Assembly: GCA_033648345.1 (NCBI GenBank)
Contig: GCA_033648345.1_4121.1
DNA: 64,000 bases
Source of the DNA: a phage
Strand: one strand, 5' to 3'
The notes beneath the pieces were generated by a model that had not been told where the DNA came from, made no database searches, and was given only the letters and a program-made list of their open reading frames with translations. Shown in pieces: positions 1 through 64,000 of this stretch. The position numbers and the translations under genes are program-made. Positions within the stretch are counted from its first letter, which is position 1, and the number at the start of each line of letters is the position of its first letter.

Positions 1-1
1 A

Positions 2-1026
<1,025 letters not shown>

Positions 1027-1027
<1 letters not shown>

Positions 1028-1821
1028 TGCCAAGTAAAAGTAAAAGCCAAGCGAAATTCTTCGCTGCTGCTGCCCATAATCCTGAATTCGCCAAAAAAGC
1101 AGGGATTTCACAAAGTGCAGCAAAAGAGTGGAATGCAGCAGATGAAAAAGAGGGAAATCTTAAGAAAGGTTCAAAACTCCCTAATAAAGTAAAAGAATCT
1201 AGTATGCGTGGTTTGGTTGATATTGTACAAGATGCAGAATTAGCTGATACAGAAGACAGAACTAGTGATATAATGGATTCATGTGAAGAAGACCATAAAG
1301 AGAAATTGGAAGAAATGCCACAACGTTTCGATAGTTTCCAAGGCCAAGACCGTGACGAGTTCGTTGACAAAACTGCCGAGATGACAGGTAAGCACAACAT
1401 GGTTAAGTTCGCAGAACACAAAGATTATGATGTGTTTATGAATAAGAATGGTACTGGGTTTATTGCCTATGATAAAGCGGGTAAACAGCTTGCTATCGTT
1501 AGTGGACATTTGTCGAATGATGCAGTGGTTGGTGTACCACAAGTGTTTGAGATTTCTGCTACAGCCTCTAAAACTGGTACTAAAGGTATCATCTATAATA
1601 TCTTTATGGATATGGTTTCTCATGGTATTAAAGTACTAAGTGACAGTCTTCACACAGATGATGCAATTAAATTCTGGACCCGATTGATTGGTTCACACCA
1701 AGTCTACATTGTGGGTGGTGGTGAAGTACTGGCTAAGGCTAGTCCAGAGAAGGTTCACAAGTACTGGAGTGATGATGAATTTAGTCCTAGTGCTGAATTA
1801 CAATTACTTCTGGTAAAATAA
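1027..1821 (+). CDS. hypothetical protein; N-terminus MPSKSKSQAKFFAAAAHNPEFAKKAGI resembles DUF3008-type motif
   Basis: 264-aa ORF coupled to upstream gene, followed by hairpin/T-tract terminator; domain resemblance is from memory of the family and unverified. Confidence 0.5.
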
Positions 1822-1827
1822 TAATTG

Positions 1828-1857
1828 TCGGGGCATTTAATGTCCCGATATTTTTTT
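1828..1857 (+). terminator. rho-independent terminator
   Basis: tcggggca-tttaa-tgtcccga hairpin followed by T7 run. Confidence 0.6.
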
Positions 1858-1920
1858 GAGACAAACAAAGCATTGATGATACAATGTTGCATGACAAAGA
1901 GACATTAAAAAGGAATTCAA

Positions 1921-3885
1921 ATGGCTAAGAAAGAAAGTGCTGTTCTTCAGGAACATGATGTACAACGTCTAAACGATTATCAACATGCTCGCTTGCGTAC
2001 TGAGATGTATCTGGGTTCACGTTCTGTTCACGAAAGTCAAGTACTGATCTTTGGTGAGTCTGGATATGAAGTTAAAAACGTTGAGTGGGTTCCTGCAATT
2101 CTAACTGCTACTCGTGAAATTATCGATAACAGCTTAGATGAATTTAAAAAAGCTGGTACAAAAGAGCCAGTACTCAAAGTTGATTTCAATGAAGAAGAGT
2201 TATCCTTTGAGATCAGTGATAATGGTCGTGGTATTCCAATTGACTATGTTCCTGAGTATCAGAAAAATCTATGTACAATGGTAATGACTGAAACTAAAAC
2301 TGGTCGCAACTTTGATGACTCGAAGCGTGATGAAACAATCGGTCAGAATGGATTGGGTGGTTCAGTTGCAATGATTGTAAGTTCTAAAGCTGAACTTGAA
2401 ATCCATCGCCAAGGTCGCCCGTATAAAACACAAAGTAGCAATGACGGATATGACGGTTTTTATAAGTTCAATCAGAAGTTCGAAGAAGGAACTATTATGT
2501 TTCCTGAACTTCATGTACATGAACCAACTATTCGTAAGGTTCAAGCAGATAAGACTGGAACAACAATTCGCTTCACTCTGAGTTCTGAGGTATTTCCTAA
2601 CCGTAAACTACCAACTGAATTGCTATACAGTATTTTGAAAGAAATGTCTGCTGCTAACCCTACCTATAAGATTTTCCTTAACGGTAAGCGTATTGCAATT
2701 AAAGGAACTACTGAAAAAGCACTATTCAACGCATCTAAACTGATGCAATTGAACGTTAAAGATGAATCATTCAACTTTAACAGTACTTTCTACATTGTTC
2801 CTAATGCAGTATCGGGTATGAACAATAACTTCCATATGCATGGTTTGGTTAACAATGCCCCAGCATTTGATGGTGGTACACATCTTGATACATTCAAGAA
2901 ATTCTTCTCATTAGGAGTAGGAACTGCTCTAGAGAAAGAATCAAAGAAACGCAAGATGAAACCTAACCGCTCTGATATTGAAGAAGGTCTGTTGATTTAT
3001 AACGTAACAACGATGAAAGCACCATCATTCAACTCACAGATTAAATCAAAACTAACCAACGAAAACGTTATTCGTCCAATTCAACAAGCGATGAATTCTG
3101 AATGGTTCGATGAATTAGTCAAGAAGAACAAAGAGTGGATTGATGAAATTTTTGAACGCTGTGCTGCTCGTACCAACAAGAAAGATGCAGAAGAAGATCG
3201 CCGTCTAGCTAAAAAACTACTGAAAGGTAAAGTTGCAAAACTATTGGACAGTACAGGTACGGATCGTTCCAAATGCATCCTACTAATTGCTGAGGGTGAT
3301 TCTGCTATTTCCAACATGGCGAGTGCTCGTGATCCTAAAGTTCATGGTATTCTACCATTGCGTGGTAAAATTATGAACGTCAGTGGTAATGAGAAAACCA
3401 AAGAATTAATGGATTCAATGGCATTGCATGATATAATGGCGAGTATCAACCTGATTCCTGGTGTAAAAGCGGAAAGAGCAGACCTTAACTATGGTAAGCT
3501 TTATATCTGTGCCGACGAAGATGAGGATGGAAAGAACATTGGTGCTTTAGTATGTAACTTCCTATACAAATTCTGGCCTGAACTATTCCAAGACCCAGAG
3601 AATCCATTTGTGTATATATTCAAAACACCATTCATCATTCTAGAGAAAGGTAAGGAATCCAAGTACTACTATGGTCATGATGTACATGAATACAACCCAG
3701 ATGATTGGAAAGGTTGGAAAGCAACCCGTGCGAAAGGATTGGGTACGTTAGAAAAAGCAAACTTCCGTGATGCATTCACTAACAGTGTTGCAGTAGCGAT
3801 CACTGATGATGGACGTCTTGGTGAAACACTTGATTTGATTTTCAACAAGAAACGTGCAGATGATCGTAAGAACTGGATGGAATAA
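1921..3885 (+). CDS. 39: DNA topoisomerase II large subunit (GyrB-like ATPase + Toprim; T4 gp39-type, single unsplit ORF)
   Basis: GHKL ATPase motifs (IIDNSLDE, SDNGRGIP), Toprim LLIAEGDSA, PLRGKIMNV; 654 aa. Confidence 0.9.
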   Translation: MAKKESAVLQEHDVQRLNDYQHARLRTEMYLGSRSVHESQVLIFGESGYEVKNVEWVPAILTATREIIDNSLDEFKKAGTKEPVLKVDFNEEELSFEISDNGRGIPIDYVPEYQKNLCTMVMTETKTGRNFDDSKRDETIGQNGLGGSVAMIVSSKAELEIHRQGRPYKTQSSNDGYDGFYKFNQKFEEGTIMFPELHVHEPTIRKVQADKTGTTIRFTLSSEVFPNRKLPTELLYSILKEMSAANPTYKIFLNGKRIAIKGTTEKALFNASKLMQLNVKDESFNFNSTFYIVPNAVSGMNNNFHMHGLVNNAPAFDGGTHLDTFKKFFSLGVGTALEKESKKRKMKPNRSDIEEGLLIYNVTTMKAPSFNSQIKSKLTNENVIRPIQQAMNSEWFDELVKKNKEWIDEIFERCAARTNKKDAEEDRRLAKKLLKGKVAKLLDSTGTDRSKCILLIAEGDSAISNMASARDPKVHGILPLRGKIMNVSGNEKTKELMDSMALHDIMASINLIPGVKAERADLNYGKLYICADEDEDGKNIGALVCNFLYKFWPELFQDPENPFVYIFKTPFIILEKGKESKYYYGHDVHEYNPDDWKGWKATRAKGLGTLEKANFRDAFTNSVAVAITDDGRLGETLDLIFNKKRADDRKNWME

Positions 3886-3896
3886 TATAGATTAAT

Positions 3897-3919
3897 GGGG
3901 AACATGGTGTTCCCCTTTT
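3897..3919 (+). terminator. rho-independent terminator
   Basis: ggggaaca-tgg-tgttcccc perfect 8-bp stem then TTTT. Confidence 0.65.
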
Positions 3920-3935
3920 ACAAAGAGACAATGGA

Positions 3936-5348
3936 ATGGCTAAAAGTAAAAAAACCGAAAATCAAAGCATCGATAACCAAACACTAACTCTACTAGATTA
4001 TAACAGTTCTGATTATGTGAATACCACATCACTAGAATATTCAATGTACACACTAGACCGTGCAATCCCTGGGATTGATGGCCTTAAGAGTTCACAGCGT
4101 AAAGCAATCTTCACCCTCTCAAAAGTTAGTGGTGAAATCAAAACTGTATCATGTGCTGGTAAAATGATTAGTGATGGTATCTATCTACACGGTGATACAT
4201 CTGCATCTGGTACTCTTCAGAACCTAGCATCACCAGTCGTAAACAACTACCCACTCATTGGTAAACGTGGTGGTTTTGGTACACAAGTAAACAGTACTCC
4301 AGCTTCTGCTCGTTATACTTATGTTAAAAAGAATAAAAGTACTGAAATGTTAGTACTACGTGACTCTGACATTATTCCAATGAAAGAGAACTATGATGGT
4401 ACTACAATGGAACCAAGTTTCTTTTTACCTATTATCCCACTATCTTTGTTTGGTAACGATAGTATGTCAGTAGGTTATAAGAGTACAATTCTACCACATA
4501 AGATTGAAGATGTTATTGATAACTGTATTCGTGCTATTGATAAAAAACCATTAAAAGAAATGACTCCATACTATGTTTCATGTGGTGCAAGTGATATCGT
4601 AACTAAGCTTGATGAAAACAAATATGAGTTCTATGGTAAAGCACAAGTAATTGATGCCAGTACTGTTAAAGTGACAGGTCTACCACCAAACTACAGTATT
4701 GAGAAATTCATCGAGAAACTCATTAAGATGAGCGATGATGGTGATATTCGTGATTATGATAATGATAGTACTGATGTTATTGATATTACAATCAAATTAC
4801 CACGCGGAACATCTGCTAAATGGGTGGAGAAAGATGTAATTGAATACTTTGGCATTCATAAGAAGATGACACAAATCCTAACTGTTCTAGGTGAGAATGG
4901 TAAGGTTAAAGTCTATGATAACACAATGGATTTGATTAAGGACTTTGTTGAATTCCGTTTCAAATACTATGTGAAACGCTATGAGAAGAAACTTGATGAT
5001 TGTGCTGCTGAAGTACGTTATAAGATTCTAATCAAAGAATGTTTTGATAATGATATGATTGCTAAGGTTAAGGGTTTTGCTAACCGTTCAGAAATGGTTG
5101 AGTTTGTTAAATCATTAAACACTGAAATCGAAGCAACCGATGAGAATATTCAAAGCATCGTAAACTTCCCATCATATCGTTGGACCCAAGACAATTATCA
5201 ATCAGTACTAGCTGATATTCAACATAACTTGGATTTAATGGATGAATATAACAATCTCCTGTCGAATCATGATTTGATTTGGAACATCTATAAAGATGAG
5301 TTGAAAGAACTACGTAAGATTGACTTCACGCCAAAAACTGAAGATTGA
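3936..5348 (+). CDS. 52: DNA topoisomerase II medium subunit (GyrA-like breakage-reunion domain; T4 gp52-type)
   Basis: N-terminal YSMYTLDRAIPGIDGLKSSQRKAIF resembles GyrA/ParC N-terminus; immediately downstream of the gp39-type gene. Confidence 0.8.
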   Translation: MAKSKKTENQSIDNQTLTLLDYNSSDYVNTTSLEYSMYTLDRAIPGIDGLKSSQRKAIFTLSKVSGEIKTVSCAGKMISDGIYLHGDTSASGTLQNLASPVVNNYPLIGKRGGFGTQVNSTPASARYTYVKKNKSTEMLVLRDSDIIPMKENYDGTTMEPSFFLPIIPLSLFGNDSMSVGYKSTILPHKIEDVIDNCIRAIDKKPLKEMTPYYVSCGASDIVTKLDENKYEFYGKAQVIDASTVKVTGLPPNYSIEKFIEKLIKMSDDGDIRDYDNDSTDVIDITIKLPRGTSAKWVEKDVIEYFGIHKKMTQILTVLGENGKVKVYDNTMDLIKDFVEFRFKYYVKRYEKKLDDCAAEVRYKILIKECFDNDMIAKVKGFANRSEMVEFVKSLNTEIEATDENIQSIVNFPSYRWTQDNYQSVLADIQHNLDLMDEYNNLLSNHDLIWNIYKDELKELRKIDFTPKTED

Positions 5349-5358
5349 TTATAAACAG

Positions 5359-5389
5359 GGAAGACCTTTGTGGGTCTTCCTTGTCCTTT
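5359..5389 (+). terminator. probable terminator
   Basis: ggaagacc-tttgtg-ggtcttcc hairpin followed by T-rich tract. Confidence 0.5.
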
Positions 5390-5390
5390 A

Positions 5391-5398
5391 TATAAATA
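5391..5398 (+). promoter_or_regulatory. T4-type late promoter TATAAATA
   Basis: Exact TATAAATA about 40 nt upstream of the ATG at 5437; RBS GGAGA at about 5426. Confidence 0.5.
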
Positions 5399-5436
5399 AT
5401 CTATAGATAATGGTAGCTTGGCTATGGAGAATTATA

Positions 5437-7833
5437 ATGACAACTTTTACCCCTAGATGGGATATAAAAGCCGATGCTCGATATATACAAGAAGGACAAG
5501 ACATTCTTGTGCGTTTGAGTATCAACAAAGAAACCACAACGGATGATAGTTATATACTTAATGAAAACGAATACTTAGAGATGATTCTAACTATTCAGGG
5601 TTTGGACAGTTCTGATGCAGTATTTCAACCAGAAGATCACTACGCAGTGTATGTTGGGAATGATGAATCTAATCTCACACCTATATCATCAGGTATTACT
5701 GGTAACAAGTTGATTAATGGTAAGCACAAATGTAAAATTGATAAAACTCAATTTGATCTATCGGCAAGCACTAATACCGAAGATGTTTATTTTATTAAAT
5801 TGCATTGTAAAGATGATGGTACATTTAACAACTCTGAACAGATTAACTTCTATCTTCAAGCAGTAAATGTTATGTACTATGGTAACATTTCCCCTAGTGG
5901 TGAAATTGGTTCAAATGAAGTAACAATTGAATATGATAGCCAGGAAGTGTGGGTTACTCCTGGAATCGAAATCGGTGATGATGACAAATTATATTGTATT
6001 GGCGATATTGAATACGGTTCCAACAGTACTTTATTTGTACAGGGATTTGGTCGCCGTCGTCCATTTATTTTAGGAACTGATACATCAACTGACCTATCTC
6101 CTAGAGTATTTTATCCAGCGTATCGTCTACTCGATATGACCCCAGCAGAAGTTCCTGCTCGCCACATTACTGATGATTATGCAATCCTACGTCCTATTGA
6201 TAATATATGGCCTGTATTTGGTATTAATAAAGAAATTAAGGTTAATATTCAAACTAGCTCTGGGGAGTTACTAGATTCAGGATTGGTTTTCAACCCAAAT
6301 GGACAATTTCTGCAAACATTCCTATATGACTCTGATGCATGTGATGCATATTTCAAAGTTGAAATTGTTGATATTTTGAGTACATATAGTTATGACACTG
6401 ACCGCTTCGCTATAAACCAACGTTTCAAAGCATATCAAATGTGGGTATGTCCAGACAATGTAGATGGTATATACGCTGATGGTGATAAACCTTTACCTAA
6501 TCATTTGTATCAGTTGAAAGATAACGTTGTATATCCATATGTAATCTCTGGTGAATATGATCTAGGTGAAACAAAGCCAGTGTTTAAAAGTTCAGATTGG
6601 ATTGATTTAGGATATTATGATTCAAGCTTAGGTGCGAATATTATAGGTGAAGAGAAGATGTTCCGTGTTCTAGTGAACGCAGAAGAAGGAAACTCAATAG
6701 ACTTCACAACTGATAGTGATTTAGGTAGTATTCATGTGGGTGAATATTTCGGTCACAGTACTTATCCACAAATACAAACTACCAGTACTAATCAGGTATC
6801 TTATGTATTAGATGGTGGGCCTGATGATATTCGCAAATATGGTTTGGACCTCACCGCAGATGGGTTCTTGGTCGGGACGGCATATGCAAAAAGTTTAGAT
6901 TTCAGTGCAAATGATGATATAAAATTAGAATTCAACATCAAAGCATATGACACTGAAGGTGGTGTTGCGTCCAAGTTATTTAAACTGAAAATTGTACGTG
7001 GTTTTGGACAAAACTACTTAAGTGCACATATTGTACCTTCTGTTTATTTTGAACGTGAATGGTTTAAGTGTATTAGTACACCATCATTTACAAAACAAGC
7101 TTTCCATCGTCAATCAGATGATAGATACGGGTTACAAAAAGTACCACGTATTCTATTAAAAGAAAACTTTTTGAGTCAGAACTATACTTACACTACGTTG
7201 AGTGATATTAAAAAAGTACTTAGGGAAAATATCATAAACCAATCTGGTGCAACTATACCTGATGGAAAATTTAGAATGGTAATGGGCAACTATAAAGTAA
7301 TGTCAGCACTTGACAACCAAGGTAACTTGCAGTATGATATATTATACCGTGAAGTTTTACCCGCAGGTTCATTGGTGTCGGTTTCTAAGAATCCAAGAAG
7401 TTACACGCAAATTGATAACGGAACACTCGGTGAAATATTTGGCTTGCGTCAAAATATTTTTGCAGCAATTGGTGAAGACACAACTAACCTTGTGAAAGAC
7501 CCAACTGATTTACAAAACCGTGGTTTGTATGTAGATGCTATACCAGGAATTTCTGATGAGATGCTTGACACTGTTCCTCGCTTCATGAATCACCCATACG
7601 AAGAAAATGGAGTTGAAAAGAAATTTATGCCAATCATTCCAGTTGCATATTGTGCACCAGGAAAGGGCGAAGCATTCTTTAACACTTTACTTCAGAACAA
7701 TGAACATGGTAAGATGGTTGGTGTTGAGTTTGAAATCACAGGAGTTGAGTTTGGATTCTTTGCACATGAATTCGAAAACTACGTTCATGATACATTTTTG
7801 ATTTCATTACAAAACAGCAATTTAGGAGGATGA
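5437..7833 (+). CDS. large hypothetical protein (about 798 aa), probably late-expressed virion/structural protein
   Basis: Long ORF; start chosen at in-frame ATG after GGAGA RBS; late-promoter consensus upstream; no recognisable catalytic motif. Confidence 0.5.
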   Translation: MTTFTPRWDIKADARYIQEGQDILVRLSINKETTTDDSYILNENEYLEMILTIQGLDSSDAVFQPEDHYAVYVGNDESNLTPISSGITGNKLINGKHKCKIDKTQFDLSASTNTEDVYFIKLHCKDDGTFNNSEQINFYLQAVNVMYYGNISPSGEIGSNEVTIEYDSQEVWVTPGIEIGDDDKLYCIGDIEYGSNSTLFVQGFGRRRPFILGTDTSTDLSPRVFYPAYRLLDMTPAEVPARHITDDYAILRPIDNIWPVFGINKEIKVNIQTSSGELLDSGLVFNPNGQFLQTFLYDSDACDAYFKVEIVDILSTYSYDTDRFAINQRFKAYQMWVCPDNVDGIYADGDKPLPNHLYQLKDNVVYPYVISGEYDLGETKPVFKSSDWIDLGYYDSSLGANIIGEEKMFRVLVNAEEGNSIDFTTDSDLGSIHVGEYFGHSTYPQIQTTSTNQVSYVLDGGPDDIRKYGLDLTADGFLVGTAYAKSLDFSANDDIKLEFNIKAYDTEGGVASKLFKLKIVRGFGQNYLSAHIVPSVYFEREWFKCISTPSFTKQAFHRQSDDRYGLQKVPRILLKENFLSQNYTYTTLSDIKKVLRENIINQSGATIPDGKFRMVMGNYKVMSALDNQGNLQYDILYREVLPAGSLVSVSKNPRSYTQIDNGTLGEIFGLRQNIFAAIGEDTTNLVKDPTDLQNRGLYVDAIPGISDEMLDTVPRFMNHPYEENGVEKKFMPIIPVAYCAPGKGEAFFNTLLQNNEHGKMVGVEFEITGVEFGFFAHEFENYVHDTFLISLQNSNLGG

Positions 7834-7834
7834 T

Positions 7835-8146
7835 ATGTTCAATCCATTTTTTGATCCATCAACCATGACCGAGAAAGAGTTACAATTGAAAATTAACGAA
7901 CAATCGATGCGTATTACGTCTGCTCGTGCAGCAGGTATGAGTGATATGATTGTTGGTAACATGCAAACCGTTCTGAATCAGTGCTATGCTGAATTAGAGA
8001 TTCGTCAGGGACAAAAAGAAAAAACATCCTATGATGAACAAGACCCATGTATATTTGACATGAACTCTTACTTAACGGATAACGAAGAGGATCAGAAGAA
8101 GAAAAATGAAAGTACAAGGAAACAGATTTATAAGTCCCAATGGTGA
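7835..8146 (+). CDS. hypothetical protein
   Basis: 103-aa ORF, start overlaps stop of upstream gene. Confidence 0.4.
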   Translation: MFNPFFDPSTMTEKELQLKINEQSMRITSARAAGMSDMIVGNMQTVLNQCYAELEIRQGQKEKTSYDEQDPCIFDMNSYLTDNEEDQKKKNESTRKQIYKSQW

Positions 8147-8624
8147 TGTAAAATGTAACCTTAATGCAGTCGTGTATGCAATCAACTGTGGTGCAGATAT
8201 TCAGTACTTACAGCTACAGGAGATTGATGAACCGGAACGATTGAAATTTAACGATAATTGTAAAAAATTTGGTTTAGAACAGCGTATGCTGGATTATACA
8301 ATAGAACATGATAAAAACCATGAGCTATGGCGTTATGATCCAGTGTACGATAACATCAACTTGCGTGAGTACTTTTTACAGAAATGTACATCGGATGAAG
8401 CCCGTGAACGTGTAATGTATGAGATTGATTTGTTTGAACATTACAACATGACTAAGCTTTTAAGATGTATGATCTGGTTAGTTGATTATATGGAAGAGCA
8501 CAATATTTTTTGGGGTCTTGGGCGTGGTAGTTCAGTGGCTTCGTATTGTTTGTTCCTGATTGATTTGCATATGGTTGATTCTTTGAAGTATAAACTAGAT
8601 GTAAATGAATTTTTGAAATGGTAG
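8106..8624 (+). CDS. hypothetical protein
   Basis: 172-aa ORF; start uncertain (overlaps previous ORF by 41 nt). Confidence 0.4.
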   Translation: MKVQGNRFISPNGDVKCNLNAVVYAINCGADIQYLQLQEIDEPERLKFNDNCKKFGLEQRMLDYTIEHDKNHELWRYDPVYDNINLREYFLQKCTSDEARERVMYEIDLFEHYNMTKLLRCMIWLVDYMEEHNIFWGLGRGSSVASYCLFLIDLHMVDSLKYKLDVNEFLKW

Positions 8625-8642
8625 AAAAACATGTGATATAAT
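8613..8642 (+). promoter_or_regulatory. sigma70-like early promoter
   Basis: TTGAAA -35, about 18-nt spacer, TGtGaTATAAT extended -10. Confidence 0.45.
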
Positions 8643-8687
8643 GTTGTTTGAGGCGTTATATCACTCACATAGAAAAAGGATTTTTAT

Positions 8688-9032
8688 ATGTCAAAACACA
8701 CAACTTATCGTGGAACCACCATTGATATGGATATGCTAAAGTATCAAAACCAGCACAAAGTAGCACTAGGTAATGCAAACCTAAATGCTCGTGGTGATAA
8801 GATTGGTTCAGGTGGTACGGTCATTAAAACCCGTGAAGAACTAATCCAAGAAAAAGAACGTGAAATGCAAATTCCTGATTTCATTCCTGAACACCAACTT
8901 CACAGTGCTGAATATAGTACTGAAGAAGTATGGGATGATGAAAGCTTTGAAGTTCAACCACAAGAACCAGAAGTTGAAGTATCTGAAGAGAAGAAAGCTC
9001 CACGCCGAGCAAAAACTAAAGATCAGGAGTAA
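8688..9032 (+). CDS. hypothetical protein
   Basis: 114-aa ORF with acidic C-terminal half. Confidence 0.45.
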   Translation: MSKHTTYRGTTIDMDMLKYQNQHKVALGNANLNARGDKIGSGGTVIKTREELIQEKEREMQIPDFIPEHQLHSAEYSTEEVWDDESFEVQPQEPEVEVSEEKKAPRRAKTKDQE

Positions 9033-9035
9033 TTC

Positions 9036-9362
9036 ATGACCAATAAAGTAATGACAGCTTGTAAAGGTAAAGTTATTGTAACTGAACTAGAACATGGTGA
9101 GCGTAAAACCGCAGGTGGTATTGTACTGACAAGTGATGATGGTAAGATACGTGGTATTCGTTGTCGTTGGGCTAAAGTATATTCTGTTGGTGAAGACATT
9201 ACCGATATCAAAGAAGGACAATGGATTCTAATTGACCACGGTCGTTGGTCGAGAACTATTGAGATTGATGGTATTAAAATGAATCTCGTGGATTATCCAG
9301 CAGCAGTAAGTTTGGTATCTGACACTGATCCACGCATCTCTGCTCAAACATTTGGTCGTTAA
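9036..9362 (+). CDS. 31: GroES-like co-chaperonin (Cpn10 fold; functional analog of T4 gp31)
   Basis: KGKVIVTELEHGERKTAGGIVLT... matches GroES signature (AGGIVLT, mobile-loop region); 108 aa. Confidence 0.7.
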   Translation: MTNKVMTACKGKVIVTELEHGERKTAGGIVLTSDDGKIRGIRCRWAKVYSVGEDITDIKEGQWILIDHGRWSRTIEIDGIKMNLVDYPAAVSLVSDTDPRISAQTFGR

Positions 9363-9418
9363 AACATAAATCTAAAGCTCGGATATATTATCTGGGCTTT
9401 TTATTTGGATGAAAATAC

Positions 9419-9688
9419 ATGATAACTGATGATGGAAAATATAGTTTTTCTGACGTTACGTTAGTTTCTAAAAATGGACGATTTATGTTTGAAGATAGAA
9501 CTAACACGAAGTACGTATATGAAGTTTCTCATGATATGTTTAAGTACTTACTTATCGTATCAGCCCAGGCCGAAGCAATGGGTGTGAAGAACAAAGCAAA
9601 CTCATTTAATTTTTTGTTTAATCAACTTGAAATGACAGAAGACTTATTCACTGCATTGTTGTATGATTATGCAGATTGGATTTCATAA
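9419..9688 (+). CDS. hypothetical protein
   Basis: 89-aa ORF. Confidence 0.4.
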   Translation: MITDDGKYSFSDVTLVSKNGRFMFEDRTNTKYVYEVSHDMFKYLLIVSAQAEAMGVKNKANSFNFLFNQLEMTEDLFTALLYDYADWIS

Positions 9689-9714
9689 ACACCTAATATA
9701 CAAGGAAATAAAAC

Positions 9715-10668
9715 ATGACTACATTATGGACTGAAAAATACCGCCCACAAACTATGGAAGATTATGTATCTAAGAACGAAGCCCTACGTCAGAAGATGGA
9801 AGAATGGATTCGTACTGGTGATATCCCACATATTGGATTTTTTGGACCAGCAGGGACAGGAAAAACTTCAGCAATCAAAGTACTACTGAATGGTCTGGAA
9901 GCTAACGGACACCTTGACCCTAGTGATGTAACAACACTGAATATGTCAGATGAAGGTATCGATGCTGTTCGTGACAAAATTGATGCAGCAGCAAAACTAT
10001 CATGTTTTGGTCGTTATCGTGTATTTGTTCTGGAAGAAATGGAACAAATGAACCACAAAGCACAGGGTAGCTTGAAACGTGTCATGGAAGATTACCATGA
10101 AAATGCTCGTTTCATTCTTACCAGTAATGAACCACATAAGATTCAGAAACCTATTATCTCTCGTGTTCAGGTCATCACCATTGAGAAGCATGATATGGAA
10201 CAATTCATGTCACGCATCTACAACGTACTATTGGCAGAAGGAGTAGATCTAAGTACTGATGAAAGTATTGAGCAAGTACAAAAATACATCAATGCTTCAT
10301 ATCCTGATTTCCGCAAAACGCTAAACGTATTGCAAAGTTCAGTAGTCGATGGTAAACTTGTAAAGCTTGAAGACAGTATTGAGAACTCTGCTGGGTATCG
10401 TACTGCCATTATTGATGCACTAAAAGCTGGTAACATTCGTCAAATGCGTGAGCAGATCGTGCAAAACATTCCTGATGATGAGATGGATGCATTCTTCTCT
10501 TATCTGTATCGTAATGCAGAAATGTTCAGTACTGATGAAATTACTCTAATGAAAATTAAGGTTAAGATTCGTGACGCTGTTGTTAAACAAGCTACCGTGT
10601 CTGACCGTGAAATGAATCTCAGTGCATTACTGTGTGAGATTGACCTAATCTGTTCGGGGAACATGTAA
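9715..10668 (+). CDS. 44: sliding-clamp loader ATPase subunit (RFC-like AAA+; T4 gp44-type)
   Basis: KYRPQT, Walker A GPAGTGKTS, SRVQVITIE, YPDFRKTLNVLQ (compare T4 gp44 FPDFRKT). Confidence 0.7.
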   Translation: MTTLWTEKYRPQTMEDYVSKNEALRQKMEEWIRTGDIPHIGFFGPAGTGKTSAIKVLLNGLEANGHLDPSDVTTLNMSDEGIDAVRDKIDAAAKLSCFGRYRVFVLEEMEQMNHKAQGSLKRVMEDYHENARFILTSNEPHKIQKPIISRVQVITIEKHDMEQFMSRIYNVLLAEGVDLSTDESIEQVQKYINASYPDFRKTLNVLQSSVVDGKLVKLEDSIENSAGYRTAIIDALKAGNIRQMREQIVQNIPDDEMDAFFSYLYRNAEMFSTDEITLMKIKVKIRDAVVKQATVSDREMNLSALLCEIDLICSGNM

Positions 10669-11294
10669 TGAAAGACCGTTGTATTGTATTCGACTGTGAT
10701 GAAGTACTACTAGATCACATTGGTTCATTAGGAGAATACGCAAAACTCCAATATGATATCAACCCAACAACACCATACCCACTCGCATACGATTTATCTG
10801 AATGGTTTGGTGTTTCACGAGAAAAAGTTCAAGAGATCATTACTGAATTCAATCAACGTTCGTATATGTTTGGATTACTAAAACCTGTAGAAACTAACAC
10901 TGTAAGTATTATGCATGAACTGCGTGATCGTTTTTACAAGGAAAAATTCATAGTACTGACTAAGTGTGGTAAGAAAGGTTATAGCGAGGTACTTCGCAAT
11001 ACTAATCTTATGCATGTATTTGGTGAGACATGTTTTGATGAAATCATCATTGTTGAAATGAATGAATCTAAGCATGAAGCACTAGTAGAATTAAAAGAAC
11101 GATATGACGTAAAACTGATGATTGATGATTATATCAATAATATTGAAACATCAATGGAATTGGGTATCCCATCAGTTATGATGCGAGCGTCCCACAATCA
11201 TATGTATAAAAATGGTTATGGGTATGACTATGTTAACAACTGGGATGAACTACGTTTAAAAATCTATTCAGTACTGTCGAAATATTACCAATAA
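10668..11294 (+). CDS. HAD-superfamily 5'(3')-deoxyribonucleotidase-like protein
   Basis: N-terminal FDCDEVLLD (DxDxV HAD motif I); 208 aa; start overlaps upstream stop. Confidence 0.5.
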   Translation: MKDRCIVFDCDEVLLDHIGSLGEYAKLQYDINPTTPYPLAYDLSEWFGVSREKVQEIITEFNQRSYMFGLLKPVETNTVSIMHELRDRFYKEKFIVLTKCGKKGYSEVLRNTNLMHVFGETCFDEIIIVEMNESKHEALVELKERYDVKLMIDDYINNIETSMELGIPSVMMRASHNHMYKNGYGYDYVNNWDELRLKIYSVLSKYYQ

Positions 11295-11309
11295 TATAGT
11301 AAAAACAAT

Positions 11310-11340
11310 GGGGATTATTTAATCCCCTTTTATTGTTTTT
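11310..11340 (+). terminator. rho-independent terminator
   Basis: ggggatta-tt-taatcccc hairpin followed by T-rich tract. Confidence 0.6.
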
Positions 11341-11393
11341 TAAAAGTAGTAAATAGTATTATATGTGCTAGTTTTTTAAGGATAATATAAAAC

Positions 11394-11960
11394 ATGGATG
11401 ATTTAGATTATACAGATAATGCAGTCCAGCAGTTGTATGATAACAGCGGTATGCTAGATATACTTCTGGCTGTTGAAAAATATTTTGATGATAATGATTT
11501 GTACGCATATCATGGTATCATCGAAGGTGAACTCGTTGAAGGTCCGATTGTTAGTAAGTACTGGTGTACTGTGACATTCAAATACTATCGTGAGAATTTC
11601 CCTGATCCTACTGCATTCTCAATTCTTGAGAAGCACGGGACTAAGGTATATGTGAAAGCAGATTATGAAATTACACCTATTCAAGATCCTAACCGTCAGG
11701 CTGATATGAAGAGTGTGGCAACGCAATCTGGTTCTGTTCGTATTCCAAAAAATGAACGAATTCCAGTTCTATTGGTTCGTGTACAAATTCCTAGAAACCT
11801 AATCAACCCTGAAAGTTTTGATGAATACAAACTAATGGCTTCCGAGTTCAATAGTAATCCTATGAATGCACAAGAACCATCAGATGAGCCAATTACTGGT
11901 GAAGATGTTGATTTAGATGTAGAAGTATCTGATGATGTACAACAAGGTGGTATGCAATGA
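11394..11960 (+). CDS. hypothetical protein
   Basis: 188-aa ORF; coupled (ATGA overlap) to next gene. Confidence 0.5.
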   Translation: MDDLDYTDNAVQQLYDNSGMLDILLAVEKYFDDNDLYAYHGIIEGELVEGPIVSKYWCTVTFKYYRENFPDPTAFSILEKHGTKVYVKADYEITPIQDPNRQADMKSVATQSGSVRIPKNERIPVLLVRVQIPRNLINPESFDEYKLMASEFNSNPMNAQEPSDEPITGEDVDLDVEVSDDVQQGGMQ

Positions 11961-12637
11961 AAAAGAAACTAAATGAACAAGGTTTACGTCCACAAGTACT
12001 AAAGGATTTGATTCATCCTATTATTAGTGTAGATGAATATACTCCTAAGATTGAAGATAGTAATATCGTTGTTATGTTTCAAGTACTAAACAACTTTGAT
12101 GCTGCATATGACCTGTCATCTTTTATTGAGAAGTCTCCAATTGATGCAGTTGATACTGAAGCTGCTGAAACACCTAACCTGGATGGTCGTTATCAGGTAT
12201 TCGTTGAAATGGAACGTGATGCGGAATTTCCAGAAAACCTACTTCGTCTTATCAAAACTATTGAAAACATTTGCCCAAATCCTGGCTGGAAGATTCAGCT
12301 TTATGGTGTGAATGATCCGATTGATGTTGATTTTGATGAAATTCAACAACGTATCGATTTGGGTATTCCTAAATCCATCAGTGAATTTTTAGACTTTGCT
12401 GGTGTATCTGTTGTTAAAGAAGGTCACATGCTTGCACTAAACACTGCATATGGTAAACTACATTACAGTACTGGTAGTGGCTTTGTGTCAGAAGCATACG
12501 TAAAACAGCTTCTATCGAACGATACGCAGGTAGATACATCTCGCTTAAGTTCGGTACTAGGTGAAAGTTATAGCGTCCTACGTAGCGGTAATCAGTATGT
12601 AGTAGGTAAAGATGGGAAGTATTTGGTGTTACGATGA
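11957..12637 (+). CDS. hypothetical protein
   Basis: 226-aa ORF. Confidence 0.5.
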   Translation: MKKKLNEQGLRPQVLKDLIHPIISVDEYTPKIEDSNIVVMFQVLNNFDAAYDLSSFIEKSPIDAVDTEAAETPNLDGRYQVFVEMERDAEFPENLLRLIKTIENICPNPGWKIQLYGVNDPIDVDFDEIQQRIDLGIPKSISEFLDFAGVSVVKEGHMLALNTAYGKLHYSTGSGFVSEAYVKQLLSNDTQVDTSRLSSVLGESYSVLRSGNQYVVGKDGKYLVLR

Positions 12638-13452
12638 GAATTTTAAACATGCTTAAATCTCTCCATGAGACTACCAAACTTCACCAAGACGACAAGTATC
12701 ATCGTAGTACAACTAAAGATTTGGCATGTAGAATGTATATGAGACGATTCGAAATTTCTCGAATCGGTAAAGGATGGGACGATATCAAACGTGAAGATAT
12801 CGACCCTGATGCGGTATTCAAAGCATACATGGCACGAAAAGTTTTTATCAATGAGAAAACTTTTTATATTGACAGCGATAAAGAACTTGAAGTAAAATTT
12901 ACGAAAGGCTTGTGGAAGATTTGGTGCTTAGAGACGTTCGGTGAAGTTTTACCAGAGCCACCAGTACCAGAAACTTACAAAGATCTAAAAGCTATATTTG
13001 ACAATGAACATATACATACAAATTACTCACTATATGAAACTGTTTCCGAAGCGGTATTTTATGGAGAGTTGAACGGTCATAACAAGTACTTTGATAGTAT
13101 GGTGAGTTTTGATTTATTCTGTCATCTCCCTGGTATCTCTAGTTGGACATGTGACCAGCATCGAGCTAGTAAGGTAGACAAGCGTAAGTTCTCTGCTCAA
13201 CGCTTTATGCAAGCTGCTATGGGTATGTACAAATTGGATTATCTTGGGTGTCCAGAACCATATAAACATTTTTGGAAAGAACGTGCACAAAAGTGCATGA
13301 ACTATTGTATAATTCGTTTAATGGATTCATACATTTTAAAATTCAGAAATGCAACTGTGTATGATATGCCGGAACCACCAAAGAATGAAAAGTACCCACC
13401 AGTAAAAACATTTGTGTGGTACAAGGACAAGAGTAACAAAAGGATGCACTAA
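12634..13452 (+). CDS. hypothetical protein
   Basis: 272-aa ORF, ATGA-coupled to upstream gene. Confidence 0.5.
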   Translation: MRILNMLKSLHETTKLHQDDKYHRSTTKDLACRMYMRRFEISRIGKGWDDIKREDIDPDAVFKAYMARKVFINEKTFYIDSDKELEVKFTKGLWKIWCLETFGEVLPEPPVPETYKDLKAIFDNEHIHTNYSLYETVSEAVFYGELNGHNKYFDSMVSFDLFCHLPGISSWTCDQHRASKVDKRKFSAQRFMQAAMGMYKLDYLGCPEPYKHFWKERAQKCMNYCIIRLMDSYILKFRNATVYDMPEPPKNEKYPPVKTFVWYKDKSNKRMH

Positions 13453-13468
13453 GGTGCGTCCTTTTTTC
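13441..13468 (+). terminator. rho-independent terminator
   Basis: aggatgcac-taag-gtgcgtcct hairpin then TTTTTT. Confidence 0.6.
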
Positions 13469-13482
13469 TTTTAAAAAATGGT

Positions 13483-13511
13483 TTGACAAATACATCGTCA
13501 GTATGTAGAAT
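13483..13511 (+). promoter_or_regulatory. sigma70-like early promoter
   Basis: TTGACA, 17-nt spacer, TAGAAT. Confidence 0.6.
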
Positions 13512-13551
13512 GTACGTATCGTATCAATTTTAATTAATTAAGAGGTCAGTA

Positions 13552-14679
13552 ATGAAAGGAAAATATTTTTTCATTGACAACGGCAAAGAAGTTGAAATCA
13601 AAGAATTTAACTTCAACTACGTTCTTAACTCACTGTTAAAACAGTATGACCGTTCATCGAATCGAAAATATATGTATACAATTGTTGTGGACAGAACATA
13701 CGATTCACTGGGAAATCCACATTTCGACACACGTTCACTTTCACTTGACGAGATCTATTTTGATAATCGCCGTTTGAAGGTAATGGATTTGATGAAAGAT
13801 AAAATTCATTTCTCAAATGTGAGAATCGTTCCAGATCTCCCAATTCCTCCGTTAGAGAAGGAGTACCGAGACTGGAAGGAAGGTAAACTTCGTCCAAACA
13901 TGGCAGCAGTAGCTACTTCACCAGAAGTTCCGGCTCCTATTGTTCTTAAGAAGAAACCTATCGATCCTGAATGTGATATGGTTGCTGACATTGAACGTTG
14001 GATGGAATTCCCAGATACAATTAAAAAAGATTCGGTAAAAGTACTGGATTGGTATGTTAACCTCCCAGTATGTGCACAAGAAGTTGGTATGAAGATTCAG
14101 AAGATCTCTGAGCGACAATTGGATTTGAACGCAGCACTACAACAACACAGTGATTATATCCGTTTATTAATGGGTAACCTTACAACAGCACTGGAAAAGT
14201 TATTCCCGTTGAAGCCTACCTTTGCACAGAAGTTGTTTGGGAAAGCAGATATCAAAGTTCAACCATCTGATTTACCAAAAGTAATGAAAGCATTGAATGA
14301 GGCCGTGAAGTACGATACTAACAAGTTTAGTGGTATTACGTCTTTATTCACTGAAATTCGTGATGAAGTTCGTGAAATCAAAAATGAACTTGAGTATGGT
14401 AAGATTGGGTGTGAATATGCAATTCGTCGTTTGGAAGATCCATTTGAATATGAACTAACGCTTGAACGTATTATGAAAATGGGTATTTCAACAGCAATGA
14501 CTGAAACTAGTATTGTTGGTGTTAGTAAGCAGTATCAGATTGATATGAGCCGAATGATTGATATTCAAACTATCACTATCCCATTGATTATAGGTCGTTT
14601 ACAAGCTCAAACTGGTAAAGCAGTCGATGAAGATACTGCCAATATCATTCGCAACCTAGCGTATGGAAATAAAGAGTAA
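13552..14679 (+). CDS. hypothetical protein
   Basis: 375-aa ORF downstream of promoter. Confidence 0.5.
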   Translation: MKGKYFFIDNGKEVEIKEFNFNYVLNSLLKQYDRSSNRKYMYTIVVDRTYDSLGNPHFDTRSLSLDEIYFDNRRLKVMDLMKDKIHFSNVRIVPDLPIPPLEKEYRDWKEGKLRPNMAAVATSPEVPAPIVLKKKPIDPECDMVADIERWMEFPDTIKKDSVKVLDWYVNLPVCAQEVGMKIQKISERQLDLNAALQQHSDYIRLLMGNLTTALEKLFPLKPTFAQKLFGKADIKVQPSDLPKVMKALNEAVKYDTNKFSGITSLFTEIRDEVREIKNELEYGKIGCEYAIRRLEDPFEYELTLERIMKMGISTAMTETSIVGVSKQYQIDMSRMIDIQTITIPLIIGRLQAQTGKAVDEDTANIIRNLAYGNKE

Positions 14680-14686
14680 AAAGTAG

Positions 14687-14715
14687 TTGACAGTACTGAG
14701 TGTTGCCTGTAGAAT
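14687..14715 (+). promoter_or_regulatory. sigma70-like early promoter
   Basis: TTGACA, 17-nt spacer gtactgagtgttgcctg, TAGAAT. Confidence 0.6.
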
Positions 14716-14761
14716 GTTTATCACTGAGCAACACTATCTTAAATTAACTGAGGAATACACA

Positions 14762-15904
14762 ATGTCCGAGAAAGAAATCAATCCGAAAAAAGCAACAGTT
14801 AAACAAGCCAAAGCAACCAAAACTGCCAAACGTACTACCAAAACAGCAGCACACACAATTGACGCAACTGATATCTTCGAACAACAGTCCAAGTCACTTC
14901 CAGTACTGAAAGATACTAAAGGCAACAGTATGGCGTTAACTGTGCAGAATATTAATACCATCGGAACCACTGCTGGGGCAGGTGTAGGACGTTTGGCTGA
15001 TGAAATCATGTCAAAAGTTAACGTCACTGATGATAATACTGAATTCGGTAAGTCTATTACTACTATCTTGACATTGACTCGTGCAGTTGATATTGATAGT
15101 CTACAGGATGATAAATCAATCGTAGGCTGGGTCAAAAAACTTTTTGTTAATGCTAAACAGAAAGTTGGCGATCAGTACAAAAACAGTAAAGAACAAATTG
15201 ATGAAATCATGAACACTCTTCAGGTTGGTATTAACCGCCAGCATGGGGAATGTGCATGGCTAGACACTGCTTACAACGAAAACAAAAACTATCTCTTTGA
15301 ACTGCGTGATACGTTAGTTGAGTTGGAAGAAGTTACCAAAGCACAAGATGCTGAATTGGTAGCAATGCAAGCGAACCCTGACGTTGATTCTTTTGCAATC
15401 CAGGAGCAAAAGATGATTTGTGAAGCTCTTTCTAAACAGGAAGATAAGATTCGTCGTCTTATCATGATGTGTGAACTGAGCGGTCCTCGCCTGATGAGTA
15501 TGAAGAAAGTAAACCTCAACACTGTTTCTAAGTTTGAGGATTTGAAATCAGTTGTTATTCCAGCATGGAAATCACAATTGGCTGAACAGTTGATTTCCGA
15601 ACGTCAACGTAAAGACAATGAGTTGGGTAATCTGATTGACAATGAAACTAACCGTTTACTCGAAGTAAACTCTAAAATGGTAGCAACTAACATGTTGGAT
15701 GCTGCTAAGGCAAATAATCGTGGTATCGTGGATATTAAAACATTGCGTAATGTACACAAAACAATGATTGATAGCATCGAAGCAGTACTGATTGAAGAGA
15801 AGAAAGGTAAAGAAGAGCGTGAGCGAGCTAAGATTGAAATCGCAAAACTCTCTCATGAACTTGAAGATACTCTTCGTGAAATTGCTGAAAAAGCTAACAA
15901 GTAA
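14762..15904 (+). CDS. hypothetical protein, predicted alpha-helical/coiled-coil
   Basis: Start set at ATG after GAGGAA RBS (ORF-track start 14687 lies inside the promoter); 380 aa, K/E-rich repeats. Confidence 0.5.
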   Translation: MSEKEINPKKATVKQAKATKTAKRTTKTAAHTIDATDIFEQQSKSLPVLKDTKGNSMALTVQNINTIGTTAGAGVGRLADEIMSKVNVTDDNTEFGKSITTILTLTRAVDIDSLQDDKSIVGWVKKLFVNAKQKVGDQYKNSKEQIDEIMNTLQVGINRQHGECAWLDTAYNENKNYLFELRDTLVELEEVTKAQDAELVAMQANPDVDSFAIQEQKMICEALSKQEDKIRRLIMMCELSGPRLMSMKKVNLNTVSKFEDLKSVVIPAWKSQLAEQLISERQRKDNELGNLIDNETNRLLEVNSKMVATNMLDAAKANNRGIVDIKTLRNVHKTMIDSIEAVLIEEKKGKEERERAKIEIAKLSHELEDTLREIAEKANK

Positions 15905-15907
15905 TAG

Positions 15908-15936
15908 TTGACACAAGAGTGCGTTTTCAATATAAT
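15908..15936 (+). promoter_or_regulatory. sigma70-like early promoter
   Basis: TTGACA, 17 nt, TATAAT. Confidence 0.55.
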
Positions 15937-15962
15937 GTTCTTATTGAAACGCACTCTTTTTT
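15916..15962 (+). terminator. rho-independent terminator whose loop contains the -10 box of the overlapping promoter
   Basis: agagtgcgttttcaa ... ttgaaacgcactct inverted repeat followed by TTTTTT. Confidence 0.5.
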
Positions 15963-15985
15963 AATATACGGATAAGGAACGAAAT

Positions 15986-16675
15986 ATGAAACGTCGTCAT
16001 GTTAGTGTTGATATTGAAGCTCTTGGAACTCCTGAAAACTCTGGTTATGATATTATTATTCCAAATTATGCAGCAGTAGTTGTTCCAAGTAAACCTGAAC
16101 ATGATATCAGACAATTTGTATATGTTAAGTTACCATACCAAGCACAAGTCAACGCTGGGCTGAAATCAGATGCAGGTGCAATGGATTTCTGGATGAATAC
16201 ATGTCAGAAGGAATATCCTAATGCATATGCTGAAGTTGCCAGTACTATGGCACTTGTTGCACCAGAATTGTACGGTCCTAATGGTAAATCCAAACAAATC
16301 TTTACTTCTAATGGTATTGTCGATTTCTGGAAAGATATCCGTTTTGATTGTTATGGTAACGAGGTTGAACATTCAATTTGGGGAAATGGCTGCAACTTCG
16401 ACTGTAGTATTTTACAAGCTAATCACTTAAAACTATTGAATGTTGGTGATTTGTGGAAATATGATGCTCCTGAAAACGCACGAACCCTGAAGCGTTTATT
16501 GAATGAAGAAGCTCGTACCGAAATGGATGAGATTGTGTCAGTGCAGTTAGCTAAATTCGTGAAGTATGTAGAAAAATGTGGTATTAATGGTTTGGAATTA
16601 CATCACCCTCTGTATGATGCAGCACGTGAAGCTATCCAAATCTCCTATTGTCTCAATAAACTTAAACTGGACTAA
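15986..16675 (+). CDS. dexA: DEDDh 3'-5' exonuclease (T4 DexA-like)
   Basis: Exo motifs VSVDIEALG, GNGCNFDCSIL, HHPLYDAAREA. Confidence 0.6.
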   Translation: MKRRHVSVDIEALGTPENSGYDIIIPNYAAVVVPSKPEHDIRQFVYVKLPYQAQVNAGLKSDAGAMDFWMNTCQKEYPNAYAEVASTMALVAPELYGPNGKSKQIFTSNGIVDFWKDIRFDCYGNEVEHSIWGNGCNFDCSILQANHLKLLNVGDLWKYDAPENARTLKRLLNEEARTEMDEIVSVQLAKFVKYVEKCGINGLELHHPLYDAAREAIQISYCLNKLKLD

Positions 16676-16678
16676 TAC

Positions 16679-17773
16679 ATGAATTTTATTATTCTGTTGA
16701 TTCCTTCACTTATCGTTGTATTTGTTATGAAATACATGTATGATAAGCATATCAGTACTAAAGAACTGTTGATTCATATTGGTTGTTGTATAGTTGGTGC
16801 TGCTCTTGTGCTTGGTATCTCATATGCAATCAACTACAGCCAATTGTACGATGTAGAGATTCTAAATGGGCAGGTAACATCCAAATATAATCACAAGGAG
16901 TTTTGTACACAATCAAGCTCATGTAAGCATTACACGTGGCACGAGAAATGCAGAACTCGTTATGATAGTAAGGGGAAATCCCATCGTGAATGTGAGTCCT
17001 ATAAGGTATTTGATTATTCATACGAAGTTGACTGGTATGTAAAAAGTACTGTAGGGAAGTTTGAGATTGAGCGAGTAAACCGCCAGGGTACAATGACCCC
17101 TCCACGCTGGCAACAGGTTAACATTGGGGATTATGCCGCCGCAGAAAGTTCTTATATTAACTATCTGTTCGCTGATAAAAACTCATTGTTTAGTCCTGGT
17201 GAATTACATGAAATGTATGATGAGAAATATCTTAGTACTTTGCCAGAATACCCAAGTGTGGTAGACTATTATAAAACACACCACGTAATCAACACTACTA
17301 ATTATAATGTAGATGGTTATGATGAGTATCTGCGTGAAGAACTAAAAACTATGGGTGCACGTAAACAAGTCAACATCCAAGTTTTGGTTTATGATTATAA
17401 AAACGTAGATTTTGTTGAGGCAACACTCGCTTCGTGGCGTGGTGGTAAGAAGAATGATGTTATTATGTTCTTTGGAATTGATAATGATGGGAAGATTGTT
17501 AAATTTGATAGCACTTCCTTTGCACAAGGCATGAAGAACGAAGAACTACATGCTAAGATGCGAATGGATGCATTAAATGAAAAATTAACTCTTGACTTGT
17601 TGAGAAAAGAAGTGCATAATATTGACACAAAGTTTGAAAGACTCTCTAATAAAGAGTTCGAGTACTTGTCTGTAAAAATGGAACCACGTAAAGATGTTCT
17701 CATCGGTGCTTCTATTTTATTACTGATTGTATCTATTTTCATTGGCCTTTATATGAGGGATAACAAGTTATGA
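16679..17773 (+). CDS. membrane protein with N- and C-terminal TM helices and Cys-rich central region; candidate LemA partner
   Basis: Hydrophobic N-terminus and C-terminus; ATGA-coupled to downstream LemA-like gene. Confidence 0.45.
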   Translation: MNFIILLIPSLIVVFVMKYMYDKHISTKELLIHIGCCIVGAALVLGISYAINYSQLYDVEILNGQVTSKYNHKEFCTQSSSCKHYTWHEKCRTRYDSKGKSHRECESYKVFDYSYEVDWYVKSTVGKFEIERVNRQGTMTPPRWQQVNIGDYAAAESSYINYLFADKNSLFSPGELHEMYDEKYLSTLPEYPSVVDYYKTHHVINTTNYNVDGYDEYLREELKTMGARKQVNIQVLVYDYKNVDFVEATLASWRGGKKNDVIMFFGIDNDGKIVKFDSTSFAQGMKNEELHAKMRMDALNEKLTLDLLRKEVHNIDTKFERLSNKEFEYLSVKMEPRKDVLIGASILLLIVSIFIGLYMRDNKL

Positions 17774-18324
17774 ATGGTAAAATTATTGCATTGATTGGTG
17801 TTGTTGTTGTATTCGGTCTTATGGCAATTGGTTCAGTTAGTATGTATGTAGATGCACATGACCGTGCTGTTGAATTTGAAGGTAATATTAAAAAGTACTA
17901 TGATGCATCAGAAAGTCAACTAAGTAAATACACTCTTGTCATTCAAGAAAAAGTACAAGTTTCTGATAAGTATAAGGATGCATTAAAAGAAACCATCGAA
18001 ACATACTTTAAAGGTCGTGAAGGTGTTGACCAGAAGTTTGTGATGTCACAGATTCAACAACAGGTTCCTAATCTCGATCCTAAGATTTATCAAGAACTTA
18101 TGGTAACTATCGAGTCAGGACGTACACAGTTCAACAATCTTCAGAAAATGAAAATTGACCAGTGTACTGATTATGCTAAGTTCCGTAAAGGTTTCTGGAA
18201 CTCCAAAATTCTTGATACTAACACATTCCCAAGTGAAAATATTGAACATTTATGTACAGTAGTTTCTGATACACGCACCAAGAAAGCAATGGATACTGGT
18301 ATCCAAGAAGTAATTAAACTATAA
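17770..18324 (+). CDS. LemA-family membrane protein
   Basis: N-terminal TM helix plus spacing of conserved blocks (..DRAVEFEGNIKKYYD.., ..LDPKIYQELMVTIESGRTQFNN..) resembling LemA. Confidence 0.5.
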   Translation: MNGKIIALIGVVVVFGLMAIGSVSMYVDAHDRAVEFEGNIKKYYDASESQLSKYTLVIQEKVQVSDKYKDALKETIETYFKGREGVDQKFVMSQIQQQVPNLDPKIYQELMVTIESGRTQFNNLQKMKIDQCTDYAKFRKGFWNSKILDTNTFPSENIEHLCTVVSDTRTKKAMDTGIQEVIKL

Positions 18325-18333
18325 TCTAAATCT

Positions 18334-18357
18334 GGGAGTACATTGTACTCCCATTTT
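18334..18357 (+). terminator. rho-independent terminator
   Basis: gggagtac-att-gtactccc hairpin then ATTTTC. Confidence 0.6.
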
Positions 18358-18371
18358 CTATAGGATTTATT

Positions 18372-18959
18372 ATGTTTTTAAAAAATACTTATGAATTAAT
18401 TAAAATGCTTCAAAATATGAATTTCGGTGGTCTATTCCCGTATCACTCTGAGGATAAAACTCATCGTTTAGTTTTGAAATTGGATGAAACTGGGCGTATT
18501 GCATCACTAAGAACGGCTGTTCCAAATATAGATCAAGTAATTATGCCAACAACTCCGAATTCAGGAACTGCTGTTAATACACCACAAACATATAACTCAA
18601 ACTACCAACACCCACAGATGTATACGATTAGTACTCCATCTATTACAAGAGTTGCTTGTATTGTTACTATAAAAGTATCAAAAGACTATCGTGATTTAAT
18701 ATCAGTTGAATGGTCGGAACTAACATCAGCATTTGCAAACAATGGGCTTGTTGTAACAAATTCTGGTATAGCAGTCAATGCAAAAGAAGGACAACAGATA
18801 ATGAGTGCGTTGTATCTTAGCAATGGTTATGTTATCATTAATGGGAAGTTATATTGTAACACCGAACCAGAAGCACTCACTGAAGATTTGATTAGTGAAA
18901 AAGAATATAGTCTTCTTGAAATTATGAATTTAAAAAAGGTATATGAAAACTGTGATTAG
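18372..18959 (+). CDS. hypothetical protein
   Basis: 195-aa ORF. Confidence 0.45.
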   Translation: MFLKNTYELIKMLQNMNFGGLFPYHSEDKTHRLVLKLDETGRIASLRTAVPNIDQVIMPTTPNSGTAVNTPQTYNSNYQHPQMYTISTPSITRVACIVTIKVSKDYRDLISVEWSELTSAFANNGLVVTNSGIAVNAKEGQQIMSALYLSNGYVIINGKLYCNTEPEALTEDLISEKEYSLLEIMNLKKVYENCD

Positions 18960-19527
18960 ATTTGATCAAGACGATTTACCATTTATCCAAGAACTAGAAG
19001 AACTAGTTACGGTAACGATGCAGGAAATTAGTTCATGGGATATAACAGTTTTTAGGAACGTATATGATAAAATCACAAACTTTAAAACTGTTAATATTGA
19101 GGTAAAACACAATAACTTTTACTTAACAAAAGAATTCATTCTAAAAAGACCAGGAACGATCCAACCGAAACGTAGTTTGTCTTTTGCTCAAGTTCTCGGT
19201 GCTAAGACAAGGGATGATGATGATTTGAATGAATCAATATATTCGTATATTAAAGAGCGTTCTCCTGATGTTAAGAAGAGATATTACCTTTGTGTTACAT
19301 TTGATGAACAAGGAAAACTAAATGCGTATTCTATAAATTCATCAGCACACGTCCCATTACATTCAACGTCAATTGGTGATAAACAATTACTAATCGATTC
19401 ATCAACATGGCATAATAGGGAAAATTTTGCCACTGAAACTTTTCAGTACTCGGTATCTGAACCAAAGTCTCCATTTGATTTTGTGTTTGTTAATAACATC
19501 CTTTTACGTTTTGGTGTAGGAGTCTAA
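18943..19527 (+). CDS. hypothetical protein
   Basis: 194-aa ORF. Confidence 0.45.
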   Translation: MKTVIRFDQDDLPFIQELEELVTVTMQEISSWDITVFRNVYDKITNFKTVNIEVKHNNFYLTKEFILKRPGTIQPKRSLSFAQVLGAKTRDDDDLNESIYSYIKERSPDVKKRYYLCVTFDEQGKLNAYSINSSAHVPLHSTSIGDKQLLIDSSTWHNRENFATETFQYSVSEPKSPFDFVFVNNILLRFGVGV

Positions 19528-19529
19528 AT

Positions 19530-19883
19530 ATGCTAATTTATTTGAGTGTTCTTGTTATTTCATTACTGGTATCATTAGCAGTACTGAAAGTTGTTGCCAT
19601 CGGTCGTAGTAAAATGGATAGTACTGAAACCAGTTCTGTGTTGGACCTAATTATGGATCATCCAAAGATCTGTACTGGGATTGTTGTGTTTGTTCTTCTT
19701 ATAGGAACATTCATTGTACGTACACATTTATACAATATGTATGACTGTAGTGTTCGTTCAATTTCTCAGGGTGTTGAAACAGACTATAGCTGGTACTATG
19801 AGAAATGTCGCTTCAAAAACCAGCATGGTATTTGGGTTGATTTTGATAAACTGCGTGGTACACCATCTGGTGAAGAAGAGTAA
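19530..19883 (+). CDS. hypothetical membrane protein
   Basis: 117 aa, two hydrophobic segments. Confidence 0.45.
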   Translation: MLIYLSVLVISLLVSLAVLKVVAIGRSKMDSTETSSVLDLIMDHPKICTGIVVFVLLIGTFIVRTHLYNMYDCSVRSISQGVETDYSWYYEKCRFKNQHGIWVDFDKLRGTPSGEEE

Positions 19884-19885
19884 TT

Positions 19886-20377
19886 ATGTTTGAATTTCCT
19901 GAAGAGTCATTTAACTATATTGACCCTACTGATGACGGATACAGACACATTAATATCTATAGTAAAGCTAAAACTAAGTTAGGTAGGGATCTATCTAACT
20001 TTTCGTCACATAGTTTTACCTTAGAACCATACGGTTGGTTCCCATCGGTAGAAACTTTTTATTTTTGGTTTTTAACAGGCCAGAAACATGATGATCTTAG
20101 AAAAGTGTCGGGTGCTGCTGCAAAAGCAGCGGCGAACAAGTATATGCACGACCGTATTGAAATGACACCCGAATGCATTTCTTGTATCCAGGATGCAATA
20201 TGTGCTAAGATATTTCAAAACCCAGAACTTGCTGAACGATTGAGGAAAAGTAAGTTACCCTTCTATCATTACTATGTTTATGGTGGGAAGGTGGTTGATG
20301 TATCTGATGAACATGACTGGTTTGTTAAAACATTCGAAGATATAAGAATTGTTTTGAAGGAGAACCACAATGAGTAA
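19886..20377 (+). CDS. putative NADAR/YbiA-like (DUF1768) protein
   Basis: HINIYSKAKTKLGRDLSNFS...GWFPSVETFYFWF resembles YbiA signature (FYS..FSNF..WPTSEHYFQA). Confidence 0.4.
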   Translation: MFEFPEESFNYIDPTDDGYRHINIYSKAKTKLGRDLSNFSSHSFTLEPYGWFPSVETFYFWFLTGQKHDDLRKVSGAAAKAAANKYMHDRIEMTPECISCIQDAICAKIFQNPELAERLRKSKLPFYHYYVYGGKVVDVSDEHDWFVKTFEDIRIVLKENHNE

Positions 20378-20648
20378 ATGTTGGGTATGTTGTAAGCAAT
20401 TCGATGAAGATTATATTATTTCTTTGGATGTATTACCACAACAATACATGATATCTTCAGGGAAATATAAACTAGATACAGTTCCAACACCTAAGTATAT
20501 GGGGATTTGTCCATTGTGTAATGGGAATGGTGTATCGAATGAAGTTGTTGCATTCACAAATACACAAACTACTGATTGTGTCGCCGAATATATAAGAAAG
20601 AATCTGGCTTTTTTCACTAGGAGATTATATGAACGAGAGAATCTTTAA
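20370..20648 (+). CDS. hypothetical zinc-ribbon protein
   Basis: CWVCC ... CPLCNGNG. Confidence 0.4.
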   Translation: MSKCWVCCKQFDEDYIISLDVLPQQYMISSGKYKLDTVPTPKYMGICPLCNGNGVSNEVVAFTNTQTTDCVAEYIRKNLAFFTRRLYERENL

Positions 20649-20865
20649 TTCATATGATATGGAAGATTTACTAATACCATCTGATAACAGTACTGTTAAA
20701 ATGCAAATGTATTGGTTAGTAAAAGATGGAAAGGTATTCCAGCACAAAGTTACAAAAGTATGGCAATGTAATAAAAACAAATCTATAGTTGATGCACTCG
20801 CAACTGCATATCCTGGGGTAGAGGTTGTATTTTTACCATTTGCCTACATTAAGGAAATAAAATGA
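20629..20865 (+). CDS. hypothetical protein
   Basis: 78-aa ORF. Confidence 0.35.
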   Translation: MNERIFNSYDMEDLLIPSDNSTVKMQMYWLVKDGKVFQHKVTKVWQCNKNKSIVDALATAYPGVEVVFLPFAYIKEIK

Positions 20866-21025
20866 AAAAAACATGGACAATATTCGTAATACCTACTATA
20901 ATGTTGTTATTGTCACTTACGGTCCCGCAAGGGCATGTTGTGGCACTGAATGTAGTAGAAATTATTCTTCTTGTAATTCACTGCATTGTATGTTACTATT
21001 ATGTAAAATCGGATGATAAAAAAAT

Positions 21026-21448
21026 ATGAAGTACTATCGAATTCGAGTTGGTGTAAGCTCTGGTTTTAGTAATTGGGTATATTATGATTTACCTGATAGC
21101 TATACAGTAGAAGATGTAATTGACTTATATTATGAAGAAGAGTCATGGGTATCCAGTACTGAAACGCACAGTGTTGTGTGTGAAGAACTGAGTGCAGAAG
21201 ATTACAAGCACTGTACCCAAGCAATGAAGTATTACAGTAAAGATGTGAAGATGTTATCTGAAAACGTTTTTCCTGTAAAAGAATGGGCAATTTTGCTTGC
21301 AAATCCTAACAAACCTGTTAGAATAGGTTATCCAAACAATCATATGGTTTATCGAATGAATGATAAACGTGAGCTAAGTTATCAGTATGATTACAGTGCT
21401 TCTAAGTTTGGAGTTCTAAAACAATTTATGAAGGCTTATCCAGTATGA
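21026..21448 (+). CDS. hypothetical protein
   Basis: 140-aa ORF. Confidence 0.45.
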   Translation: MKYYRIRVGVSSGFSNWVYYDLPDSYTVEDVIDLYYEEESWVSSTETHSVVCEELSAEDYKHCTQAMKYYSKDVKMLSENVFPVKEWAILLANPNKPVRIGYPNNHMVYRMNDKRELSYQYDYSASKFGVLKQFMKAYPV

Positions 21449-21780
21449 GCAAAGACAGCAAAGAATTTATAGTACGTTGTAGTTGTGGCGATAATACGGA
21501 ACATTGTGTTCACATTTCACAATTTGACTTGACACAAGAACATGGAGATGATAAACTTGGTCAATGTCTAGTGAGTATGCGTTTGAATCCTTTCTTAAAA
21601 TGGTACAAACGCGTATGGGTTGCATTGAAGTATATTTTCGGCGTAAACGACTTTCAATACAAAGAAGCAATGATTGATGTTGACATTCTGAAAGAAGTTG
21701 TGTTACAATTAGAAGATACCCGCTCCGATGAGGTAAAGAAAGAAGAAAGAGATAAACGTACTGATGTGAAGGTTTTATGA
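21445..21780 (+). CDS. hypothetical protein
   Basis: 111-aa ORF. Confidence 0.4.
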   Translation: MSKDSKEFIVRCSCGDNTEHCVHISQFDLTQEHGDDKLGQCLVSMRLNPFLKWYKRVWVALKYIFGVNDFQYKEAMIDVDILKEVVLQLEDTRSDEVKKEERDKRTDVKVL

Positions 21781-21971
21781 GTACTGAACTTTATGAAAAA
21801 AAGTACTGTACAAATTGTTCAACCGAGTATACAATACAGGGTATGTTGATTTGTACAATATGCCAATCAAAACAGGCTGCCACTTTTATCGTTGATGATA
21901 GATTTGGTGATTTAAAACAGTTTAAAGCAAACCGTAATCTTCGTAACTTTAGCAATCTATATAAGGAATAA
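21777..21971 (+). CDS. hypothetical zinc-ribbon protein
   Basis: CTNCS...CTICQ. Confidence 0.4.
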   Translation: MSTELYEKKYCTNCSTEYTIQGMLICTICQSKQAATFIVDDRFGDLKQFKANRNLRNFSNLYKE

Positions 21972-21974
21972 CAC

Positions 21975-22403
21975 ATGAATATCGAACAAACTATCCGTAA
22001 CCACTCTTTCTTCGCTGCTGAAACTGGTCGTGTAATCGAGAGCGTCAAAATTGAAGAACTGATGATTAACGTTAAATATAAAGAACTGAATGATGAGATT
22101 AGCAGCACCATTTGTGCACTACGTGCTCCATTCCGTTCTGAAGCAGCTAAGAAACCTGCCTATGTACTGGCGATTGCATTGGGTTGTGTAGTGAAATTGG
22201 TCGTTGATGAAAATCAACTAAATATCAAAGTTGCTCCAACCAACGATGAAGAAAACATCGACCTGAACTTTGAAGGTAATCTGGCTGAAGACGTATTCTT
22301 CCAACAATCACTGGTTTATGATTTCCGTACTGTAACTCATGACCACATCAACTTTGTCAATGAGATGGTTGACATTGTAGCTGAATACGAAGCTTCCCTA
22401 TAA
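21975..22403 (+). CDS. FQxS-module family protein (paralog family, see findings)
   Basis: C-terminal AEDVFFQQSLV. Confidence 0.5.
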   Translation: MNIEQTIRNHSFFAAETGRVIESVKIEELMINVKYKELNDEISSTICALRAPFRSEAAKKPAYVLAIALGCVVKLVVDENQLNIKVAPTNDEENIDLNFEGNLAEDVFFQQSLVYDFRTVTHDHINFVNEMVDIVAEYEASL

Positions 22404-22416
22404 TTAGATTAACAAA

Positions 22417-22438
22417 AGCCTCCGTAATGGGGGCTTTT
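22417..22438 (+). terminator. rho-independent terminator
   Basis: agcctcc-gtaat-gggggct hairpin then TTTT. Confidence 0.55.
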
Positions 22439-22458
22439 CCAACATAAGGATATGAATA

Positions 22459-23010
22459 ATGATTGACCAAATTAAAATCCTAACTGAACAAATCACTGAT
22501 TTTCTAGCAGATAAAGATGGATTCAGTACTGAAGTTAAAATGCATGGTGTTAGTCTCGATGTAACTGCACCAAATGGCGAAACAACCAATTATGATATGT
22601 ATGAAATCCTACTTTATACATTGGCTGTTCGTAAACTTGGTAGTGATATTGAACTAAACATTAACAAAACCGAGAACGGTGACCAAGTGTTTGCAATTAA
22701 CACTGGTGCACAAATGGACGTAGTAGCTGAAATCAACAAGATCAACCAATCTTTTGTGGGTTTCAAGCATGATACAATCCAATCTGTGTTCCTGGGTAAA
22801 CAAACCGGAAACAGCCACTGTCCTTATTGTGTAATGACAACCTATAAGAATGGTAACTGGATGCGTCAGGATCTAGTGCTTGCTGAAATGCTTTATGCAA
22901 TCACACACGGCCTAGAACTTGAACTTGATGATAGCGTGTACTGTTTCAAGAAAATCCGTAAACTTTCTGGTGATATACAAGCTCAATTAAAAGAATTAAA
23001 TGATAAATAA
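22459..23010 (+). CDS. hypothetical protein
   Basis: 183-aa ORF. Confidence 0.5.
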   Translation: MIDQIKILTEQITDFLADKDGFSTEVKMHGVSLDVTAPNGETTNYDMYEILLYTLAVRKLGSDIELNINKTENGDQVFAINTGAQMDVVAEINKINQSFVGFKHDTIQSVFLGKQTGNSHCPYCVMTTYKNGNWMRQDLVLAEMLYAITHGLELELDDSVYCFKKIRKLSGDIQAQLKELNDK

Positions 23011-23122
23011 TTATACCAGTAATGGTTAACATTATCATGTTACTTTCCTCCCTTACATAATAATGATGCGTTATTATTTTATTGTATTATTCCCCTTTTT
23101 CGTACAAAATCTTTTTCGTACT

Positions 23123-23146
23123 GCCCCGACCTTCGGGGCATTTTTC
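23123..23146 (+). terminator. rho-independent terminator
   Basis: gccccg-acctt-cggggc hairpin then ATTTTTC. Confidence 0.6.
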
Positions 23147-23167
23147 TTGTCTAAATTTTGAGGTTCT

Positions 23168-23563
23168 ATGAATAATACTATTGGTAGTACAATATCTAAA
23201 CCACTCTCTTATTACCTTGAAAAATTCAGAAGTACAAATGGTAAAAAATTTAATGGTATATACCAATTCTCACATAAAGAATATATCACAGTTGATTGTT
23301 ATTCAAATAAACTTATGTACGTAGATGATACTGAATACTGTATGAAATTGTCATTGGATGTAGAATTAGATAAGTTAACATTTATTGAATATACATCCAA
23401 AAGAACATCATTTCTTGGGAAATGTAATCGAAAAGTATATAAAAATATTTCAATGTACTTAAATGAAGATTACCACTTCCAACAAACAACGATTGAAGAT
23501 GTTCTATTCAGTACTGAAGAATTGAAAGAACTATATTATTGGTATAAGAAATTTACAACTTGA
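23168..23563 (+). CDS. FQxS-module family protein
   Basis: C-terminal EDYHFQQTTI. Confidence 0.5.
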   Translation: MNNTIGSTISKPLSYYLEKFRSTNGKKFNGIYQFSHKEYITVDCYSNKLMYVDDTEYCMKLSLDVELDKLTFIEYTSKRTSFLGKCNRKVYKNISMYLNEDYHFQQTTIEDVLFSTEELKELYYWYKKFTT

Positions 23564-23618
23564 CATTATCGTGGATTTATCCTACACTGTAAGATAATGA
23601 TGAATAGAGGATAAATTT

Positions 23619-24029
23619 ATGAGTTTAGATTTACACAATGAACTAAAATATTATTTCGATTTGGATATATCACATTTGAACCAACACGTCAATTATATGA
23701 CTAGTACTATTTGGTGGTCTGATGAGTTTGATGAACCAAAAATCCAACTTTGTGGTGATTTGTCCGTTTTGAGGTTGTATGCCCTTGATTCGGAAATGAA
23801 TATCAAGATCACATACATACCATACACAAACAAACTTATTGTAAACACCCTAAACCCAGTTACAGTATTGAAAATTTCTGATTTGGACACGATACAGTCA
23901 GATGAATCACTATTCCAACGTTCTTTGATTGATGATATGGGTGGTATTTTATATGAAGATATTGTACAATTGAAGAAGATGTATAGTGAATTGTTAGAAA
24001 TTAAAAACACAGTAATTGTGGGGAGTTGA
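23619..24029 (+). CDS. FQxS-module family protein
   Basis: C-terminal DESLFQRSLIDDMGGILYEDIVQL. Confidence 0.5.
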   Translation: MSLDLHNELKYYFDLDISHLNQHVNYMTSTIWWSDEFDEPKIQLCGDLSVLRLYALDSEMNIKITYIPYTNKLIVNTLNPVTVLKISDLDTIQSDESLFQRSLIDDMGGILYEDIVQLKKMYSELLEIKNTVIVGS

Positions 24030-24030
24030 T

Positions 24031-24435
24031 ATGGTAAGTTTACTTGATATTGATAATACCAGTCTAGTACTGGCAAAAAAAGGTGTAATTCCCAATTCTA
24101 CAAAAATTGATTATGCAGTTATTGAAACAAATATTGGAAATATCTGGTATGACTCCGAAAGGGATATTGTGATTAGCTGCGTAGACAGTGACCGTGCTGA
24201 GTGTTGTAGGGTTGGTCATGACGGGCAATTTATTTTCGAATTCCGTTACTGGAAAGATGCTAAATTCCATCATGAGCATGTTTCAATTACAGGTGTGTAT
24301 TGCACCGAAGAATCGTTCTTCATGAATAGTACTGTTAATGATTTTGGTTCAGTTACATTTGAGTACTATAAAAAAGTATACAACGTATCCAGAGAAGTAA
24401 TGCGAATCATCAGAAATGCTGAGGGTCAAGATTAA
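24031..24435 (+). CDS. FQxS-module family protein
   Basis: C-terminal TEESFFMNSTV; start set at ATG after GGGGAG RBS (ORF track begins at a TTG 15 nt upstream). Confidence 0.45.
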   Translation: MVSLLDIDNTSLVLAKKGVIPNSTKIDYAVIETNIGNIWYDSERDIVISCVDSDRAECCRVGHDGQFIFEFRYWKDAKFHHEHVSITGVYCTEESFFMNSTVNDFGSVTFEYYKKVYNVSREVMRIIRNAEGQD

Positions 24436-24811
24436 CATGACTACTATATATGACATTCTAGGTGACTTGAATAAAAATATAGATAATGATTTTGTTATTG
24501 TTGGAACTACACAAAATATAATTCATCTTCCATTGGGTACACCAGATAGGTTAATTTTTAATATATACGGAAAAACACTGACATACCTACACAATGGTAT
24601 GGTTATATTGGTACTTGATATTAAAGAAAATACAATACGATATGCATATGACTTCAACGTTTATTGGTCAAGAACCCATAGTATTGATATTGAGGAAGAT
24701 GAACTATTTCAATTGTCGTTAATCGAGAAAAATGTAATAGGAGTTACCGAAATTGGCATTGTTAAAAAAGCATTAGAATATGTAAATAGCAAATTAAATG
24801 GTGAGCTATGA
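24416..24811 (+). CDS. FQxS-module family protein
   Basis: C-terminal EDELFQLSLI. Confidence 0.5.
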   Translation: MLRVKINMTTIYDILGDLNKNIDNDFVIVGTTQNIIHLPLGTPDRLIFNIYGKTLTYLHNGMVILVLDIKENTIRYAYDFNVYWSRTHSIDIEEDELFQLSLIEKNVIGVTEIGIVKKALEYVNSKLNGEL

Positions 24812-25263
24812 TGAAAATTGATGAAATAAAAAATCATTTTGAAATTGCATTGTCTTGTAAATTTGATGGCTCTTATGTTCCTGATCCAGAAGAGATAATT
24901 AGAATTTCCACATCGTTTTCGGAAGAGTACAATGTTCTTATTGAGAAAACATATGACAGTACTGAACTCGCATTTTACAATAAGAATTCACGAACAACAA
25001 CATTTATATTATTATATAACACAACATCGGATATAATAGAAATTATAACATGTAAAACAAGCAAAGATATACATTATGAGACTATCTCAAATGTGAGTTA
25101 TTGCTCAACTGAAGAAGGATACTTTCAGGAATCTCTTGTTAAAAATTTAACAGTTAGTTATTCTGATTTAAGCACTATAATCAATTGTGTTGAAAAGCTA
25201 AATGATTTCGTTCTATCTATGTTTGATATCACAGAGCAAAACCCGAAGGTAATCAAATGCTAA
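24808..25263 (+). CDS. FQxS-module family protein
   Basis: C-terminal TEEGYFQESLV. Confidence 0.5.
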   Translation: MMKIDEIKNHFEIALSCKFDGSYVPDPEEIIRISTSFSEEYNVLIEKTYDSTELAFYNKNSRTTTFILLYNTTSDIIEIITCKTSKDIHYETISNVSYCSTEEGYFQESLVKNLTVSYSDLSTIINCVEKLNDFVLSMFDITEQNPKVIKC

Positions 25264-25712
25264 ATCCAGGACAGTTTTTTCATTTACTTGGTATTACACC
25301 TATACCGGATTTAATCAGTGAAACGAACCAATATCGTGATATAGGAATTGTATCTATGGAATACGATTCACCTGACTTTAAATGTTACGTTACATATGAT
25401 TTGGTAGCCTATGAGTCAGAAACTGAGATAAAAAAACCATCATACATTTTTGTGTTCATATATAATGATTATAGTGGTGATCTACTCAATGATGTTCATA
25501 TTGACACATTTGAAATATGTGATAATATTATATCAGATGATTCATCATGTACATTTGATTTATCAGAAAACAGTACTGAAGAGGCACTTTTTCAGTTGAG
25601 TACAGTTAGTAACACTGTACTAACTCTTGATGACATTGAGAAATTTAAAGAACAGCTTGACGCAGTACGTGAGATGTTCTATAATCATTATCCAGAAATC
25701 GAGTTCAATTAA
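25257..25712 (+). CDS. FQxS-module family protein
   Basis: C-terminal TEEALFQLSTV. Confidence 0.5.
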   Translation: MLNPGQFFHLLGITPIPDLISETNQYRDIGIVSMEYDSPDFKCYVTYDLVAYESETEIKKPSYIFVFIYNDYSGDLLNDVHIDTFEICDNIISDDSSCTFDLSENSTEEALFQLSTVSNTVLTLDDIEKFKEQLDAVREMFYNHYPEIEFN

Positions 25713-25726
25713 CTAAAGGTATCAAA

Positions 25727-25987
25727 ATGACTAAAGTAGTTCGTAAACGCCACATGATGAACATGGATGAATTTCGCACCTTTGACAAATACCGTACTAT
25801 GTTTCGTATGCTGTCACAGGGCCGTCCAATCGTCATTGTAACGGAGAATTACATGTCACCTGAGATGATGTTCGGTAATTATGAAAAGGTCTTCATGTTG
25901 TACGTGAAGCGTGAATTGCTAACGATTAAGACCTTAGCTGAAGCTACAGATGAAGATATGGATGGTGATAATACATTTACCATGTGA
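25727..25987 (+). CDS. hypothetical protein
   Basis: 86-aa ORF. Confidence 0.4.
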   Translation: MTKVVRKRHMMNMDEFRTFDKYRTMFRMLSQGRPIVIVTENYMSPEMMFGNYEKVFMLYVKRELLTIKTLAEATDEDMDGDNTFTM

Positions 25988-26065
25988 GGAAATATATGAC
26001 AGAAAAACCAAAAGAACCATTGGACCGTGATGATGATTTTTACGACGAACGATATGGGGAATCAG

Positions 26066-26317
26066 ATGAGTGAACATCGTGCAGTACTTAAAAAGATTTT
26101 AAATGAACTTGGTGATGAGTTTAATGTTACTGAAGAAGAATATCAATGTTGGAAGAAGGATTTCGAACTCCTTGCTGAGTATGATAAAGTCTTCAATATG
26201 ATTGGTGTCATTAGCCAGTACTTACTTGGTGGAGGACGTGCAAGTGCTTCAATTCTGGCATCTGCAATCATCTGTACATCACGATGGTGTGATGAAAAAA
26301 GTTTGGAAGATTTCTAA
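26066..26317 (+). CDS. hypothetical protein
   Basis: Start set at MSEHRAV after GGGGAA RBS; ORF-track start 26027 is less likely. Confidence 0.4.
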   Translation: MSEHRAVLKKILNELGDEFNVTEEEYQCWKKDFELLAEYDKVFNMIGVISQYLLGGGRASASILASAIICTSRWCDEKSLEDF

Positions 26318-26369
26318 ATAAGATGCTATAATATATCAGAGTACCTTAACAATATAAAAAGGATTTTAT

Positions 26370-28250
26370 ATGAAACCTATCCGAGTACTATCTCTTTTTA
26401 ATGGAATGAGTGTAGGATACATGGCATTAAAAGATGCTGGTATCCCTGTTGAAAAATATTATTCATCCGAAATTGACAAATTTGCTATAGCTGAATCCCA
26501 AGCTAACTTCCCCGATATAATCCAATTGGGTGATGTAACTAGATGGAGAGAATGGGATATTGAATGGGATAAGATAGATCTACTGATGGGTGGTTTTCCA
26601 TGCTTCCCAGCAGGAACTATGATAATGACAAATAAAGGTCATAAAGATATAAAAGATATAAAAATTGGTGATATGGTTCTTACACACACTGGACAGTACC
26701 AAAAAGTATTGAGTACTGGTGTTAAAAAGGCTCCCACTCGTATTATTACAGGTCAAGGTCACCTTCCAATTGAGTGTACCGATAATCATCCATTTTGGAG
26801 TAGGGAACGTCTAGCCAATAAATGGAATAATCAACGCCGAAGATATGATTCTGTGTTTTCTGAACCGCAATGGGTAAATGCTATAGATCTTACTAAACAA
26901 AGTTATATTTGTAATGTTAAAAATATTACACATAATACAGTAAGTGATAAAGATGAAAAATATTGGTATTTTGTTGGTCGTTTTATGGGTGATGGATGTG
27001 CTAGTGTATCTAATAACAAATACAGTATTACTATTGTAGATTCATTAGATAAAGTTGATGAATTGAAAAAATGTTTTGATGATTTTGGATACAAATACAC
27101 ATTAGCTATTAAAGATAATCATGTAAGATGTGATATATATAGCAAAAAGCTTTATGATGAATTAATATGTATTGGGCATAAATCACAAAACAAATGTTTA
27201 CCACCTGAAATATTCAATGAAACTATCAATAACAAAGAAGCATTTATTAAAGGATACATGGATGCAGATGGTTGTGAGGATAAACACAATAAAAAATACA
27301 AATTTACCACCACAAGTTATAAAATAGTTCTTGGTATGCAACAGTTAATCTTAGATACTTATCAACGTCATTGTACTATTAGTCAAACTGTTCCAAAAAC
27401 AAAAAAATATATAAAAAATAAGTTGGTTAATCAGCTTCCGTATTGGAATGTTCATTTTAGCTATAATAAAATTAAAAGAGATGATGTAATATATGATGAA
27501 ATTTATATATGGAATCGTGGTGTAAAAAGTAATGTACCAACCGGAGAATGGAAAACCGTTTACAATATTGAAGTTGCAGTAGATAACACATATACGGCGA
27601 ACAATATTGTAGTTCATAACTGCCAAGCGTGGTCAGTTGCAGGTAAACAGGGTGGAATAAATGATCCTCGTGGTATGTTATTCCATACAATGGTTGATAT
27701 TTACCAGCACATAAAAAGTCTCAATCCAGACTTGAAAGTACTGTTCGAGAATGTTAAAATGAAAGAAGATTTCAAGCAATACATTAATAGTGTTCTTGAG
27801 ATGACACCAGTACTGATAAATTCCCAGCATTATACGCCTCACTTCAGGCAGAGATATTACTGGTACAGTACTGATAAACTTTTTATACCACCTGCATTAT
27901 CAAATGCACCTAAACTTCAAGATATTATTGAAGATGGTTGGTACACTGACAGAACCGCTTCGTACTGTATAGATGCTAACTATTTTAAGGGTGGTGATTG
28001 TAACCAGTACTTTAATAAATCAAGAAGACAAATTGTTTTCAAAGAACCTGATATCGATAGGGATTTCCTTATTGAACATGGTAAGCGAAATGTGGACTAT
28101 CGTCATTTAACAGTACAAGAGTGTTGCATGTTGCAAGGAATTGATGTAAACTACTTCAAAGTTAGTAGTTCAACACAAGCATACAAAATGCTTGGGAATG
28201 GATGGACTATGCCAGTTATATCACACTTATTAAGAGAGATATTCTTTTGA
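26370..28250 (+). CDS. DNA (cytosine-5)-methyltransferase (Dcm-type) interrupted by an in-frame intein
   Basis: Motif I LSLFNGMSVG; extein junction reconstitutes motif IV GGFP-C-QAWSVAGK; motif VI LFENV; motif X MLGNGWTMPV. Confidence 0.85.
   Translation: MKPIRVLSLFNGMSVGYMALKDAGIPVEKYYSSEIDKFAIAESQANFPDIIQLGDVTRWREWDIEWDKIDLLMGGFPCFPAGTMIMTNKGHKDIKDIKIGDMVLTHTGQYQKVLSTGVKKAPTRIITGQGHLPIECTDNHPFWSRERLANKWNNQRRRYDSVFSEPQWVNAIDLTKQSYICNVKNITHNTVSDKDEKYWYFVGRFMGDGCASVSNNKYSITIVDSLDKVDELKKCFDDFGYKYTLAIKDNHVRCDIYSKKLYDELICIGHKSQNKCLPPEIFNETINNKEAFIKGYMDADGCEDKHNKKYKFTTTSYKIVLGMQQLILDTYQRHCTISQTVPKTKKYIKNKLVNQLPYWNVHFSYNKIKRDDVIYDEIYIWNRGVKSNVPTGEWKTVYNIEVAVDNTYTANNIVVHNCQAWSVAGKQGGINDPRGMLFHTMVDIYQHIKSLNPDLKVLFENVKMKEDFKQYINSVLEMTPVLINSQHYTPHFRQRYYWYSTDKLFIPPALSNAPKLQDIIEDGWYTDRTASYCIDANYFKGGDCNQYFNKSRRQIVFKEPDIDRDFLIEHGKRNVDYRHLTVQECCMLQGIDVNYFKVSSSTQAYKMLGNGWTMPVISHLLREIFF
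26601..27620 (+). mobile_element. intein (340 aa) with LAGLIDADG homing-endonuclease domain, inserted at the catalytic Cys of the methyltransferase
   Basis: Begins CFPAGT (block A), TDNH (block B), two LAGLIDADG-like blocks (YFVGRFMGDGCA; FIKGYMDADGCE), ends VVHN followed by +1 Cys. Confidence 0.8.
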
Positions 28251-28252
28251 AC

Positions 28253-28732
28253 ATGAAGAACTACCCCACCTATACTGAACGTGTAATGAAATTTCAACGT
28301 CAGTCATCAAAGGAAGAATTAGAATTTAATTTGTACTATCCTAATATTGGTGATGAGGTATTCTATTGTTCTCATACAAAGAATGGAACTTTACTTAAAT
28401 CTGGTAAAGGTATTATTGTTGATATGATTAGAACTTTCAAAGGTAAACTTAATGTAATGTACAAAGTACAAGATTCAAGTACTGAGTGCATTCATGAAGT
28501 GATGCATAATATACCTGCATATCCAAAGGATTTTGTTGAGCTAATATCTCGAAGGGAGAAACCTATGTTTTATTGTGGTTATGACAAACTAACCAAACAA
28601 ATTATTCCTAATACTATGGGAAAATTTAAAAGTGATGTTAAAACTGAACTTAATAAGAAATTAGGTTCATCATGGGAAACTGAAAACGAATTCATCGAAA
28701 TTCGTTTGATTGAAGTAACTATACTCGATTAA
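28253..28732 (+). CDS. hypothetical protein
   Basis: Start at ATG immediately after methyltransferase stop (MKNYPTYTE...). Confidence 0.45.
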   Translation: MKNYPTYTERVMKFQRQSSKEELEFNLYYPNIGDEVFYCSHTKNGTLLKSGKGIIVDMIRTFKGKLNVMYKVQDSSTECIHEVMHNIPAYPKDFVELISRREKPMFYCGYDKLTKQIIPNTMGKFKSDVKTELNKKLGSSWETENEFIEIRLIEVTILD

Positions 28733-28738
28733 TTACAG

Positions 28739-28762
28739 ATCCACGCTATGCGTGGATTTTTC
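28739..28762 (+). terminator. rho-independent terminator
   Basis: atccacgc-tat-gcgtggat hairpin then TTTTTC. Confidence 0.6.
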
Positions 28763-28776
28763 ATAGGTGCATATAT

Positions 28777-29289
28777 ATGACAGTTCCTTATGTTAAAATT
28801 ATTAATAATATCCTTGATTCGTGGGAAGATGTTATTACTGGTAAAAAGAACCCAATGCCAGTACACGCACTAACCGGAAGACTACAATTCAGAATGTCAA
28901 ACCAAACTGAAACTTTTAATAATCATGATGTTCACATTACTATAACACCTGTACGTATTGTAATTAAAAAAAATCAAGATGATGAATTGACATTATCTAT
29001 TGGTAGTGATAAAATCATTTTAAGTAATTTATCCGAAGAAGAATTCTTTCAACGAAGTACTATCATCGACATGAAAGATTTCACATATGAATCATTGGTT
29101 GAACTCAATACACGTTTCAACGATATTCAGGAACGATTGCGACCAATCCTCCGTAAAGAAGAGGAAGCCTGGAATGAAAGTGTGAGAAAAATGCAAGAAA
29201 TGTTGAAAGAAAATATTAACAATCTGGGTAAAGCTACAATGGAATTTGGTAAATCTTTTAAACTGAACTTTTCAAAGGATCGTAAATGA
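28777..29289 (+). CDS. FQxS-module family protein
   Basis: SEEEFFQRSTI. Confidence 0.5.
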   Translation: MTVPYVKIINNILDSWEDVITGKKNPMPVHALTGRLQFRMSNQTETFNNHDVHITITPVRIVIKKNQDDELTLSIGSDKIILSNLSEEEFFQRSTIIDMKDFTYESLVELNTRFNDIQERLRPILRKEEEAWNESVRKMQEMLKENINNLGKATMEFGKSFKLNFSKDRK

Positions 29290-29741
29290 AAATTGATAAT
29301 TTGATTCATGTCTTAGGGACTTTACATAAAATATTATTACATCTTAACGAGATGAATAAACTAGGTTATAATGTCCATAATGTATTTGAACCTACATTTA
29401 AATATAACTCAATCACTGGAGATGGTAATTACATAATCGAATATACATATGAAACTGATCCAGACTTCTATCCTCTTACGTTGCGAATTTATCCAACAAG
29501 TCCGATAGGCATTCACGATATATCATCAATTTCACTTGATCCAGATGGTGAAACGAGTATTGAATACAATAATGATTCAAAACCAGAATTTTACATTGAT
29601 GATATTAAAAAGTTGTTCAATGATGAATATGTTTTCCAACAAAGTACTGTGCATGATGTTGGTAGTACTAATGGGCAATTTTGGAATACATGTTATTATC
29701 ATATGATTGAAATTTGTAAATTACTAAAAGGTGTTGAATAA
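29286..29741 (+). CDS. FQxS-module family protein
   Basis: DEYVFQQSTV. Confidence 0.5.
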   Translation: MKIDNLIHVLGTLHKILLHLNEMNKLGYNVHNVFEPTFKYNSITGDGNYIIEYTYETDPDFYPLTLRIYPTSPIGIHDISSISLDPDGETSIEYNNDSKPEFYIDDIKKLFNDEYVFQQSTVHDVGSTNGQFWNTCYYHMIEICKLLKGVE

Positions 29742-30124
29742 TGAAATACTGCATTGAAGTACATTACACTACAGGTGATACTGAAAATTGTTATGACGTT
29801 CTTAATACAATTGATATTCAATGGTCTTCTAAAGAGGAAGCAGTTGCTGCTTTACAGTGCCTAAAAGAGCATTGGGTGTTTTATATGAAGCAAGATAATT
29901 GCTATACAAAAGAACACGAAACCATCGTCGAAAATGCTAAACAAAAAGAGTGGTTTGACCCAATATCACCAGCATATTCATTCTTGGTTAAAGTTGGTGA
30001 TGTGACAGTTCCATTACGAACACCGTGGAACGGCTACTTTGAAACTCTTCATAATGCACGAGTTGTCGCTGTTGATAACCCTGAACAAATCGATTTCGAT
30101 TCATTGGACTGGAAAAAACTATGA
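29741..30124 (+). CDS. hypothetical protein
   Basis: 127-aa ORF. Confidence 0.45.
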   Translation: MKYCIEVHYTTGDTENCYDVLNTIDIQWSSKEEAVAALQCLKEHWVFYMKQDNCYTKEHETIVENAKQKEWFDPISPAYSFLVKVGDVTVPLRTPWNGYFETLHNARVVAVDNPEQIDFDSLDWKKL

Positions 30125-30564
30125 CAGTACTGCACCGATTGAAGAAGGTTAAGCATCCAGTTGTATATGAGGACTGGAAACGACAGAAGTTGCTGGGTGA
30201 TTTTTATTACCCAAAATCTAAAGTTCTTGCGAATTCAAGATGTACATATTGCACACATAATGATAAAGATACAGTATTTGTTGAAATGGGTTTCCATCCA
30301 TCGAACACAATGTTCACTACTAACCAAACGTTTTACAAATTTCATATACAAAAAGATTCATTTACTGTTATGATTATAAAACATTTAGTTGAAGATCTGG
30401 CATTCAGTGAAGAACGAGTACCTTTATCATTAGTGGATATTCCTTATAATAATTTAGAGGAAATGTACTTCCAACAGTTGACAGTACAAGAAAACTTTGG
30501 TATGATAGGACTTCAAGAGTTAGAGATGATTAAGCAAATTCGTGATATCTACTTTAAGGAGTAA
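30121..30564 (+). CDS. FQxS-module family protein
   Basis: EEMYFQQLTV. Confidence 0.5.
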   Translation: MTVLHRLKKVKHPVVYEDWKRQKLLGDFYYPKSKVLANSRCTYCTHNDKDTVFVEMGFHPSNTMFTTNQTFYKFHIQKDSFTVMIIKHLVEDLAFSEERVPLSLVDIPYNNLEEMYFQQLTVQENFGMIGLQELEMIKQIRDIYFKE

Positions 30565-31097
30565 CTATGCCAGTACGTAACAGTACTTCACGCTTTACGC
30601 TTCAACAGAAAGCAGATCTTTTGAATATGGCAAACAAAGATTCTAATTTTCACTATCTAGTACTCGGTGGTTCAGTTGAAAAGATTGACCTACGTGAGTG
30701 TATGAAATAACAAAAAGGGGACTAAAATGAGTCTACGTGAATCATGGGAACAATTTAAAGAAGAGATTGGTTATCGTGGTGTCAAAATCGAACCAATCAA
30801 TCGCACCGAAAGCATCAAAGCTAGTACTAATGGCACTACCTATGATCGTTATGATGAAAAGTATGGTTTACATTCTAAACCAAAGGATACTGAGTAATGG
30901 TGTATACTAATATTTTTACTGGTATTATGCGTAAGTTTGTTAATGGTACTGGATATGTATCCAATGACAACGGTAGTACATGGGTTAAAAATAATACGTC
31001 CGAATCTTTAGTGAAAAGTCTTCCGTATTATAAAGCTTGACACATGAAAATGGAGTATGTATAATACTCCTATATTAATCAAATGAGGATATACGAA

Positions 31098-31670
31098 ATG
31101 GCTGGTGTTGATAAAATTTGTGAATTCAGTGGCGATTATGAAGGTTACGAGATGTACAAGTCCAAGCGTAATCACATTCAAGTACTGTCAAAGTACCGTA
31201 AAGAATTCCGAGGCCACAAAGCAACATTGTATGTTTTTGAGAATGGATATTCTGAAGTTTTCACAAGTGGTGGGTATAGTACAGCTAACATGGCACATAT
31301 CAACCCAAACCCAACTGAAGATGATTGGAATAGTGGTAACGCTTTTCGTATTTCAATTTTGAATAAAATGAATCGTTACGACCGTTATTGTACATTCTTT
31401 GAAAATATTTCAGAATACAAGCAAGCATTAAAGAAATATAATCAACGCTTACTAATGAATTATGATTACATTCTTCATGTTCCTACTGTTCCAGGTCAGG
31501 TTAATGGTCTGTATACGAACAGTACACATGATTTAACTGCGGTGAAGCGTCGCCTCAAACGTATGTTGGGTTGTGGTAATTTAACAATCAAGGTTATGCG
31601 TAATGAATCAATGTATAACTTTTTAAATGTACTACACTACACATTGAAGGATAATAATGGAAACGATTAA
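31098..31670 (+). CDS. hypothetical protein
   Basis: Start at ATG after GAGGA RBS and TGtATAAT -10 at about 31056. Confidence 0.45.
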   Translation: MAGVDKICEFSGDYEGYEMYKSKRNHIQVLSKYRKEFRGHKATLYVFENGYSEVFTSGGYSTANMAHINPNPTEDDWNSGNAFRISILNKMNRYDRYCTFFENISEYKQALKKYNQRLLMNYDYILHVPTVPGQVNGLYTNSTHDLTAVKRRLKRMLGCGNLTIKVMRNESMYNFLNVLHYTLKDNNGND

Positions 31671-31854
31671 GTTTATGTTTGAGGTGTTTGTTGCATTCAT
31701 CTTATGTGCTGTATCTATTGCTATTGCTTTAATCCCAGTAATCGTTTACCAAGTTAATGGTGGTACAGACCCAACAGTTGATCTGTTTCTTCGTTGCGTG
31801 GGATTCTGCATATGGTTGGCGATGTTTATGTACTATATGCATCGTGAGGATTGA
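31657..31854 (+). CDS. small hypothetical membrane protein
   Basis: 65 aa, two hydrophobic helices. Confidence 0.35.
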   Translation: METIKFMFEVFVAFILCAVSIAIALIPVIVYQVNGGTDPTVDLFLRCVGFCIWLAMFMYYMHRED

Positions 31855-32687
31855 TTATGTCATTGGAAAAAGTAATTATTTCTGAATTCCGAAAGTACAT
31901 CATTGATTGTGATAGAGATACCCAGCGTAAGTTCAATGAGTATCTTGACAAATATCCATATTTGATGTTTAATCCATTTGAAACTCAATCCGATGTTAAT
32001 CTTGGATTTTACATTGGGTTTACACAACGAATTCTACAACAATATGAGATGAAACAGCCAGAGGTTTGGGTAGAAACTGATTCGAATGAGACGAATGTTT
32101 TTTATCTGTACTCTTATTATGCGGAAATTGTTAGTTCAATGACGCTAGAAGGGTATCTATTCGTCAAAACATCTGATATTGAAAAAATATACATAGAACC
32201 TGTATCTTTGGATATGGTTGCCCAGCTTCCAACAGTTCAATATTTGGATGCAAATGAGTTGACATATTCGGTGTTTGAGTACCTTAACCGAGACGATTTA
32301 ACTCAAGAAATTGAGAATATGGTTTCAAAATATACCACAACTCTTATATCTAATGGTTCACTTAGAATAGAACTGATTTACGACGATACTAGTACTAATG
32401 CAGTACGAGGAACTCGAATTGGAAAAGTTACTATACGTGTTGTCCACAATGATGTAGTACTTGGTTATATTTCGAAACGTGGTCATGACTTGTGTTTGAT
32501 TAACACATATGTTATTGAACGAAAAGAATGGAACGATTTAATGCAAAAAATCGTAGACGGAAGTGGAATTCGTGATATAATGTGTAATGAGGTAGTGACA
32601 ATGAATCCTGACATTGACTGTGATGTATATTTCCCAGTTCCTGGATTTACTCTACGTAATTTTGGTACATTAAAGGGTACAAAATGA
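31851..32687 (+). CDS. hypothetical protein
   Basis: 278-aa ORF. Confidence 0.5.
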   Translation: MIMSLEKVIISEFRKYIIDCDRDTQRKFNEYLDKYPYLMFNPFETQSDVNLGFYIGFTQRILQQYEMKQPEVWVETDSNETNVFYLYSYYAEIVSSMTLEGYLFVKTSDIEKIYIEPVSLDMVAQLPTVQYLDANELTYSVFEYLNRDDLTQEIENMVSKYTTTLISNGSLRIELIYDDTSTNAVRGTRIGKVTIRVVHNDVVLGYISKRGHDLCLINTYVIERKEWNDLMQKIVDGSGIRDIMCNEVVTMNPDIDCDVYFPVPGFTLRNFGTLKGTK

Positions 32688-32974
32688 AAATTTTAGAAGT
32701 CTTACTTGAAAAGGATGCATCCGGCACTCTTTATGTTGGTAATGAGTTCAGTCCTGATCCAATTGATATGATGCAGCGTATTCAAACACTGACCCAATCA
32801 ATTTCAGTTAAACAACCTTTCCTAAAAGAATTGGAAATTCACTGCGATAAAGATATGGAACAACATGATAATGTTATTTCTGATATCAAAAGTCTATTGA
32901 CAAAGAATGGATATGTGGAGTATAATCCTTCTATCGTAATCGTTATCCCTGACTTTATGAAAGGAACATTGTAA
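32684..32974 (+). CDS. hypothetical protein
   Basis: 96-aa ORF. Confidence 0.45.
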   Translation: MKILEVLLEKDASGTLYVGNEFSPDPIDMMQRIQTLTQSISVKQPFLKELEIHCDKDMEQHDNVISDIKSLLTKNGYVEYNPSIVIVIPDFMKGTL

Positions 32975-33243
32975 TGACTAAAGAAGAAATGAAATCTCGC
33001 CTAAGCGAACTTAAGAAAGAACGAAAACTAGTCCGTTTGGACTGGGACATTCTTAACAAAAAAGATGAGCAATCATATGCTAACTGGAGTTCCGATAAAG
33101 TTCGCAATGACCGTTCCAAAGAAGACGCTAAACAGTTTATGGCATTGACCAAACGTTTATCTTCACTGAATAGTGAAATTACAGGTCTTCAAAAGGAAAT
33201 TATTTCAATTCTTCAAGTGGAGATCAACTCACTGTATGAATAA
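32974..33243 (+). CDS. hypothetical protein
   Basis: 89 aa, predicted coiled coil. Confidence 0.45.
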   Translation: MTKEEMKSRLSELKKERKLVRLDWDILNKKDEQSYANWSSDKVRNDRSKEDAKQFMALTKRLSSLNSEITGLQKEIISILQVEINSLYE

Positions 33244-33532
33244 ACATGAAGTGATTCATTTTGATGGTAAGATTTATGTACCAAACAATGATAGTACTGA
33301 ATCTTATTATCTAATCAATGCAATTATGTCAGAAACACAAACATGTTGCCGTCAGCGTCCAGGTGAGTATGAGTTCAGTCAGACCATTGGTTATTATCGT
33401 TATACTGAACTTGATAAATTTACAATCGATTCTAAAAAAGTTATTGACGTTCTCACGAAGAACGGATATAATGAATCCGAATCAAACGAAACAGAGTTAC
33501 CAGTTGTGAAATTTGTTCTAAAAAATAATTAA
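33236..33532 (+). CDS. hypothetical protein
   Basis: Start at MNKHEV overlapping upstream stop. Confidence 0.4.
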   Translation: MNKHEVIHFDGKIYVPNNDSTESYYLINAIMSETQTCCRQRPGEYEFSQTIGYYRYTELDKFTIDSKKVIDVLTKNGYNESESNETELPVVKFVLKNN

Positions 33533-33649
33533 TTTTTGGGACAACACTGAAAAGCATGATATAATGTATATTATCGGCAGATGTAAAAATGCAAACCATT
33601 CCTCAATGATGAGGGTTTTTCATAAAAAAGAAATAAAAGGGTATTAAAA

Positions 33650-33859
33650 ATGGCTAAAGAAACTAACGCACAAGTACTAGATATCACCGACTTCGACCGC
33701 ACTGTGAACTACATTCAGTTCCAGATTCATCAAGCTGAAGAAGCTCTCGCAGTATTCCACGGTACTGGTGCAAGGCCAATCCGTTTTGCTCATCTAATTG
33801 CATGGAAGAAAAGTCTACAAGAAGAACTTTCTGAACTGCGTAAAGCAAACCGTAAGTAA
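33650..33859 (+). CDS. hypothetical protein
   Basis: 69-aa ORF. Confidence 0.4.
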   Translation: MAKETNAQVLDITDFDRTVNYIQFQIHQAEEALAVFHGTGARPIRFAHLIAWKKSLQEELSELRKANRK

Positions 33860-33865
33860 TTGATT

Positions 33866-33894
33866 TCCTGCCTCATCAATGTTGATGGGGCTTT
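33866..33894 (+). terminator. rho-independent terminator
   Basis: gcctcatcaa-tgt-tgatggggc hairpin then TTTTT. Confidence 0.55.
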
Positions 33895-33923
33895 TTAATA
33901 AAATACAAACTGAGGATATATTA

Positions 33924-34430
33924 ATGAGTGTTGAATATTGGTTTTTGTTTATATGTCTTGGTACACTAGTACTGATTACATTGGGCTTAATCTTCAATAC
34001 GGTAATCAGTGGTAGTAATTACTTCAAGTCATTTCAACTTCTAATGTCAGCAATGCAGTACAGTGACGAGGCAGAAGAAACCACTACGTTGATTTTGAAT
34101 AAACTTGAAGCTAACTTACTGGTTGCTAAAATTTCTTCGTGTAATACAAATATTGTATTTTATGCATCACCCGTGGACATTAATGGGTACGAAATGAGTT
34201 ACCAGCCAGCCGTTGCTGAAATTTTTATTGGTTCTAAGTATTATGCATATGGATATATCCGAAAGTATTATACTGAAGCAAAAGCCGAGCTAACAAAGAA
34301 ACGACCGTCAATTAAGACATTAAAGCGTATCATCGCACTAGAAAAGAAACTACGAGGTGATGTGACAAAAAATGATTCACCCACTGTAGTAAATACAAAG
34401 AAAAAAAATAACGTAGTGGAGTTGGATTAA
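33924..34430 (+). CDS. hypothetical membrane protein
   Basis: Start at ATG after GAGGA RBS; N-terminal TM helix. Confidence 0.45.
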   Translation: MSVEYWFLFICLGTLVLITLGLIFNTVISGSNYFKSFQLLMSAMQYSDEAEETTTLILNKLEANLLVAKISSCNTNIVFYASPVDINGYEMSYQPAVAEIFIGSKYYAYGYIRKYYTEAKAELTKKRPSIKTLKRIIALEKKLRGDVTKNDSPTVVNTKKKNNVVELD

Positions 34431-34735
34431 TGGACGCAGATAAATCAAACAGTATTCTTATTGATGTACAAACGAAGTTATTAGATGTTATGGAAATCAT
34501 CAAAGATTTACCACAAGGATATCAGTTTAAAGTTCGTGAAATGTTATCTTGTGCAGAAACGGTTGTGTCTATGTACAATGATGTGCAGCATGGAATTATC
34601 CCTGAAATTCTTCAAGATGGTCTAAATATTAACACAAAGATTCCAGCACAAGAGCCTGAAGAGGTTGTTCAGCCTGAACCAGAACCTCCTTTACGTAAAG
34701 TACTGGATCTATCTGGTATCAAAATTAACATCTAA
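34430..34735 (+). CDS. hypothetical protein
   Basis: 101-aa ORF. Confidence 0.4.
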   Translation: MDADKSNSILIDVQTKLLDVMEIIKDLPQGYQFKVREMLSCAETVVSMYNDVQHGIIPEILQDGLNINTKIPAQEPEEVVQPEPEPPLRKVLDLSGIKINI

Positions 34736-34915
34736 AATACATTCAATAGGAGAAGTAATGAGTAATCAAAAAATTGACTTAGTAGTAAAACTTCAAGAGA
34801 TTCAAGCACTAGCTAAAGGACTTGATGAAAAACGTGCAGCAGTTGATTCACTGTGTGCAACAATTCTGACTGTTTTTGCAGATTACGAAAAGAAATCTGA
34901 TTAAACATTACTTTA

Positions 34916-34944
34916 TACCCAGTCTAGTACTGGGTATTTTTTTT
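34916..34944 (+). terminator. rho-independent terminator
   Basis: tacccagt-ctagt-actgggta hairpin then T8. Confidence 0.65.
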
Positions 34945-34955
34945 AAGGAAATAAA

Positions 34956-35348
34956 ATGACTGAATCTGAACTACGTGAAATGATAGATTTCATTTATGAA
35001 ATGGTGCAAGATAAAAATAACATTAATACAATTACTACTGGACCAAGACAAATTGGTAATCAAATGACATATTCGTTGTCCTTATGGTTACACCCGAACT
35101 TCAAGGTTGATTGTTTGCATTTTCGTCCTGATATTGATGCTTATTATTTTGTAAATCATGATGCATTAATGAAACCAAATAAGCGTCCAGTTGATGATGC
35201 CTTTGTGACGCACCCATTTTATCTGGCTGATTCCGAAGAAGATGAGTTTCAAAAGAACACAACGTTAAGCCCAGGTGAAATTTGCATCCCTTACACACTA
35301 AAAGATAAAATGATTTACATCACAGAAGTTATGAAAACATGCTGGTAA
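34956..35348 (+). CDS. hypothetical protein
   Basis: 130-aa ORF. Confidence 0.45.
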   Translation: MTESELREMIDFIYEMVQDKNNINTITTGPRQIGNQMTYSLSLWLHPNFKVDCLHFRPDIDAYYFVNHDALMKPNKRPVDDAFVTHPFYLADSEEDEFQKNTTLSPGEICIPYTLKDKMIYITEVMKTCW

Positions 35349-35396
35349 GTGCAATGAAACTCTGATATAATACAAACAATGATAATAGGAGGATAT

Positions 35397-35615
35397 ATGA
35401 AATTTATTAATTTTGATATTTCTAAGGCCAAAGAATTATTTGTAAGAAATGCAGTTTATGATATCATGTTACATAACGGTACTGTACAAGAAGATGTTGT
35501 ATTGTTTTCGTTTGATGGTGAAAATCTCGAAACTATATATAAATTCAGCAACTTAGATGGTGACTTTTGGGAAACCAGTGCTGTTAAAATGTATAGAATT
35601 AAAAAGGAGCATTAA
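35397..35615 (+). CDS. hypothetical protein
   Basis: Start at ATG after AGGAGG RBS. Confidence 0.4.
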   Translation: MKFINFDISKAKELFVRNAVYDIMLHNGTVQEDVVLFSFDGENLETIYKFSNLDGDFWETSAVKMYRIKKEH

Positions 35616-35616
35616 T

Positions 35617-36105
35617 ATGCCAATTCGTGGTGTACCAGAACCATTAATGGAAGTTATTAAGCATGTTCGCATTGGAGATCGAGAAGTTAATCTTCGCCGT
35701 AATAACATTTTTTACTTTAAAACTTCAGAAATGAGTTCTGTACAGATTGTCATTGGTACATCTATTAAGATTACTCGTGTACTTGATGGTAGTACTGACT
35801 TCGTTGAATATAATGTACTTACTAATAAAGTAACGCATATATATAAATGGAGTGGGTATAAAACTATTAAGTATGAATTTGACTTAGCTAGAACTGAAGA
35901 AGAACGATTTATGCTGAGTACTATCAATCCAGCAAACTATCCTGACCTTGATGCATTTTTGCTAATTTTAAAATTGTATAATGAAGCAAATCAGAAAGCC
36001 AAAGATTATGATAGAATCATGTATGAACGCCGAAAAGAACGTGCACAAAAAAGTTATGATCTGTATGATAGCCCATACGTGAAATATAGTAAGGGGTCGA
36101 AATGA
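35617..36105 (+). CDS. FQxS-module family protein (variant)
   Basis: TEEERFMLSTI; start at ATG after AAGGAG RBS. Confidence 0.45.
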   Translation: MPIRGVPEPLMEVIKHVRIGDREVNLRRNNIFYFKTSEMSSVQIVIGTSIKITRVLDGSTDFVEYNVLTNKVTHIYKWSGYKTIKYEFDLARTEEERFMLSTINPANYPDLDAFLLILKLYNEANQKAKDYDRIMYERRKERAQKSYDLYDSPYVKYSKGSK

Positions 36106-36506
36106 ATAAAGAAGTTCAAATTATCATAACTCCACCTATACAAAGTCTGGATGTATCCATTAGTGATTTTTTGGAAAAATACTATGAATGGTTTAATGAA
36201 GATTCAGTAATTTATAACCATTCATTACCTGATGGTTTCGTTGAGCTTATTGAATTAAATGCAAAATCACTATACTTCTGTGTTGAATACAATGATTATA
36301 TGACAGATGAAGTATATCGTTTTCGTTGTACATTGTATCCTAACCATTTTTCCATTGGTTATAAAGACTATCAGTACTGCACCACAAACTATAGTGTAGA
36401 GGAAGAATTTCAGTACAATTTACTTTATCCAGATTTAGATTATACGATTGCAGTGCTGTTGACTAAAATCATGGATTTTTATAAAGATAAATATAATGCA
36501 GCCTAA
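36102..36506 (+). CDS. FQxS-module family protein (divergent)
   Basis: EEEFQYNLL. Confidence 0.4.
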   Translation: MNKEVQIIITPPIQSLDVSISDFLEKYYEWFNEDSVIYNHSLPDGFVELIELNAKSLYFCVEYNDYMTDEVYRFRCTLYPNHFSIGYKDYQYCTTNYSVEEEFQYNLLYPDLDYTIAVLLTKIMDFYKDKYNAA

Positions 36507-36681
36507 GACATTTGATGAGTGGTTTAATCTACACTATAATATAAATGCAGCAGATATATACTATTTTAAGCTTGAATTGTATATATCATTGCGTAACCCA
36601 ATTGAGTACTATAACAACATTATCAATTGTGATGATTTTGGTACATATTTTAGTATAGCAGTCATGGACAAAATAAGATGA
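36496..36681 (+). CDS. hypothetical protein
   Basis: 61-aa ORF. Confidence 0.3.
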   Translation: MQPKTFDEWFNLHYNINAADIYYFKLELYISLRNPIEYYNNIINCDDFGTYFSIAVMDKIR

Positions 36682-36860
36682 CACACAAAGAATGGTTAGA
36701 TGAACTAAAATTTAAACATAATCCTTTTGGTTTTGGTATACGCCAAGGTCATTATGATGTGTTAAAAGATAAACAACTTTTCAAATCATTGGTACTTAAT
36801 GAGGATAGTAATCACTGGTACATCTATGAGCTTGCAATTAGAGACAAAAAAATTGACTAG
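36678..36860 (+). CDS. MTHEEW-family small protein
   Basis: MTHKEWLDEL...GHYDVLKDK...IYELAIRD; paralog of 37406..37576. Confidence 0.45.
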   Translation: MTHKEWLDELKFKHNPFGFGIRQGHYDVLKDKQLFKSLVLNEDSNHWYIYELAIRDKKID

Positions 36861-36905
36861 TACTGATATATATGCTATTCTTTTGTTTTAAGCAGGAGAA
36901 CAATA

Positions 36906-37409
36906 ATGCTCATTACGCATGTACCGGAAAGTATTACTGAGATTTTAAGTAAAATTAATGTTAATGAATTTGAACGAACAGTTCGAAAACAAGGTACTTA
37001 TCACTATAAGCACAAAGATGGTGAACATCAAATAAGCTTAGATCAGAATTATCAAACTCTAACAATTAAAATGGTTACTCGCTGGAATTTTATTCGTAAA
37101 GATACTATTATCTGTGATTTTGGTAAAAGACTACTTAGAAAATGTTTCTCTGAAACAAATGGTATCTATCCAAACCCGAATAGAATTTTCACATATCAAT
37201 ACATCACAGATGAAGATGTACATTTTCAAGAGAGTTTGGTATGTGATAATAAGTACTTTCCCGCATTTTCAGATAATTTGAAGTTAAAAGAACTATATAA
37301 CTATTTCTTAAACGACAATATTCTGTGGGATGAAGAATTAAAACAACGACAGATAGAACGTGAAAAGAAAAAAGTCTGGACTGGTTCACATTGGATGCAA
37401 CGTAAATGA
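36906..37409 (+). CDS. FQxS-module family protein
   Basis: DEDVHFQESLV. Confidence 0.5.
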   Translation: MLITHVPESITEILSKINVNEFERTVRKQGTYHYKHKDGEHQISLDQNYQTLTIKMVTRWNFIRKDTIICDFGKRLLRKCFSETNGIYPNPNRIFTYQYITDEDVHFQESLVCDNKYFPAFSDNLKLKELYNYFLNDNILWDEELKQRQIEREKKKVWTGSHWMQRK

Positions 37410-37576
37410 CACATGAAGAATGGATGTCTATTATGAAAGAACGATATGATCTGTTTGGGAATGGATTTCGTGATGGTCATTACGATATTTTACGAGACAA
37501 ACATCAGTTCGATTTATATGTACTAGATGAGGATGGAAATCGATGGTTCATATATGAGCTTGCATTTAGGGATTAG
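37406..37576 (+). CDS. MTHEEW-family small protein
   Basis: ORF below the track's length cut-off, found by hand: MTHEEWMSIMKERYDLFGNGFRDGHYDILRDK...IYELAFRD. Confidence 0.4.
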   Translation: MTHEEWMSIMKERYDLFGNGFRDGHYDILRDKHQFDLYVLDEDGNRWFIYELAFRD

Positions 37577-37586
37577 AAGATATATT

Positions 37587-37935
<349 letters not shown>

Positions 37936-37948
37936 CGAGGAATCCAAA

Positions 37949-38146
37949 GTGACTAAAGCAGAACTTGTAGCATTATTGGAATCATATCCCGATGATGCAT
38001 GTATTGAAGTTGTTCATAATGCGAGACATTTTGACATTGAAGATGTAGTACGTTATAATGACAAAGGTGTACTCATCATGGAACTATGTATTGGTGAAAT
38101 GAAAACTGTACCCGAATCAGAAAAACGTAAAAATAGTAAACCGTAA
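37949..38146 (+). CDS. hypothetical protein
   Basis: 65-aa ORF. Confidence 0.4.
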   Translation: MTKAELVALLESYPDDACIEVVHNARHFDIEDVVRYNDKGVLIMELCIGEMKTVPESEKRKNSKP

Positions 38147-38156
38147 GGAAAATAAA

Positions 38157-38375
38157 ATGGAATCTACTCTATTAGAAGTTATTAACTCATTAAACGCTGG
38201 CGACAATGTTCAAGTACTCCTTCAGGGATATCGTGTAAAAGGTTCAGTAGTTTTAGTTAATGATACCACTGTTGTTGTAACTGAAACTAACCCGTTTGAC
38301 AGTAATGAACTTGCTAATATCCATATTGATATTAAAAGTATTATTGGTGTTGGTGTAACTAAACCACAAGAATAA
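38157..38375 (+). CDS. hypothetical protein
   Basis: 72-aa ORF. Confidence 0.4.
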   Translation: MESTLLEVINSLNAGDNVQVLLQGYRVKGSVVLVNDTTVVVTETNPFDSNELANIHIDIKSIIGVGVTKPQE

Positions 38376-38396
38376 CAATTGTTATTGGGGATTACT

Positions 38397-38669
38397 ATGC
38401 ATTTTGAAAAATTCAATACAAATCGTAACACACGCATTGACGTTCTTTATGAAACACAAGACTCAATAAGCATTCGTACACGTAGTGGTGATGTATATCA
38501 TGACTGTACTATTGGTTGGGAACAGGGAAGAACACGTAGTGCAGAATTCGATAACTATCGCTTCTACCAAGGGGACACCACAATCTGGCCTGAACACGTA
38601 GAAGATATTGCGATTGAAGATGAACATAAAGATGAATTTATAAAATTTAATCCCGAAACCGAATCATAA
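38397..38669 (+). CDS. hypothetical protein
   Basis: Start at ATG after GGGGA RBS. Confidence 0.4.
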   Translation: MHFEKFNTNRNTRIDVLYETQDSISIRTRSGDVYHDCTIGWEQGRTRSAEFDNYRFYQGDTTIWPEHVEDIAIEDEHKDEFIKFNPETES

Positions 38670-38725
38670 ATATTGGGACAGACCAAAAAGATGTGATATA
38701 ATTATTAACATGATAACAAAAATAC

Positions 38726-39130
38726 ATGGAACGTAAAATGTGGGGAAACGAATATAAATCAAAACAAGGAAATATTGGAGTTGCTCGTGCAATAGATTAC
38801 TATGTCACGAATGGTTATTCAGTGTCGATACCGATGAATGACACACAATCATATGACTTGGTTGTTGATGATAATATTAAATTGTATAGAGTATCCGTAA
38901 AAACAACATCATACAAAGCACCATCTGGAAATTATAATGTCCAACTAAAAAATAGTGGTGGTTCTAGTGGTAAGAGTGTTATACGAAACTTTGATAAAAC
39001 ATCGTGTGACATACTGTTTGTGTTGTGTGATAATAATGACATATATATCATCCCAATTGATGACATTGATGCACATTCAGCATTTACATTAACTGAAGAA
39101 CGTAAGAAATATATTAGAAAATTATATTAA
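38726..39130 (+). CDS. hypothetical protein, possible small PD-(D/E)xK-fold nuclease
   Basis: YDLVVDD ... LYRVSVKTT resembles the D...(E/S)xK core of Hjc/YraN-like nucleases; weak. Confidence 0.35.
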   Translation: MERKMWGNEYKSKQGNIGVARAIDYYVTNGYSVSIPMNDTQSYDLVVDDNIKLYRVSVKTTSYKAPSGNYNVQLKNSGGSSGKSVIRNFDKTSCDILFVLCDNNDIYIIPIDDIDAHSAFTLTEERKKYIRKLY

Positions 39131-39136
39131 AAATAT

Positions 39137-39222
<86 letters not shown>

Positions 39223-39239
39223 CAATTAAAGGTTAAACC

Positions 39240-39400
<161 letters not shown>

Positions 39401-39404
<4 letters not shown>

Positions 39405-39561
39405 CACATGAAGAATGGATGAATGACATTAATTTTAGATATTCGGGTATCGGTAAATGGCTAAAGTATCATTGGGAATTCATTTCAGAGCCACATCTGT
39501 ATGATAAACTTATCAACGATCCAGCATATGAAATGTACTTAATTGAACTACTGGTACGAAT

Positions 39562-39565
<4 letters not shown>
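39401..39565 (+). CDS. MTHEEW-family small protein (tandem copy 2)
   Basis: MTHEEWMNDINFRYSGIGKWLKYHWEFISEP...; ATGA overlap with copy 1. Confidence 0.4.
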
Positions 39566-39733
<168 letters not shown>

Positions 39734-39734
39734 G

Positions 39735-40188
<454 letters not shown>

Positions 40189-40216
40189 GTATCTTAACAA
40201 CAGAAGGTATATTGAA

Positions 40217-40456
40217 ATGGGTAAGTATTTTGTGAGTTATAGTTATAATGTATCACGAAAGATTCCACGTGGTGACGGAATGGGATGGTCTTATGATGCA
40301 TATACTTTAAATGAGTCATGTATCATCGAATTACAAGAAAAAGACCTTGACATTTTAAAAATCAAACAACATATTCTTGATGTTGAATTGGCACATCGTA
40401 CTGATACCTATCCAGATGTAAACAACATCAGCATCTTAGTACTAACCAAAGTATAA
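40217..40456 (+). CDS. hypothetical protein
   Basis: Start at MGKYFVS downstream of promoter copy B (ORF-track start 40187 falls inside the promoter). Confidence 0.4.
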   Translation: MGKYFVSYSYNVSRKIPRGDGMGWSYDAYTLNESCIIELQEKDLDILKIKQHILDVELAHRTDTYPDVNNISILVLTKV

Positions 40457-40534
40457 GATAAAAAGAACTTTACTAAATAATTCCACTGGAGATTAATATG
40501 TTTAAAGATGAACGTCCAGATTTGTAAAAAGTAC

Positions 40535-40563
40535 TTGAATAAATAATTCAGTACTGATATAAT
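40535..40563 (+). promoter_or_regulatory. early promoter driving candidate ncRNA
   Basis: TTGAAT, 17 nt, TATAAT; same ttcagtactg spacer motif. Confidence 0.5.
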
Positions 40564-40569
40564 GAATTC

Positions 40570-40910
40570 CACAATTAGACGTATATGGTGTAAGTTACGT
40601 CGATGTAATCCAGAACAAGATCTCTGGTACTCTAGGAAGTGGTGAATGTTAACCTAGACGGGTTTGATAATTGGACGATAGGCAATTATTACTTGACTAG
40701 CAGGTTTAAACTAGAGGTGACAGTCCTTCACCAAACTGGAAAACCGGATGGACTTTTATTTAAAAGGGTAAGGCGTGGAAATATGTTTACAGAAGTTGCT
40801 TTTAGTAGCCTGTACGCCCCACGTCAAGGTAGCCGAAAGGCAAGTTAAAACGGGTGGTTATAAAGCTGAATTAACAGCGGCGTTTAAAAGCGTCACCATC
40901 CATTTTTTTT
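40570..40910 (+). ncRNA. candidate structured noncoding RNA (about 340 nt), function unknown
   Basis: Promoter-proximal, ends at T8 run; several local hairpins (gacgta..tacgtc, ggtga..tcacc, gcc-GAAA-ggc); only ORF inside is an Arg-rich 69-codon frame. Confidence 0.3.
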
Positions 40911-40926
40911 AATTAAAGTTGGTGAT

Positions 40927-41455
<529 letters not shown>

Positions 41456-41456
41456 T

Positions 41457-41574
<118 letters not shown>

Positions 41575-41648
41575 CTTTTTAATTTAAAAGTTTTTTTACT
41601 GTAGTGTTTAGTATCGTATAATGTAATCAAAAGGATAAAATAAAACTC

Positions 41649-42173
<525 letters not shown>

Positions 42174-42207
42174 TAAAAAACAGTACTGATATAATACAAA
42201 CATATTC

Positions 42208-42283
42208 GGCCCTGTATACAATCCAGGAATGTACTCTGCTCATAACAGATGTAAGGTCGGGGCAGCACCGACCAGGGCCACCA
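42208..42283 (+). tRNA. tRNA-like element with CAT anticodon (Met/Ile-type) and non-canonical T-loop
   Basis: Perfect acceptor ggccctg/cagggcc + a + CCA, D-arm taca-atccaggaa-tgta, anticodon loop cTCATAa, T-stem gtcgg/ccgac but loop GGCAGCA. Confidence 0.35.
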
Positions 42284-42389
42284 ATTTTGGACACATTAAT
42301 CTTCGATGGTAATGCTGGTTAATATCTTACGGCTGTAAAATGCAATACATTACATATTGCTTCAGGTACAGAGATATAAAGATTAATTA

Positions 42390-42890
42390 ATGAGGTATCC
42401 TTATTTTGTCCAATCCTTAATAACTAGAAATGGTGGAAAAGAAATGAAAGGTGTTTCAATTTTTTACGATTACCATGAACAAGGTTTACCACATCAGATT
42501 GCTGGAATCTATTCTACGTCTGATAAAACCGAAGAAGAGATGCGTACTGAATTATTGTCGCTAATTGGTGAGAGAAGTTTCCATGAACGTGATCAACCAA
42601 TTTTCATTAACCACACACATTTGTATGCAAAAAGTTTGCTAGGTGAAGAACTTGATAAAAAGGTGGAATACACTTTGAAACAGTTCTTCCCAATCGCACT
42701 TGATGTAGTTGGTTTCAAATCATCGGATTTCAAGTTCATGTACTATGATGTTGAAGCATATGAGTTCACTTGGAACAATCGTTATCATAAACAATTACAC
42801 CAATATCGTTTAGAACTTCAACATGAAGCGGCTGAAGCATATAAAGCAAAACGAGCAGCACAGAAGCTTGAAGGTAACGTACAGAAATGA
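42390..42890 (+). CDS. hypothetical protein
   Basis: 166-aa ORF; true start may be the internal ATG at about 42444. Confidence 0.4.
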   Translation: MRYPYFVQSLITRNGGKEMKGVSIFYDYHEQGLPHQIAGIYSTSDKTEEEMRTELLSLIGERSFHERDQPIFINHTHLYAKSLLGEELDKKVEYTLKQFFPIALDVVGFKSSDFKFMYYDVEAYEFTWNNRYHKQLHQYRLELQHEAAEAYKAKRAAQKLEGNVQK

Positions 42891-43189
42891 TAGAATCTAT
42901 CTTATGTGTACTGTTGCCAATTTTAGTAGTTGCTTTGATATGTCTTTATTATGGTTACAGTACTGTGATTGATAAAAAGCAAGTTTACGTCATTACATTC
43001 AGTACTACGCATCTTGAGTTTGGTAATGTTCACACTGGTGTCACTTATATTGCATACCGTTGTAAGTACTTCCATAAGTTCAAATCTTATGATATGATCT
43101 ATTACTGTGATGAATGCAACGTGAATCGTTATATTGACATAAACGATGAATCGAAAAAATCGTTTTACATTTTTAAAGAATTAAAATAA
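42887..43189 (+). CDS. hypothetical membrane protein
   Basis: N-terminal TM helix, Cys-rich C-terminus. Confidence 0.4.
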   Translation: MIESILCVLLPILVVALICLYYGYSTVIDKKQVYVITFSTTHLEFGNVHTGVTYIAYRCKYFHKFKSYDMIYYCDECNVNRYIDINDESKKSFYIFKELK

Positions 43190-43277
43190 ATGGAGACGGA
43201 TGTATTCAGTACTGAATCACCAGGGGAGGTTGTGATTCCCGATTCAGTAGTTTTAAAGCAGACCCGTATGTGCCTAT

Positions 43278-43369
<92 letters not shown>

Positions 43370-43388
43370 AGAGGTACTTCGAGTATGC

Positions 43389-43514
<126 letters not shown>

Positions 43515-43516
43515 TA

Positions 43517-43598
<82 letters not shown>

Positions 43599-43658
43599 GA
43601 AGAAACTGCTAAACAGCTTGAAGAACTTTGTAGTGCTGCACCTATGCCGACACTTGGC

Positions 43659-43719
<61 letters not shown>

Positions 43720-43770
43720 GCCTCCCCTCAATGCGAAAGAGTATGGCGACTTGTTGGTTATCTTACTTCT

Positions 43771-43849
<79 letters not shown>

Positions 43850-43866
43850 CAAAATAAAGGTACACT

Positions 43867-44283
43867 ATGAAATACAACATTGTTAAAATGGTGAACTATG
43901 TATTAAAAAACAACACATGGTCACTGCATGATGTACAAATAGAAGATATTGGTGAAGTTAGAGTATTTTGCTATGATCCAGATTTGAATCAAACCACAGA
44001 TTTGAGTAAATGTTTTAATATTTTTCTTGGTTATGAATTCAATAATCATTTTTATTCATTTGATGTGTATTTTGAACGAGTTAAAATCAGAATTGCTAAT
44101 GTAAATAGTGATTATTATGACACTAGAATTGAATTGAATTTTGACGATATTGATACTGAAGAAAAATTCTTTCAGTACTGCCTCGTTAACAACACATTAG
44201 GATTAACATTTGATGACATTAGTGCTATCCTTAAAGTTCAAAGATTGATTCCAGAAGAGGTATTAAATCCGTTAAATGACTAG
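43867..44283 (+). CDS. FQxS-module family protein
   Basis: TEEKFFQYCLV...LTFDDISAILKVQRL. Confidence 0.5.
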   Translation: MKYNIVKMVNYVLKNNTWSLHDVQIEDIGEVRVFCYDPDLNQTTDLSKCFNIFLGYEFNNHFYSFDVYFERVKIRIANVNSDYYDTRIELNFDDIDTEEKFFQYCLVNNTLGLTFDDISAILKVQRLIPEEVLNPLND

Positions 44284-44641
44284 TCTAATAGTACGTATAA
44301 TGCAAGATGTTTGTAATAACCTTTATACAGGCAATTTTGACGATCCGAACATAAAAATATTATGTTATGATGGTTTTACAATGGTACATCCAGCCTATTC
44401 AAATAATATCTACGTAGCATATACAGGTGAAAATCTATTATATCAATTTGATATATATAGTACAATGACAAAGATAATTTTGGATGCATCTAAACCAGCA
44501 ATCTTTATTGCTTCTCATGATTACCATTACACTGAAGAATCACTATTTCAGTACTCAATGATTAATGACATTGGTGGGTTGACATTGGATGAGGTTAATG
44601 CTATACTAGCTGTCTCACGTTTGGTTAAAACCCACAATTAG
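44276..44641 (+). CDS. FQxS-module family protein
   Basis: TEESLFQYSMI...LTLDEVNAILAVSRL. Confidence 0.5.
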   Translation: MTSLIVRIMQDVCNNLYTGNFDDPNIKILCYDGFTMVHPAYSNNIYVAYTGENLLYQFDIYSTMTKIILDASKPAIFIASHDYHYTEESLFQYSMINDIGGLTLDEVNAILAVSRLVKTHN

Positions 44642-44650
44642 GAGATTCAT

Positions 44651-44842
44651 ATGTTCTGGAATTTATTATGCTTGTTTGGTCGTACATTGGTTCTTGCTAT
44701 TATTCATACACCTGGTATTCGTAATTATGTTTCTTATGAATTTAAGAAAAATTATCACAACAATACTGAAGTTCGTACAACTAAGATGTGCAAAGACTTC
44801 AAGGTGGATGTTCCACCATTCAAGAAGTACGAGGATGAATAA
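44651..44842 (+). CDS. hypothetical protein
   Basis: 63-aa ORF. Confidence 0.35.
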   Translation: MFWNLLCLFGRTLVLAIIHTPGIRNYVSYEFKKNYHNNTEVRTTKMCKDFKVDVPPFKKYEDE

Positions 44843-45126
44843 TGGAATTCATTGTTGCACCTGATGAACTTAAAACATTCACGTTCAGAGATAATAACAA
44901 TTATCCTTATACAAATCATTCATTGAATTCATTACATGTTATTGCAATCATTGCATCTGAATACAGGGATAATCCATGTATTGATTTTAAAACCACTGAT
45001 GGCGAATATACATGGGTGATCCCAAAAGATAAATATAGTTATCAAGGGGCAGTAGAAATTCGTGACTCGATTCTAAAACAAATCGAAGATGGAAATACTC
45101 ATCCTAAACTAAACACTCAGTACTGA
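44842..45126 (+). CDS. hypothetical protein
   Basis: 94-aa ORF. Confidence 0.4.
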   Translation: MEFIVAPDELKTFTFRDNNNYPYTNHSLNSLHVIAIIASEYRDNPCIDFKTTDGEYTWVIPKDKYSYQGAVEIRDSILKQIEDGNTHPKLNTQY

Positions 45127-45317
45127 AATCGTTTAACCGGATAGCTTCTAGTCGGTACTGAATTCCTCCTTTTGTCTAGAAGCTATCACTCTTTTAAAGT
45201 ATAATGATATCACCCTCATGGTTCATTATATTCGTTACCCTCTAACAGTATCTTTTTATTCCTCTTTGATACTGTATTTTAGAAGTTGACATTTTTACTT
45301 CTACTGTGTTATACTTA

Positions 45318-45348
45318 AGGCTGATTCATTATGAATCGGCCTTTTTTC
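45318..45348 (+). terminator. rho-independent terminator
   Basis: aggctgattc ... gaatcggcct hairpin then TTTTTT. Confidence 0.55.
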
Positions 45349-45365
45349 TTGTGGGGATTAATGTA

Positions 45366-45782
45366 ATGAATAAAGAAGTTATTAGTTTAATGGATGAGTA
45401 TATCAACCAAACATATCGTTTTATATTTTTTAATGCATTTGAGTCCAGGACAACGTATCATTCTGGTGAATATGAGATAACAACTGGATCATTTCTTAAC
45501 GGATACATGGAGTTTTTAGAACAAAGCGATAATGTTTTCATTTCCATATCTGAAAAACATGGTGATGATTATGTTATTGATGTATGGCCTAATAAAGTAG
45601 AGATTGACACTACAAAGAAAATTGTAATTGATGTGGACGAATCATTGTATGATTTAACTGAAGATATGTATATGCAACTAAATTTCGTATACGATCTAAC
45701 TAACATAAGTTATTCTAATCTAAGTAAATTATTTTATATTTGTGGTGTACTACATAAAAACGTACAACAAAATAAAGGATAA
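45366..45782 (+). CDS. FQxS-module family protein (variant)
   Basis: TEDMYMQLNFV; start moved to ATG downstream of the terminator (ORF-track start 45306 lies inside the hairpin). Confidence 0.45.
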   Translation: MNKEVISLMDEYINQTYRFIFFNAFESRTTYHSGEYEITTGSFLNGYMEFLEQSDNVFISISEKHGDDYVIDVWPNKVEIDTTKKIVIDVDESLYDLTEDMYMQLNFVYDLTNISYSNLSKLFYICGVLHKNVQQNKG

Positions 45783-45790
45783 ACATTTAA

Positions 45791-46195
45791 ATGTTGAAAA
45801 TTCCACCACATACACTATCTATGCTAATTGAAAATGGTGTAATATTTTCTGAAGGGTGTAGTTCATTCTATACATGTGACGTAGACCCGTACACATTTGA
45901 ATACCGTTCATTTAAAAATACATTGAGTGTTCCATGTGAAGCTTCTGACAACATTGTACTTGTCGTTTCGTTCTATGGTGTGCCAAAATTCTTCATTGAT
46001 ATATATTATGATTCTTTTAAGATACAAACATACGATCATTTTCTTGGTGAAGTGCTCTTGCAAATGCAGATTGAACATGTTACTATAGATGAAGATATGT
46101 TCTTTCAGCTATCTACATTATACGATATGTGTGGATTGTCAGTTGACAACATAAATGGTATCTTTGAAATTGCCAGAACCCTACGAGGAAGATGA
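45791..46195 (+). CDS. FQxS-module family protein
   Basis: DEDMFFQLSTL...LSVDNINGIFEIARTL. Confidence 0.5.
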   Translation: MLKIPPHTLSMLIENGVIFSEGCSSFYTCDVDPYTFEYRSFKNTLSVPCEASDNIVLVVSFYGVPKFFIDIYYDSFKIQTYDHFLGEVLLQMQIEHVTIDEDMFFQLSTLYDMCGLSVDNINGIFEIARTLRGR

Positions 46196-46196
46196 T

Positions 46197-46604
46197 ATGG
46201 TCAAAATTTTAAGTGATAATGCAGTTGATATTGTCATTGATGTACTTGAAAACAGTAATACATTTGAGAAGAAACACAGTACTGTATACTTCGGTAAAGA
46301 TTGTTGGCTGAACTATACATCTGATAGTTCATTTATAATTCGTGTTGAAAAGGGTGATATTGGATTAACGATACATGCTTCCTATACTAAAACAATCACT
46401 GTTATTGCCAACAAACCAAGTACTTCTGATTTCTGGGATAGAATTGATGATTGTGACCATTTCATGTCAACATTCTATAAAACAGAAGAAGAACATTTCA
46501 TGGATAGTACTGTCAAAGAATTAGCTATTCCATTTAAACTTATGAAAGCTGCAAGAGATTTTATTTTAAAATACAAAAAAATAGGAGTTGATGATGCAAT
46601 TTAA
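46197..46604 (+). CDS. FQxS-module family protein (variant)
   Basis: TEEEHFMDSTV; start at ATG after AGGAAG RBS. Confidence 0.45.
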   Translation: MVKILSDNAVDIVIDVLENSNTFEKKHSTVYFGKDCWLNYTSDSSFIIRVEKGDIGLTIHASYTKTITVIANKPSTSDFWDRIDDCDHFMSTFYKTEEEHFMDSTVKELAIPFKLMKAARDFILKYKKIGVDDAI

Positions 46605-47040
46605 TGGTAAGGTTTCTAAAGTAGGTTTAGTTTTTGAAAATTGTGAGTTCATTGATATTGATGTAAAGAATGTTTTATGGATGCATATTGCTGACGTGAA
46701 AACTCTTTGTAGTCGTTTTTCCAACGGTCTAACTATTAGTACTGGTATTGGTGAGTTCGGTATTGCATTGCGTAGTGATACACCATCGGATTTCATGGAT
46801 AACTCTACACTGTTAGACCGTTTAAAAATGCGTGATGTTACACACGTTTATCTTTATGATACTAATGGTGTTGAACAGCGTTATGTAGTTGAATGGGCTA
46901 ATTATAACCTTAGTGATCAATATTCAGTAAACCAGCGTGTTCAACTCACCCCTGGTGGTAATATTGTGTTTGTTAGTTCAACTGGTAAATTAATCAGTGT
47001 AGATGATGAAAGTATTGATCTATTCACTTCATATAACTAA
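46588..47040 (+). CDS. hypothetical protein
   Basis: 150-aa ORF. Confidence 0.45.
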   Translation: MMMQFNGKVSKVGLVFENCEFIDIDVKNVLWMHIADVKTLCSRFSNGLTISTGIGEFGIALRSDTPSDFMDNSTLLDRLKMRDVTHVYLYDTNGVEQRYVVEWANYNLSDQYSVNQRVQLTPGGNIVFVSSTGKLISVDDESIDLFTSYN

Positions 47041-47051
47041 TACGAGATAAT

Positions 47052-47471
47052 ATGAAAACAATCAAAACACATTTCAAAGATACATGGACAGAAGTAAGTA
47101 CTGGTAATATTCAAGATATTTTATACAGTACTGAAACTATTCATGTCTATGATGAAGAGACAGCCGCCGAGCAGTTAAAGGCATTGCATCGTAGTGTAGG
47201 TGAACACACCGAGTACGGTGTCAAACATACTCGTGAATTGGTAAGTACTGATCATATTGACACCCGCACTGTAAATCTATCAAAAGAAGAAATGTTTGAT
47301 TTTATTCTAAACAATACTTTAACAATTCAACCAGATGGATCACTATACAGTAAAACAGATGGTACACAAGTTAGTAAAAAGTACAATGTGACCATCAATG
47401 ATACGGTGATGTCTGGATATGATTTAGTTGATGCAATCAACGAGTACGTTTCTATGCAGAGGTTGAAATGA
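47052..47471 (+). CDS. hypothetical protein
   Basis: 139-aa ORF. Confidence 0.45.
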   Translation: MKTIKTHFKDTWTEVSTGNIQDILYSTETIHVYDEETAAEQLKALHRSVGEHTEYGVKHTRELVSTDHIDTRTVNLSKEEMFDFILNNTLTIQPDGSLYSKTDGTQVSKKYNVTINDTVMSGYDLVDAINEYVSMQRLK

Positions 47472-47833
47472 TTAATCTGATATATTTTACAATTATTTGT
47501 TGCATTACTATTGTACTTTGTCGTCTAATTCATGTATACTCATATCATAAAGCGTTGAGAATCGAACAAGAGATTTACAACGAAAACCGTGAGCCAGAGC
47601 CAGAGAAGCTACCCCGCTCACCATATGCATTGAAGCGTGAGATGCATTCGGAGAGTAAGAAGTGGGGTTATGCAATAACCAAGCATGGTTATATCTACAC
47701 TGCTGCAAATGGCTATTTTCAAATTCACCATGATCTTTCAGTTGCGATTGGAATTTTATGGGAAATGGAGGATATAGGTGGTTATGAGCGTACTAAATTT
47801 CCAAACTTACAAAATGATCCAGGAACTTCATGA
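47468..47833 (+). CDS. hypothetical membrane protein
   Basis: N-terminal TM helix. Confidence 0.4.
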   Translation: MINLIYFTIICCITIVLCRLIHVYSYHKALRIEQEIYNENREPEPEKLPRSPYALKREMHSESKKWGYAITKHGYIYTAANGYFQIHHDLSVAIGILWEMEDIGGYERTKFPNLQNDPGTS

Positions 47834-47987
47834 AGAACATGATATAATTGTAGATGTAGAAAAGAAGGAAGTTGTTATGAAGAAGCAAGCATATCGCATC
47901 TTAGACAACTTCTATCTTAAGGCATTTATAATGAAGTTCTGTGCAGACGAGCACTTAACAGGACGTGTTATACGCAAGGAGTCGTAG

Positions 47988-48329
47988 ATGGACATGAGTT
48001 CAACAATTCAGTACTTGAGCGAGAATTTTGTCAAAATCATTTCACGTGGTGGTATGATTGTGCATCCTGAAACTGAAGATATGTATATCATTCGTTTTGA
48101 TGCAAATTCTTATGATCAAGTACTTGTTGTTTCGAAATTAGTAGGTTATAATGAAGTCGTTCAGTTCTGCTGTACCGAGTTCGGTATCTATATTAAAGAT
48201 GCAGAAACCAATGAGATTTCACATTATTTTTATCACACACTGATGGGTACTAAAGATTTTGGATTGAAATTCAATGATTTAGTACAATGTCACTATATGT
48301 TTAAAACATACCCAGCATCTGGGAAATAA
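47988..48329 (+). CDS. hypothetical protein
   Basis: 113-aa ORF. Confidence 0.45.
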   Translation: MDMSSTIQYLSENFVKIISRGGMIVHPETEDMYIIRFDANSYDQVLVVSKLVGYNEVVQFCCTEFGIYIKDAETNEISHYFYHTLMGTKDFGLKFNDLVQCHYMFKTYPASGK

Positions 48330-48340
48330 GGAGTAACAAT

Positions 48341-49156
48341 ATGAGCAACATTTTCTTCAAAACCATTTCCTTCAAAAAAGAATCTTACTCTTACGCTTAT
48401 GTAGATGGTAAAGTACTCAATATCGTTCTAGATGGTGTTGATGTGCCTGTTCAATTTACCAGCCATCAAGAAGCGATTGAGGGTGCTCAAGAGCTTAACA
48501 GCTTACTAAATGGTATTGAGAAGAAACCTGAAGTTAAATCTGACCTTGATTTATTGGTTGACAAAATTAAAAGTGGTGAACTATTATCAATTCTAGACCA
48601 GTGTAATGAAAAATTACGTGGTGTTGTTGGTGATGTACGTACTACAGTTCAAGATCGTCTACTTGAGCAAGCATTCAAAGAAGTTACTAAGAAAACTGAA
48701 GAACGTGTTGAAGGTATGATTAAAAACATTGATGACGTTCTCACTCATATGTTCACCAAGCCATACGAATCAAGTACTGATTCTGAAGAGAAACAAGAAG
48801 AACCAGTAGAACGCACCAAGCCATCTATTGTTACTAAAGTTAAACATAGTTTTGGTTCACTGGATGATGTATTTGGATTTACAAATGTACGTGTTAGTAC
48901 TGATGAAAAGCCAGAAGTTGATGAAATGCTAATTGGTGACATGACAACTGGTCAACTCAAAAAAGAGATTGATACCTTTGTTAATGAACTAATTAGTTCT
49001 GAACGTGCTGAAAATATGTTTAGCAGTATTTCAGCTAACTTCGGTAAAGAAGCAACTGAGCAAGCAGTACAGGCATTCAAAGATTTGATTTACACTGTTG
49101 CAATTGCTAATCCAGAACAAACACTGGAAGAAGTTCTACGTAAAAACTTCAAATAA
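48341..49156 (+). CDS. hypothetical protein
   Basis: 271-aa ORF. Confidence 0.5.
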   Translation: MSNIFFKTISFKKESYSYAYVDGKVLNIVLDGVDVPVQFTSHQEAIEGAQELNSLLNGIEKKPEVKSDLDLLVDKIKSGELLSILDQCNEKLRGVVGDVRTTVQDRLLEQAFKEVTKKTEERVEGMIKNIDDVLTHMFTKPYESSTDSEEKQEEPVERTKPSIVTKVKHSFGSLDDVFGFTNVRVSTDEKPEVDEMLIGDMTTGQLKKEIDTFVNELISSERAENMFSSISANFGKEATEQAVQAFKDLIYTVAIANPEQTLEEVLRKNFK

Positions 49157-49173
49157 GATATAGATAAAAGAAA

Positions 49174-49199
49174 AGCCACTACAATGTAGTGGCTTTTTT
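49174..49199. terminator. bidirectional rho-independent terminator between convergent genes
   Basis: agccactac-aat-gtagtggct hairpin flanked by A-run on one side and T-run on the other. Confidence 0.65.
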
Positions 49200-49200
49200 G

Positions 49201-50358
49201 TTATGCGTTATAACCAACAATGACTACAGTACAGCCAAATGGTTCAACAACTTTTAATACAACATTATCATTTGCATCGAGTTCAACTTCACTTAGAACA
49301 ACATGATTGTCTTCAGCATATACTTGAACTTGTGGGAGGATTTTACCATGTTCACTGACAGGAATGGACAGTGTGTACATAGAATCACCATCAACTACCC
49401 AATCACTATCGGTATACGTGTTGTGATATGGAGTGGTGTGTAAGGTTTTACCAATAATACTCAATGAGATTGGAGCGTCATCAGTTTGGTACACAGTAAT
49501 ATTACCGCTAGGATCTACAATGAGGTCTACTCCAATTTGGAATAAATCACCACTGTATGCTTGTAGAGCAAGATACTCACCACGCTCATGCACAGTAGCT
49601 GGTACAGTTGCCATGTACATACCATCGGACGTGTACTCAAACTGAGATAGAAGTACTGAAGTAACGAAGTCAATATCTTCGCCGCTTTCTAGTATATCAA
49701 ATTCAATAGTTTTGGTATTATATATGTCAGAAGTGAGTATGATGGTTCCTTTACCGGATTGAGTAATTGGATCAACTGGAATACTAAAAACATCATCAAT
49801 TATTTCAGTTGTGAAGTACTCGGTTCCGTCAGGAAGTATAACGGTAATACGCATTCCAGTTGTATCAATGGCTGAACCTGCGTTGAATAGGCGACCACCT
49901 ACCAAATCATCACCTACGAACGTTGGGAACATAAGGATGTTGTCTATATCTCTATCTATAATCCCGCATTCAGGGGTGTACATATTATATAGTGTTTGTG
50001 AACTACCTAGAATTGTTTTGTGCAAAAGAAACTTATAAACAAACCCAGTAGGATCTGATTCAAGTTTAGCATCTGAGTATCCTCTTACGAAAAAAGAGTT
50101 CTTTCTTATTTCACTTAGGATTTGGTCATTAGTTTTGTTGTAGTTTAATTGATATCCTTGTATATCCTTTGTTGTAATTTGTACTTTACGATAAATTACA
50201 TTACTTACAGGATCAAGTAAATCATATAATCTATGGCTTCTCTGACGATAGATTCGAACATTTTTGAGTTTAGTCCCATCGTTGAGAATTGCACCATCGA
50301 CTACATATCCACATTCACCGAACTTATATCGTCCAGCAGCAGCAATCGATCTTGACAT
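49201..50358 (-). CDS. hypothetical protein (385 aa, beta-rich), only sizeable minus-strand gene in the window
   Basis: Long minus-strand ORF with GGAGGG RBS; convergent terminator at 3' end; divergent promoter region at 5' end. Confidence 0.6.
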   Translation of the reverse strand: MSRSIAAAGRYKFGECGYVVDGAILNDGTKLKNVRIYRQRSHRLYDLLDPVSNVIYRKVQITTKDIQGYQLNYNKTNDQILSEIRKNSFFVRGYSDAKLESDPTGFVYKFLLHKTILGSSQTLYNMYTPECGIIDRDIDNILMFPTFVGDDLVGGRLFNAGSAIDTTGMRITVILPDGTEYFTTEIIDDVFSIPVDPITQSGKGTIILTSDIYNTKTIEFDILESGEDIDFVTSVLLSQFEYTSDGMYMATVPATVHERGEYLALQAYSGDLFQIGVDLIVDPSGNITVYQTDDAPISLSIIGKTLHTTPYHNTYTDSDWVVDGDSMYTLSIPVSEHGKILPQVQVYAEDNHVVLSEVELDANDNVVLKVVEPFGCTVVIVGYNA

Positions 50359-50474
50359 TCATCCCTCCATTGGTATAATTATTATAACGTATTTATTCTA
50401 GATAGGTAAAAAAGCACCTTGACTGAGTTGTGTTTTTGACGTATACTTAAATGGAATATCAATAAGGGGATTTT

Positions 50475-51059
50475 ATGAGTGTTGTAGAAAAACGTTTAGT
50501 ACTGAAAAATGGTAAAATGACTGTTAAGCTATACAAAGATGAAGCTGATTCTTTTATGGCTAAAGCAATTGAGAAATCCGAACGATATAAAATTCTTGCA
50601 CCTGCAAGTAAATCGCCGTATGGATTTAATCACGCTCACAGTCATTTTGTGGGGATGGTATGTGAACATGCGTCATTTGTACTTTTTAATGAAATTGAAA
50701 ACTATTCAGGTATTGCACTTAACATTGATCCAGCGTTCCAAAGTGATGGTCGTGATGGTGAATGTGATATCAAAGTAAACAACTTAAGAATTGAAGTGAA
50801 AGGCATCAAGTACAAATCGTGGACAGACTTTGGACCATGTGTTAGTACTCGACAGTTAAAAAATATACAGAAAAAAGCTGACGTTATTCTGTGGGTATTG
50901 TATAATGAGAAAAAGCAAGAATTCACATTTGAGGGATTCAACTATGTAAAAGACATTAGTTCGATTCCAGTTGTGCTAACAGGTGTACCAGGGCGACCAA
51001 TGATTGAAAATCACCCAGTACTGAGTATTATTAAACCACTTCAGGAGTTACCATTATGA
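50475..51059 (+). CDS. hypothetical protein, possible PD-(D/E)xK-fold nuclease
   Basis: DGECDIKVNNLRIEVKG resembles D-x(n)-E-x-K core; weak. Confidence 0.4.
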   Translation: MSVVEKRLVLKNGKMTVKLYKDEADSFMAKAIEKSERYKILAPASKSPYGFNHAHSHFVGMVCEHASFVLFNEIENYSGIALNIDPAFQSDGRDGECDIKVNNLRIEVKGIKYKSWTDFGPCVSTRQLKNIQKKADVILWVLYNEKKQEFTFEGFNYVKDISSIPVVLTGVPGRPMIENHPVLSIIKPLQELPL

Positions 51060-51283
51060 TTCAGGCAACTGTATATCAAGATATTAATGAAGAATTTAAT
51101 TCTAAAATTGCATTTTTATCCTTTCCCGTATTGCCAGCTATTGGTGCTACGTTGAATCTTACAATCTGTGGCTTTGAAAAATACTATGAAGTACTAGATA
51201 TTGAGTACTGTGCAGATGTTTATTCATGCAACAGTGAGATTGCTATTCCTGTGCAAATCGACATTATTGTAAAAGAGGTTTGA
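51056..51283 (+). CDS. hypothetical protein
   Basis: 75-aa ORF. Confidence 0.4.
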   Translation: MIQATVYQDINEEFNSKIAFLSFPVLPAIGATLNLTICGFEKYYEVLDIEYCADVYSCNSEIAIPVQIDIIVKEV

Positions 51284-51744
51284 TTATGTTTAAACACTTT
51301 CTAGTAATCACTGCTGTTGTATTCAGTACTTCCTGCTTTGTTGCACCAGCACATGCGGAAGACCAGCGTCAAACAATCAAGACGATTGGAACAGGGAAAG
51401 CCCAACCAAAACGTACTGCTGAAGAATACATGCCTGAGATGCGTGAACGTTACCGCCAGCAATACCGTGAAAAACATGCTAATGATAAGCCTATCAAAAA
51501 GCATAAATGGAATGTAGTCAAATCGCCATCGTTTTGTGCTGGGTATGCTAAGGTTAAGGATGAACAGCACAACAAGCAGTACTATAAAGATATGTACACA
51601 TTCTATGATTCGAGGATCTCGGATGATGACATGATGGCTGCTAAGGTTGATAAAGAAGAATTTCTTCAGGGTTATGACATGACCGATGATGACAAGATCA
51701 TGGAATGTGTTGAAGTATATGAAAAATACAGAGGTTTTGAATGA
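51280..51744 (+). CDS. secreted/periplasmic hypothetical protein
   Basis: Signal-peptide-like N-terminus MIMFKHFLVITAVVFSTSCFVAPAHA. Confidence 0.5.
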   Translation: MIMFKHFLVITAVVFSTSCFVAPAHAEDQRQTIKTIGTGKAQPKRTAEEYMPEMRERYRQQYREKHANDKPIKKHKWNVVKSPSFCAGYAKVKDEQHNKQYYKDMYTFYDSRISDDDMMAAKVDKEEFLQGYDMTDDDKIMECVEVYEKYRGFE

Positions 51745-52184
51745 CACTTTTGCTGATTCTAGGTTTATTAGTGTCATATTTCATTTTTCTTAACATCTTC
51801 TCTGATGCATCACATTTTGCATATGCTTCAGCTATTGCAAGACACGAAGGGATAAAGAAGTATATTCCTGCATTGTTATTCTCATATATGTACCATCCAA
51901 GGTACTTTACACTAGGTGTGTTTGACAAGTATGTATACGACGAAAAAGCACTCAATGAAATTGAATACTTTGTAAGAACTCATGCTAATAACAATCCAAA
52001 ATCATTAATTAACTTTACTGATAATCGTAAACGTGTTAGTATTAGAACTGACTTGTATCCTACCAGTCACTTTCATCTAGGTGATTGTAGTGTGTACAGG
52101 GTTAGATACGAAAACTTACTGTTACCACCATCACATATAAGATACATAGAAAAATACTTGTTGAAATGTGTTGACTCCAAATAG
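51741..52184 (+). CDS. hypothetical membrane protein
   Basis: N-terminal hydrophobic helix. Confidence 0.45.
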   Translation: MTLLLILGLLVSYFIFLNIFSDASHFAYASAIARHEGIKKYIPALLFSYMYHPRYFTLGVFDKYVYDEKALNEIEYFVRTHANNNPKSLINFTDNRKRVSIRTDLYPTSHFHLGDCSVYRVRYENLLLPPSHIRYIEKYLLKCVDSK

Positions 52185-52237
52185 TAAATGGCAGTATAAT
52201 AGCTTCGTACCGCAATAACTGACAAGAGGATTTAACG

Positions 52238-52696
52238 ATGGACGTATTAGCTACTCAATTCAAACGCAACGCAGAAGAACGTGAAGGTTACCTAAGTATC
52301 AGTGAAGTGGTTGAAGATGGATTCAAGCAGTACATTTTCAACAGTGCAATTAAACTGAAGCCAACAAAAGATTCACCGGACCGCAGCTTCACCAAGTGGA
52401 TTGCATTCTGGGAAGATTCACCAATTGCAATCGAAATGACTGTCATCACTACAGTACTGGAAACTGGTTACATCAAAGCAATTGTAGTTGATAAGAAAGT
52501 TCGTACTCTTGATGAAATCGGGACATACCCAGCACGTAACTCTAAAGTATTTGGGTGTTTAGTTGATGGTAAGTTTATGATTGAAAAAGATGCTAAGAAC
52601 TATGTAATTGATAAACTACAAACCAGTGCTACTAAACAGGAAGTCGTAGACCAGAACGCAGTGGATGCTATTAAAAAGGCATGGGGACTGAAATAA
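52238..52696 (+). CDS. hypothetical protein
   Basis: 152-aa ORF. Confidence 0.45.
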   Translation: MDVLATQFKRNAEEREGYLSISEVVEDGFKQYIFNSAIKLKPTKDSPDRSFTKWIAFWEDSPIAIEMTVITTVLETGYIKAIVVDKKVRTLDEIGTYPARNSKVFGCLVDGKFMIEKDAKNYVIDKLQTSATKQEVVDQNAVDAIKKAWGLK

Positions 52697-53118
52697 TGTT
52701 CACACTTAGCAATGCAAAGTATCTATTTCTTATTGCTATTATTGGTTGGGTGATGGCTCCAGTGCTTAATGCACTGGGGTTTCCAGACGGACATAAACTT
52801 GTAAATGTTTCAGGTGTAATCCAGGGCATTTCATGGTATTCATTGATTATATTTTCTATATGTATTCATACATTTGCACGTGATTGCCGCCGTCTGCTTT
52901 TTGTTAAAGTATTCGGTACTAAGAGATATAGTTTTGTGTTTACATTTATTTTAATACCATGTATTATCTATGCTTTTGTATTTGATTACTATACTTATCT
53001 GTGGGTGTGTGGTTCTATGTTTGTTATGTTGGAATATACAAGAACTGTTCAAAACTCATATGCTGATGAGTATTATGATCTTGAAGTTAAACGAAAATTA
53101 ACGGAGCTAAACAAATGA
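52681..53118 (+). CDS. hypothetical polytopic membrane protein
   Basis: Multiple hydrophobic segments. Confidence 0.45.
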   Translation: MGTEIMFTLSNAKYLFLIAIIGWVMAPVLNALGFPDGHKLVNVSGVIQGISWYSLIIFSICIHTFARDCRRLLFVKVFGTKRYSFVFTFILIPCIIYAFVFDYYTYLWVCGSMFVMLEYTRTVQNSYADEYYDLEVKRKLTELNK

Positions 53119-53540
53119 GGGGATACAATAAGATTTGTATTTTTGTATTTTTAGTTTGTGCAATCAATACATTTGGATATTACTGTACTGAAAACAACAT
53201 TTCATATGGTTTAAATCCTTTGTGGTTTACAATTGCCAATGTAGCACAAATTGGTATTGCTGTTATGTCTGCACTTATGTTCTGTCCAATTGTCACTATG
53301 GATACTGATCATGAAAGGCTGGGATTTATCCGTGATACTGGAGACGAACCTTACAGTAGATTGATTGTGTTGTATCCATTTATTGTTATTTTAGGTACTA
53401 ACATCCAACTTGGGTCTTTATCTAATAGTGTTACTTCAGCAGCCATTACAGTCTTTGCATTCACATTTTTTATGGTACACAAATCAGTACTCAAATGGCA
53501 CATCACCAAAATGGCAGAGAAAGGTACGGAAAACAGTTGA
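53115..53540 (+). CDS. hypothetical polytopic membrane protein
   Basis: Multiple hydrophobic segments. Confidence 0.45.
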   Translation: MRGYNKICIFVFLVCAINTFGYYCTENNISYGLNPLWFTIANVAQIGIAVMSALMFCPIVTMDTDHERLGFIRDTGDEPYSRLIVLYPFIVILGTNIQLGSLSNSVTSAAITVFAFTFFMVHKSVLKWHITKMAEKGTENS

Positions 53541-53599
53541 CGTGAGTTATTGAGTCATATATAATTATTACATCAAAACTGGGAAATGGTAAGGAACTT

Positions 53600-53851
53600 A
53601 TGAACATCGATAAGGTCAAAGAACTTAGTGAAGCACTAATTAAGAACGAAGAAGCTTGTGAAGAACTTCGCAGTACTATCAAAGTTGAGTACGCACGTCT
53701 TCAAGCTATGCTTCAGGAATCCGAATGGGTTGTAACTAAATCTATCGAAGCAATCTATAAGGATATCGAATCCCTTTTCAATAAGAAAAGCAAGTTTGAA
53801 TCTGATTCATATAACAAGCGTAAAGAATTGAATTCAGTACTCGGTATCTAA
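53600..53851 (+). CDS. hypothetical protein
   Basis: 83-aa ORF. Confidence 0.4.
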   Translation: MNIDKVKELSEALIKNEEACEELRSTIKVEYARLQAMLQESEWVVTKSIEAIYKDIESLFNKKSKFESDSYNKRKELNSVLGI

Positions 53852-53925
53852 AAGTATTTGACTTAACCAATAACATGGAGTACAATGTGCTCCTAATTTA
53901 ATTATCAGCTAAAAAGGAAAACATT

Positions 53926-63313: not shown

Positions 63314-63697
63314 ATGATAAACGATGTAATGCTTTATGTATTAATTACTCCGATTCTTATTAACTCAGTAATAACTATTTCAATGGCATTATTTGGTATA
63401 GTAGCAATTGTTTATGCGGTAAGTACTGGAAAGTATACTTTAATTAGTAAGGTTGATTCATGGTTCGCATCTGATAGTGTACCATATTCAGCTAGTATGA
63501 TTACGATTGGTATTCTAATCGTTGCATTTACACTGCACTGTATTGGTTTTATTAATACAAGTATTTTTTCAGTTTTTATTGGTCTATCATTATATCCATC
63601 ACTTTGGTACTTGATTTATGTAACCGATGTTTGGTATAATAACTACAAGCAGTACAAAGTGAAGAAATCCATTTTATCCAAAGGAAACAAATCATGA
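63314..63697 (+). CDS. hypothetical polytopic membrane protein
   Basis: 127 aa, several TM helices. Confidence 0.45.
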   Translation: MINDVMLYVLITPILINSVITISMALFGIVAIVYAVSTGKYTLISKVDSWFASDSVPYSASMITIGILIVAFTLHCIGFINTSIFSVFIGLSLYPSLWYLIYVTDVWYNNYKQYKVKKSILSKGNKS

Positions 63698-63999
63698 AAG
63701 TAATTTTGTTTTTTGTTTGTATGATTATATGTGGTATGTCTTATGCAGAACCATTACCTGGACTAGTCTGTACTGAAGGTGATATTAAACACATTTACCA
63801 AGGTGATAGCGATGACCATACTATCGTTTATATCGATGGTGAAGTGTATAATTTTGTTAAAGAACATACTGTAGGTGACATTAGTTTTACGCAGTACTCG
63901 AATGATACTGATCCCAATATGCTTGCATTTCTTCAAGTTGATGTATATGAAGAAAGTAATGGCGAACAGTATGTTAAACTTGTGATGATGCGTAAGGCA
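63694..63999 (+). CDS. secreted hypothetical protein, 3'-truncated at window edge
   Basis: Signal-peptide-like N-terminus MKVILFFVCMIICGMSYA; ORF runs off the window end. Confidence 0.45.
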   Translation, partial: MKVILFFVCMIICGMSYAEPLPGLVCTEGDIKHIYQGDSDDHTIVYIDGEVYNFVKEHTVGDISFTQYSNDTDPNMLAFLQVDVYEESNGEQYVKLVMMRKA

Positions 64000-64000
64000 G

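Follow-up and report, generated by a model that had tools for sequence, protein, structure and literature searches.

To our knowledge, few bacterial membrane proteins without an assigned function are as widespread as those of the LemA and TPM families. Two adjacent genes within the analyzed stretch of phage DNA (64,000 nucleotides, in the following referred to as the window) encode a 364-aa membrane protein and a 184-aa protein, the latter of which was considered LemA-like in a preliminary description. The locus raises the question whether this phage carries a counterpart of a bacterial LemA-TPM pair and, if so, which role the two proteins may have during infection. The explanation which we favor overall, and which we regard as rather probable, is that of a diverged LemA-TPM pair that is produced early and forms a periplasm-facing, non-virion membrane scaffold.

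The gene pair and its expression unit

The upstream gene of the pair, located at positions 16,679 to 17,773 on the plus strand, encodes the 364-aa TPM-like inner-membrane protein (phrog_2087). It is followed on the same strand by the gene of the 184-aa remote LemA homologue (17,770-18,324; phrog_1383), the two reading frames overlapping by four nucleotides (ATGA). Within the junction (17,755-17,773, plus strand), a Shine-Dalgarno-like GAGGG motif at 17,755-17,759 and a 10-nt spacer precede the ATG of the downstream gene, which overlaps the TGA of the upstream one. This reading of the junction supports the translational coupling of the two proteins that had been proposed earlier. Judged from their conservation, both reading frames are real genes and not chance ORFs, because homologues ranging from 99% to about 25% identity occur in about 485 phage records.

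The pair belongs to a three-gene unit with junctions of 3 nt and -4 nt. The first gene (15,986-16,675, plus strand) encodes an Rv2179c-like 3'-5' exonuclease (PF16473, 5e-9; phrog_255 'exonuclease', 2e-32), the stop codon of which lies 3 nt ahead of the ATG of the 364-aa gene. The unit is preceded by a sigma-70-type promoter that matches the consensus at 12/12 positions (TTGACA-17-TATAAT; 15,908-15,936, plus strand), and it is closed by a terminator-like hairpin (18,333-18,359, plus strand) that has a 9-bp stem with five GC pairs and a T-run behind it. In total, 19 near-consensus sigma-70 sites were identified in the window, all on the plus strand, compared to 1.9 expected by chance. As the promoter at 15,908 is perfect, the pair is probably expressed early by the host RNA polymerase, and we infer an early promoter from which both proteins would be co-translated from a single transcript. 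The exonuclease and TelA were considered as obligate parts of the same module and rejected, as neither accompanies the LemA/TPM pair in other lineages; in other phages, the upstream neighbors of the pair vary.

Relationship of the 184-aa protein to LemA

Hydropathy placed a single N-terminal transmembrane helix in the 184-aa protein (about residues 5-23; residues about 5-25 in the overall layout). Residues about 26-157 constitute the helical LemA-like domain, and the C-terminal tail behind it (about 160-184) is conserved. The helices of the AlphaFold2 (AF2) model comprise a long first helix (residues 3-62) and three shorter ones (66-81, 88-98 and 104-140). A single transmembrane helix was also recognized by hydropathy in 136/137 members of the family, which are 180-200 aa in length.

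The preliminary description had assigned the protein to LemA and had pointed to the PF04011 profile. As a single sequence, the 184-aa protein did not match this profile, nor was any LemA match obtained from Pfam or NCBIfam at E<=1, and at this level the assignment failed, this being the outcome which the description itself had named as refuting; the score against a home-built bacterial LemA HMM was 11 bits. Searches of the PDB with the single sequence or the close-family profile retrieved nothing, and structure searches returned non-specific matches. In profile-profile comparison by hhalign, the family profile (A2) aligned to that of bacterial LemA proteins (A4) with 98.3% probability and an E value of 2e-14, in a co-linear fashion over 154 columns including the transmembrane helix and the whole domain, and the close-family profile (A1) alone still reached 86% (E 5e-6). 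When the family profile was compared with the PDB (177,635 sequences), 2ETD was the sole significant match (E 1e-7), and the same structure was matched again in a separate comparison (95%). The A2 HMM matched bacterial LemA proteins at 1e-17 to 1e-12, with reciprocal matches between the phage-type and bacterial proteins, and 22 of the 137 family members individually matched PF04011 (best 2.9e-6).

Of the LemA blocks compared (YN-LV, QLQRRADLIPNLV, ENYPxLKA and RxxYNxxVxxYN), the alignment retained Y/N near the membrane, E-x-N-P-x-x-D (cf. ENYPxL) and R-x-Y. The canonical block QLQRRADLIPNLV was not retained in the family, and the RRADLIPNLV block is not conserved. The LemA claim thus stands as remote profile homology combined with the transmembrane layout, and the sequence comparisons support phage LemA homology at the remote level only. 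One might argue that the resemblance is spurious, arising from helical-protein composition, and that the pair is an unrelated phage membrane module, as would fit the missing direct Pfam/NCBIfam match, the non-specific structure searches and the lost block. However, this appears highly improbable in view of the co-linear match across transmembrane helix and domain, the reciprocal HMM matches with 2ETD as sole significant PDB match, and the length and architecture shared with LemA; in addition, the partner displays the fold of the canonical LemA neighbor, which is unlikely to be a coincidence. We consider it very likely that the two genes are a highly diverged phage-borne LemA-TPM pair.

Architecture and topology of the 364-aa protein

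Hydropathy analysis identified three transmembrane helices in the 364-aa protein (about residues 3-21, 30-48 and 340-358), in agreement with the AF2 helices at residues 2-20, 27-54 and 338-361, and the transmembrane helices noted earlier at both ends of the protein were thereby recovered. The two N-terminal helices (residues about 2-20 and 27-54; 16,682-16,840, plus strand) are connected by a short loop of basic character, for which a cytoplasmic location is predicted, the mean K/R counts over 52 homologues being 0.02 for the N-terminus, 1.9 for the loop and 0.6 after the second helix. The C-terminal anchor (residues about 338-361; 17,690-17,761, plus strand) follows a domain that hydropathy and positive-inside bias predict to be extracytoplasmic, and it precedes a short basic tail, RDNKL (mean K/R in the tail, 2.4).

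Between the anchors, a beta-rich domain (residues about 57-160; 16,847-17,158, plus strand), for which no fold match was found, carries a cluster of four cysteines, C76, C82, C91 and C105 (CX5CX8CX13C; 16,904-16,993). These are conserved in 90, 97, 97 and 71% of 59 homologues, respectively. The 'Cys-rich central region' of the preliminary description is overstated, since the protein has six cysteines in total, two of which reside in the second transmembrane helix, and the cluster is N-proximal in the soluble region.

The second soluble domain (approximately residues 200-335; 17,276-17,683, plus strand) displays an alpha-beta-alpha sandwich of the TPM type in the predicted structure (AF2, pLDDT 90.8), in line with one of the two partner types that had been suggested. 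The other, DUF2207, was rejected, as no such Pfam match was obtained at E<=0.01 for the 364-aa protein or any of the 59 relatives. The domain contains a loop, W253-x2-G256-K-K-N259-D260, whose residues W253, G256, K257, K258, N259 and D260 are nearly invariant in the 59 homologues; its alignment with the signature loop of TPM proteins had a probability in hhalign (6%, Thermotoga partner) that is not statistically significant. The 364-aa protein itself did not match PF04536 in Pfam and yielded nothing of use in NCBIfam, a single one of the 59 relatives did (E 0.0016), and neither hhalign of the family against the Brevibacillus TPM partner nor a search of the family profile against the PDB gave any match. 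We assign the partner to the TPM fold on the basis of the high-confidence structural model, the support from sequence being weak.

Some TPM domains show acid-phosphatase or ATPase/ADPase activity, as described for TLP18.3, Rv2345 and BA41 (PMC13456599). Together with the near-invariant loop, this would be compatible with an enzyme system in which the TPM domain, located in the periplasm, serves as phosphatase or nucleotidase for an envelope substrate, either soluble or linked to lipid, and the LemA-like protein is its membrane adaptor. However, the TPM proteins AscF and MOLO-1 are non-catalytic adapters, the reported activities are weak, and active or metal sites are not conserved even among the characterized TPM domains (PMC13456599). 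As no residues for the binding of metal or phosphate were identified in the 364-aa protein and the loop alignment is non-significant, we regard an enzymatic function as quite unlikely.

Both proteins are predicted to reside in the inner membrane with their soluble domains in the periplasm, because a positive-inside bias was observed across 136 and 52 homologues, respectively, and because the cysteines are conserved. The C-terminal domain of LemA has likewise been placed outside the cytoplasm (PMC3905215). Given this orientation, the four-Cys cluster would probably be disulfide-bonded.

Occurrence of the pair, candidate roles and known systems

A word-indexed homologue search with the 184-aa protein reached close jumbo-phage relatives only, and an exhaustive profile search was used instead, which placed the family in 728 clusters at 50% identity. 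Homologues of the two proteins were present in 488 and 483 phage records, respectively, corresponding to about 485 genomes. The carriers included Asteriusvirus and other jumbo phages, Ackermannviridae, ICP1 and T4-like Aeromonas phages, and the phage-type pair was limited to large virulent myoviruses. In 12/12 phage lineages checked, the two genes were adjacent and in the same order. The window itself is 99.3% identical to the Asteriusvirus-type jumbo coliphages BF17, Ecwhy_1 and fEgEco12; the genes had been described as an accessory module outside the T4 core, of which the accessory, not T4-specific nature was borne out, whereas the T4 framing does not apply to a window of Asteriusvirus type. 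Literature searches on LemA in connection with phages, TelA or TPM yielded no description of this phage pair.

In bacteria the pair is sparse; of 27 bacterial or MAG loci, 19 had the two genes side by side. In all three loci fetched (Thermotoga, Brevibacillus and Thermincola), lemA is directly followed by a TPM gene, the product of which has a signal peptide, a TPM domain, a C-terminal transmembrane helix and a Gly-rich tail; in the case of Thermincola, the partner was recognized as TPM by motif only, no Pfam match being on record. These loci agree with the earlier statement that LemA is commonly paired with a membrane partner. In another locus, lemA is located near an M48 peptidase gene.

The family of the 184-aa protein (phrog_1383) is labeled 'virion structural protein', as are the corresponding Kuttervirus, Aeromonas Ah1, Atu_ph07, HRDY3 and Erwinia records. 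The protein might accordingly be a virion component, perhaps packaged, ejected and inserted into the host inner membrane, and gp668 of Atu_ph07 was indeed detected by ESI-MS/MS (8 peptides, 50.6% coverage) as an abundant protein. However, gp668 smeared over 12 gel slices of a preparation that was purified by PEG only, and its partner gp669 was not seen, which fits an abundant membrane contaminant. Homologues were absent from the virion proteomes of phAPEC6 (62 proteins) and JP4 (49), the two closest relatives with such data, and of LIMEstone1 (39; ORF194/195 not listed), and the PhiSH19 paper, consulted for the origin of the Kuttervirus label, contains no proteomics. In addition, the gene has non-structural genes as neighbors and a consensus sigma-70 promoter ahead of it, and its product is homologous to a cellular inner-membrane family. 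For the closest relatives the label is not supported and appears doubtful, and a virion role is very unlikely.

We favor, instead, a membrane scaffold that is not part of the virion. The 184-aa protein would be a single-pass membrane protein with a LemA-type helical bundle, and the 364-aa protein, anchored at both ends, would expose its Cys beta domain and TPM-fold domain. With the soluble parts of both predicted to face the periplasm, the two probably form a putative hetero-complex that would condition the inner membrane or envelope of the infected host cell, for example by keeping the membrane intact over the long jumbo-phage cycle or by regulating what reaches or crosses the inner membrane, as in lysis timing or the exclusion of superinfecting phages. 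Scaffolding or remodeling at membranes has been described for LemA-like domains (MamQ, PMC4902198; ML0451c, bioRxiv 10.64898/2026.07.15.738315), whereas TPM domains have been reported to serve membrane complexes as adapters or auxiliary subunits (PMC13456599). The proposed role is one by analogy, and we put forward the scaffold function as such tentatively.

More specifically, the pair may act as an early periplasm-facing complex that remodels or protects the host inner membrane in many large virulent phages, which is possible, if on the unlikely side; sealing or repair, superinfection exclusion or the organization of membrane domains may be involved. For the four-Cys beta domain, a novel fold that recognizes a component of the host envelope is conceivable. 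A special form of the scaffold explanation is a periplasmic device for superinfection exclusion or lysis timing comparable to Imm/Sp or RI of T4. It would agree with the inner-membrane anchoring and the predicted periplasmic orientation of the domains, the probable early expression, the restriction to large virulent myoviruses and the position of the Kuttervirus pair a few genes from rIIA. The T4 proteins are likewise small and probably early, with an inner-membrane anchor and domains predicted to lie in the periplasm, but they display no sequence or specific fold relation to the phage pair, the setting alone being alike, and we consider this special form unlikely. A comparison with PADLOC gave no match for the 364-aa protein and a weak, implausible retron-RT match for the 184-aa protein (E 0.0036).

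As the LemA-TPM pair is maintained as a unit in about 485 large lytic phage genomes, it stands out as a means of interacting with the host membrane that phages employ recurrently. For annotation, the label of PHROG 1383 is questionable, and the partner listed as 'hypothetical protein' can be annotated as a membrane protein with TPM fold. Carriers of the pair include tractable, well-studied phages, among them ICP1 as well as Kuttervirus and Asteriusvirus candidates for therapy; its role is therefore directly testable, and the answer would probably be informative on the bacterial module. If true, a role in remodeling or protecting the membrane would provide the first experimental handle on that module, because phage genes can be deleted and phenotypes are sharp.

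Among known systems, AscF/AscG of the mycobacterial CIII-CIV supercomplex and MOLO-1 are TPM adapter or auxiliary subunits, their likeness to the phage pair being a functional analogy only: AscF resides in the cytoplasm as a component of a respiratory complex, whereas no respiratory context or sequence relation was seen for the phage pair. Similarly, the mycobacterial LemA-like scaffold ML0451c faces the cytoplasm, whereas the phage proteins are predicted to be periplasmic. Known TPM proteins (PF04536: TLP18.3/Psb32/MOLO-1; PDB 3PW9, 5ANP, 7TBR, 2KPT and 2KW7) have no significant sequence match to the 364-aa protein. Compared with the TPM proteins encoded beside lemA, the 364-aa protein has two N-terminal transmembrane helices instead of a cleavable signal peptide, lacks the Gly-rich C-terminal tail and possesses the extra beta-rich four-Cys domain of roughly 100 residues, while a TPM domain followed by a transmembrane helix is common to both. 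The phage pair further differs from the bacterial one in that the LemA-like gene is located downstream of its partner and not upstream, and in being mostly phage-borne.

The closest counterpart of the 184-aa protein is bacterial LemA (PF04011, which includes the magnetosome protein MamQ; 2ETD represents TM0961 of Thermotoga maritima). Identity is about 17-20%, below Pfam detection, with QLQRRADLIPNLV lost, and the phage family has in addition a conserved C-terminal tail (A-M/F-x-T-G...L) and, in about 36% of its members, a cysteine pair (C132/C162). Bacterial LemA proteins, of 186-193 aa, have the same layout of about 185 aa with an N-terminal transmembrane helix and a helical domain of about 150 aa, predicted for the phage protein to be a bundle with a long first helix. 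The family consensus keeps an ENYPxL-like E-x-N-P-x-x-D block and the R-x-Y block. Common to both are also a C-terminal domain predicted outside the cytoplasm and the tight coupling to a TPM-domain gene.

Gene organization and transcription of the pair

The two ORFs coincide exactly with those of the preliminary description: the 364-aa gene comes first (16679-17773) and the 184-aa gene second (17770-18324), both on the + strand, and they are joined by an ATGA overlap with a GAGGG motif 10 nt 5' of the second ATG. The T4 context assumed earlier had to be abandoned, as the window is not T4-like but 99.3% identical to the Asteriusvirus-type jumbo coliphages BF17, Ecwhy_1 and fEgEco12; its identity to PBECO4 is about 82%.

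An Rv2179c-like 3'-5' exonuclease gene (15986-16675, + strand), supported by Pfam and PHROGs, precedes the 364-aa gene by a gap of 3 nt, and a 4-nt overlap follows between the 364-aa and 184-aa genes. The three-gene unit has a perfect TTGACA-17-TATAAT promoter at its 5' side (15908-15936, + strand) and is closed by a GC-rich hairpin with a T-run (18333-18359). TTGACA-N17-TATAAT sites with at most one mismatch were ten-fold enriched in the window (19 versus 1.9 expected by chance); the 19, among them those at 13483, 14687, 15908, 31037, 38031 and 57847, all lie on the + (coding) strand, and four are perfect. These promoter sites suggest that host RNA polymerase transcribes the pair, probably early, and that the whole window may represent a block of genes read by this enzyme.

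Several neighboring features were also noted. Relatives of the exonuclease are named inconsistently ('metallopeptidase', 'peptidase', 'DNA polymerase III subunit epsilon', 'DUF5051'). A TelA (toxic anion resistance) homologue (14762-15904; Pfam 1.4e-37), adjoining the pair only in the phage lineage of the window, has its own 11/12 promoter at 14687-14715; as this overlaps the TTG start (14687) of the mechanically called ORF, the true start is probably ATG 14762. The gene for a 375-aa protein without Pfam match (phrog_13312, 13552-14679) likewise has its own near-consensus promoter (13483-13511), with a strong terminator hairpin ahead (13438-13465). Two small genes (11394-11960 and 11957-12637), annotated as 'structural protein' in Ecwhy_1, probably correspond by size and gene order to phAPEC6 gp150c and gp149c (21.3 and 25.6 kDa). 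MS has confirmed these two as virion proteins, and the rest of their region is non-structural. Genes for tRNA-Ser(GCT) and tRNA-Thr(TGT) are located at 41338-41427 and 43777-43850, respectively.

Relationship to LemA and TPM proteins

Scans of the 184-aa protein against Pfam (E<=1), NCBIfam and PADLOC yielded no LemA match. PHROGs assigned it to phrog_1383, labelled 'virion structural protein', and some GenBank records name it 'LEMA protein'. An exhaustive profile search with the family recovered 728 clusters (50% identity, E<=1e-3), nearly all of 180-200 aa, and Pfam LemA was matched individually by 22 of 137 aligned members (best 2.9e-6). The sole significant match of the family profile in the PDB was the LemA structure 2ETD (E 1e-7; profile positions 30-159 versus chain residues 9-155). 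Profile-profile comparison with 26 aligned bacterial LemA proteins, all annotated PF04011, gave a probability of 98.3% (E 2e-14) over 154 co-linear columns including the TM helix, and a profile of close jumbo-phage relatives only gave 86% (E 5e-6). HMM matches were reciprocal, with 1e-17 to 1e-12 for the phage-family HMM against bacterial LemA and 1e-8 to 1e-4 for the bacterial HMM against several phage members; the window's own protein reached only 11 bits. These profiles argue for a real, albeit remote, membership of the 184-aa protein in the LemA superfamily, although the curated profiles do not match it.

For the 364-aa protein, sequence methods returned phrog_2087 and no other match, and one of 59 relatives matched TPM_phosphatase (0.0016). 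Its AF2 model (59 homologues, pLDDT 90.8) displays two TM helices, a beta-rich domain (residues about 57-160), an alpha/beta domain (about 200-335) and a C-terminal TM helix. The modelled alpha/beta domain shows a TPM fold, and TPM domains are known for highly divergent sequences with a conserved fold (PMC13456599). A near-invariant loop of the family, W253-x2-G256-K-K-N259-D260, aligns to the W-x-I-G-x-K-x-N-N-G-V signature of a Thermotoga TPM protein, an alignment that is not significant alone. No match was found for the beta-rich domain, which carries a cluster of four cysteines (C76, C82, C91 and C105, kept in 90, 97, 97 and 71% of 59 homologues). DUF2207 was not supported as partner type in the scan of the protein and its 59 relatives.

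The preliminary reading of a coupled LemA-like pair was essentially right, but its LemA identity was upheld by the family profiles and not by the direct Pfam check of the single sequence. The suggested TPM-type partner agrees with the AF2 model, and hydropathy confirmed TM helices at both ends of this protein; the 'Cys-rich central region' proved to be the conserved four-cysteine cluster, which lies close to where the soluble portion begins.

Hydropathy, in agreement with the AF2 helices, gave the small protein a single TM helix, at its N-terminus, and the large one three (two N-terminal, one C-terminal). Family-wide, the N-flank of the small protein's helix holds 2.3 K/R versus 1.0 in the C-flank (net charge +1.3 versus -0.6). 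By the positive-inside rule, its N-terminus would be cytoplasmic and the LemA-like domain outside, and published predictions likewise give LemA an extracytoplasmic C-terminal domain (PMC3905215). In the large protein, the TM1-TM2 loop and C-terminal tail are predicted to be cytoplasmic and the whole beta-plus-TPM region outside, where the conserved cysteines would fit an oxidizing compartment. In the small protein, C132 and C162 never vary among the close jumbo-phage relatives, and each occurs in about 36% of the wider family; a disulfide may join them, which would suit a periplasmic location.

Occurrence in phages and bacteria

The tblastn searches recovered 488 phage records for the large protein and 483 for the small one, with a nearly equal host breakdown. 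HMMs of both families demonstrated adjacent genes, the large one first, in 12 phage lineages: Asteriusvirus, a 499-kb metagenomic jumbo phage, a freshwater T4-like contig, Vibrio phage ICP1, Kuttervirus, Limestonevirus, Agrobacterium Atu_ph07, Acinetobacter Saclayvirus, Aeromonas Ah1, Erwinia Agricanvirus, Xanthomonas BUDD and Pseudomonas HRDY3. The flanking genes vary between all lineages compared; therefore, the TelA and exonuclease genes are lineage-specific neighbors. In Salmonella phage SJ2 (L008, 3501-4610), RefSeq divides the TPM-like gene into ORF121 and ORF122, probably an annotation error; a 369-codon ORF is intact there and scores 7.5e-117 with the family HMM.

The 'virion structural protein' label was compared with published proteomes. 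The phAPEC6 orthologue of the 184-aa protein (gp143c, 89% identical) is missing from the 62 virion proteins of that phage, as are the JP4 orthologues CDS0052/0053, by coordinates and by sequence, from the 49 proteins of its MS table, and the HMM-confirmed LIMEstone1 pair (ORF194/195) from 39 MS-verified virion proteins. In Atu_ph07, MS did detect the homologue gp668, by 8 peptides that cover 50.6% of it. The preparation was PEG-purified, though, gp668 extended over 12 slices of the gel, and its partner gp669 was not detected. We interpret gp668 as an abundant membrane protein that co-purified with membrane debris; genuine virion association in some lineages is less likely.

When 185,579 bacterial and archaeal species, each represented by one genome, were scanned by pattern, only 27 loci were identified, most on MAG contigs and many from Patescibacteria; the LemA-like gene lies directly downstream in 18, and the order is reversed in one. 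Two occur on long isolate contigs, from Achromobacter anxifer and Variovorax. In A. anxifer LMG 26857 (L016, 3956-5687, 487-kb contig) the phage-type pair lies immediately 3' of recA, and the neighbors tested included no phage genes or PHROG matches except recA, which matches UvsX-like PHROG families. Variovorax sp. WDL1 (L020) also carries a phage-type pair in an isolate genome. Thus, the subfamily is not strictly viral. A Kaiserbacteria MAG contig (L014) holds a phage-type pair (3992-5676) and also encodes a canonical LemA (HMM 3e-60), located 2 kb further downstream in the segment 7566-9062; after this LemA come a 23S-rRNA-IVP protein and an M48 peptidase, and RmuC lies upstream. The only locus with the LemA-like gene before the TPM-like gene, the bacterial order, is L017 (356-1995), on a contig labelled 'Rickettsia typhi' MAG that looks like a mislabelled environmental bin.

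Proposed role and comparison with bacterial LemA-TPM pairs

To our knowledge, experiments have not defined what any LemA-TPM pair does. In the best-supported reading, whose topology, complex, timing and role we infer, both proteins would be expressed early and form a periplasm-facing hetero-complex in the inner membrane, acting as a scaffold that conditions the host envelope during infection; candidate roles would be membrane-integrity maintenance, superinfection exclusion or control of lysis timing. Leads from the literature are MamQ, a LemA protein essential for magnetosome membrane formation (PMC3905215, PMC4902198), and a LemA-like domain of mycobacteria for which a model proposes a membrane-associated scaffold (bioRxiv 10.64898/2026.07.15.738315). 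TPM domains are described either as phosphatases of weak activity or as adapters within membrane complexes (PMC13456599). The main alternative is an enzymatic role of the TPM domain. The pair belongs to a known kind of module, and it matters for its wide conservation in large lytic phages and its experimental accessibility.

In Thermotoga and Brevibacillus, a PF04536 TPM gene lies directly 3' of the LemA gene, whose stop codon overlaps or abuts its start codon. The protein downstream of LemA in Thermincola has no Pfam match on record, yet bears the same TPM motif; at this locus (L011, 3501-7312), NfeD and flotillin FloA genes follow, an arrangement that may point to functions in membrane microdomains or membrane integrity. 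In the bacterial partners, the TPM domain lies between a signal peptide or TM helix and a C-terminal TM helix, and a Gly-rich tail is present as well. As bacterial LemA thus adjoins a TPM-domain membrane protein of like layout, the phage pair is this two-component module, too. Its gene order is reversed, with the TPM-like gene first and not LemA, and the phage partner has two TM helices in place of the signal peptide, lacks the Gly-rich tail and possesses an extra Cys-containing beta domain.

Follow-up and report, generated by a model that had tools for sequence, protein, structure and literature searches.

The open reading frame (ORF) at positions 19886..20377 (+) of a 64,000-nucleotide stretch of phage DNA, referred to here as the window, raises two questions: whether it encodes a NADAR/YbiA-like protein, as a first-pass annotation had proposed from its resemblance to the YbiA/DUF1768 signature, and on what substrate such a protein would act during infection. 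NADAR enzymes reverse the ADP-ribosylation of bases, and phage copies (AdfN) defeat DarTG1 defence, so a genuine assignment gives a functional hypothesis to a gene that GenBank mostly labels "hypothetical protein". The frame is complete, running from ATG to TAA over 163 codons, and its translation includes the two blocks quoted in the first-pass annotation, HINIYSKAKTKLGRDLSNFS (residues 21–40) and GWFPSVETFYFWF (residues 50–62).

The ORF is a real, conserved gene. Homologues were found by tblastn in 503 phage records, among them jumbo phages of Escherichia, Klebsiella, Erwinia, Serratia, Ralstonia and Xanthomonas, together with Ackermannviridae and with Vibrio and Pseudomonas myoviruses. When 1.84 billion cluster representatives (clusters at 50% identity) were searched exhaustively with a profile, 2,101 matched at E ≤ 1e-3, and 672 of these reached E ≤ 1e-30. 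This conservation rules out a chance ORF or a non-coding stretch. Among the PHROGs, the protein matches phrog_652 at 1e-45 and also phrog_11222, two families without an assigned function. Across 18000–23000, a span of 5 kb that includes the ORF, the window is 99% identical to Asteriusvirus jumbo coliphages such as Ecwhy_1, BF17 and Turkey3 (~350–385 kb), and the protein itself is identical (100%) to QAY00367.1 of Ecwhy_1.

Direct searches with the protein returned little. By hmmscan, nothing in Pfam (including PF08719 and PF08010), NCBIfam or PADLOC was matched at E ≤ 10, and the gathering score of PF08719 was not reached. When 27 relatives were scanned, PF08719 gave weak matches in four of them (best 0.024) and PF08010 gave sub-threshold matches in eight (best 4.9e-4, 20.4 bits against a cut-off of 36), and none of the homologues checked carries a precomputed PF08719 domain. 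Comparison with PDB sequences by phmmer produced a chance match only (E 0.8), and no similarity to T4 AdfN was detected by BLASTP. These blanks carry little weight, because T4 gp30.3 (AdfN), an experimentally proven NADAR, likewise misses the NADAR structures when searched by phmmer. Family profiles were needed for the comparison with T4, since BLASTP was empty and the window-family profile reached only 84% against the single T4 AdfN sequence.

At the level of profiles and predicted structure the relationship is clear. Against the PDB, the two best matches of the 27-member family profile are both NADARs, namely 8BAU (1.8e-4) and 2B3W, which is YbiA (6e-4). AlphaFold2 gave a confident model (pLDDT 90.7, pTM 0.83) that agrees with a NADAR fold, structure prediction being among the checks proposed in the first-pass annotation; in Foldseek, three matches at a probability of at least 0.99 were counted for this fold and all others lie at or below 0.05. 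By hhalign, the family aligns with the YbiA family at 96.9% (E 1.7e-10, residues 18–163) and with the T4 AdfN/gp30.3 family at 97.2% (E 3.5e-11, 139 columns). A control alignment of the AdfN family with the YbiA family scored 97.9%, and the clade of the window protein is therefore about as distant from the YbiA and AdfN branches as these are from each other.

The specificity of these matches was assessed on 1,465 six-frame ORFs, taken from the whole window, the whole genome of phage rV5 and a T4 segment. The YbiA-family HMM selected only T4 AdfN (8.5e-5) and the window ORF (7.8e-4), with the next best at 0.34, and the window-family HMM selected only the window ORF itself and T4 AdfN; with these family HMMs, no second NADAR was found within the 64-kb window. 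The HMM search proposed in the first-pass annotation has a divided outcome: PF08719 itself is silent, whereas the family profile, the YbiA HMM and hhalign all lead to NADARs. Existing records agree, the orthologous coding sequence of Turkey3 being annotated as "NADAR domain-containing protein" and a homologue in Serratia phage Moabite as "N-glycosidase", with an HHpred match to 2B3W cited. It is almost certain that the ORF encodes a stand-alone protein with a NADAR fold that belongs to the NADAR superfamily. On its sequence, this protein is assigned to a third, very large and phage-specific His-type branch.

The domain identity is correct and already known. The identification is not new, because Iyer et al. 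2021, in a study of comparative genomics, named the identical protein QAY00367.1 as an example of a jumbo-phage NADAR. A later survey counts NADAR domains in over 48% of phages of medium and jumbo size and describes fusions to DUF4326, SLOG and Macro domains (Iyer et al. 2022).

What the protein may do was approached through its residues, whose conservation was counted in an alignment of 176 family members. The residues that vary least in the family fall within the two quoted blocks, each being conserved in at least 90% of the members (H21, N23, Y25, S26, G33, L36, N38, F39, G50, F52, S54, E56 and W61), and N23, G33, E56 and G76 are found in 176/176. The likeness of these blocks to the YbiA signature exceeds chance, as the YbiA HMM selects this ORF, and the initial motif-based reading is supported. 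The N-terminal motif D17-G18-x-x-H21-I-N23-I-Y25-S26 (19934..19963, +) forms the first strand, with D17 in 171 of the 176 members, G18 in 175, H21 in 171, N23 in all, Y25 in 168 and S26 in 170. Its INxYS part aligns with I17-N18-F19-Y20-S21 of YbiA, and D17 and H21 are specific to the clade of the window protein. It is followed by L36-S37-N38-F39 (19991..20002, +; L36 169/176, N38 172/176, F39 166/176), the superfamily-wide LSNF motif, which lines up with SNF in YbiA, PnNADAR and T4 AdfN.

The equivalent of the catalytic glutamate is E56 (20051..20053, +), which pairs with that Glu in each of the three alignments; its counterparts are E43 in PnNADAR, E48 in YbiA, E88 in the E. coli C7 NADAR and E36 in T4 AdfN, and the catalytic role of this Glu in NADARs has been described (PMC11543638; PMC11825919). 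Seven residues past the Glu, canonical NADARs carry a phosphate-coordinating Lys (K50/K55/K95/K43), which is essential in the E. coli C7 NADAR (K95; PMC11543638) and contributes in T4 AdfN, where K43A gives only partial rescue. By hhalign, the residue of the window protein paired with K55 of YbiA and K43 of T4 is L63 (20072..20074, +). Lys is absent from this position throughout the clade, in which Ser (42 of 176), Leu (41) and Gly (35) are found instead, and there is no conserved basic residue nearby.

K80 (20123..20125, +; 175/176) is part of the helix motif G76-x-x-A79-K80, with G76 in 176/176; the GxxAK motif is shared with the gp30.3-family consensus "GxxAKxxG" and with "AVAKKLGR" of PnNADAR, and K80 is a candidate phosphate contact. 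At the site of the "GR" helix residue R79, the window protein has A83-N84-K85, where 165/176 members carry G83 and 126/176 carry Arg or Lys at 84; K85 or K80 might stand in for the pyrophosphate-binding R79. The window protein and its nearest Asteriusvirus relatives also depart from the consensus at Y59 (Trp in 162/176) and F60 (Tyr in 160/176), as well as at A83 and N84, and the departures at 59, 60, 83 and 84 may mark a change of the ligand-binding helix that is specific to this lineage. Another conserved Lys, K108, is found in 167/176.

In the last strands, one residue tells the described NADAR groups apart: the YbiA family has Glu there, the NADARs linked to DarT1 have Asp, and phage proteins of the gp30.3 type have His (PMC11543638, PMC11125620). 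The motif H128-Y129-Y130 (20267..20275, +), at the start of the penultimate strand, is conserved in 174, 172 and 171 of the 176 members, respectively, and hhalign pairs H128 with H123 of T4, which is invariant in the gp30.3 family; for this reason the window protein is classified as a His-type phage NADAR. The YbiA and T4 hhalign alignments differ by a few residues near the last strand, and against YbiA there is a gap at H128, so that the equivalence with E125 rests on the T4 alignment and on the published rule. Further ADP-ribose contacts of PnNADAR have been described at R79, W89, R93, D130 and W133 (PMC11543638), and the "D..WG" motif formed by D130 and W133 has no counterpart in the window protein. 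According to the AlphaFold2 model, the C-terminus carries an extra β-hairpin (strands 129–132 and 135–138) before the last helix, and about 16 residues precede the core, of which residues 1–6 are disordered, with no long N-terminal helix.

The loss of both the canonical Lys and the R79 equivalent would fit a protein that binds ADP-ribose without catalysis, acting as a sponge or as an inhibitor, so that an NAD+-consuming defence is neutralised through its product or its effector, and another phage NADAR acting on Retron-Eco1 is reported to need no enzymatic activity (Johannesman et al.). Such a binder is nevertheless quite improbable, given the enzyme-like pattern of conservation: the Glu is found in 176/176 members and the His in 174/176, and D17, H21, N23, Y25, S26, K80 and K108 are near-invariant in a family of some 2,100 clusters. 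These near-invariant polar residues indicate an enzyme, and the missing Lys together with the clade-specific D17 and H21 indicates an altered handling of the ligand.

The surroundings of the gene were then considered for possible partners. Upstream, a small ORF of 117 amino acids with an N-terminal hydrophobic segment (19530..19883, +) has its stop 2 nt ahead of the NADAR ATG and gives a weak, sub-threshold Pfam match to DUF6097 (E 0.0026, 18.4 bits against a cut-off of 27.5 bits). Downstream, the ATG of a Cys-rich ORF of 92 amino acids with no Pfam match (20370..20648, +) overlaps the NADAR stop by 8 nt (ATGAGTAA). This spacing makes it probable that the three genes are translationally coupled. 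Two terminator-like hairpins, one with a 9 bp stem and a T-run (18333..18353, +) and another with an 8 bp stem containing 6 GC and a T-run (23122..23140, +), are candidate upstream and downstream boundaries of the NADAR transcription unit; their placement is suggestive, the total of terminator-like sites being equal to the shuffle expectation. The promoter scan was uninformative, with 94 sites against 79 expected.

The NADAR gene sits among small co-directional ORFs with no recognisable domains, in a window where 112 of the 118 ORFs of at least 60 amino acids (greedy non-overlapping selection) lie on the + strand. Just upstream of the NADAR block are genes for a TelA-like protein (14687–15904, +; PF05816, 1.8e-37) and an Rv2179c-like 3'-5' exoribonuclease (15986–16675, +; PF16473, 5e-9), and a gene labelled "LemA" in related records (17770–18324, +). 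In one distant protein of the NADAR clade, the domain is joined to an Rv2179c-like exonuclease (2.6e-47), and this fusion and the upstream neighbour are hints of a functional link. Downstream lies a C5-cytosine DNA methyltransferase of 626 amino acids (26370–28250, +; PF00145, 5.9e-29) interrupted by an intein (Hint_2, Intein_splicing, LAGLIDADG_3) that holds a LAGLIDADG homing-endonuclease domain. The pooled Pfam scan of the 118 window ORFs also detected the A and B subunits of topoisomerase II, a clamp-loader ATPase, a sigma70-like factor (regions 2 and 3), a PD-(D/E)XK nuclease, NUMOD4/HNH homing endonucleases and a DNA polymerase III alpha fragment.

No ART/DarT, Macro, SLOG, Nudix, SIR2 or DUF4326 domain was found by Pfam among the 118 window ORFs, and the immediate neighbours of the NADAR gene contain no ART domain. 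With no ART/DarT or other partner in the window, the gene is an orphan and not half of a toxin–antitoxin pair; a toxin–antitoxin module is ruled out by the absence of a partner gene. The same scan bears on the idea that the protein is a housekeeping N-glycosidase resembling YbiA, which would act on intermediates of the riboflavin pathway or on other nucleotides for the metabolism of the phage. No riboflavin-pathway genes are found among the Pfam matches of the window, the residues that define the YbiA family (Glu125, K55, R79, D130 and W133, all invariant in the YbiA-family alignment) are not matched in the window protein, and only one phage NADAR falls near the YbiA-like group (Johannesman et al.). 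A housekeeping role of this kind is therefore very unlikely indeed.

The protein is most likely an enzyme that removes ADP-ribose from nucleic acids or from signalling molecules in opposition to host immunity. Our main reading, to which we assign a probability of roughly 0.5, is that it is an orphan, antitoxin-like ADP-ribosyl N-glycohydrolase, which serves counter-defence by macromolecular de-ADP-ribosylation. The phage would make the orphan NADAR protein during infection, and the protein would remove ADP-ribose from nucleobases, the likeliest target being guanine-N2-ADP-ribose put on phage DNA (or RNA) by host DarT1-type toxins; cleavage of the adduct would restore replication and transcription. 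The removal of DarT1-type guanine-N2-ADP-ribose from phage DNA has been shown for the AdfN proteins of T4, Bas32 and Bas60. Every NADAR tested hydrolyses guanine-ADP-ribose, on DNA (PMC11125620) and on RNA, with which an orphan de-ADP-ribosylase is consistent, and some NADARs also cleave cytidine-ADP-ribose. For the window protein, we infer that it is catalytically active, what it acts on and that it counters host defence. Counted against the main reading are the clade-wide loss of the Lys, N84, the missing D..WG motif, the lack of a basic N-terminal extension and the silence of the Pfam NADAR and Phage_30_3 models. In the literature, no assay of any Lys-less clade member was found.

The organization of longer clade members may point to another substrate. 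Among 88 such proteins, DUF4326, a predicted ribose-phosphate phosphatase, is fused in 26, YAcAr/SLOG in about 20, Macro in six and DUF488-N3a in six, while a canonical PF08719 NADAR and an Rv2179c-like exonuclease are present in one each. This network of fusions was assigned by Iyer et al. 2021/2022, citing QAY00367.1, to the processing of soluble ADP-ribose derivatives. Accordingly, the protein could be an active NADAR on low-molecular-weight ADP-ribose derivatives, blunting Thoeris or immunity of the TIR/SIR2 type based on NAD+ and ADP-ribose; candidate substrates, whether signals of immunity or toxic metabolites, include cyclic ADPR isomers, base- or histidine-linked ADPR and intermediates of the ADPr-1''-phosphate pathway. 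An altered substrate would suit the missing Lys, the missing DNA-binding extension and the clade-specific D17 and H21. However, no NADAR is known to degrade an immune signalling nucleotide, the tested NADARs all act on base-linked ADP-ribose of nucleic acids or, in the case of YbiA, on riboflavin intermediates, and the window protein stands alone, with no SLOG, Macro or Nudix partners in the 64-kb window. We consider a soluble substrate possible, if doubtful, and retain nucleic-acid de-ADP-ribosylation as the main reading.

The clade is systematically under-annotated, because both Pfam NADAR models miss it. Nearly all of the matches listed (60 of ~500 records) carry the GenBank label "hypothetical protein". 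In RefSeq T4 (NC_000866), gene 30.3 itself (6308–6766, −), which encodes AdfN, is still labelled in this way, and the record also annotates 30.3', an internal ORF that overlaps it in a different frame. Klebsiella phage phi1_146021 (Ackermannviridae) encodes a clade homologue (1468–1953), directly upstream of a MazG-like pyrophosphatase and the large subunit of topoisomerase II, that was automatically annotated as "virion structural protein". Phage NADARs are often packaged (Iyer et al. 2022), but packaging into the virion was rejected as a conclusion from such labels: in close relatives they sit on neighbouring ORFs, and the single automated label in Ackermannviridae is too weak as support. 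In the whole genome of phage rV5 (NC_011041), the type Vequintavirus, no NADAR was found with the YbiA-family, gp30.3 and window-clade HMMs, and the related Vequintavirinae (Bas60–62) are reported to encode AdfN(Bas60). rV5 encodes a Sir2-like protein beside a nucleotide pyrophosphohydrolase and an RNA ligase.

Because the canonical phosphate-binding Lys is missing, the clade may act on another substrate than T4 AdfN does. The remaining interest of the locus thus lies in an under-annotated clade whose substrate might conceivably be unlike that of AdfN. Only tentatively do we suggest that the Lys-less His-type clade (~2,100 clusters, with D17 and H21 of its own) is a distinct NADAR branch for a different N-glycosidic ADP-ribose conjugate and not a DNA-guanine de-ADP-ribosylase; this conjugate could be, for instance, a nucleotide used in immune signalling, or an adduct on RNA or on cytidine. 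If true, the clade would represent a new class of anti-defence enzyme, widespread in jumbo phages and Ackermannviridae. Since the clade is large, the activity of one member would annotate thousands of phage genes.

Among the known systems close to the window protein is T4 gp30.3, or AdfN(T4) (PF08010, Phage_30_3), the phage NADAR that counters DarTG1. Both are stand-alone proteins of ~150–160 amino acids with a NADAR fold, encoded in large myoviruses by orphan genes with no adjacent toxin, and they share the LSNF motif, the Glu (E36 and E56), the His (H123 and H128) and, in the family consensus, the GxxAKxxG helix motif. In contrast to AdfN, K43 is replaced by L63, so that the functional pair E36/K43 is incomplete in the window protein, which is also missed by the PF08010 HMM and has the extra C-terminal β-hairpin. 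E. coli YbiA (2B3W), an N-glycosidase of riboflavin intermediates and the founder of PF08719, is encoded by a chromosomal, housekeeping gene of a LexA operon (PMC11125620). It differs in having Glu125, K55, R79 and D130-x-x-W133-G, where the window protein has H128, L63, N84 and no counterpart of D130 and W133. The DarG1/DarT1-linked NADARs (E. coli C7; G. lovleyi, 8BAT) combine a last-strand Asp with K95, a basic N-terminal ββα extension and a DarT1 neighbour (PMC11543638), whereas the window protein has a His, lacks the Lys and the basic N-terminal extension proposed for ssDNA, and has no adjacent DarT1. In the complex of the Phytophthora nicotianae NADAR with ADP-ribose (8BAU), the contacts K50, R79, W89, R93, D130 and W133 are mostly unconserved in the window protein. 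Finally, the jumbo-phage and giant-virus NADAR survey of Iyer et al. 2021/2022 deals with the same object as this work, and its DUF4326, SLOG and Macro fusions are reproduced here; its functional proposal concerns soluble ADP-ribose derivatives, whereas the later AdfN experiments concern DNA adducts.

Follow-up and report, generated by a model that had tools for sequence, protein, structure and literature searches.

The methyltransferase gene of an Asteriusvirus (a 121Q/PBECO4-like jumbo coliphage), contained in the 64,000-nucleotide stretch of DNA analyzed here (hereafter the window), very probably harbors a class-1 intein with a LAGLIDADG homing endonuclease that splices and homes as proposed below. 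Judging from the sequence, we give this reading a probability of roughly 0.85. The precursor gene was one uninterrupted open frame in the ORF list of the window, with an AAGGA ribosome-binding site ~8 nt 5' of it, and its product read ...DLLMGGFP/CFPAGTMIMT...NNIVVHN/CQAWSVAGKQGG..., where slashes mark the ends of the insert (Table 1). Excision of the insert left a 286-aa protein with motif IV reading GGFPCQ. Comparison with related phages recovered intein-less alleles, and those of 121Q, CRJP21, G17, fEgEco12 and BF17 were exactly 861 bp long and read GGFP/CQAWS with no gap or extra residue; the empty junction in the DNA of 121Q and fEgEco12 was ...ATGGGTGGTTTCCCA/TGCCAAGCCTGGTCAG.... The first-pass annotation had placed the insertion exactly at the catalytic cysteine, and the single frame, the restored motif and the 861-bp alleles bear this out. 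It had also treated the +1 Cys as part of the intein; this residue is indeed the motif IV catalytic cysteine, but it belongs to the C-extein.

Table 1. Features of the intein-bearing methyltransferase gene and its surroundings (window positions).
Feature	Position	Strand	Details
Recombinant island	26210-28229		left crossover 26209-26233, right crossover 28172-28230
Methyltransferase precursor gene, intein-interrupted	26370-28250	+	626 aa, 73.0 kDa, stop codon counted
N-extein	26370-26600	+	77 aa; motif I and first half of motif IV
Motif I	26388-26429	+	LSLFNGMSVG
Motif IV, first half	26580-26600	+	LLMGGFP
Intein with nested LAGLIDADG homing endonuclease	26601-27620	+	exactly 1020 nt; 340 aa, 39.6 kDa, class-1 type
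N-terminal splicing (Hint) region	26601-26798	+	intein aa 1-66; Hint_2 match at aa 1-57
Homing endonuclease core	26799-27551	+	intein aa 67-317; LAGLIDADG_3 E 6e-11, above cut-off
Block C / LAGLIDADG-1	26961-27002	+	motif FVGRFMGDG (Asp131)
Block D	27174-27215	+	motif (Lys198)
Block E / LAGLIDADG-2	27234-27275	+	motif IKGYMDADG (Asp223)
C-terminal splicing region	27552-27620	+	intein aa 318-340; block F VYNIEVAVDNTYTANN, block G IVVHN
C-extein	27621-28250	+	209 aa and stop; starts at TGC 27621-27623, +1 Cys (CQAWSVAGKQGG)
Motif VI	27741-27761	+	ENV
Motif VIII	27843-27863	+	FRQRYYW
Motif X	28194-28229	+	GNGWTMPV

By conserved motifs and profile cut-offs, the exteins are a DNMT3-like C5-cytosine DNA methyltransferase. 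The Pfam match of the precursor to DNA_methylase (PF00145, E 6e-29) was broken into three stretches, and the Dcm model TIGR00675 (cut-off 100.65 bits) accepted the extein-only protein (114.5) and rejected the precursor (94.8). Sequence searches of the PDB matched the exteins to DNMT3A/3B (E 2e-24) and M.HhaI (6e-17), and the motif IV catalytic Cys aligned with the GGSPC cysteine of DNMT3A/3B. Motifs I, IV, VI, VIII and X were intact and conserved. In an AlphaFold model of the precursor (pLDDT 87.8), both extein halves jointly matched DNMT3A (TM 0.77, Foldseek), and pLDDT fell below 50 only at residues 75-79 and 419-436, which form the catalytic loop.

The identification of the insert as an intein with a LAGLIDADG domain was upheld by profiles, with matches far stronger than chance would give, and by fold. 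Hint_2 (E 8e-8, 33-34 bits against a 28.4 cut-off) and LAGLIDADG_3 both scored above their Pfam gathering cut-offs, the N-terminal Hint region matched the gp41-1 intein (6qaz) by sequence, and every block named in the first-pass annotation was found: Cys1, TDNH, both LAGLIDADG motifs and the terminal His339-Asn340, followed by Cys+1 (VVHN/C). Block A was CFPAGTMIMTNKG, with Cys1 (Cys78 of the precursor, codon TGC 26601-26603), and block B was GHLPIECTDNHPFW, with Thr60 and His63 of the intein. In an alignment of 71 diverse homologues, the precursor residues C78, T137, H140, H416, N417 and C418 were invariant, as were K275, D300 and G301 in the endonuclease core, with D208 nearly so; Cys1 was likewise present in 120/120 of the best database homologues. 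Block F was atypical. Asn322 and Asn329 lay, in a weak alignment, opposite the Asp and His of the gp41-1 intein, so that the window intein has Asn/Asp-Asn in place of the canonical Asp/His pair, and the score against the intein C-terminal model TIGR01443 fell under its cut-off. Asn399, Asp405 and Asn406 of the precursor were nevertheless conserved across the family in the 71-sequence alignment. The Asp and His of block F are accessory rather than defining residues, and some inteins do not keep them.

Foldseek matched the intein part of the AlphaFold model to PI-SceI (Sce VMA1; 1ef0, 1vde, 1lwt), TliVMA (7qsu), PI-PfuI (1dq3) and PhoVMA (7qst), with E from 1e-12 to 2.5e-19 and target-normalized TM up to 0.70. 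Like these, the window intein has a two-motif LAGLIDADG endonuclease nested in its Hint domain, and the Cys1, TxxH and HN+Cys residues; unlike them, it sits in a methyltransferase rather than a V-ATPase or ribonucleotide reductase, and sequence identity was only 13-17%. It also differs from the inteins of solved structure in having Pro at the -1 position. The insert is not a normal variable or target-recognition region of the methyltransferase: alleles exist that lack exactly this stretch, and its Pfam and fold hits are those of an intein. Six-frame ORFs of at least 60 aa across the window yielded no second intein, either to phmmer run from the intein sequence or to a block F/G pattern.

Under the reading we favor, a single 73-kDa precursor would be translated, as the open frame and ribosome-binding site indicate. 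The intein would then fold and splice: Cys1 would attack the carbonyl of Pro77 (N-S acyl shift), trans-thioesterification would pass the N-extein to the +1 Cys, later the catalytic thiol of the enzyme, and cyclization of Asn340, with His339 assisting, would be followed by an S-N shift forming the Pro-Cys peptide bond. Splicing is predicted to release the 39.6-kDa intein and to leave a methyltransferase of 33.4 kDa whose motif IV, GGFPCQ, is intact. A split catalytic loop would probably make the precursor inactive, and we infer that methyltransferase activity depends on splicing. Going by its family, the presumed role of the spliced enzyme is methylation of phage DNA. In mixed infections, the free intein may cut the motif IV DNA of empty alleles, and repair from an intein-bearing copy would install the intein along with several hundred flanking bases. 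This homing proposal is supported by natural recombinants, the window itself among them.

An intein was present in 5/37 related phage records, always at the same insertion point and in two or three sequence types, and most records had the uninterrupted allele. Around the intein, the window contained an island of ~2 kb with the intein at its center, 99-100% identical to the intein-bearing phages UE-S1 and ph0011; outside it, the window resembled the intein-less fEgEco12 and BF17. Over ~30 kb, at 1500-26000 and 28500-35000, the window was 98-100% identical to fEgEco12 and 70-94% identical to UE-S1. At the 918 non-intein bases in 26234-28171, in contrast, it differed from fEgEco12 at 155 positions and from UE-S1 and ph0011 at only 9 and 7, respectively. 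From ~25 kb before the island to 6 kb beyond it, nothing else broke the identity to fEgEco12. Phage TH47 also had an fEgEco12-like backbone, with the other intein type in a patch of its own that ran from roughly -430 to +170 relative to the site. From these alignments, the island in the window looks like a footprint of homing with co-conversion and the TH47 patch like a second, independent footprint, and the intein has apparently been transferred between phages in recent time. Megablast of the precursor gene against complete E. coli genomes gave no match, which indicates that the gene is phage-borne and not chromosomal. Further mosaic islands, unrelated to the intein, occurred at ~35-46 kb of the window. 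Jumbo-phage genomes are mosaic in general, and the 26210-28229 island could stem from ordinary recombination.

Selection differed between the parts of the intein. Between the two Asteriusvirus types, the Hint ends had a pN of 0.02-0.07 and a pS of 0.6-1.0 (dN/dS ~0.05). Compared with the TH47 type, pN was 0.07 and pS 0.6 in the N-terminal Hint region, and the 23 codons of the C-terminal splicing region contained 1 non-synonymous and 15 synonymous differences. These rates, taken from aligned sequences, indicate strong purifying selection on the splicing ends. In the endonuclease core, the same two types gave a pN of 0.40 and a pS of 0.64 (dN/dS ~0.4), a non-synonymous rate ~10x that of the Hint ends, and the core of the window type was only ~40% identical to those of the TH47, A4 and JNE01 inteins. 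Recent gene conversion was excluded as the source of the near-identical Hint ends shared by the window with TH47 and JNE01, as synonymous sites were saturated; it does hold for phage A4, a recombinant chimera whose Hint ends shared 95-100% DNA identity with the window type. One genus holds two intein types with near-identical splicing ends and ~40% identical cores at the same site, and their competition may reflect diversified endonuclease specificity.

The island could also be accounted for by an intein that splices with a dead endonuclease, its patchy spread and the 2-kb island then resulting from ordinary homologous recombination between jumbo phages that infect the same cell. The faster non-synonymous change in the core, the mosaic stretches at ~35-46 kb and the chimeric A4 intein are all compatible with this, though core dN/dS is still below 1 and Asp131 (nearly invariant), Asp223 and Lys198 are kept in the 71 homologues. 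Recombination of this kind also sits poorly with an island that is centered on the insertion site and forms the only departure from fEgEco12 over so long a stretch, and with the TH47 patch, a second, independent case in which this backbone bears the other intein type at the insertion site. We therefore consider a dead endonuclease unlikely and retain active homing as our preferred explanation.

Two further readings concern splicing itself. Conditional splicing, for example by redox or thiol state acting through Cys1 and Cys+1, would make the intein a switch or timer for the methyltransferase and is compatible with our main explanation. Cysteines do occupy both junctions, the +1 Cys being the catalytic thiol, at least 120 diverse methyltransferase clusters have an intein at this site, and conditional splicing is documented in other inteins (for example PMC6195587, PMC4513877). 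However, the sequence held no specific sign of regulation, and most Asteriusvirus genomes are without the intein, so that no benefit to the host need be invoked and a selfish element would account for the distribution; we regard such a switch as improbable. Far less probable still is an insert that does not splice, a degenerate Hint/LAGLIDADG or lineage-specific domain that would leave the gene either a pseudogene or a working full-length protein of 626 aa. The -1 Pro, unfavorable to many inteins (PMC6486613), the atypical block F residues and the low TIGR01443 score might suggest as much. Against them stand the invariance of all essential splicing residues, the strong purifying selection on Hint ends whose synonymous sites are saturated, the intact and conserved extein motifs, the codon-exact insertion relative to intein-less alleles and a precursor model disordered solely in the catalytic loop.

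The first-pass annotation had implied that such an insertion is rare, which did not hold. All of the best 120 database homologues had an intein at the P/C...HN/C position; protein clusters with one at this site, from metagenomes and genomes, number at least 120, and several named phages have one as well. These included methyltransferase inteins of Lactobacillus phage Nyseid, Mannheimia phage 587AP2 and Erwinia phage pEa_SNUABM_5, and inteins in Dmt of some P1-like phages (OP279344, RCS47, Ro157c2YLVW); the records examined for these phages contained no intein annotation. They share with the window the P/C...HN/CQ insertion point, the size class (312-349 aa), the block F signature and a LAGLIDADG core, but their hosts are other methyltransferase subfamilies (GGSPC, GGTPC, GSPPC), and the inteins of the named phages outside Asteriusvirus were 22-30% identical to the window intein. 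In actinobacteriophages, orphan methylase genes are invaded by LAGLIDADG inteins (Kelley et al. 2016, PMC5050341; Gosselin et al. 2023, PMC9957025; bioRxiv 10.1101/2025.01.02.630785), and C-5 methylases (IPR001525) figure as intein hosts in a 2025 survey (bioRxiv 10.1101/2025.01.02.630785). The characterized actinobacteriophage cases (DNMT-1/2) differ from the window gene in being N6/N4 methylases (PF01555) with other insertion sites (intein identity ~24%) and in having actinobacterial hosts rather than E. coli, and mycobacteriophage methylase inteins were rejected as the same allele for their N6/N4 host family and HV/C...KN/CP junction.

The top match outside Asteriusvirus in the phage collection was the thymidylate synthase intein of Aeromonas phages PS1/PS2 (30.5% identity, E 2e-23), which, like the window intein, sits at a catalytic Pro/Cys, in its case within a Pro/Cys-His context. 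Its extein was ThyA (PF00303, E 1e-64), and the alignment to E. coli ThyA stopped at the Pro before the catalytic Cys, which we take to be Cys146. The enzyme is not homologous to the methyltransferase and acts on dUMP rather than DNA. The identity barely exceeded that to inteins of other hosts and does not establish a special relationship. Most inteins that have been tested are reportedly blocked or impaired by a -1 Pro (PMC6486613). In this family, Pro77 is the -1 residue and was conserved in 120/120 of the best database homologues; since both it and the atypical block F are conserved family-wide, adaptation is favored over decay. Together with the ThyA relative, this raises the tentative idea, which we hold as possible but doubtful, of a natural intein clade specialized for the Pro(-1)/Cys(+1) junction, perhaps including the atypical block F (Asn...Asp-Asn). 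A simple rule tying that block F to the -1 Pro was discarded, as Pseudomonas phage Lana had Asp at -1 and the same Asn...Asp signature. If the clade is real, it would offer ready-made proline-tolerant splicing tools, and the enzyme's own catalytic thiol would double as a splicing nucleophile; if splicing is confirmed, the -1 Pro-tolerant family is potentially useful as technology.

Motif IV inteins are common in sequence databases and the kind is not new, but the Asteriusvirus intein is unannotated. GenBank and RefSeq label the gene only 'DNA cytosine methyltransferase' or 'hypothetical protein', and the former is the sole label of the NCBI protein 100% identical to the precursor (WP_170998953.1). 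The UE-S1 genome paper, in which the word 'intein' is absent, gives the gene only as one of two DNA methyltransferases, the main text of Novikova 2016 does not mention methylases, and no description of a methyltransferase intein from Asteriusvirus or other coliphages turned up in the literature searched. A 2024 paper states that inteins are unreported in E. coli or coliphages (PMC11162368). The general picture is unchanged, phage inteins being already known at catalytic motifs of nucleic-acid enzymes. What Asteriusvirus provides is a natural series in which to study intein homing and its cycle in culturable phages of E. coli: genomes with an empty site, two intein types in competition, an intein that is chimeric and what appear to be two independent invasions of one fEgEco12-like backbone, with co-conversion tracts mapped for both. 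Minus-strand ORFs of 65-91 aa within the intein were unsupported and were taken as chance ORFs in AT-rich DNA; GC content was 29.8% in the intein and 36.1% in the exteins.

The first-pass annotation had proposed an intein with a LAGLIDADG endonuclease domain at the catalytic cysteine of a C5-cytosine methyltransferase, and translation of the window returned the insert with the coordinates and sequence given there. The precursor read ...KIDLLMGGFP, then CFPAGTMIMT...TANNIVVHN, then CQAWSVAGKQGG, and once the insert is deleted, motif IV becomes contiguous (GGFPCQ) in a protein of 286 aa. In a 71-sequence alignment, C78, T137, H140, K275, D300, H416, N417 and C418 (precursor numbering) were invariant and D208 nearly so.

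Features of the window and junctions of inteins in other phage C5-methyltransferases (slash, insertion point; three-letter residues in intein numbering)
Feature	Position	Strand	Sequence	Remarks
Methyltransferase precursor	26370-28250	+		single ORF, 626 aa
Intein insert	26601-27620	+		exactly 1020 nt, 340 aa
Block A			CFPAGTMIMTNKG	Cys1
Block B			GHLPIECTDNHPFW	Thr60, His63
Block C (LAGLIDADG-1)			YWYFVGRFMGDGCA	Asp131
Block D			GHKSQNKCLPPEIF	Lys198
Block E (LAGLIDADG-2)			KEAFIKGYMDADGC	Asp223
Block F			VYNIEVAVDNTYTANN	Asn322, Asn329 opposite gp41-1 Asp, His
Block G			IVVHN	His339, Asn340, then Cys+1
Longest downstream ORF	28202-28732			overlaps methyltransferase 3' end by 49 nt; alternative from 28254 onward
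151-aa ORF	24808-25263			flanks methyltransferase gene
151-aa ORF	25257-25712			flanks methyltransferase gene
151-aa ORF	29286-29741			flanks methyltransferase gene
tRNA-Ser	41338-41427			in mosaic region
tRNA-Thr	43777-43850			in mosaic region
Lactobacillus phage Nyseid			FGFP/CQDIS	
Mannheimia phage 587AP2			GGTP/CQS	
Erwinia phage pEa_SNUABM_5			GSPP/CKGFS	
Dmt of some P1-like phages			GGTP/CQAFS	

Both parts of the protein were recognized by domain models. The precursor matched DNA_methylase (PF00145, E 6e-29), split into three stretches, and exceeded the Pfam gathering cut-offs for Hint_2 (E 4e-8) and LAGLIDADG_3 (E 3e-10; 6e-11 on the insert alone), with weaker matches to Intein_splicing, Hom_end_hint and Hom_end. 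Against the NCBIfam dcm model TIGR00675 (cut-off 100.65 bits) the extein-only protein scored 114.5 bits, and the precursor fell short at 94.8 bits. The motif IV cysteine is catalytic in enzymes of the DNMT3A/3B, M.HhaI and M.HaeIII type. The best PDB sequence matches of the extein-only protein were the catalytic domains of human and mouse DNMT3A/3B/3C (E ~2e-24), ahead of M.HhaI and M.HaeIII (6e-17 for M.HhaI, to 6e-16); since GGSPC of DNMT3A/3B aligned with GGFPC of the extein, Cys+1 is the motif IV nucleophile and the insertion does lie at the catalytic cysteine. Some extein homologues are named 'DNMT3A' by JGI. The first 66 intein residues matched the gp41-1 mini-intein (6qaz). An AlphaFold2 precursor model built from the 71-sequence alignment had a mean pLDDT of 87.8; values under 50 were confined to residues 75-79 and 419-436, where the two halves of the catalytic loop meet the splice junctions. 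In Foldseek searches of the PDB with this model, the insert matched PI-SceI, the TliVMA intein (TM 0.70, normalised to target), PI-PfuI and PhoVMA, in keeping with a LAGLIDADG intein, and the two extein halves together matched DNMT3A/3B (TM reaching 0.77-0.78) in alignments spanning the insertion. In both sequence and fold matches the spliced methyltransferase is DNMT3-like.

Two features were atypical. The residue at -1 was proline (P77), a context in which most inteins tested are reported to splice poorly or not at all (PMC6486613), and in a weak alignment the block F Asp and His of gp41-1 were both replaced by Asn. P77 was kept in 120/120 homologues (the best matches in a collection of 5.8 billion proteins), and N399, D405 and N406 were conserved in the 71-sequence alignment. 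Because both features are conserved family-wide, we read them as family traits rather than decay; with its invariant proline, this intein family is of interest for testing how far exteins are tolerated.

The window gene was 99.4% identical to that of Escherichia phage UE-S1 and 99.1% to that of ph0011, both in the genus Asteriusvirus (121Q/PBECO4-like jumbo phages), and its precursor was identical to WP_170998953.1, found on ~347-kb contigs labelled E. coli. Most of the 37 phage records with the gene carried an uninterrupted 861-bp allele, which supplied the intein-less comparison the first-pass annotation had called for; five (UE-S1, ph0011, TH47, JNE01 and A4) had an intein at the same codon. 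The inteins sorted into one type shared by the window, UE-S1 and ph0011, another shared by TH47 and JNE01, and A4 by itself. Across types, residues 1-66 and 318-340 of the intein were 85-100% identical and residues 67-317 ~40%. Recent conversion of the near-identical ends was rejected for the window versus TH47/JNE01, as their synonymous sites were saturated (pS 0.6-1.0; pN 0.02-0.07); the endonuclease core had pN 0.40 and pS 0.64. Since dN/dS at the ends was ~0.05, strong purifying selection has held the splicing domain, as would be expected if the host methyltransferase needs splicing for its release. The A4 intein (ON286972.1) was chimeric: over its first ~120 and last ~80 nt (alignment nt 1-120 and 961-1044) the DNA was 95-100% identical to the window type, and the interior more closely resembled the TH47 type (62-90%). 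Inteins that share a site therefore recombine internally. The site is contested by two intein types whose splicing ends are conserved and whose endonuclease cores have diverged.

The window was aligned to stretches of 50 kb from the intein-less fEgEco12 and the intein-bearing UE-S1. At ~1500-26000 and 28500-35000 its identity was 98-100% with fEgEco12 but no more than 70-94% with UE-S1, whereas at ~26200-28230 the relation was reversed (99-100% to UE-S1, 82-88% to fEgEco12). Site-by-site mapping put the crossovers at 26209-26233 and 28172-28230, so that the island comprised the 1020-bp intein with ~370-390 bp of left and 550-610 bp of right flank; its 918 non-intein bases differed at 9 positions from UE-S1, 7 from ph0011 and 155 from fEgEco12. 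Such an island is what double-strand-break repair with co-conversion is expected to leave behind. TH47 also had an fEgEco12-type backbone (96-100% in the flanks), with a patch from ~-430 to +170 around the site that carried the other intein type and differed from the window's island; this backbone has thus been invaded a second time, independently. The gene region was near-identical between UE-S1 and ph0011, which were 81-89% identical just downstream. The island and the TH47 patch offer natural, population-genetic evidence, short of proof of cleavage, for recent intein mobility and ongoing homing. The genomes were mosaic elsewhere too, as at ~35-46 kb of the window. Relative to fEgEco12 as well as UE-S1, the region at ~35000-46500 was strongly mosaic, containing indels and segments that did not align (e.g., 37000-37500 and 42000-43000); the equivalent part of UE-S1 is annotated with an HNH endonuclease and seven tRNAs.

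Inteins at this site were widespread. With the intein as tblastn query, 50,697 phage records yielded relatives (22-30% identity) within numerous phage methylases, and junction reading showed the P/C...HN/C(Q/K) site to be common to C5-methyltransferases of several phages. All of the 120 best protein matches combined PF00145 with intein domains and aligned P-C at the N-junction and H-N-C at the C-junction; one (55% identity) lay on a 237-kb metagenomic contig dense in small ORFs without Pfam match. Mycobacteriophage methylase inteins reside in N6/N4 enzymes (PMC5050341), and actinophage intein hosts include C-5 methylases (2025 preprint, bioRxiv 10.1101/2025.01.02.630785). Our literature searches found no description of an Asteriusvirus or coliphage methyltransferase intein; the UE-S1 genome paper lists UES1_76 as one of two DNA methyltransferases, and the word 'intein' is absent from it. 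The finding is real and its first interpretation right: the window intein is a new, unannotated example of a known, widespread kind, not a new kind.

Unannotated inteins of 341 aa also occurred at the motif IV site of Dmt (GGTP/CQAFSIAG) in some P1-like phages, namely a P1 isolate (OP279344.1, dmt 61684-64725), RCS47 and vB_EcoM-Ro157c2YLVW. The annotation of Mannheimia phage vB_MhS_587AP2 (KP137435.1) divides the intein-bearing methyltransferase between two CDSs, and an HNH homing endonuclease gene lies just downstream; read in the intein's frame, the C-extein stopped 20 codons past HN/CQ, which may reflect gene decay, a frameshift or an error in sequencing. The best non-Asteriusvirus intein match in the phage collection (30.5% identity), in Aeromonas phage PS1 (MN032614.2, 180350-182608), likewise lay directly before a Pro-Cys catalytic cysteine (SLTP/CHFSF), but its host was a ThyA-type thymidylate synthase (PF00303, E 1e-64) rather than a DNA methyltransferase. 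Intein-containing DNA methylases of RefSeq mycobacteriophages (e.g., NC_011287 Pacc40 gp60 and NC_026588 Squirty gp68) go under the names 'anaerobic ribonucleoside reductase large subunit' or 'DNA helicase'; PHROG 26446, which bears such a name, matched the intein itself (E 1e-25), and the name seems to have spread through a shared intein.

The gene downstream of the methyltransferase is annotated as a 531-nt CDS with a 49-nt overlap in ph0011, fEgEco12 and G17, and as a shorter CDS abutting the methyltransferase stop in 121Q and BF17. The three ORFs of exactly 151 aa, of which the two upstream overlap slightly, may form a small paralogous family.

Follow-up and report, generated by a model that had tools for sequence, protein, structure and literature searches.

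A cytosine C5 methyltransferase gene of a jumbo coliphage carries a predicted mobile intein within its catalytic motif

The DNA analysed here (the window, 64,000 nt) comes from an Asteriusvirus jumbo coliphage, a phage of the 350-kb size class. Positions 26370..28250 hold one open reading frame, on the + strand like every feature described below, which encodes 626 aa plus a stop (ORF list, Pfam). The coordinates given in an earlier note on this DNA were exact, and the 1878-nt frame is uninterrupted. The whole product matches the superfamily PF00145 (E 5.9e-29; 102 bits against a cut-off of 22), which bears out the note's description of a phage-encoded C5-cytosine DNA methyltransferase. The match is broken into three stretches, and an identical 626-aa protein at NCBI (ELW0836358.1) is named only 'DNA cytosine methyltransferase'. 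By its sequence, the gene is a phage-encoded C5 DNA methyltransferase carrying an unannotated intein, and it is the intein that divides the PF00145 match in this way. In the 52-nt gap upstream of the gene lies a candidate sigma-70-type promoter (26303..26332), with TTGGAA, an 18-nt spacer and a TG-extended TATAAT. This is the best + strand consensus match in the region, but as such matches are not above chance there it is only a candidate. The TATAAT and the bases around it are invariant in 8/8 aligned phages. In the same alignment a Shine-Dalgarno-like AGGA read from the sequence 6 nt before the ATG (26360..26363) is also invariant, and the UE-S1 record annotates a ribosome-binding site at the equivalent position.

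The N-extein (aa 1-77; 26370..26600) aligns without gaps to residues 1-77 of 121Q gp91. It contains motif I (LSLFNGMSVG, 26388-26417, with LFNGMSVG at aa 9-16) and ends, at aa 77, with GGFP (26589-26600), the opening half of motif IV. The C-extein (aa 418-626; 27621..28247) opens with the second half of motif IV, CQAWS, and continues with motif VI (ENV, aa 460-462, read as FENV within 27741-27755), motif VIII (FRQRYYW with its R-x-R, 27843-27863), the target-recognition loop (CIDANYFKGG, 27966-27995), the motif IX region (28101-28139) and motif X (LGNGWTMPV, 28191-28217, with GNGW at aa 609-612). Motifs I, VI and X are thus present as first reported, whereas motif IV, listed with them, is split: its Pro-Cys dipeptide is not contiguous in the precursor, P77 and C418 being 340 residues apart, and GGFPCQAWS becomes contiguous only after predicted splicing. 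The 340-aa intein within this catalytic motif, immediately before the catalytic cysteine, is the dominant feature of the ORF and was absent from the earlier reading. Cys418 serves both as the nucleophile at splicing position +1 and as the cysteine of motif IV that carries out catalysis. In silico removal of aa 78-417 leaves a 286-aa enzyme, consisting of the catalytic domain only, that is gap-free against 121Q gp91; with the intein inside motif IV, the ORF is over twice as long as its orthologues. The orthologues in 121Q (gp91), PBECO4, BF17 and RaK2 (gp194) have the same length and the same neighbour genes as the spliced product, which is 87% identical to 121Q gp91 and 64% to RaK2 gp194, but unlike the window's allele they carry no intein. 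Among 50 homologues, F10 and G12 of motif I are invariant, as are C78, E120, N121, V122, R153, R155, C193, A196, Y198, K200, G269 and N270 (spliced numbering).

The insertion itself (26601..27620) has the features of a class-1-type intein, running from Cys1 (CFPAGT) to a terminal His-Asn (VVHN), and its exact deletion restores the 286-aa orthologue. It matches a Hint domain (PF13403, 34.3 bits; cut-off 28.4) and a LAGLIDADG endonuclease (PF14528, 40.5 bits; cut-off 22.5). All canonical splicing residues are present (C1, T60xxH63, H339-N340 and the +1 Cys) and are invariant in 8 homologous inteins, taken from methyltransferases of unrelated phages. Block B (CTDNHPF, 26775..26795) holds T60 and H63 of the TxxH; blocks F and G (27555..27620; TVYNIEVAVDNTYTANNIVVHN) end in V338, H339 and N340, all three invariant, which supply the penultimate His and the terminal Asn. 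Both LAGLIDADG Asp-Gly pairs are likewise invariant in this set. In motif 1 (YFVGRFMGDG, 26967..26996; catalytic Asp D131) the conserved positions are G126, D131 and G132, and in motif 2 (FIKGYMDADG, 27243..27272; catalytic Asp D223) they are G218, Y219, D223 and G224; a lysine upstream of motif 2, K198, is invariant too. Sequence comparison with the PDB gave only weak matches (E 3e-4 to the gp41-1 mini-intein), and a fold search was therefore needed. The AF2 model of the intein (pLDDT 90.3), in which residues 119-131 form a helix followed by a strand, has its best Foldseek matches in PI-SceI (E 7e-19), the TliVMA intein (TM 0.73) and PI-PfuI, and its endonuclease domain matches I-DmoI. A free-standing or intron-encoded endonuclease was rejected in view of the continuous frame and by Hint blocks on both sides of the endonuclease. 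On sequence and predicted fold, the insertion is a class-1-type intein, predicted to be self-splicing, with a putative LAGLIDADG homing endonuclease.

With PI-SceI (yeast VMA1), TliVMA and PI-PfuI the predicted intein shares a Hint domain with an inserted two-motif LAGLIDADG endonuclease (E 7e-19 to 5e-12, TM up to 0.73), although it is only 10-16% identical to them, resides in a different host protein and, at 340 aa, is shorter than the 454-aa PI-SceI. Its homologues are found in Mannheimia phage 587AP2, Lactobacillus phage Nyseid, Propionibacterium phage B22, the P1-like Dmt and EBPR siphovirus 2. They are inserted at exactly the same point, between the Pro of motif IV and the catalytic Cys, which is the +1 residue, and they have the same Cys1...His-Asn class-1-type organisation, a LAGLIDADG endonuclease and a total intein length of 312-376 aa. 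The junction xP/CF.AGT...VVHN/CQ (slashes at the splice points) recurs in C5 methyltransferases of Mannheimia, Lactobacillus, Propionibacterium, P1-like and EBPR phages, and in about 26/31 database homologues of the intein. The window's intein is nevertheless only 25-29% identical to those phage inteins by alignment (24-31% by tblastn), and its host enzyme differs in being of another methyltransferase subfamily, DNMT3-like, in a 350-kb jumbo coliphage. Phage C5 methyltransferase inteins have also been listed for actinobacteriophages, with IPR001525 hosts (bioRxiv 10.1101/2025.01.02.630785).

DNMT3A/B, not E. coli Dcm, are the proteins that the spliced enzyme most resembles in both sequence and predicted fold. 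Among solved structures DNMT3A/3B give the best sequence matches (E 2e-24, residues 2-281 aligned), and the top 50 Foldseek matches of the AF2 model of the joined exteins (pLDDT 92.7) are all DNMT3 (DNMT3A/B/C; TM about 0.8). The likeness to the DNMT3A/3B catalytic domain (TM 0.78-0.80, 26-28% identity, the same size of about 285 aa) extends to a short recognition loop with a common N-x-x-K-x-G pattern. In contrast to DNMT3, the phage enzyme has no PWWP or ADD regulatory (chromatin-reading) domains, its motif IV reads PCQ where DNMT3A/3B have PCN, and in the alignment an Asp occupies the position of DNMT3A Arg836, which we take to be the guanine-reading residue. Reading the specificity from the recognition loop was attempted through this alignment and proved uninformative: the loops are homologous, yet the phage enzyme has Asp in place of the key Arg. 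The label 'Dcm-type' used previously holds at the superfamily level only, PF00145 being shared with E. coli Dcm (CCWGG). Against the full-length DNMT3A alignment, two chains deposited as 'Cytosine-specific methyltransferase', presumably Dcm-like, align over only about 40 C-terminal residues (E 1.6e-4 to 2.6e-4). The precursor, which was the sequence scored, reaches 94.8 bits against NCBIfam TIGR00675, under its cut-off of 100.65, and CCWGG is neither enriched nor avoided. A DNMT2-type tRNA methyltransferase was rejected, as those matches are far weaker (E 1e-8, N-terminal half only).

The reading that we favour, with a probability of roughly 0.85, is of a 286-aa orphan C5 methyltransferase with a CpG-context target, interrupted between Pro77 and the catalytic Cys by a mobile self-splicing intein that was imported by homing. 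Judging from the intact motifs, the 626-aa precursor would be inactive as a methyltransferase because its active-site loop is split; with the intein inside the catalytic motif, the primary product should therefore be unable to act as a methyltransferase before splicing. Cys78 would form a thioester, Cys418 would attack it and Asn417 would cyclise, rejoining GGFP to CQAWS; the products would be the active enzyme (about 33 kDa) and the free intein (about 39 kDa). In co-infections, as the comparative data suggest, the LAGLIDADG endonuclease would cut intein-less alleles at the site coding for GGFPCQAWS. Repair of the cut allele would then copy the intein together with flanking extein DNA, which may be how the allele entered this phage. 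The least certain step is the last, in which the spliced DNMT3-like enzyme would methylate a CpG-context cytosine on phage DNA, presumably as a protection from host restriction.

The earlier note called the specificity unknown, and in experimental terms we agree; indirect evidence makes CpG the probable target of the spliced enzyme. RaK2, whose orthologue is gp194, is stated in one passage of its report to have methylated CpG by bisulfite ('data not shown'; PMC3622015). Among 6-7 close relatives of the window, derived C>T changes amount to 4.2% at CpG vs 2.2% elsewhere (OR 1.98, p 2e-6), with changes polarised by the minor allele and no control phage clade lacking a C5 methyltransferase. The excess was reproduced in two regions and persists when only synonymous third positions are counted (OR 1.93, p 1.5e-4), and a smaller effect of a 5′-G is seen at non-CpG cytosines (C>T 3.4% vs about 2%). 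The observed/expected ratio is 0.78 for CG and 1.26 for TG/CA. There is strong avoidance of the CpG-containing sites GCGC and CGCG (0 and 6 observed vs 58 expected), which counts against blanket CpG methylation purely for protection, since this would not need avoidance. Avoidance of McrBC was considered as the cause of this depletion and rejected: ACGT, which would also be an RmC site if methylated, is not depleted.

A minority possibility that we take seriously is that the enzyme recognises a longer site, or another one with a C in it, and not all CpG; examples would be part of the CpG sites (such as CCG/CGG) or a motif with GC. The C>T excess is uneven (CCG 5.8%, GCG 5.6%, TCG 4.3%, ACG 3.2%) and GCA is also high at 4.1%; the Asp at the Arg836 equivalent points the same way, as does the 4-6 bp recognition of most prokaryotic C5 methyltransferases. 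On the other hand, all four NCG contexts exceed the 5′-matched non-CpG rates, and the recognition loop is short and DNMT3-like. Somewhat more doubtful is the strongest form of the CpG proposal, namely that a minimal DNMT3-like methyltransferase modifies CpG across jumbo-phage genomes and that in intein-bearing phages it is gated post-translationally by splicing. As the catalytic cysteine is also the splicing nucleophile, methylation could on that proposal start only after excision of the intein. If it were true, the RaK2/121Q phage family would hold a close viral relative of the catalytic domain of the animal de novo methyltransferases, and the CpG lead would point to a very small DNMT3-like CpG methyltransferase, its 286-aa product a compact alternative to M.SssI.

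The distribution of the intein bears on its mobility. This intein is present in 2/37 phage records covering the locus, two other intein alleles occupy the same site in 3 further records, and the remaining records are empty; BF17, 121Q and about 30 other Asteriusvirus records do not have the intein segment. Two of the 3 further carriers, JNE01 and A4, were found only through a search with the intein protein. The multi-genome alignment was built from GenBank phage records instead of IMG/VR, where a scan for close relatives returned only RaK2 and hundreds of distant homologues (36-63% identical) and no Asteriusvirus contigs. Over positions 1-25000 the window is 99.3% identical to the intein-less BF17, and the 500-nt flanks of the gene are 97% and 99.8% identical to it. 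The methyltransferase allele, however, matches those of UE-S1 and ph0011 at 98-100% identity, while over 1-25000 their clade is only 82.5% identical to the window. The imported tract has the intein at its centre and ends at the gene borders, and this pattern of a BF17-like backbone with a UE-S1/ph0011-like allele fits homing with co-conversion, though recombination without endonuclease cleavage could also have brought in the allele. The intein-less site in BF17 (about 48 bp) reads GATTTACTCATGGGAGGATTCCCA to the left of the insertion point and TGTCAAGCCTGGTCTGTTGCTGGT to the right. A divergent patch (GGSPCQGLS...) has replaced the homing site in some intein-less alleles (P0001, P0004). The three intein alleles share one insertion site, and one of them is recombinant.

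It could be argued that the intein still splices while its endonuclease is dead, at a late stage of the homing cycle, and that it is now inherited only vertically or by ordinary homologous recombination. The intein occurs in a minority of sequenced Asteriusvirus genomes, and these genomes are heavily mosaic, as this explanation would have it. We nevertheless regard it as improbable. The two catalytic Asp-Gly pairs are intact, as is the conserved Lys, and the endonuclease domain alone has a dN/dS of 0.09 (0.08 for the whole intein). The centring of the imported tract on the intein, within the gene borders, also argues against a dead endonuclease, as does the comparison of TH47 with JNE01, whose inteins are 94.4% identical (dS 0.25), a divergence far below that of their exteins (83.4% identical, dS 1.10).

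The earlier note was right that AGTACT is over-represented: 171 sites are found vs 18.1 +/- 4.7 expected from dinucleotide-preserving shuffles, an excess of about 9-fold. Its speculation that the enzyme is connected with this palindrome found no support. We consider it very unlikely that the lone cytosine of AGTACT or GTAC is methylated by this enzyme and that such methylation is connected to the site excess. In favour of the idea, this phage and RaK2, each with an orthologue of the enzyme, show 7-9 fold and 7-fold enrichment of the hexamer, respectively, and the target-recognition region is not assignable by homology. Against this, the passage of the RaK2 report concerns methylated CpG, and AGTACT contains no CpG; the recognition loop of the enzyme, itself DNMT3-like, is short; and the C of GTAC has 3/508 C>T changes vs about 11 expected, below background and the opposite of 5mC hypermutability. 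The homologue in phi92 is 50% identical and its DNA has zero AGTACT in 29 kb, although the phi92 recognition region, with some 40 additional residues, may be different. Nor would methylating a site by itself account for its enrichment. Conservation of the hexamer across 7 close genomes had no power to decide the matter (5/38 varied vs 19% background, p 0.24-0.40), and a literature search returned nothing relevant on AGTACT over-representation in phages.

That the insertion inactivated the methyltransferase and left a decaying pseudogene kept only to carry a selfish element is scarcely credible: the active site is physically split and in Mannheimia phage 587AP2 the frame is broken after the homologous intein, but here the 1878-nt frame is open, the splicing residues and methyltransferase motifs are all intact, and extein dN/dS is 0.06-0.14, comparisons between intein-bearing alleles included.

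The favoured reading of an intein-interrupted enzyme leaves the current understanding of inteins and methyltransferases unchanged. The locus itself shows the stages of intein homing in jumbo coliphages side by side in nature, with empty sites, three intein alleles, import and patched sites. As the relevant phages are all in culture, this cycle is directly testable. Literature searches found no published description of this intein; the GenBank records examined carry no intein annotation, and the UE-S1 and phAPEC6 papers do not mention it. What has been deposited several times as a plain 626-aa 'DNA cytosine methyltransferase', and counted as such in the UE-S1 genome paper, would in fact be a 286-aa enzyme and a 340-aa selfish element.

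A single forward-strand ORF at 26370..28250 encodes 626 aa, and its motifs are indeed those of a methyltransferase, as a profile search matches it to the C5 DNA methylase family (PF00145, E 5.9e-29). The match falls in three stretches, and proteins of this family are expected to be ~290 aa long. The same ORF also matches LAGLIDADG_3 (PF14528, 40.5 bits) and Hint_2 (PF13403, 34.3 bits), both above the curated cut-offs. On sequence grounds, the core of the finding is a putative intein with a LAGLIDADG homing endonuclease, unannotated and apparently recently mobile, which splits the catalytic motif of an orphan methyltransferase. The earlier note had recognised the methyltransferase and missed the intein; its observation is confirmed, and its interpretation supported, only in part. 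As far as sequence and modelling suggest, the host enzyme is otherwise ordinary: DNMT3-like, an orphan, and encoded by a jumbo coliphage.

The junctions read ...LLMGGFP/CFPAGTMIMT... and ...NNIVVHN/CQAWSVAGK..., placing the intein at nt 26601–27620 of the same strand (residues 78–417). In silico removal of these residues rejoins motif IV as GGFPCQAWS and restores a protein of 286 aa, the length of gp91 from Escherichia phage 121Q, to which it aligns with zero gaps. The insert is predicted to be a class-1 intein with every hallmark present: Cys1, T60-x-x-H63 in block B, a terminal His339-Asn340, and a +1 Cys that is also the catalytic cysteine of the methyltransferase. Two LAGLIDADG motifs with catalytic Asp-Gly pairs (D131/G132 and D223/G224) and a conserved Lys198 are found within it, and all of these splicing and endonuclease residues are invariant in an alignment of eight homologous inteins from unrelated phages. 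In a fold search, the intein as modelled with AlphaFold2 (pLDDT 90.3) matched PI-SceI (E 7e-19), the TliVMA intein (TM 0.73), PI-PfuI and PI-TkoII, while its central domain matched I-DmoI. The intein is compositionally foreign, as its GC content is lower than that of the exteins (29.8% vs 36.1%) and it has fewer AGTACT sites (0 or 1 per kb in six intein copies vs 2–5 per 858 nt of extein).

Inteins in C5 methyltransferases are a known class, of which this element is a further example. It is not a new kind, since homologous inteins (24–31% identity) share the same insertion site, xP/C...HN/CQ, in several other C5 methyltransferases, namely those of Mannheimia phage 587AP2, Lactobacillus phage Nyseid, Propionibacterium phage B22 and EBPR siphovirus 2 and the P1-like Dmt, and since C-5 DNA methylases are among the known intein hosts in a survey of actinobacteriophages (bioRxiv 10.1101/2025.01.02.630785). 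PF00145 proteins host ~26 of the 31 intein homologues obtained in a search among 5.8 billion proteins. In Mannheimia phage vB_MhS_587AP2 (locus L004, 364–2200), the frame is broken ~20 codons past the intein and the gene is annotated as two CDS, a sign of a disrupted methyltransferase or else of a sequencing error. The dmt gene of P1-like phage OP279344.1 (locus L007, 601–1623) carries a 341-aa homologous intein in motif IV of the Dmt C5 domain, and the P1-like RCS47 and Ro157c2YLVW have one at the same motif IV position.

The window belongs to the 121Q/PBECO4 group of Asteriusvirus jumbo coliphages, where the intein is sporadic and allelic. The same intein is found in UE-S1 and ph0011 (99.7–100% aa identity), a second allele of 343 aa (~54% aa identity) in TH47 and JNE01, and in A4 a mosaic whose Hint ends are close to the first allele and whose endonuclease domain is close to the second. 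The site is empty in ~30 other phage records covering the locus, including 121Q, PBECO4, BF17 and Sharanji. An identical 626-aa protein is already in NCBI, labelled only ‘DNA cytosine methyltransferase’, as is the gene in the records of UE-S1 and ph0011; no intein is mentioned in the papers on UE-S1 and phAPEC6. The recombinant A4 intein (locus L013, 2101–3138) is 81–83% identical in nucleotides to that of the window across its N- and C-terminal splicing regions, and the intergenic region just ahead of the A4 methyltransferase gene has an insertion of ~250 nt.

Window positions 1–25000 are 99.3% identical to the intein-less BF17 vs 82.5% to ph0011, and the gene's 500-nt flanks match BF17 at 97% and 99.8% identity vs UE-S1 at 87–91%. 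The gene itself is 98–100% identical to UE-S1/ph0011 (1019 of 1020 nt in the intein), whereas identity to BF17 is 82% for the N-extein and 77% for the opening 180 nt of the C-extein. These affinities indicate that an intein-bearing allele from the diverged UE-S1/ph0011 clade replaced the resident one, the exchange ending at the gene borders, a pattern predicted by gene conversion that an endonuclease cut sets off and that carries flanking DNA along. An independent sign of mobility comes from TH47 and JNE01, whose inteins are 94.4% identical (dS 0.25) and whose exteins are 83.4% identical (dS 1.10). The dN/dS ratios (exteins 0.06–0.14, intein 0.08, endonuclease domain alone 0.09) point to persisting purifying selection on both exteins and intein. 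Two intein-less database proteins of 286 aa (P0001 and P0004), on contigs of ~350 kb, are close to the window's exteins except at residues ~69–139, a RaK2-like patch (GGSPCQGLS...) spanning the homing site; they may be endonuclease-resistant alleles, or products of intein loss by recombination. The backbone is also 99.3% identical to WPEC3 and EC.P1, and window positions 30001–39000 are covered only patchily by the closest relatives.

Once spliced, the enzyme is one of a very large, mostly phage-borne family of small proteins (270–340 aa). Every RaK2-like jumbo phage has an orthologue (Erwinia phage Kaldavass 74%, Pectobacterium phage CBB 73%, RaK2 64%), and remoter relatives are found in phi92-like phages (50%) and ICP1 (45%). 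Among solved structures, the spliced sequence is nearest to the catalytic domains of DNMT3A/3B (E 2e-24, residues 2–281), followed by M.HhaI (6e-17, N-terminal half only); two chains deposited only as ‘Cytosine-specific methyltransferase’, which we take to be Dcm-like, are far more distant (1e-4 over 40 residues). For the AlphaFold2 model of the spliced protein (pLDDT 92.7, pTM 0.90), the top 50 Foldseek matches are exclusively DNMT3A/B/C (TM 0.78–0.80). The label ‘Dcm-type’ is therefore right at the superfamily level only. The enzyme resembles DNMT3A/B in fold and in its short recognition loop, but the position that matches DNMT3A Arg836 holds Asp, a caveat to the CpG reading that follows.

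Three indirect lines converge on CpG, at present the best guess for the target. We estimate a chance of roughly 0.6 that CpG is part of the target, while methylation of all CpG sites seems rather unlikely. One line is the DNMT3-like fold with its short recognition loop. Another is the RaK2 genome paper, according to which the DNA of that phage, whose gp194 is the 64% orthologue, contains methylated CpG by bisulfite analysis (data not shown there), and only restriction enzymes unaffected by Dam, Dcm, CpG or EcoKI methylation cut it (PMC3622015). For the third, substitutions were compared in window segments 1–25000 and 39001–55000, each with 5–6 close relatives (37 kb of usable sites, 1020 derived changes). 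With changes polarised by minor allele, among relatives only and with no control clade free of C5 methyltransferase, derived C>T affected 4.2% of CpG cytosines vs 2.2% of other cytosines (OR 1.98, p 2e-6). The excess appears in each segment (OR 2.05 and 1.87), in all four NCG contexts, and among synonymous third-position transitions only (OR 1.93, p 1.5e-4); non-CpG cytosines show a weaker 5′-G effect. In the genome, CG observed/expected is 0.78 and TG/CA 1.26.

The over-represented AGTACT palindrome, which the earlier note had speculatively linked to the enzyme, is real, with 171 sites (205, 305, 1632 ... 63893) vs 18.1 ± 4.7 expected in the 64-kb window, and with a 7.8-fold excess over the mononucleotide expectation. 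Nothing ties it to this methyltransferase: AGTACT contains no CpG, the C of GTAC has 3 C>T changes in 508 sites vs ~11 expected, and phi92, with its 50%-identical homologue, has no AGTACT in 29 kb. The three reading frames and non-coding DNA each hold sites in proportion to the part of the window that they make up, and C is preferred at −1 and G at +6 (CAGTACTG). GTAC overall is 2.3-fold enriched, and GGTACC and CGTACG are absent from the window. The AGTACT enrichment is shared by Klebsiella phage RaK2, a distant relative (locus L014, 146714–187598; 99 sites vs 13.9 expected, 7-fold); a mechanism for it was sought and none was found. Other palindromes are very strongly avoided by this phage, which also encodes two methyltransferases: GCGC does not occur in the window (58 expected, or ~30 with non-palindromic GC-only tetramers as the baseline) or in 41 kb of RaK2 (24 expected), CGCG occurs 6 times in the window vs 58 expected, and ~20 palindromic hexamers with at least four G/C have zero occurrences.

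Around the methyltransferase gene, 8 of 12 small ORFs (130–170 aa; window 23619–25712 and 28777–30564) share a C-terminal motif, (F/Y)FQxS(T/L)(V/I), at residues ~90–117. Their pairwise BLAST similarity is weak and each matches its own PHROG of unannotated function; by sequence they look like a diverged paralogue family. The longest ORF of the next gene downstream (28202..28732) would share 49 nt (28202–28250) with the 3′ end of the methyltransferase gene, but its true start is probably near 28247–28253, since later starts are annotated in 121Q (at a stop-codon overlap) and BF17 (just past the stop codon).

Follow-up and report, generated by a model that had tools for sequence, protein, structure and literature searches.

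That phage tRNA clusters also encode small stable RNAs has been recognized since the 1970s, as exemplified by species 1 and 2 of phage T4, which are matured by the host tRNA-processing enzymes; to our knowledge, no function has yet been assigned to them. The motifs raiA, ROOL and GOLLD are orphan structured RNAs with covarying complex folds and invariant junctions, some of them carried by phages, and we know of no function for these either. The put element of phage HK022 (putL/putR) is an antiterminator RNA composed of two stem-loops located just downstream of an early promoter. The locus described here belongs to the window, that is, the whole 64,000-nt stretch of phage DNA analyzed, which belongs to a 121Q/PBECO4-type jumbo coliphage (99% identity to Escherichia phage BF17 and 96–99% to 121Q, PBECO4 and others) and carries tRNA genes at 39137, 41338 and 43777 as detected by ARAGORN and the Rfam tRNA model. 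An earlier note on this DNA had proposed a single structured RNA of about 340 nt at this site, analogous to the T4 RNAs. The interpretation that a non-coding structured-RNA locus resides within the tRNA region was supported by its conservation in relatives and by covarying helices. On balance, the locus is probably a stable-RNA transcription unit that gives rise to two independent structured RNAs (modules A and B) and zero proteins; the part of this explanation that concerns the structures and the families is held with high confidence.

The thermodynamic stability of the region is unremarkable (the fold of the whole 347-nt locus has z = -1.6 on both strands), and what raises the finding above chance is the comparative evidence, namely the limits of the conservation block and the covariation of the helices. 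In RaK2-like phages the conserved block stops almost exactly at the proposed RNA ends, ~40566 and ~40908, and alignment with related phages, suggested in the earlier note, evidenced compensatory base changes in both modules. The Rfam covariance search also suggested there matched the locus to none of the families: among 4227 Rfam 15 models run on 40400–41050 none reached its gathering threshold, and relaxing the cut-off to E up to 10 yielded only three chance-level matches (14–21 bits vs thresholds of 40–80). The same search on six homologous loci returned nothing for module A, module B or the Kuravirus region, and neither ARAGORN over 40565–40910 (tRNA/tmRNA) nor the Rfam tRNA model in A or B detected a tRNA. 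Literature searches, run on topics as well as on sequence strings, retrieved no earlier description of these RNAs and no RNA-seq study of phages that carry module A.

All elements of the locus are on the plus strand. The cassette-type promoter noticed previously is present at 40535–40563 and is of the sigma-70 type, with a TTGAAT -35 element (40535–40540), a 17-nt spacer containing an extended TGn motif (TG at 40555–40556) and a TATAAT -10 element (40558–40563). It is one of 16 copies of the cassette TTCAGTACTGnnnAAT (core TTCAGTACTG...AAT) in the window, vs 0.16 expected by chance. The transcription start predicted from this promoter, ~40570–71, is downstream of the conserved 5' end of module A (40565/6); since a start at this site would delete most of the conserved 5' strand 40566–72, transcripts that read through from the promoter at 40157–40184 may be required for the full-length form.

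Module A (40565–40753) is predicted, from its homologs, alignments and the covariance model R1, to fold as a structured RNA of ~190 nt with seven hairpins and an H-type pseudoknot. The helices are Pa (40578–83/40596–601), Pb (40610–14/40623–27), Pc (40631–36/40653–58), Pd (40666–73/40683–90, with the loop GGACGAUAGG), Pe (40691–95/40701–05), Pf (40716–20/40728–32, with the 7-nt loop CnnnCCU) and the weakly supported Pg (40736–39/40744–47), followed by an invariant GAUGG tail (40747–40751). About 55 nucleotides are invariant, most of them in 3'-half loops and junctions, and the invariant junctions are purine-rich (CGGG, GACGAUA, UGAC, GCAG, GAGG, AAAC and GAUGG). Model R1 scored 143–222 bits on 19 members. 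In an unfitted MAFFT alignment, RNAalifold recovered Pa, Pc, Pd, Pe and Pf with compensatory changes in 15 of 30 pairs. In alignment A7, which was fitted to the nested helices so that their pair counts are inflated, 88.8% of the cells were paired vs 27–43% in slid controls, and both sides had changed in 29 of 50 pairs; none of 500 shuffles scored as high. As the family is small (~8–9 distinct sequence types) and its horizontal spread probably recent, these counts include a limited number of independent substitutions. Module A belongs to a previously undescribed family of ~190-nt RNAs.

The H-type pseudoknot PK2 (40697–40714) pairs the CUAG of the Pe loop (40697–40700) with a second CUAG (40711–40714) across the linker UUAAA. 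It was excluded from the covariance model, hence its count is not fitted to the model: 100% of the cells are paired and independent double changes were observed, UA being replaced by AU in six sequences that include two unrelated lineages and AU by GC in the KP13-16 type. A seemingly covarying helix proposed by RNAalifold between the second CUAG and CUGG (40736–39) was discarded, as both copies in metagenome contig mgL022 have U-U, and PK2 took its place. A further pairing, PK1 (40566–40647), is tentatively proposed between the 5' end AUUCCAC (40566–40572) and the Pc loop GUGGUGAAU (40639–40647). Its compensatory variants follow the lineages, with CCAC/GUGG, GCAC/GUGC in Aeromonas phages and a register-shifted CCUC/GAGG in KP13-16, and 73.6% of the cells pair; when each sequence was compared singly with its shuffles no significance was obtained.

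Homologs of module A, 72–99% identical, reside in the tRNA clusters of six or more phage lineages, including 121Q-like and RaK2-like jumbo phages, the T4-like Bragavirus, two T4-like genera of Aeromonas phages (65, avDM6, AP1, CC2 and P19), a T5-like Proteus phage and Klebsiella phage KP13-16, and in four metagenome contigs (L020–L023). RaK2-type phages share ~81% identity across the whole 343-nt A plus B block, whereas module A by itself reaches 85–91% in the Bragavirus phages PM2, Pm5461, SdyM_006 and Mm5, 85% in the T5-like Proteus phage 1 and ~72% in KP13-16, in which a partial tRNA-Leu lies 3' of the module. All copies in the metagenome contigs adjoin tRNAs, L022 having one at each side of a tRNA-Arg. 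Module A is located between tRNAs in PM2, SdyM_006, the T5-like phage, KP13-16, the Aeromonas phages and L022/L023, always in the orientation of the tRNAs. In PM2, Pm5461, SdyM_006, the T5-like phage, KP13-16, four Aeromonas phages, the second L022 copy and L023, only 0–1 nt separates its start from the CCA of the tRNA ahead of it. Most tRNA junctions of these clusters have spacers of 2–12 nt. In the window, mgL020 and the first L022 copy there is no tRNA directly upstream, and the module is preceded instead by its own promoter or by an upstream terminator-like hairpin.

The distribution of the family is confined to phages in the databases searched. Neither module had a true match in the cellular genomes searched: blastn against 5,426 E. 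coli genomes gave none, pattern scans of 185,579 GTDB species genomes for cellular homologs yielded 0 and then 8 chance matches, all rejected by the covariance model, and scans of IMG/VR for module A returned sequenced isolates only. No further copy of A or of the B2 element described below occurs elsewhere in the window. Module A is carried and exchanged as a unit in the tRNA gene arrays of unrelated virulent phages.

Module B (40768–40910) comprises the stem-loop B1, a GAAA hairpin and the three-way junction B2, followed by U8. The MFE and centroid folds of B1 (40772–40825) coincide, and its helices are GGCG/CGCC (40772–75/40815–18), UACAG/CUGUA (40788–92/40810–14) and GUUGCU/AGUAGC (40795–800/40804–09); an alternative outer helix, GGCGUGG/CCACGUC, would use 40819–40825. 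Kuravirus XT18 shares B1 with 83% identity over 54 nt, and wherever the 5' strand differs in mgL020 and XT18, the two alternative 3' partners have changed along with it, a pattern consistent with a putative switch between the two helices. The GAAA-tetraloop hairpin GCC-GAAA-GGC (GCCGAAAGGC), correctly noticed before, is located at 40832–40841 and is invariant in the five copies that carry it. B2 (40852–40901) is closed by the stem GGGUGGU/ACCAUCC (40852–58/40895–901) and contains an invariant UAUAAA and the hairpins GCUG/CAGC (40865–68/40875–78) and GGCG/CGUC (40879–82/40891–94). Seven more copies of B2 have compensatory stems, such as GGAUGAU/AUUAUCC, GGAUAGU/ACUAUCC, UCUG/CAGA and ACUG/CAGU, and among these B2 precedes module A in RaK2, lies between tRNA-Ser and tRNA-Arg in EJP2 and follows a tRNA-Arg in mgL021. 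Scanning IMG/VR with a B2 pattern added a single convincing copy (L027); the four other matches were chance ones in coding sequence. For module B as a whole, 98.4% of the cells of a MAFFT alignment are paired vs 28–50% in slid controls, with compensatory changes in 7 of 33 pairs.

The T8 run seen at 40903–40910 is indeed there and corresponds to a U8 tract 1 nt (A) past the closing stem of B2. RaK2-type copies have AAAUUUU at this position. The consensus terminator scan did not call B2 plus U8 because the stem is branched; together they probably form an intrinsic terminator.

Modules A and B are best read as new families of phage stable RNAs that are matured with the tRNAs. Both RNAs would be produced together with the tRNAs, or else be driven by cassette promoters of the tRNA type, and host tRNA-maturation nucleases would release them, with RNase E cutting between CCA and AAUU at the A/U-rich junction, RNase P at the next tRNA and 3' exonucleases trimming the ends. 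The freed RNAs would then accumulate in folded form, and the junction of module B with its U8 would in addition terminate the transcript. Module A may act in trans by binding a host or a universally phage-encoded factor of the tRNA, translation or RNA-processing sphere. This trans-acting mechanism is advanced tentatively, as possible rather than probable; it is a guess by exclusion, given that no partner, target or conserved neighboring protein gene was found. A role as a CsrA sponge through five GGA motifs was considered and rejected, as the Aeromonas members do not have these motifs.

A rather doubtful alternative is that both modules operate only in cis, as folding insulators, processing signals or terminators for polycistronic tRNA/stable-RNA transcripts, and are functionless once excised. 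Their constant location in or beside tRNA arrays, butted on the CCA of the upstream tRNA, agrees with such a role, as do the U-tract after most copies of B2, the position of B2 at the end of operons and the stacking of its closing stem on hairpin 2 in the manner of tRNA acceptor and T arms, which might make it a minihelix substrate of RNase P. However, a spacer or processing signal would have no need of a pseudoknot, seven helices and ~55 invariant nucleotides maintained over six lineages, module A in the window, mgL020 and the first L022 copy has no directly upstream tRNA to process, and short spacers of 2–12 nt suffice at most tRNA junctions of the same clusters.

On a more speculative and rather improbable reading, module A would represent a new pseudoknotted class of functional RNA that moves with tRNA genes, either as a tRNA-operon ribozyme or self-processing element, or as a trans-acting decoy or scaffold that neutralizes or hijacks a host factor acting on tRNA. 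Candidate factors for a decoy or scaffold would be a tRNA-targeting defense nuclease, RNase P, RNase E or a modification enzyme. A 75-nt element, module C, was also observed in N4-like phages, Kuravirus and temperate Klebsiella phages, and contains the motifs of module A in order (GAC(G/A)AUA loop, UGAC, AAAC, GAUGG); if the new-class reading is true, these ordered motifs would mark a wider superfamily that recognizes the same partner. Module C resembles HK022 put in its size and two hairpins, a resemblance taken as a lead only. A put-type antiterminator role, considered for module C and, on account of its motifs, for module A as well, was rejected, as the HK022 early region, compared whole, showed no sequence similarity; in addition, module A often lies mid-cluster with no adjoining promoter.

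Whether the whole 340 nt act as one functional RNA, as the earlier note had it, was also considered. The two modules would in this case be joined by pairing of GGAUGG (40746–51) with CCAUCC (40896–901), a helix included in the 347-nt MFE fold; no promoter or terminator separates A from B in the window, suggesting that they are co-transcribed, and B1 of Kuravirus XT18 also adjoins an element with module A-like motifs. Conversely, RaK2 and mgL021 have the two modules separated by a promoter, and in mgL020 module B has its own promoter past the tRNA-Arg. Module A and the B2 element are also found alone: five or more lineages, among them T4-like and T5-like phages, have A between tRNAs but no B, with no CCAUC partner within 260 nt downstream, and B2 is solitary in EJP2 and elsewhere. 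The 3' strand of B2 covaries with the 5' strand of B2 and not with the tail of A. The long-range pairing was thus rejected as a general feature, its partner being missing in the A-only lineages, and a single RNA is unlikely; the evidence favors two separable modules.

It is quite unlikely that module A is a ribozyme that cuts its own 5' end and thereby frees the upstream tRNA, or a ligand-binding aptamer. Its size, pseudoknot and invariant purine-rich junctions are closer to those of ribozymes and riboswitches than to base-pairing sRNAs, and the 0-nt junction with the tRNA CCA would suit a cleavage site. Against this, no Rfam ribozyme or riboswitch matched even at E up to 10, the order of the helices does not fit the topologies of HDV-like, hatchet, pistol or twister ribozymes, self-cleavage would leave on the tRNA a 2',3'-cyclic phosphate unfavorable for aminoacylation, and the promoter-driven copies have nothing to cleave.

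A very improbable explanation is that the conservation reflects selfish mobility at the DNA level, as target or cargo of homing endonucleases, or the decay of tRNA genes into pseudogenes. Identities of 85–91% across unrelated phage families do point to recent horizontal transfer, homing endonuclease genes are near (a segD-like gene beside tRNA-Gly in SdyM_006 and an HNH-like ORF at 41649–42173 in the window), and the partial tRNA-Leu of KP13-16 is past module A. Nevertheless, compensatory double substitutions that preserve the RNA helices of one strand show selection on the RNA fold, the tRNA detectors are silent in A and B, and the orientation is always that of the tRNAs.

The 69-codon GTG ORF at 40639–40848, present and open in the window, was judged to be no gene. 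Its description as an Arg-rich, low-complexity peptide was overstated (6 Arg in 69 residues, grouped near the C-terminus), and the remark that it lacks a convincing RBS was borne out, the sole AGGA being just 1–2 nt ahead of the start codon. That it encodes a small protein is extremely improbable. In its favor, the frame is open here, several deposited genomes annotate a "hypothetical protein" over it and a marginal PHROG match was obtained (E = 0.011 over 25 residues). Against it, RaK2, mgL021 and all A-only relatives have a broken frame (longest open stretch, 51 codons in RaK2 and 21–46 elsewhere), the ORF runs across two elements that in other genomes form transcription units of their own, with a promoter at the A/B junction in RaK2, it has no usable Shine-Dalgarno spacing and a Pfam search gave no match.

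The module A family is unannotated, or mis-annotated as a hypothetical protein, in more than 60 deposited genomes, and spans T4-like, T5-like, jumbo and other phages of Enterobacterales and Aeromonas. This breadth, together with culturable and genetically tractable phage–host pairs (E. coli, Proteus, Klebsiella, Aeromonas), makes the role of non-tRNA RNAs in phage tRNA clusters directly testable. Such regions consist of modular RNA genes arrayed in series, each behind a cassette promoter, and some of the ORF calls in them merit removal.

With regard to known RNAs, the Pe/PK2 element resembles classical H-type pseudoknots, such as preQ1-I aptamers and viral frameshift elements, in its canonical layout: stem 1 has 5 bp, loop 1 a single nucleotide and stem 2 4 bp, and loop 3 is A-rich and 5 nt long. 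Unlike these, it has neither loop 2 nor a ligand-recognition nucleotide, the PreQ1 model gives no match, and it is embedded in a far larger RNA that is neither a 5' UTR nor a coding frame. The 7-bp closing stem of B2, with its 3' strand continuous with a 4–6-bp hairpin and followed by one unpaired base and a U-tract, recalls the acceptor/T-arm stack of tRNA, whereas B2 has no T-loop/D-loop consensus, anticodon arm or CCA, and ARAGORN and the Rfam tRNA model are silent. It also differs from usual intrinsic terminators in its branched stem and in the sequence conservation of the junction UAUAAA and the loop AAUUGA. Module A shares with raiA, ROOL and GOLLD a complex covarying fold rich in invariant junction nucleotides and, with some of them, carriage by phages; its size is below that of ROOL and GOLLD and, unlike orphan Rfam-type motifs, it is strictly tied to the tRNA arrays of virulent gamma-proteobacterial phages and absent from the cellular genomes searched. 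The abundant ncRNAs of phage PA5oct have no homology to the locus.

The proposed analogy with T4 species 1 and 2 holds by position in the tRNA region and does not extend to homology: R1 was silent in the T4 tRNA region (L024), no similarity to rnaC/rnaD was found by eye and T4 was missing from all blastn results. As rnaC and rnaD, module A lies inside the tRNA cluster of a virulent phage, is co-oriented with the tRNAs and, in relatives, directly abuts them. The T4 RNAs are 119 and 139 nt long and carry tRNA-like features, rnaD ending in ACCA and rnaC having the T-arm GGUUCGAAUCC, whereas module A is ~190 nt long and pseudoknotted, with no tRNA-like arm or CCA. While rnaC and rnaD are limited to T4 relatives, module A is spread over six or more phage lineages. 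It represents a larger and better conserved family with a well-defined pseudoknotted fold.

The flagged region contains structured RNA genes and not a protein gene, organized in two modules, A (40565-40753) and B (40768-40910), which are conserved at the RNA level, modular and restricted to phages, and which travel with tRNA genes, having the same orientation and the same promoters as these. The locus was placed within the tRNA region of Asteriusvirus-type jumbo coliphages: by blastn, identity over the flagged stretch plus flanks is 99% with Escherichia phage BF17 and 96-99% with 121Q, PBECO4 and ~30 other phages of this type. In the Asteriusvirus relatives G17, Sharanji, ECO103 4-12-1 and EC22.5-2 the match is limited to the promoter cassette (query nt 1-41), indicating that modules A and B are accessory, present or absent within the genus. 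tRNA genes were detected by both ARAGORN and Rfam at 41338-41427 and 43777-43850. A weaker call at 39137-39215 (plus strand; 32.6 bits, gathering threshold 29) came from Rfam only and is absent from the ARAGORN output; its acceptor stem comprises 7 bp, its T-arm is GGUUCGAGUCC and it ends in CCA, but the D/anticodon region is odd, and it is possibly an aberrant or tRNA-like gene. Three tandem overlapping 54-codon ORFs, all starting with MTHEEWM (39240-39404, 39401-39565 and 39562-39726, plus strand), resemble a small triplet of paralogs immediately 5' of the RNA locus. Between the tRNA genes, a 174-aa ORF (41649-42173, plus strand) shows HNH/NUMOD-like motifs (NHKDGNKLNN...); judged by eye from the translation its product is probably a homing endonuclease, which would be in keeping with tRNA-cluster modules being exchanged horizontally.

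The promoter named in the earlier note was confirmed (-35 TTGAAT at 40535-40, TG at 40555-56, -10 TATAAT at 40558-63, plus strand) and belongs to a repeated cassette, the core of which occurs 16 times in the window vs 0.16 expected. Between the preceding gene and this promoter lies a 9-codon mini-ORF, MFKDERPDL (40499-40528, plus strand), with GGAG 7 nt upstream. The -10 box predicts a start at ~40570-71, within the conserved 5' strand (40566-72); in the metagenome contig L020 the same cassette lies 5 nt farther upstream, so that the entire module A RNA is included in the transcript. Considering the position of the predicted start, in 121Q-type phages full-length module A may derive only from read-through of the promoter at 40157-84, or the pseudoknot PK1, formed by the 5' end, may be dispensable.

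Module A occupies the tRNA-Gly/tRNA-Asp gap in PM2, Pm5461 and SdyM_006, is flanked by tRNA-Leu and tRNA-Ser in a T5-like Proteus phage and in KP13-16, and by tRNA-Pro and tRNA-Thr in the Aeromonas phages. A degenerate pattern scan of metagenomes retrieved four further contigs, all with tRNAs beside the module and one with two divergent copies around tRNA-Arg. In 11 contexts (8 when four near-identical Aeromonas phages are counted once) the conserved 5' end, AAUUCCAC or variants, begins 0-1 nt past the CCA that the preceding tRNA gene encodes. No copy was present in E. coli genomes; scans of 185,579 species (one genome each) gave 0 and then 8 chance matches, all rejected by the covariance model, and in IMG/VR the module occurs only in already sequenced isolates. 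Additional cassette-promoter non-coding units flank module A in L020 (JACCDR011713278.1, minus strand, ~1135-1065 and ~775-605), namely a tRNA-like element, in which the 7 bp of GCGGCAU/AUGCCGC form the closing stem and a loop reads UUCGAUU, and a ~170-nt RNA closed by GGUGAGUAAC/GUUACUCACC. In the RaK2-like contig L021, a group I intron (2460-2692; Rfam RF00028, 104 bits) follows the RNA locus at a distance of ~2 kb.

In E. coli, tRNA operons are processed by RNase E, RNase P and 3' exonucleases. By analogy, the host tRNA-processing machinery may excise the modules: RNase E would cut at the A/U-rich CCA|AAUU junction, the next tRNA would provide the RNase P cut site and 3' exonucleases would trim the product, while the module B transcript would be ended and protected by its 3' element B2 and U8. 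The modules could alternatively be cis-only processing or termination elements, as their position at tRNA junctions and the B2-U8 end might suggest; the lack of a consistently adjacent phage protein gene and the conservation of loops far beyond spacer needs would rather favor an action of module A in trans, possibly on a factor common to its gamma-proteobacterial hosts.

A single composite RNA of ~340 nt (40570-40910), as the earlier note had proposed, is a less likely alternative. RaK2/K64-1-type Klebsiella jumbo phages conserve exactly 40566-40908 (~81% identity by blastn) in a region unannotated there. A complete promoter cassette separates module A from module B in RaK2 and L021, and in L020 module B has its own promoter downstream of tRNA-Arg. 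Moreover, the first ~187 nt recur alone, with 85-91% identity in Bragavirus PM2, Pm5461, SdyM_006, Morganella Mm5 (T4-like) and the T5-like Proteus phage, and with weaker blastn matches in Klebsiella KP13-16 and Aeromonas T4-like phages. The two-module division follows from these A-only relatives and intervening promoters.

Single-sequence folding was unremarkable (z ~ -1.6, both strands) and hence the case depends on comparative evidence; the comparison with related phages advised in the earlier note revealed compensatory base changes in both modules. For module A, 13 sequences aligned with plain MAFFT gave 5 helices in RNAalifold, with compensatory changes in 15/30 pairs, and addition of the metagenome variants defined 7 hairpins (Pa-Pg; Pg is absent from Aeromonas members) and 2 pseudoknots. 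The covariance model R1 scored 143-222 bits on 19 members. In the alignment A7, itself fitted to the nested helices, standard pairs account for 88.8% of cells vs 27-43% with partners slid 1-3 columns, both sides changed in 29/50 pairs, and the observed covariation was reached in 0/500 shuffles. PK2, in which the CUAG of the Pe loop pairs with another CUAG farther downstream, is outside R1 and is 100% paired. UA is changed to AU in Aeromonas Ceceduovirus and, in an unrelated lineage, in the metagenome contig mgL022, and the KP13-16 type has GC in place of AU; together, Pe and PK2 (5-bp stem, 1-nt loop, 4-bp stem, A-rich loop UUAAA) constitute a textbook H-type pseudoknot. A competing RNAalifold helix, between the second CUAG and CUGG, was dropped since a U-U breaks its pairing in both mgL022 copies. 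PK1, between the 5' end and the Pc loop, shows lineage-specific compensatory variants (CCAC/GUGG, GCAC/GUGC, CCUC/GAGG) and was not significant when tested sequence by sequence; this pairing is tentative.

About 55 positions, mostly in 3'-half loops and junctions, are invariant in 16/16 aligned module A sequences (CGGG, GACGAUA loop, UGAC-GCAG, AAA, GAGG, CnnnCCU loop, AAAC and GAUGG), and no general partner complementary to the GAUGG tail exists. Such invariant loops could also belong to a ribozyme or aptamer; the Rfam covariance search suggested in the earlier note (Rfam 15) returned no family for either module or for their homologous loci, even with E values up to 10 allowed. Selfish conservation at the DNA level might explain the spread among lineages, and is less readily reconciled with compensatory changes. 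Protein coding is rejected, as the 69-codon GTG ORF (40639-40848), correctly described as having no convincing RBS (the sole AGGA lies 1-2 nt before the start codon), spans what in RaK2 are two elements transcribed as distinct units and is interrupted in all relatives (longest open run 51 codons in RaK2, 21-46 in the others). Its product had no Pfam match and one marginal PHROGs match (25 residues, E = 0.011), for which ORFs wrongly annotated on this same DNA are the probable source.

The MFE and centroid folds of module B agree (z = -2.5), and in an unfitted MAFFT alignment 98.4% of cells are paired vs 28-50% with slid partners. B1 (40772-40818) is a three-tier stem-loop with 83% identity to Kuravirus phages. 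Two alternative partners are available to its 5' strand GGCG(UGG), CGCC and the CCACGUC next to it; in L020 one 5' C to U change is accompanied by the matching G to A in both alternative partners, and in Kuravirus XT18 both partners again fit the altered 5' strand. Two mutually exclusive helices thus seem to be maintained, which would be consistent with a switch. The GAAA hairpin (GCCGAAAGGC, 40832-41) and the T8 run (40903-10) were found as the earlier note had described them, and the former does not vary. B2 (40852-40901) forms a three-way junction; on its 3' strand hairpin 2 passes without a break into the closing stem, after which come A and U8. It has 7 further copies: two in RaK2 (main and upstream of A), one in L020, two in L021 (main and after tRNA-Arg), one in EJP2 between tRNA-Ser and tRNA-Arg, and one in an IMG/VR contig (L027). 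The fold is kept through compensatory changes (e.g., GGAUGAU/AUUAUCC, GGAUAGU/ACUAUCC, UCUG/CAGA, ACUG/CAGU), with UAUAAA and AAUUGA constant.

In XT18, B1 is followed by module C, a conserved ~75-nt two-hairpin element (2564-2639 of locus L006) without Rfam match there, which is also found in a tRNA cluster of N4-like AL25 between tRNA-Thr and 'tRNA-Undet' (L041, ~695-775) and, in a temperate Klebsiella phage, in an intergenic stretch of the early region (L042, 1495-1560). The 651-nt XT18 query as a whole matched 241 phage records; among the matches listed, module C explains those to Enquatrovirus (AL25), St11Ph5, Klebsiella podophage and temperate Klebsiella phage records. Module C was not detected by R1; it repeats in order the motifs of the module A 3' half, a GAC(G/A)AUA-loop hairpin, UGAC, AAAAAC and AGAUGG, which is at most a lead toward a common partner. 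The surrounding XT18 segment (L006 2140-2790), in a ~790-nt gap without annotated gene, G+C-rich in hairpins, is a mosaic shared piecewise with different phage groups and probably contains several more unannotated RNA genes.

With respect to known systems, sequence support for module C as an HK022 put-like antiterminator is absent (PMC9378689), and the ncRNAs defined by RNA-seq in the related jumbo phage PA5oct are unrelated (PMC7318152). ARAGORN found no tRNA or tmRNA in the flagged region, and literature searches by topic and sequence string retrieved no description. Module A represents a phage RNA family that crosses lineages, covaries strongly and had not been described before. The structured-RNA reading of the earlier note thus holds for RNA genes as opposed to protein, and gives way on their number, as there are two modules, neither of them derived from T4-like ancestors: rnaC and rnaD of T4 occupy an analogous position, but are unrelated in sequence and fold and have tRNA-like ends, which module A lacks.
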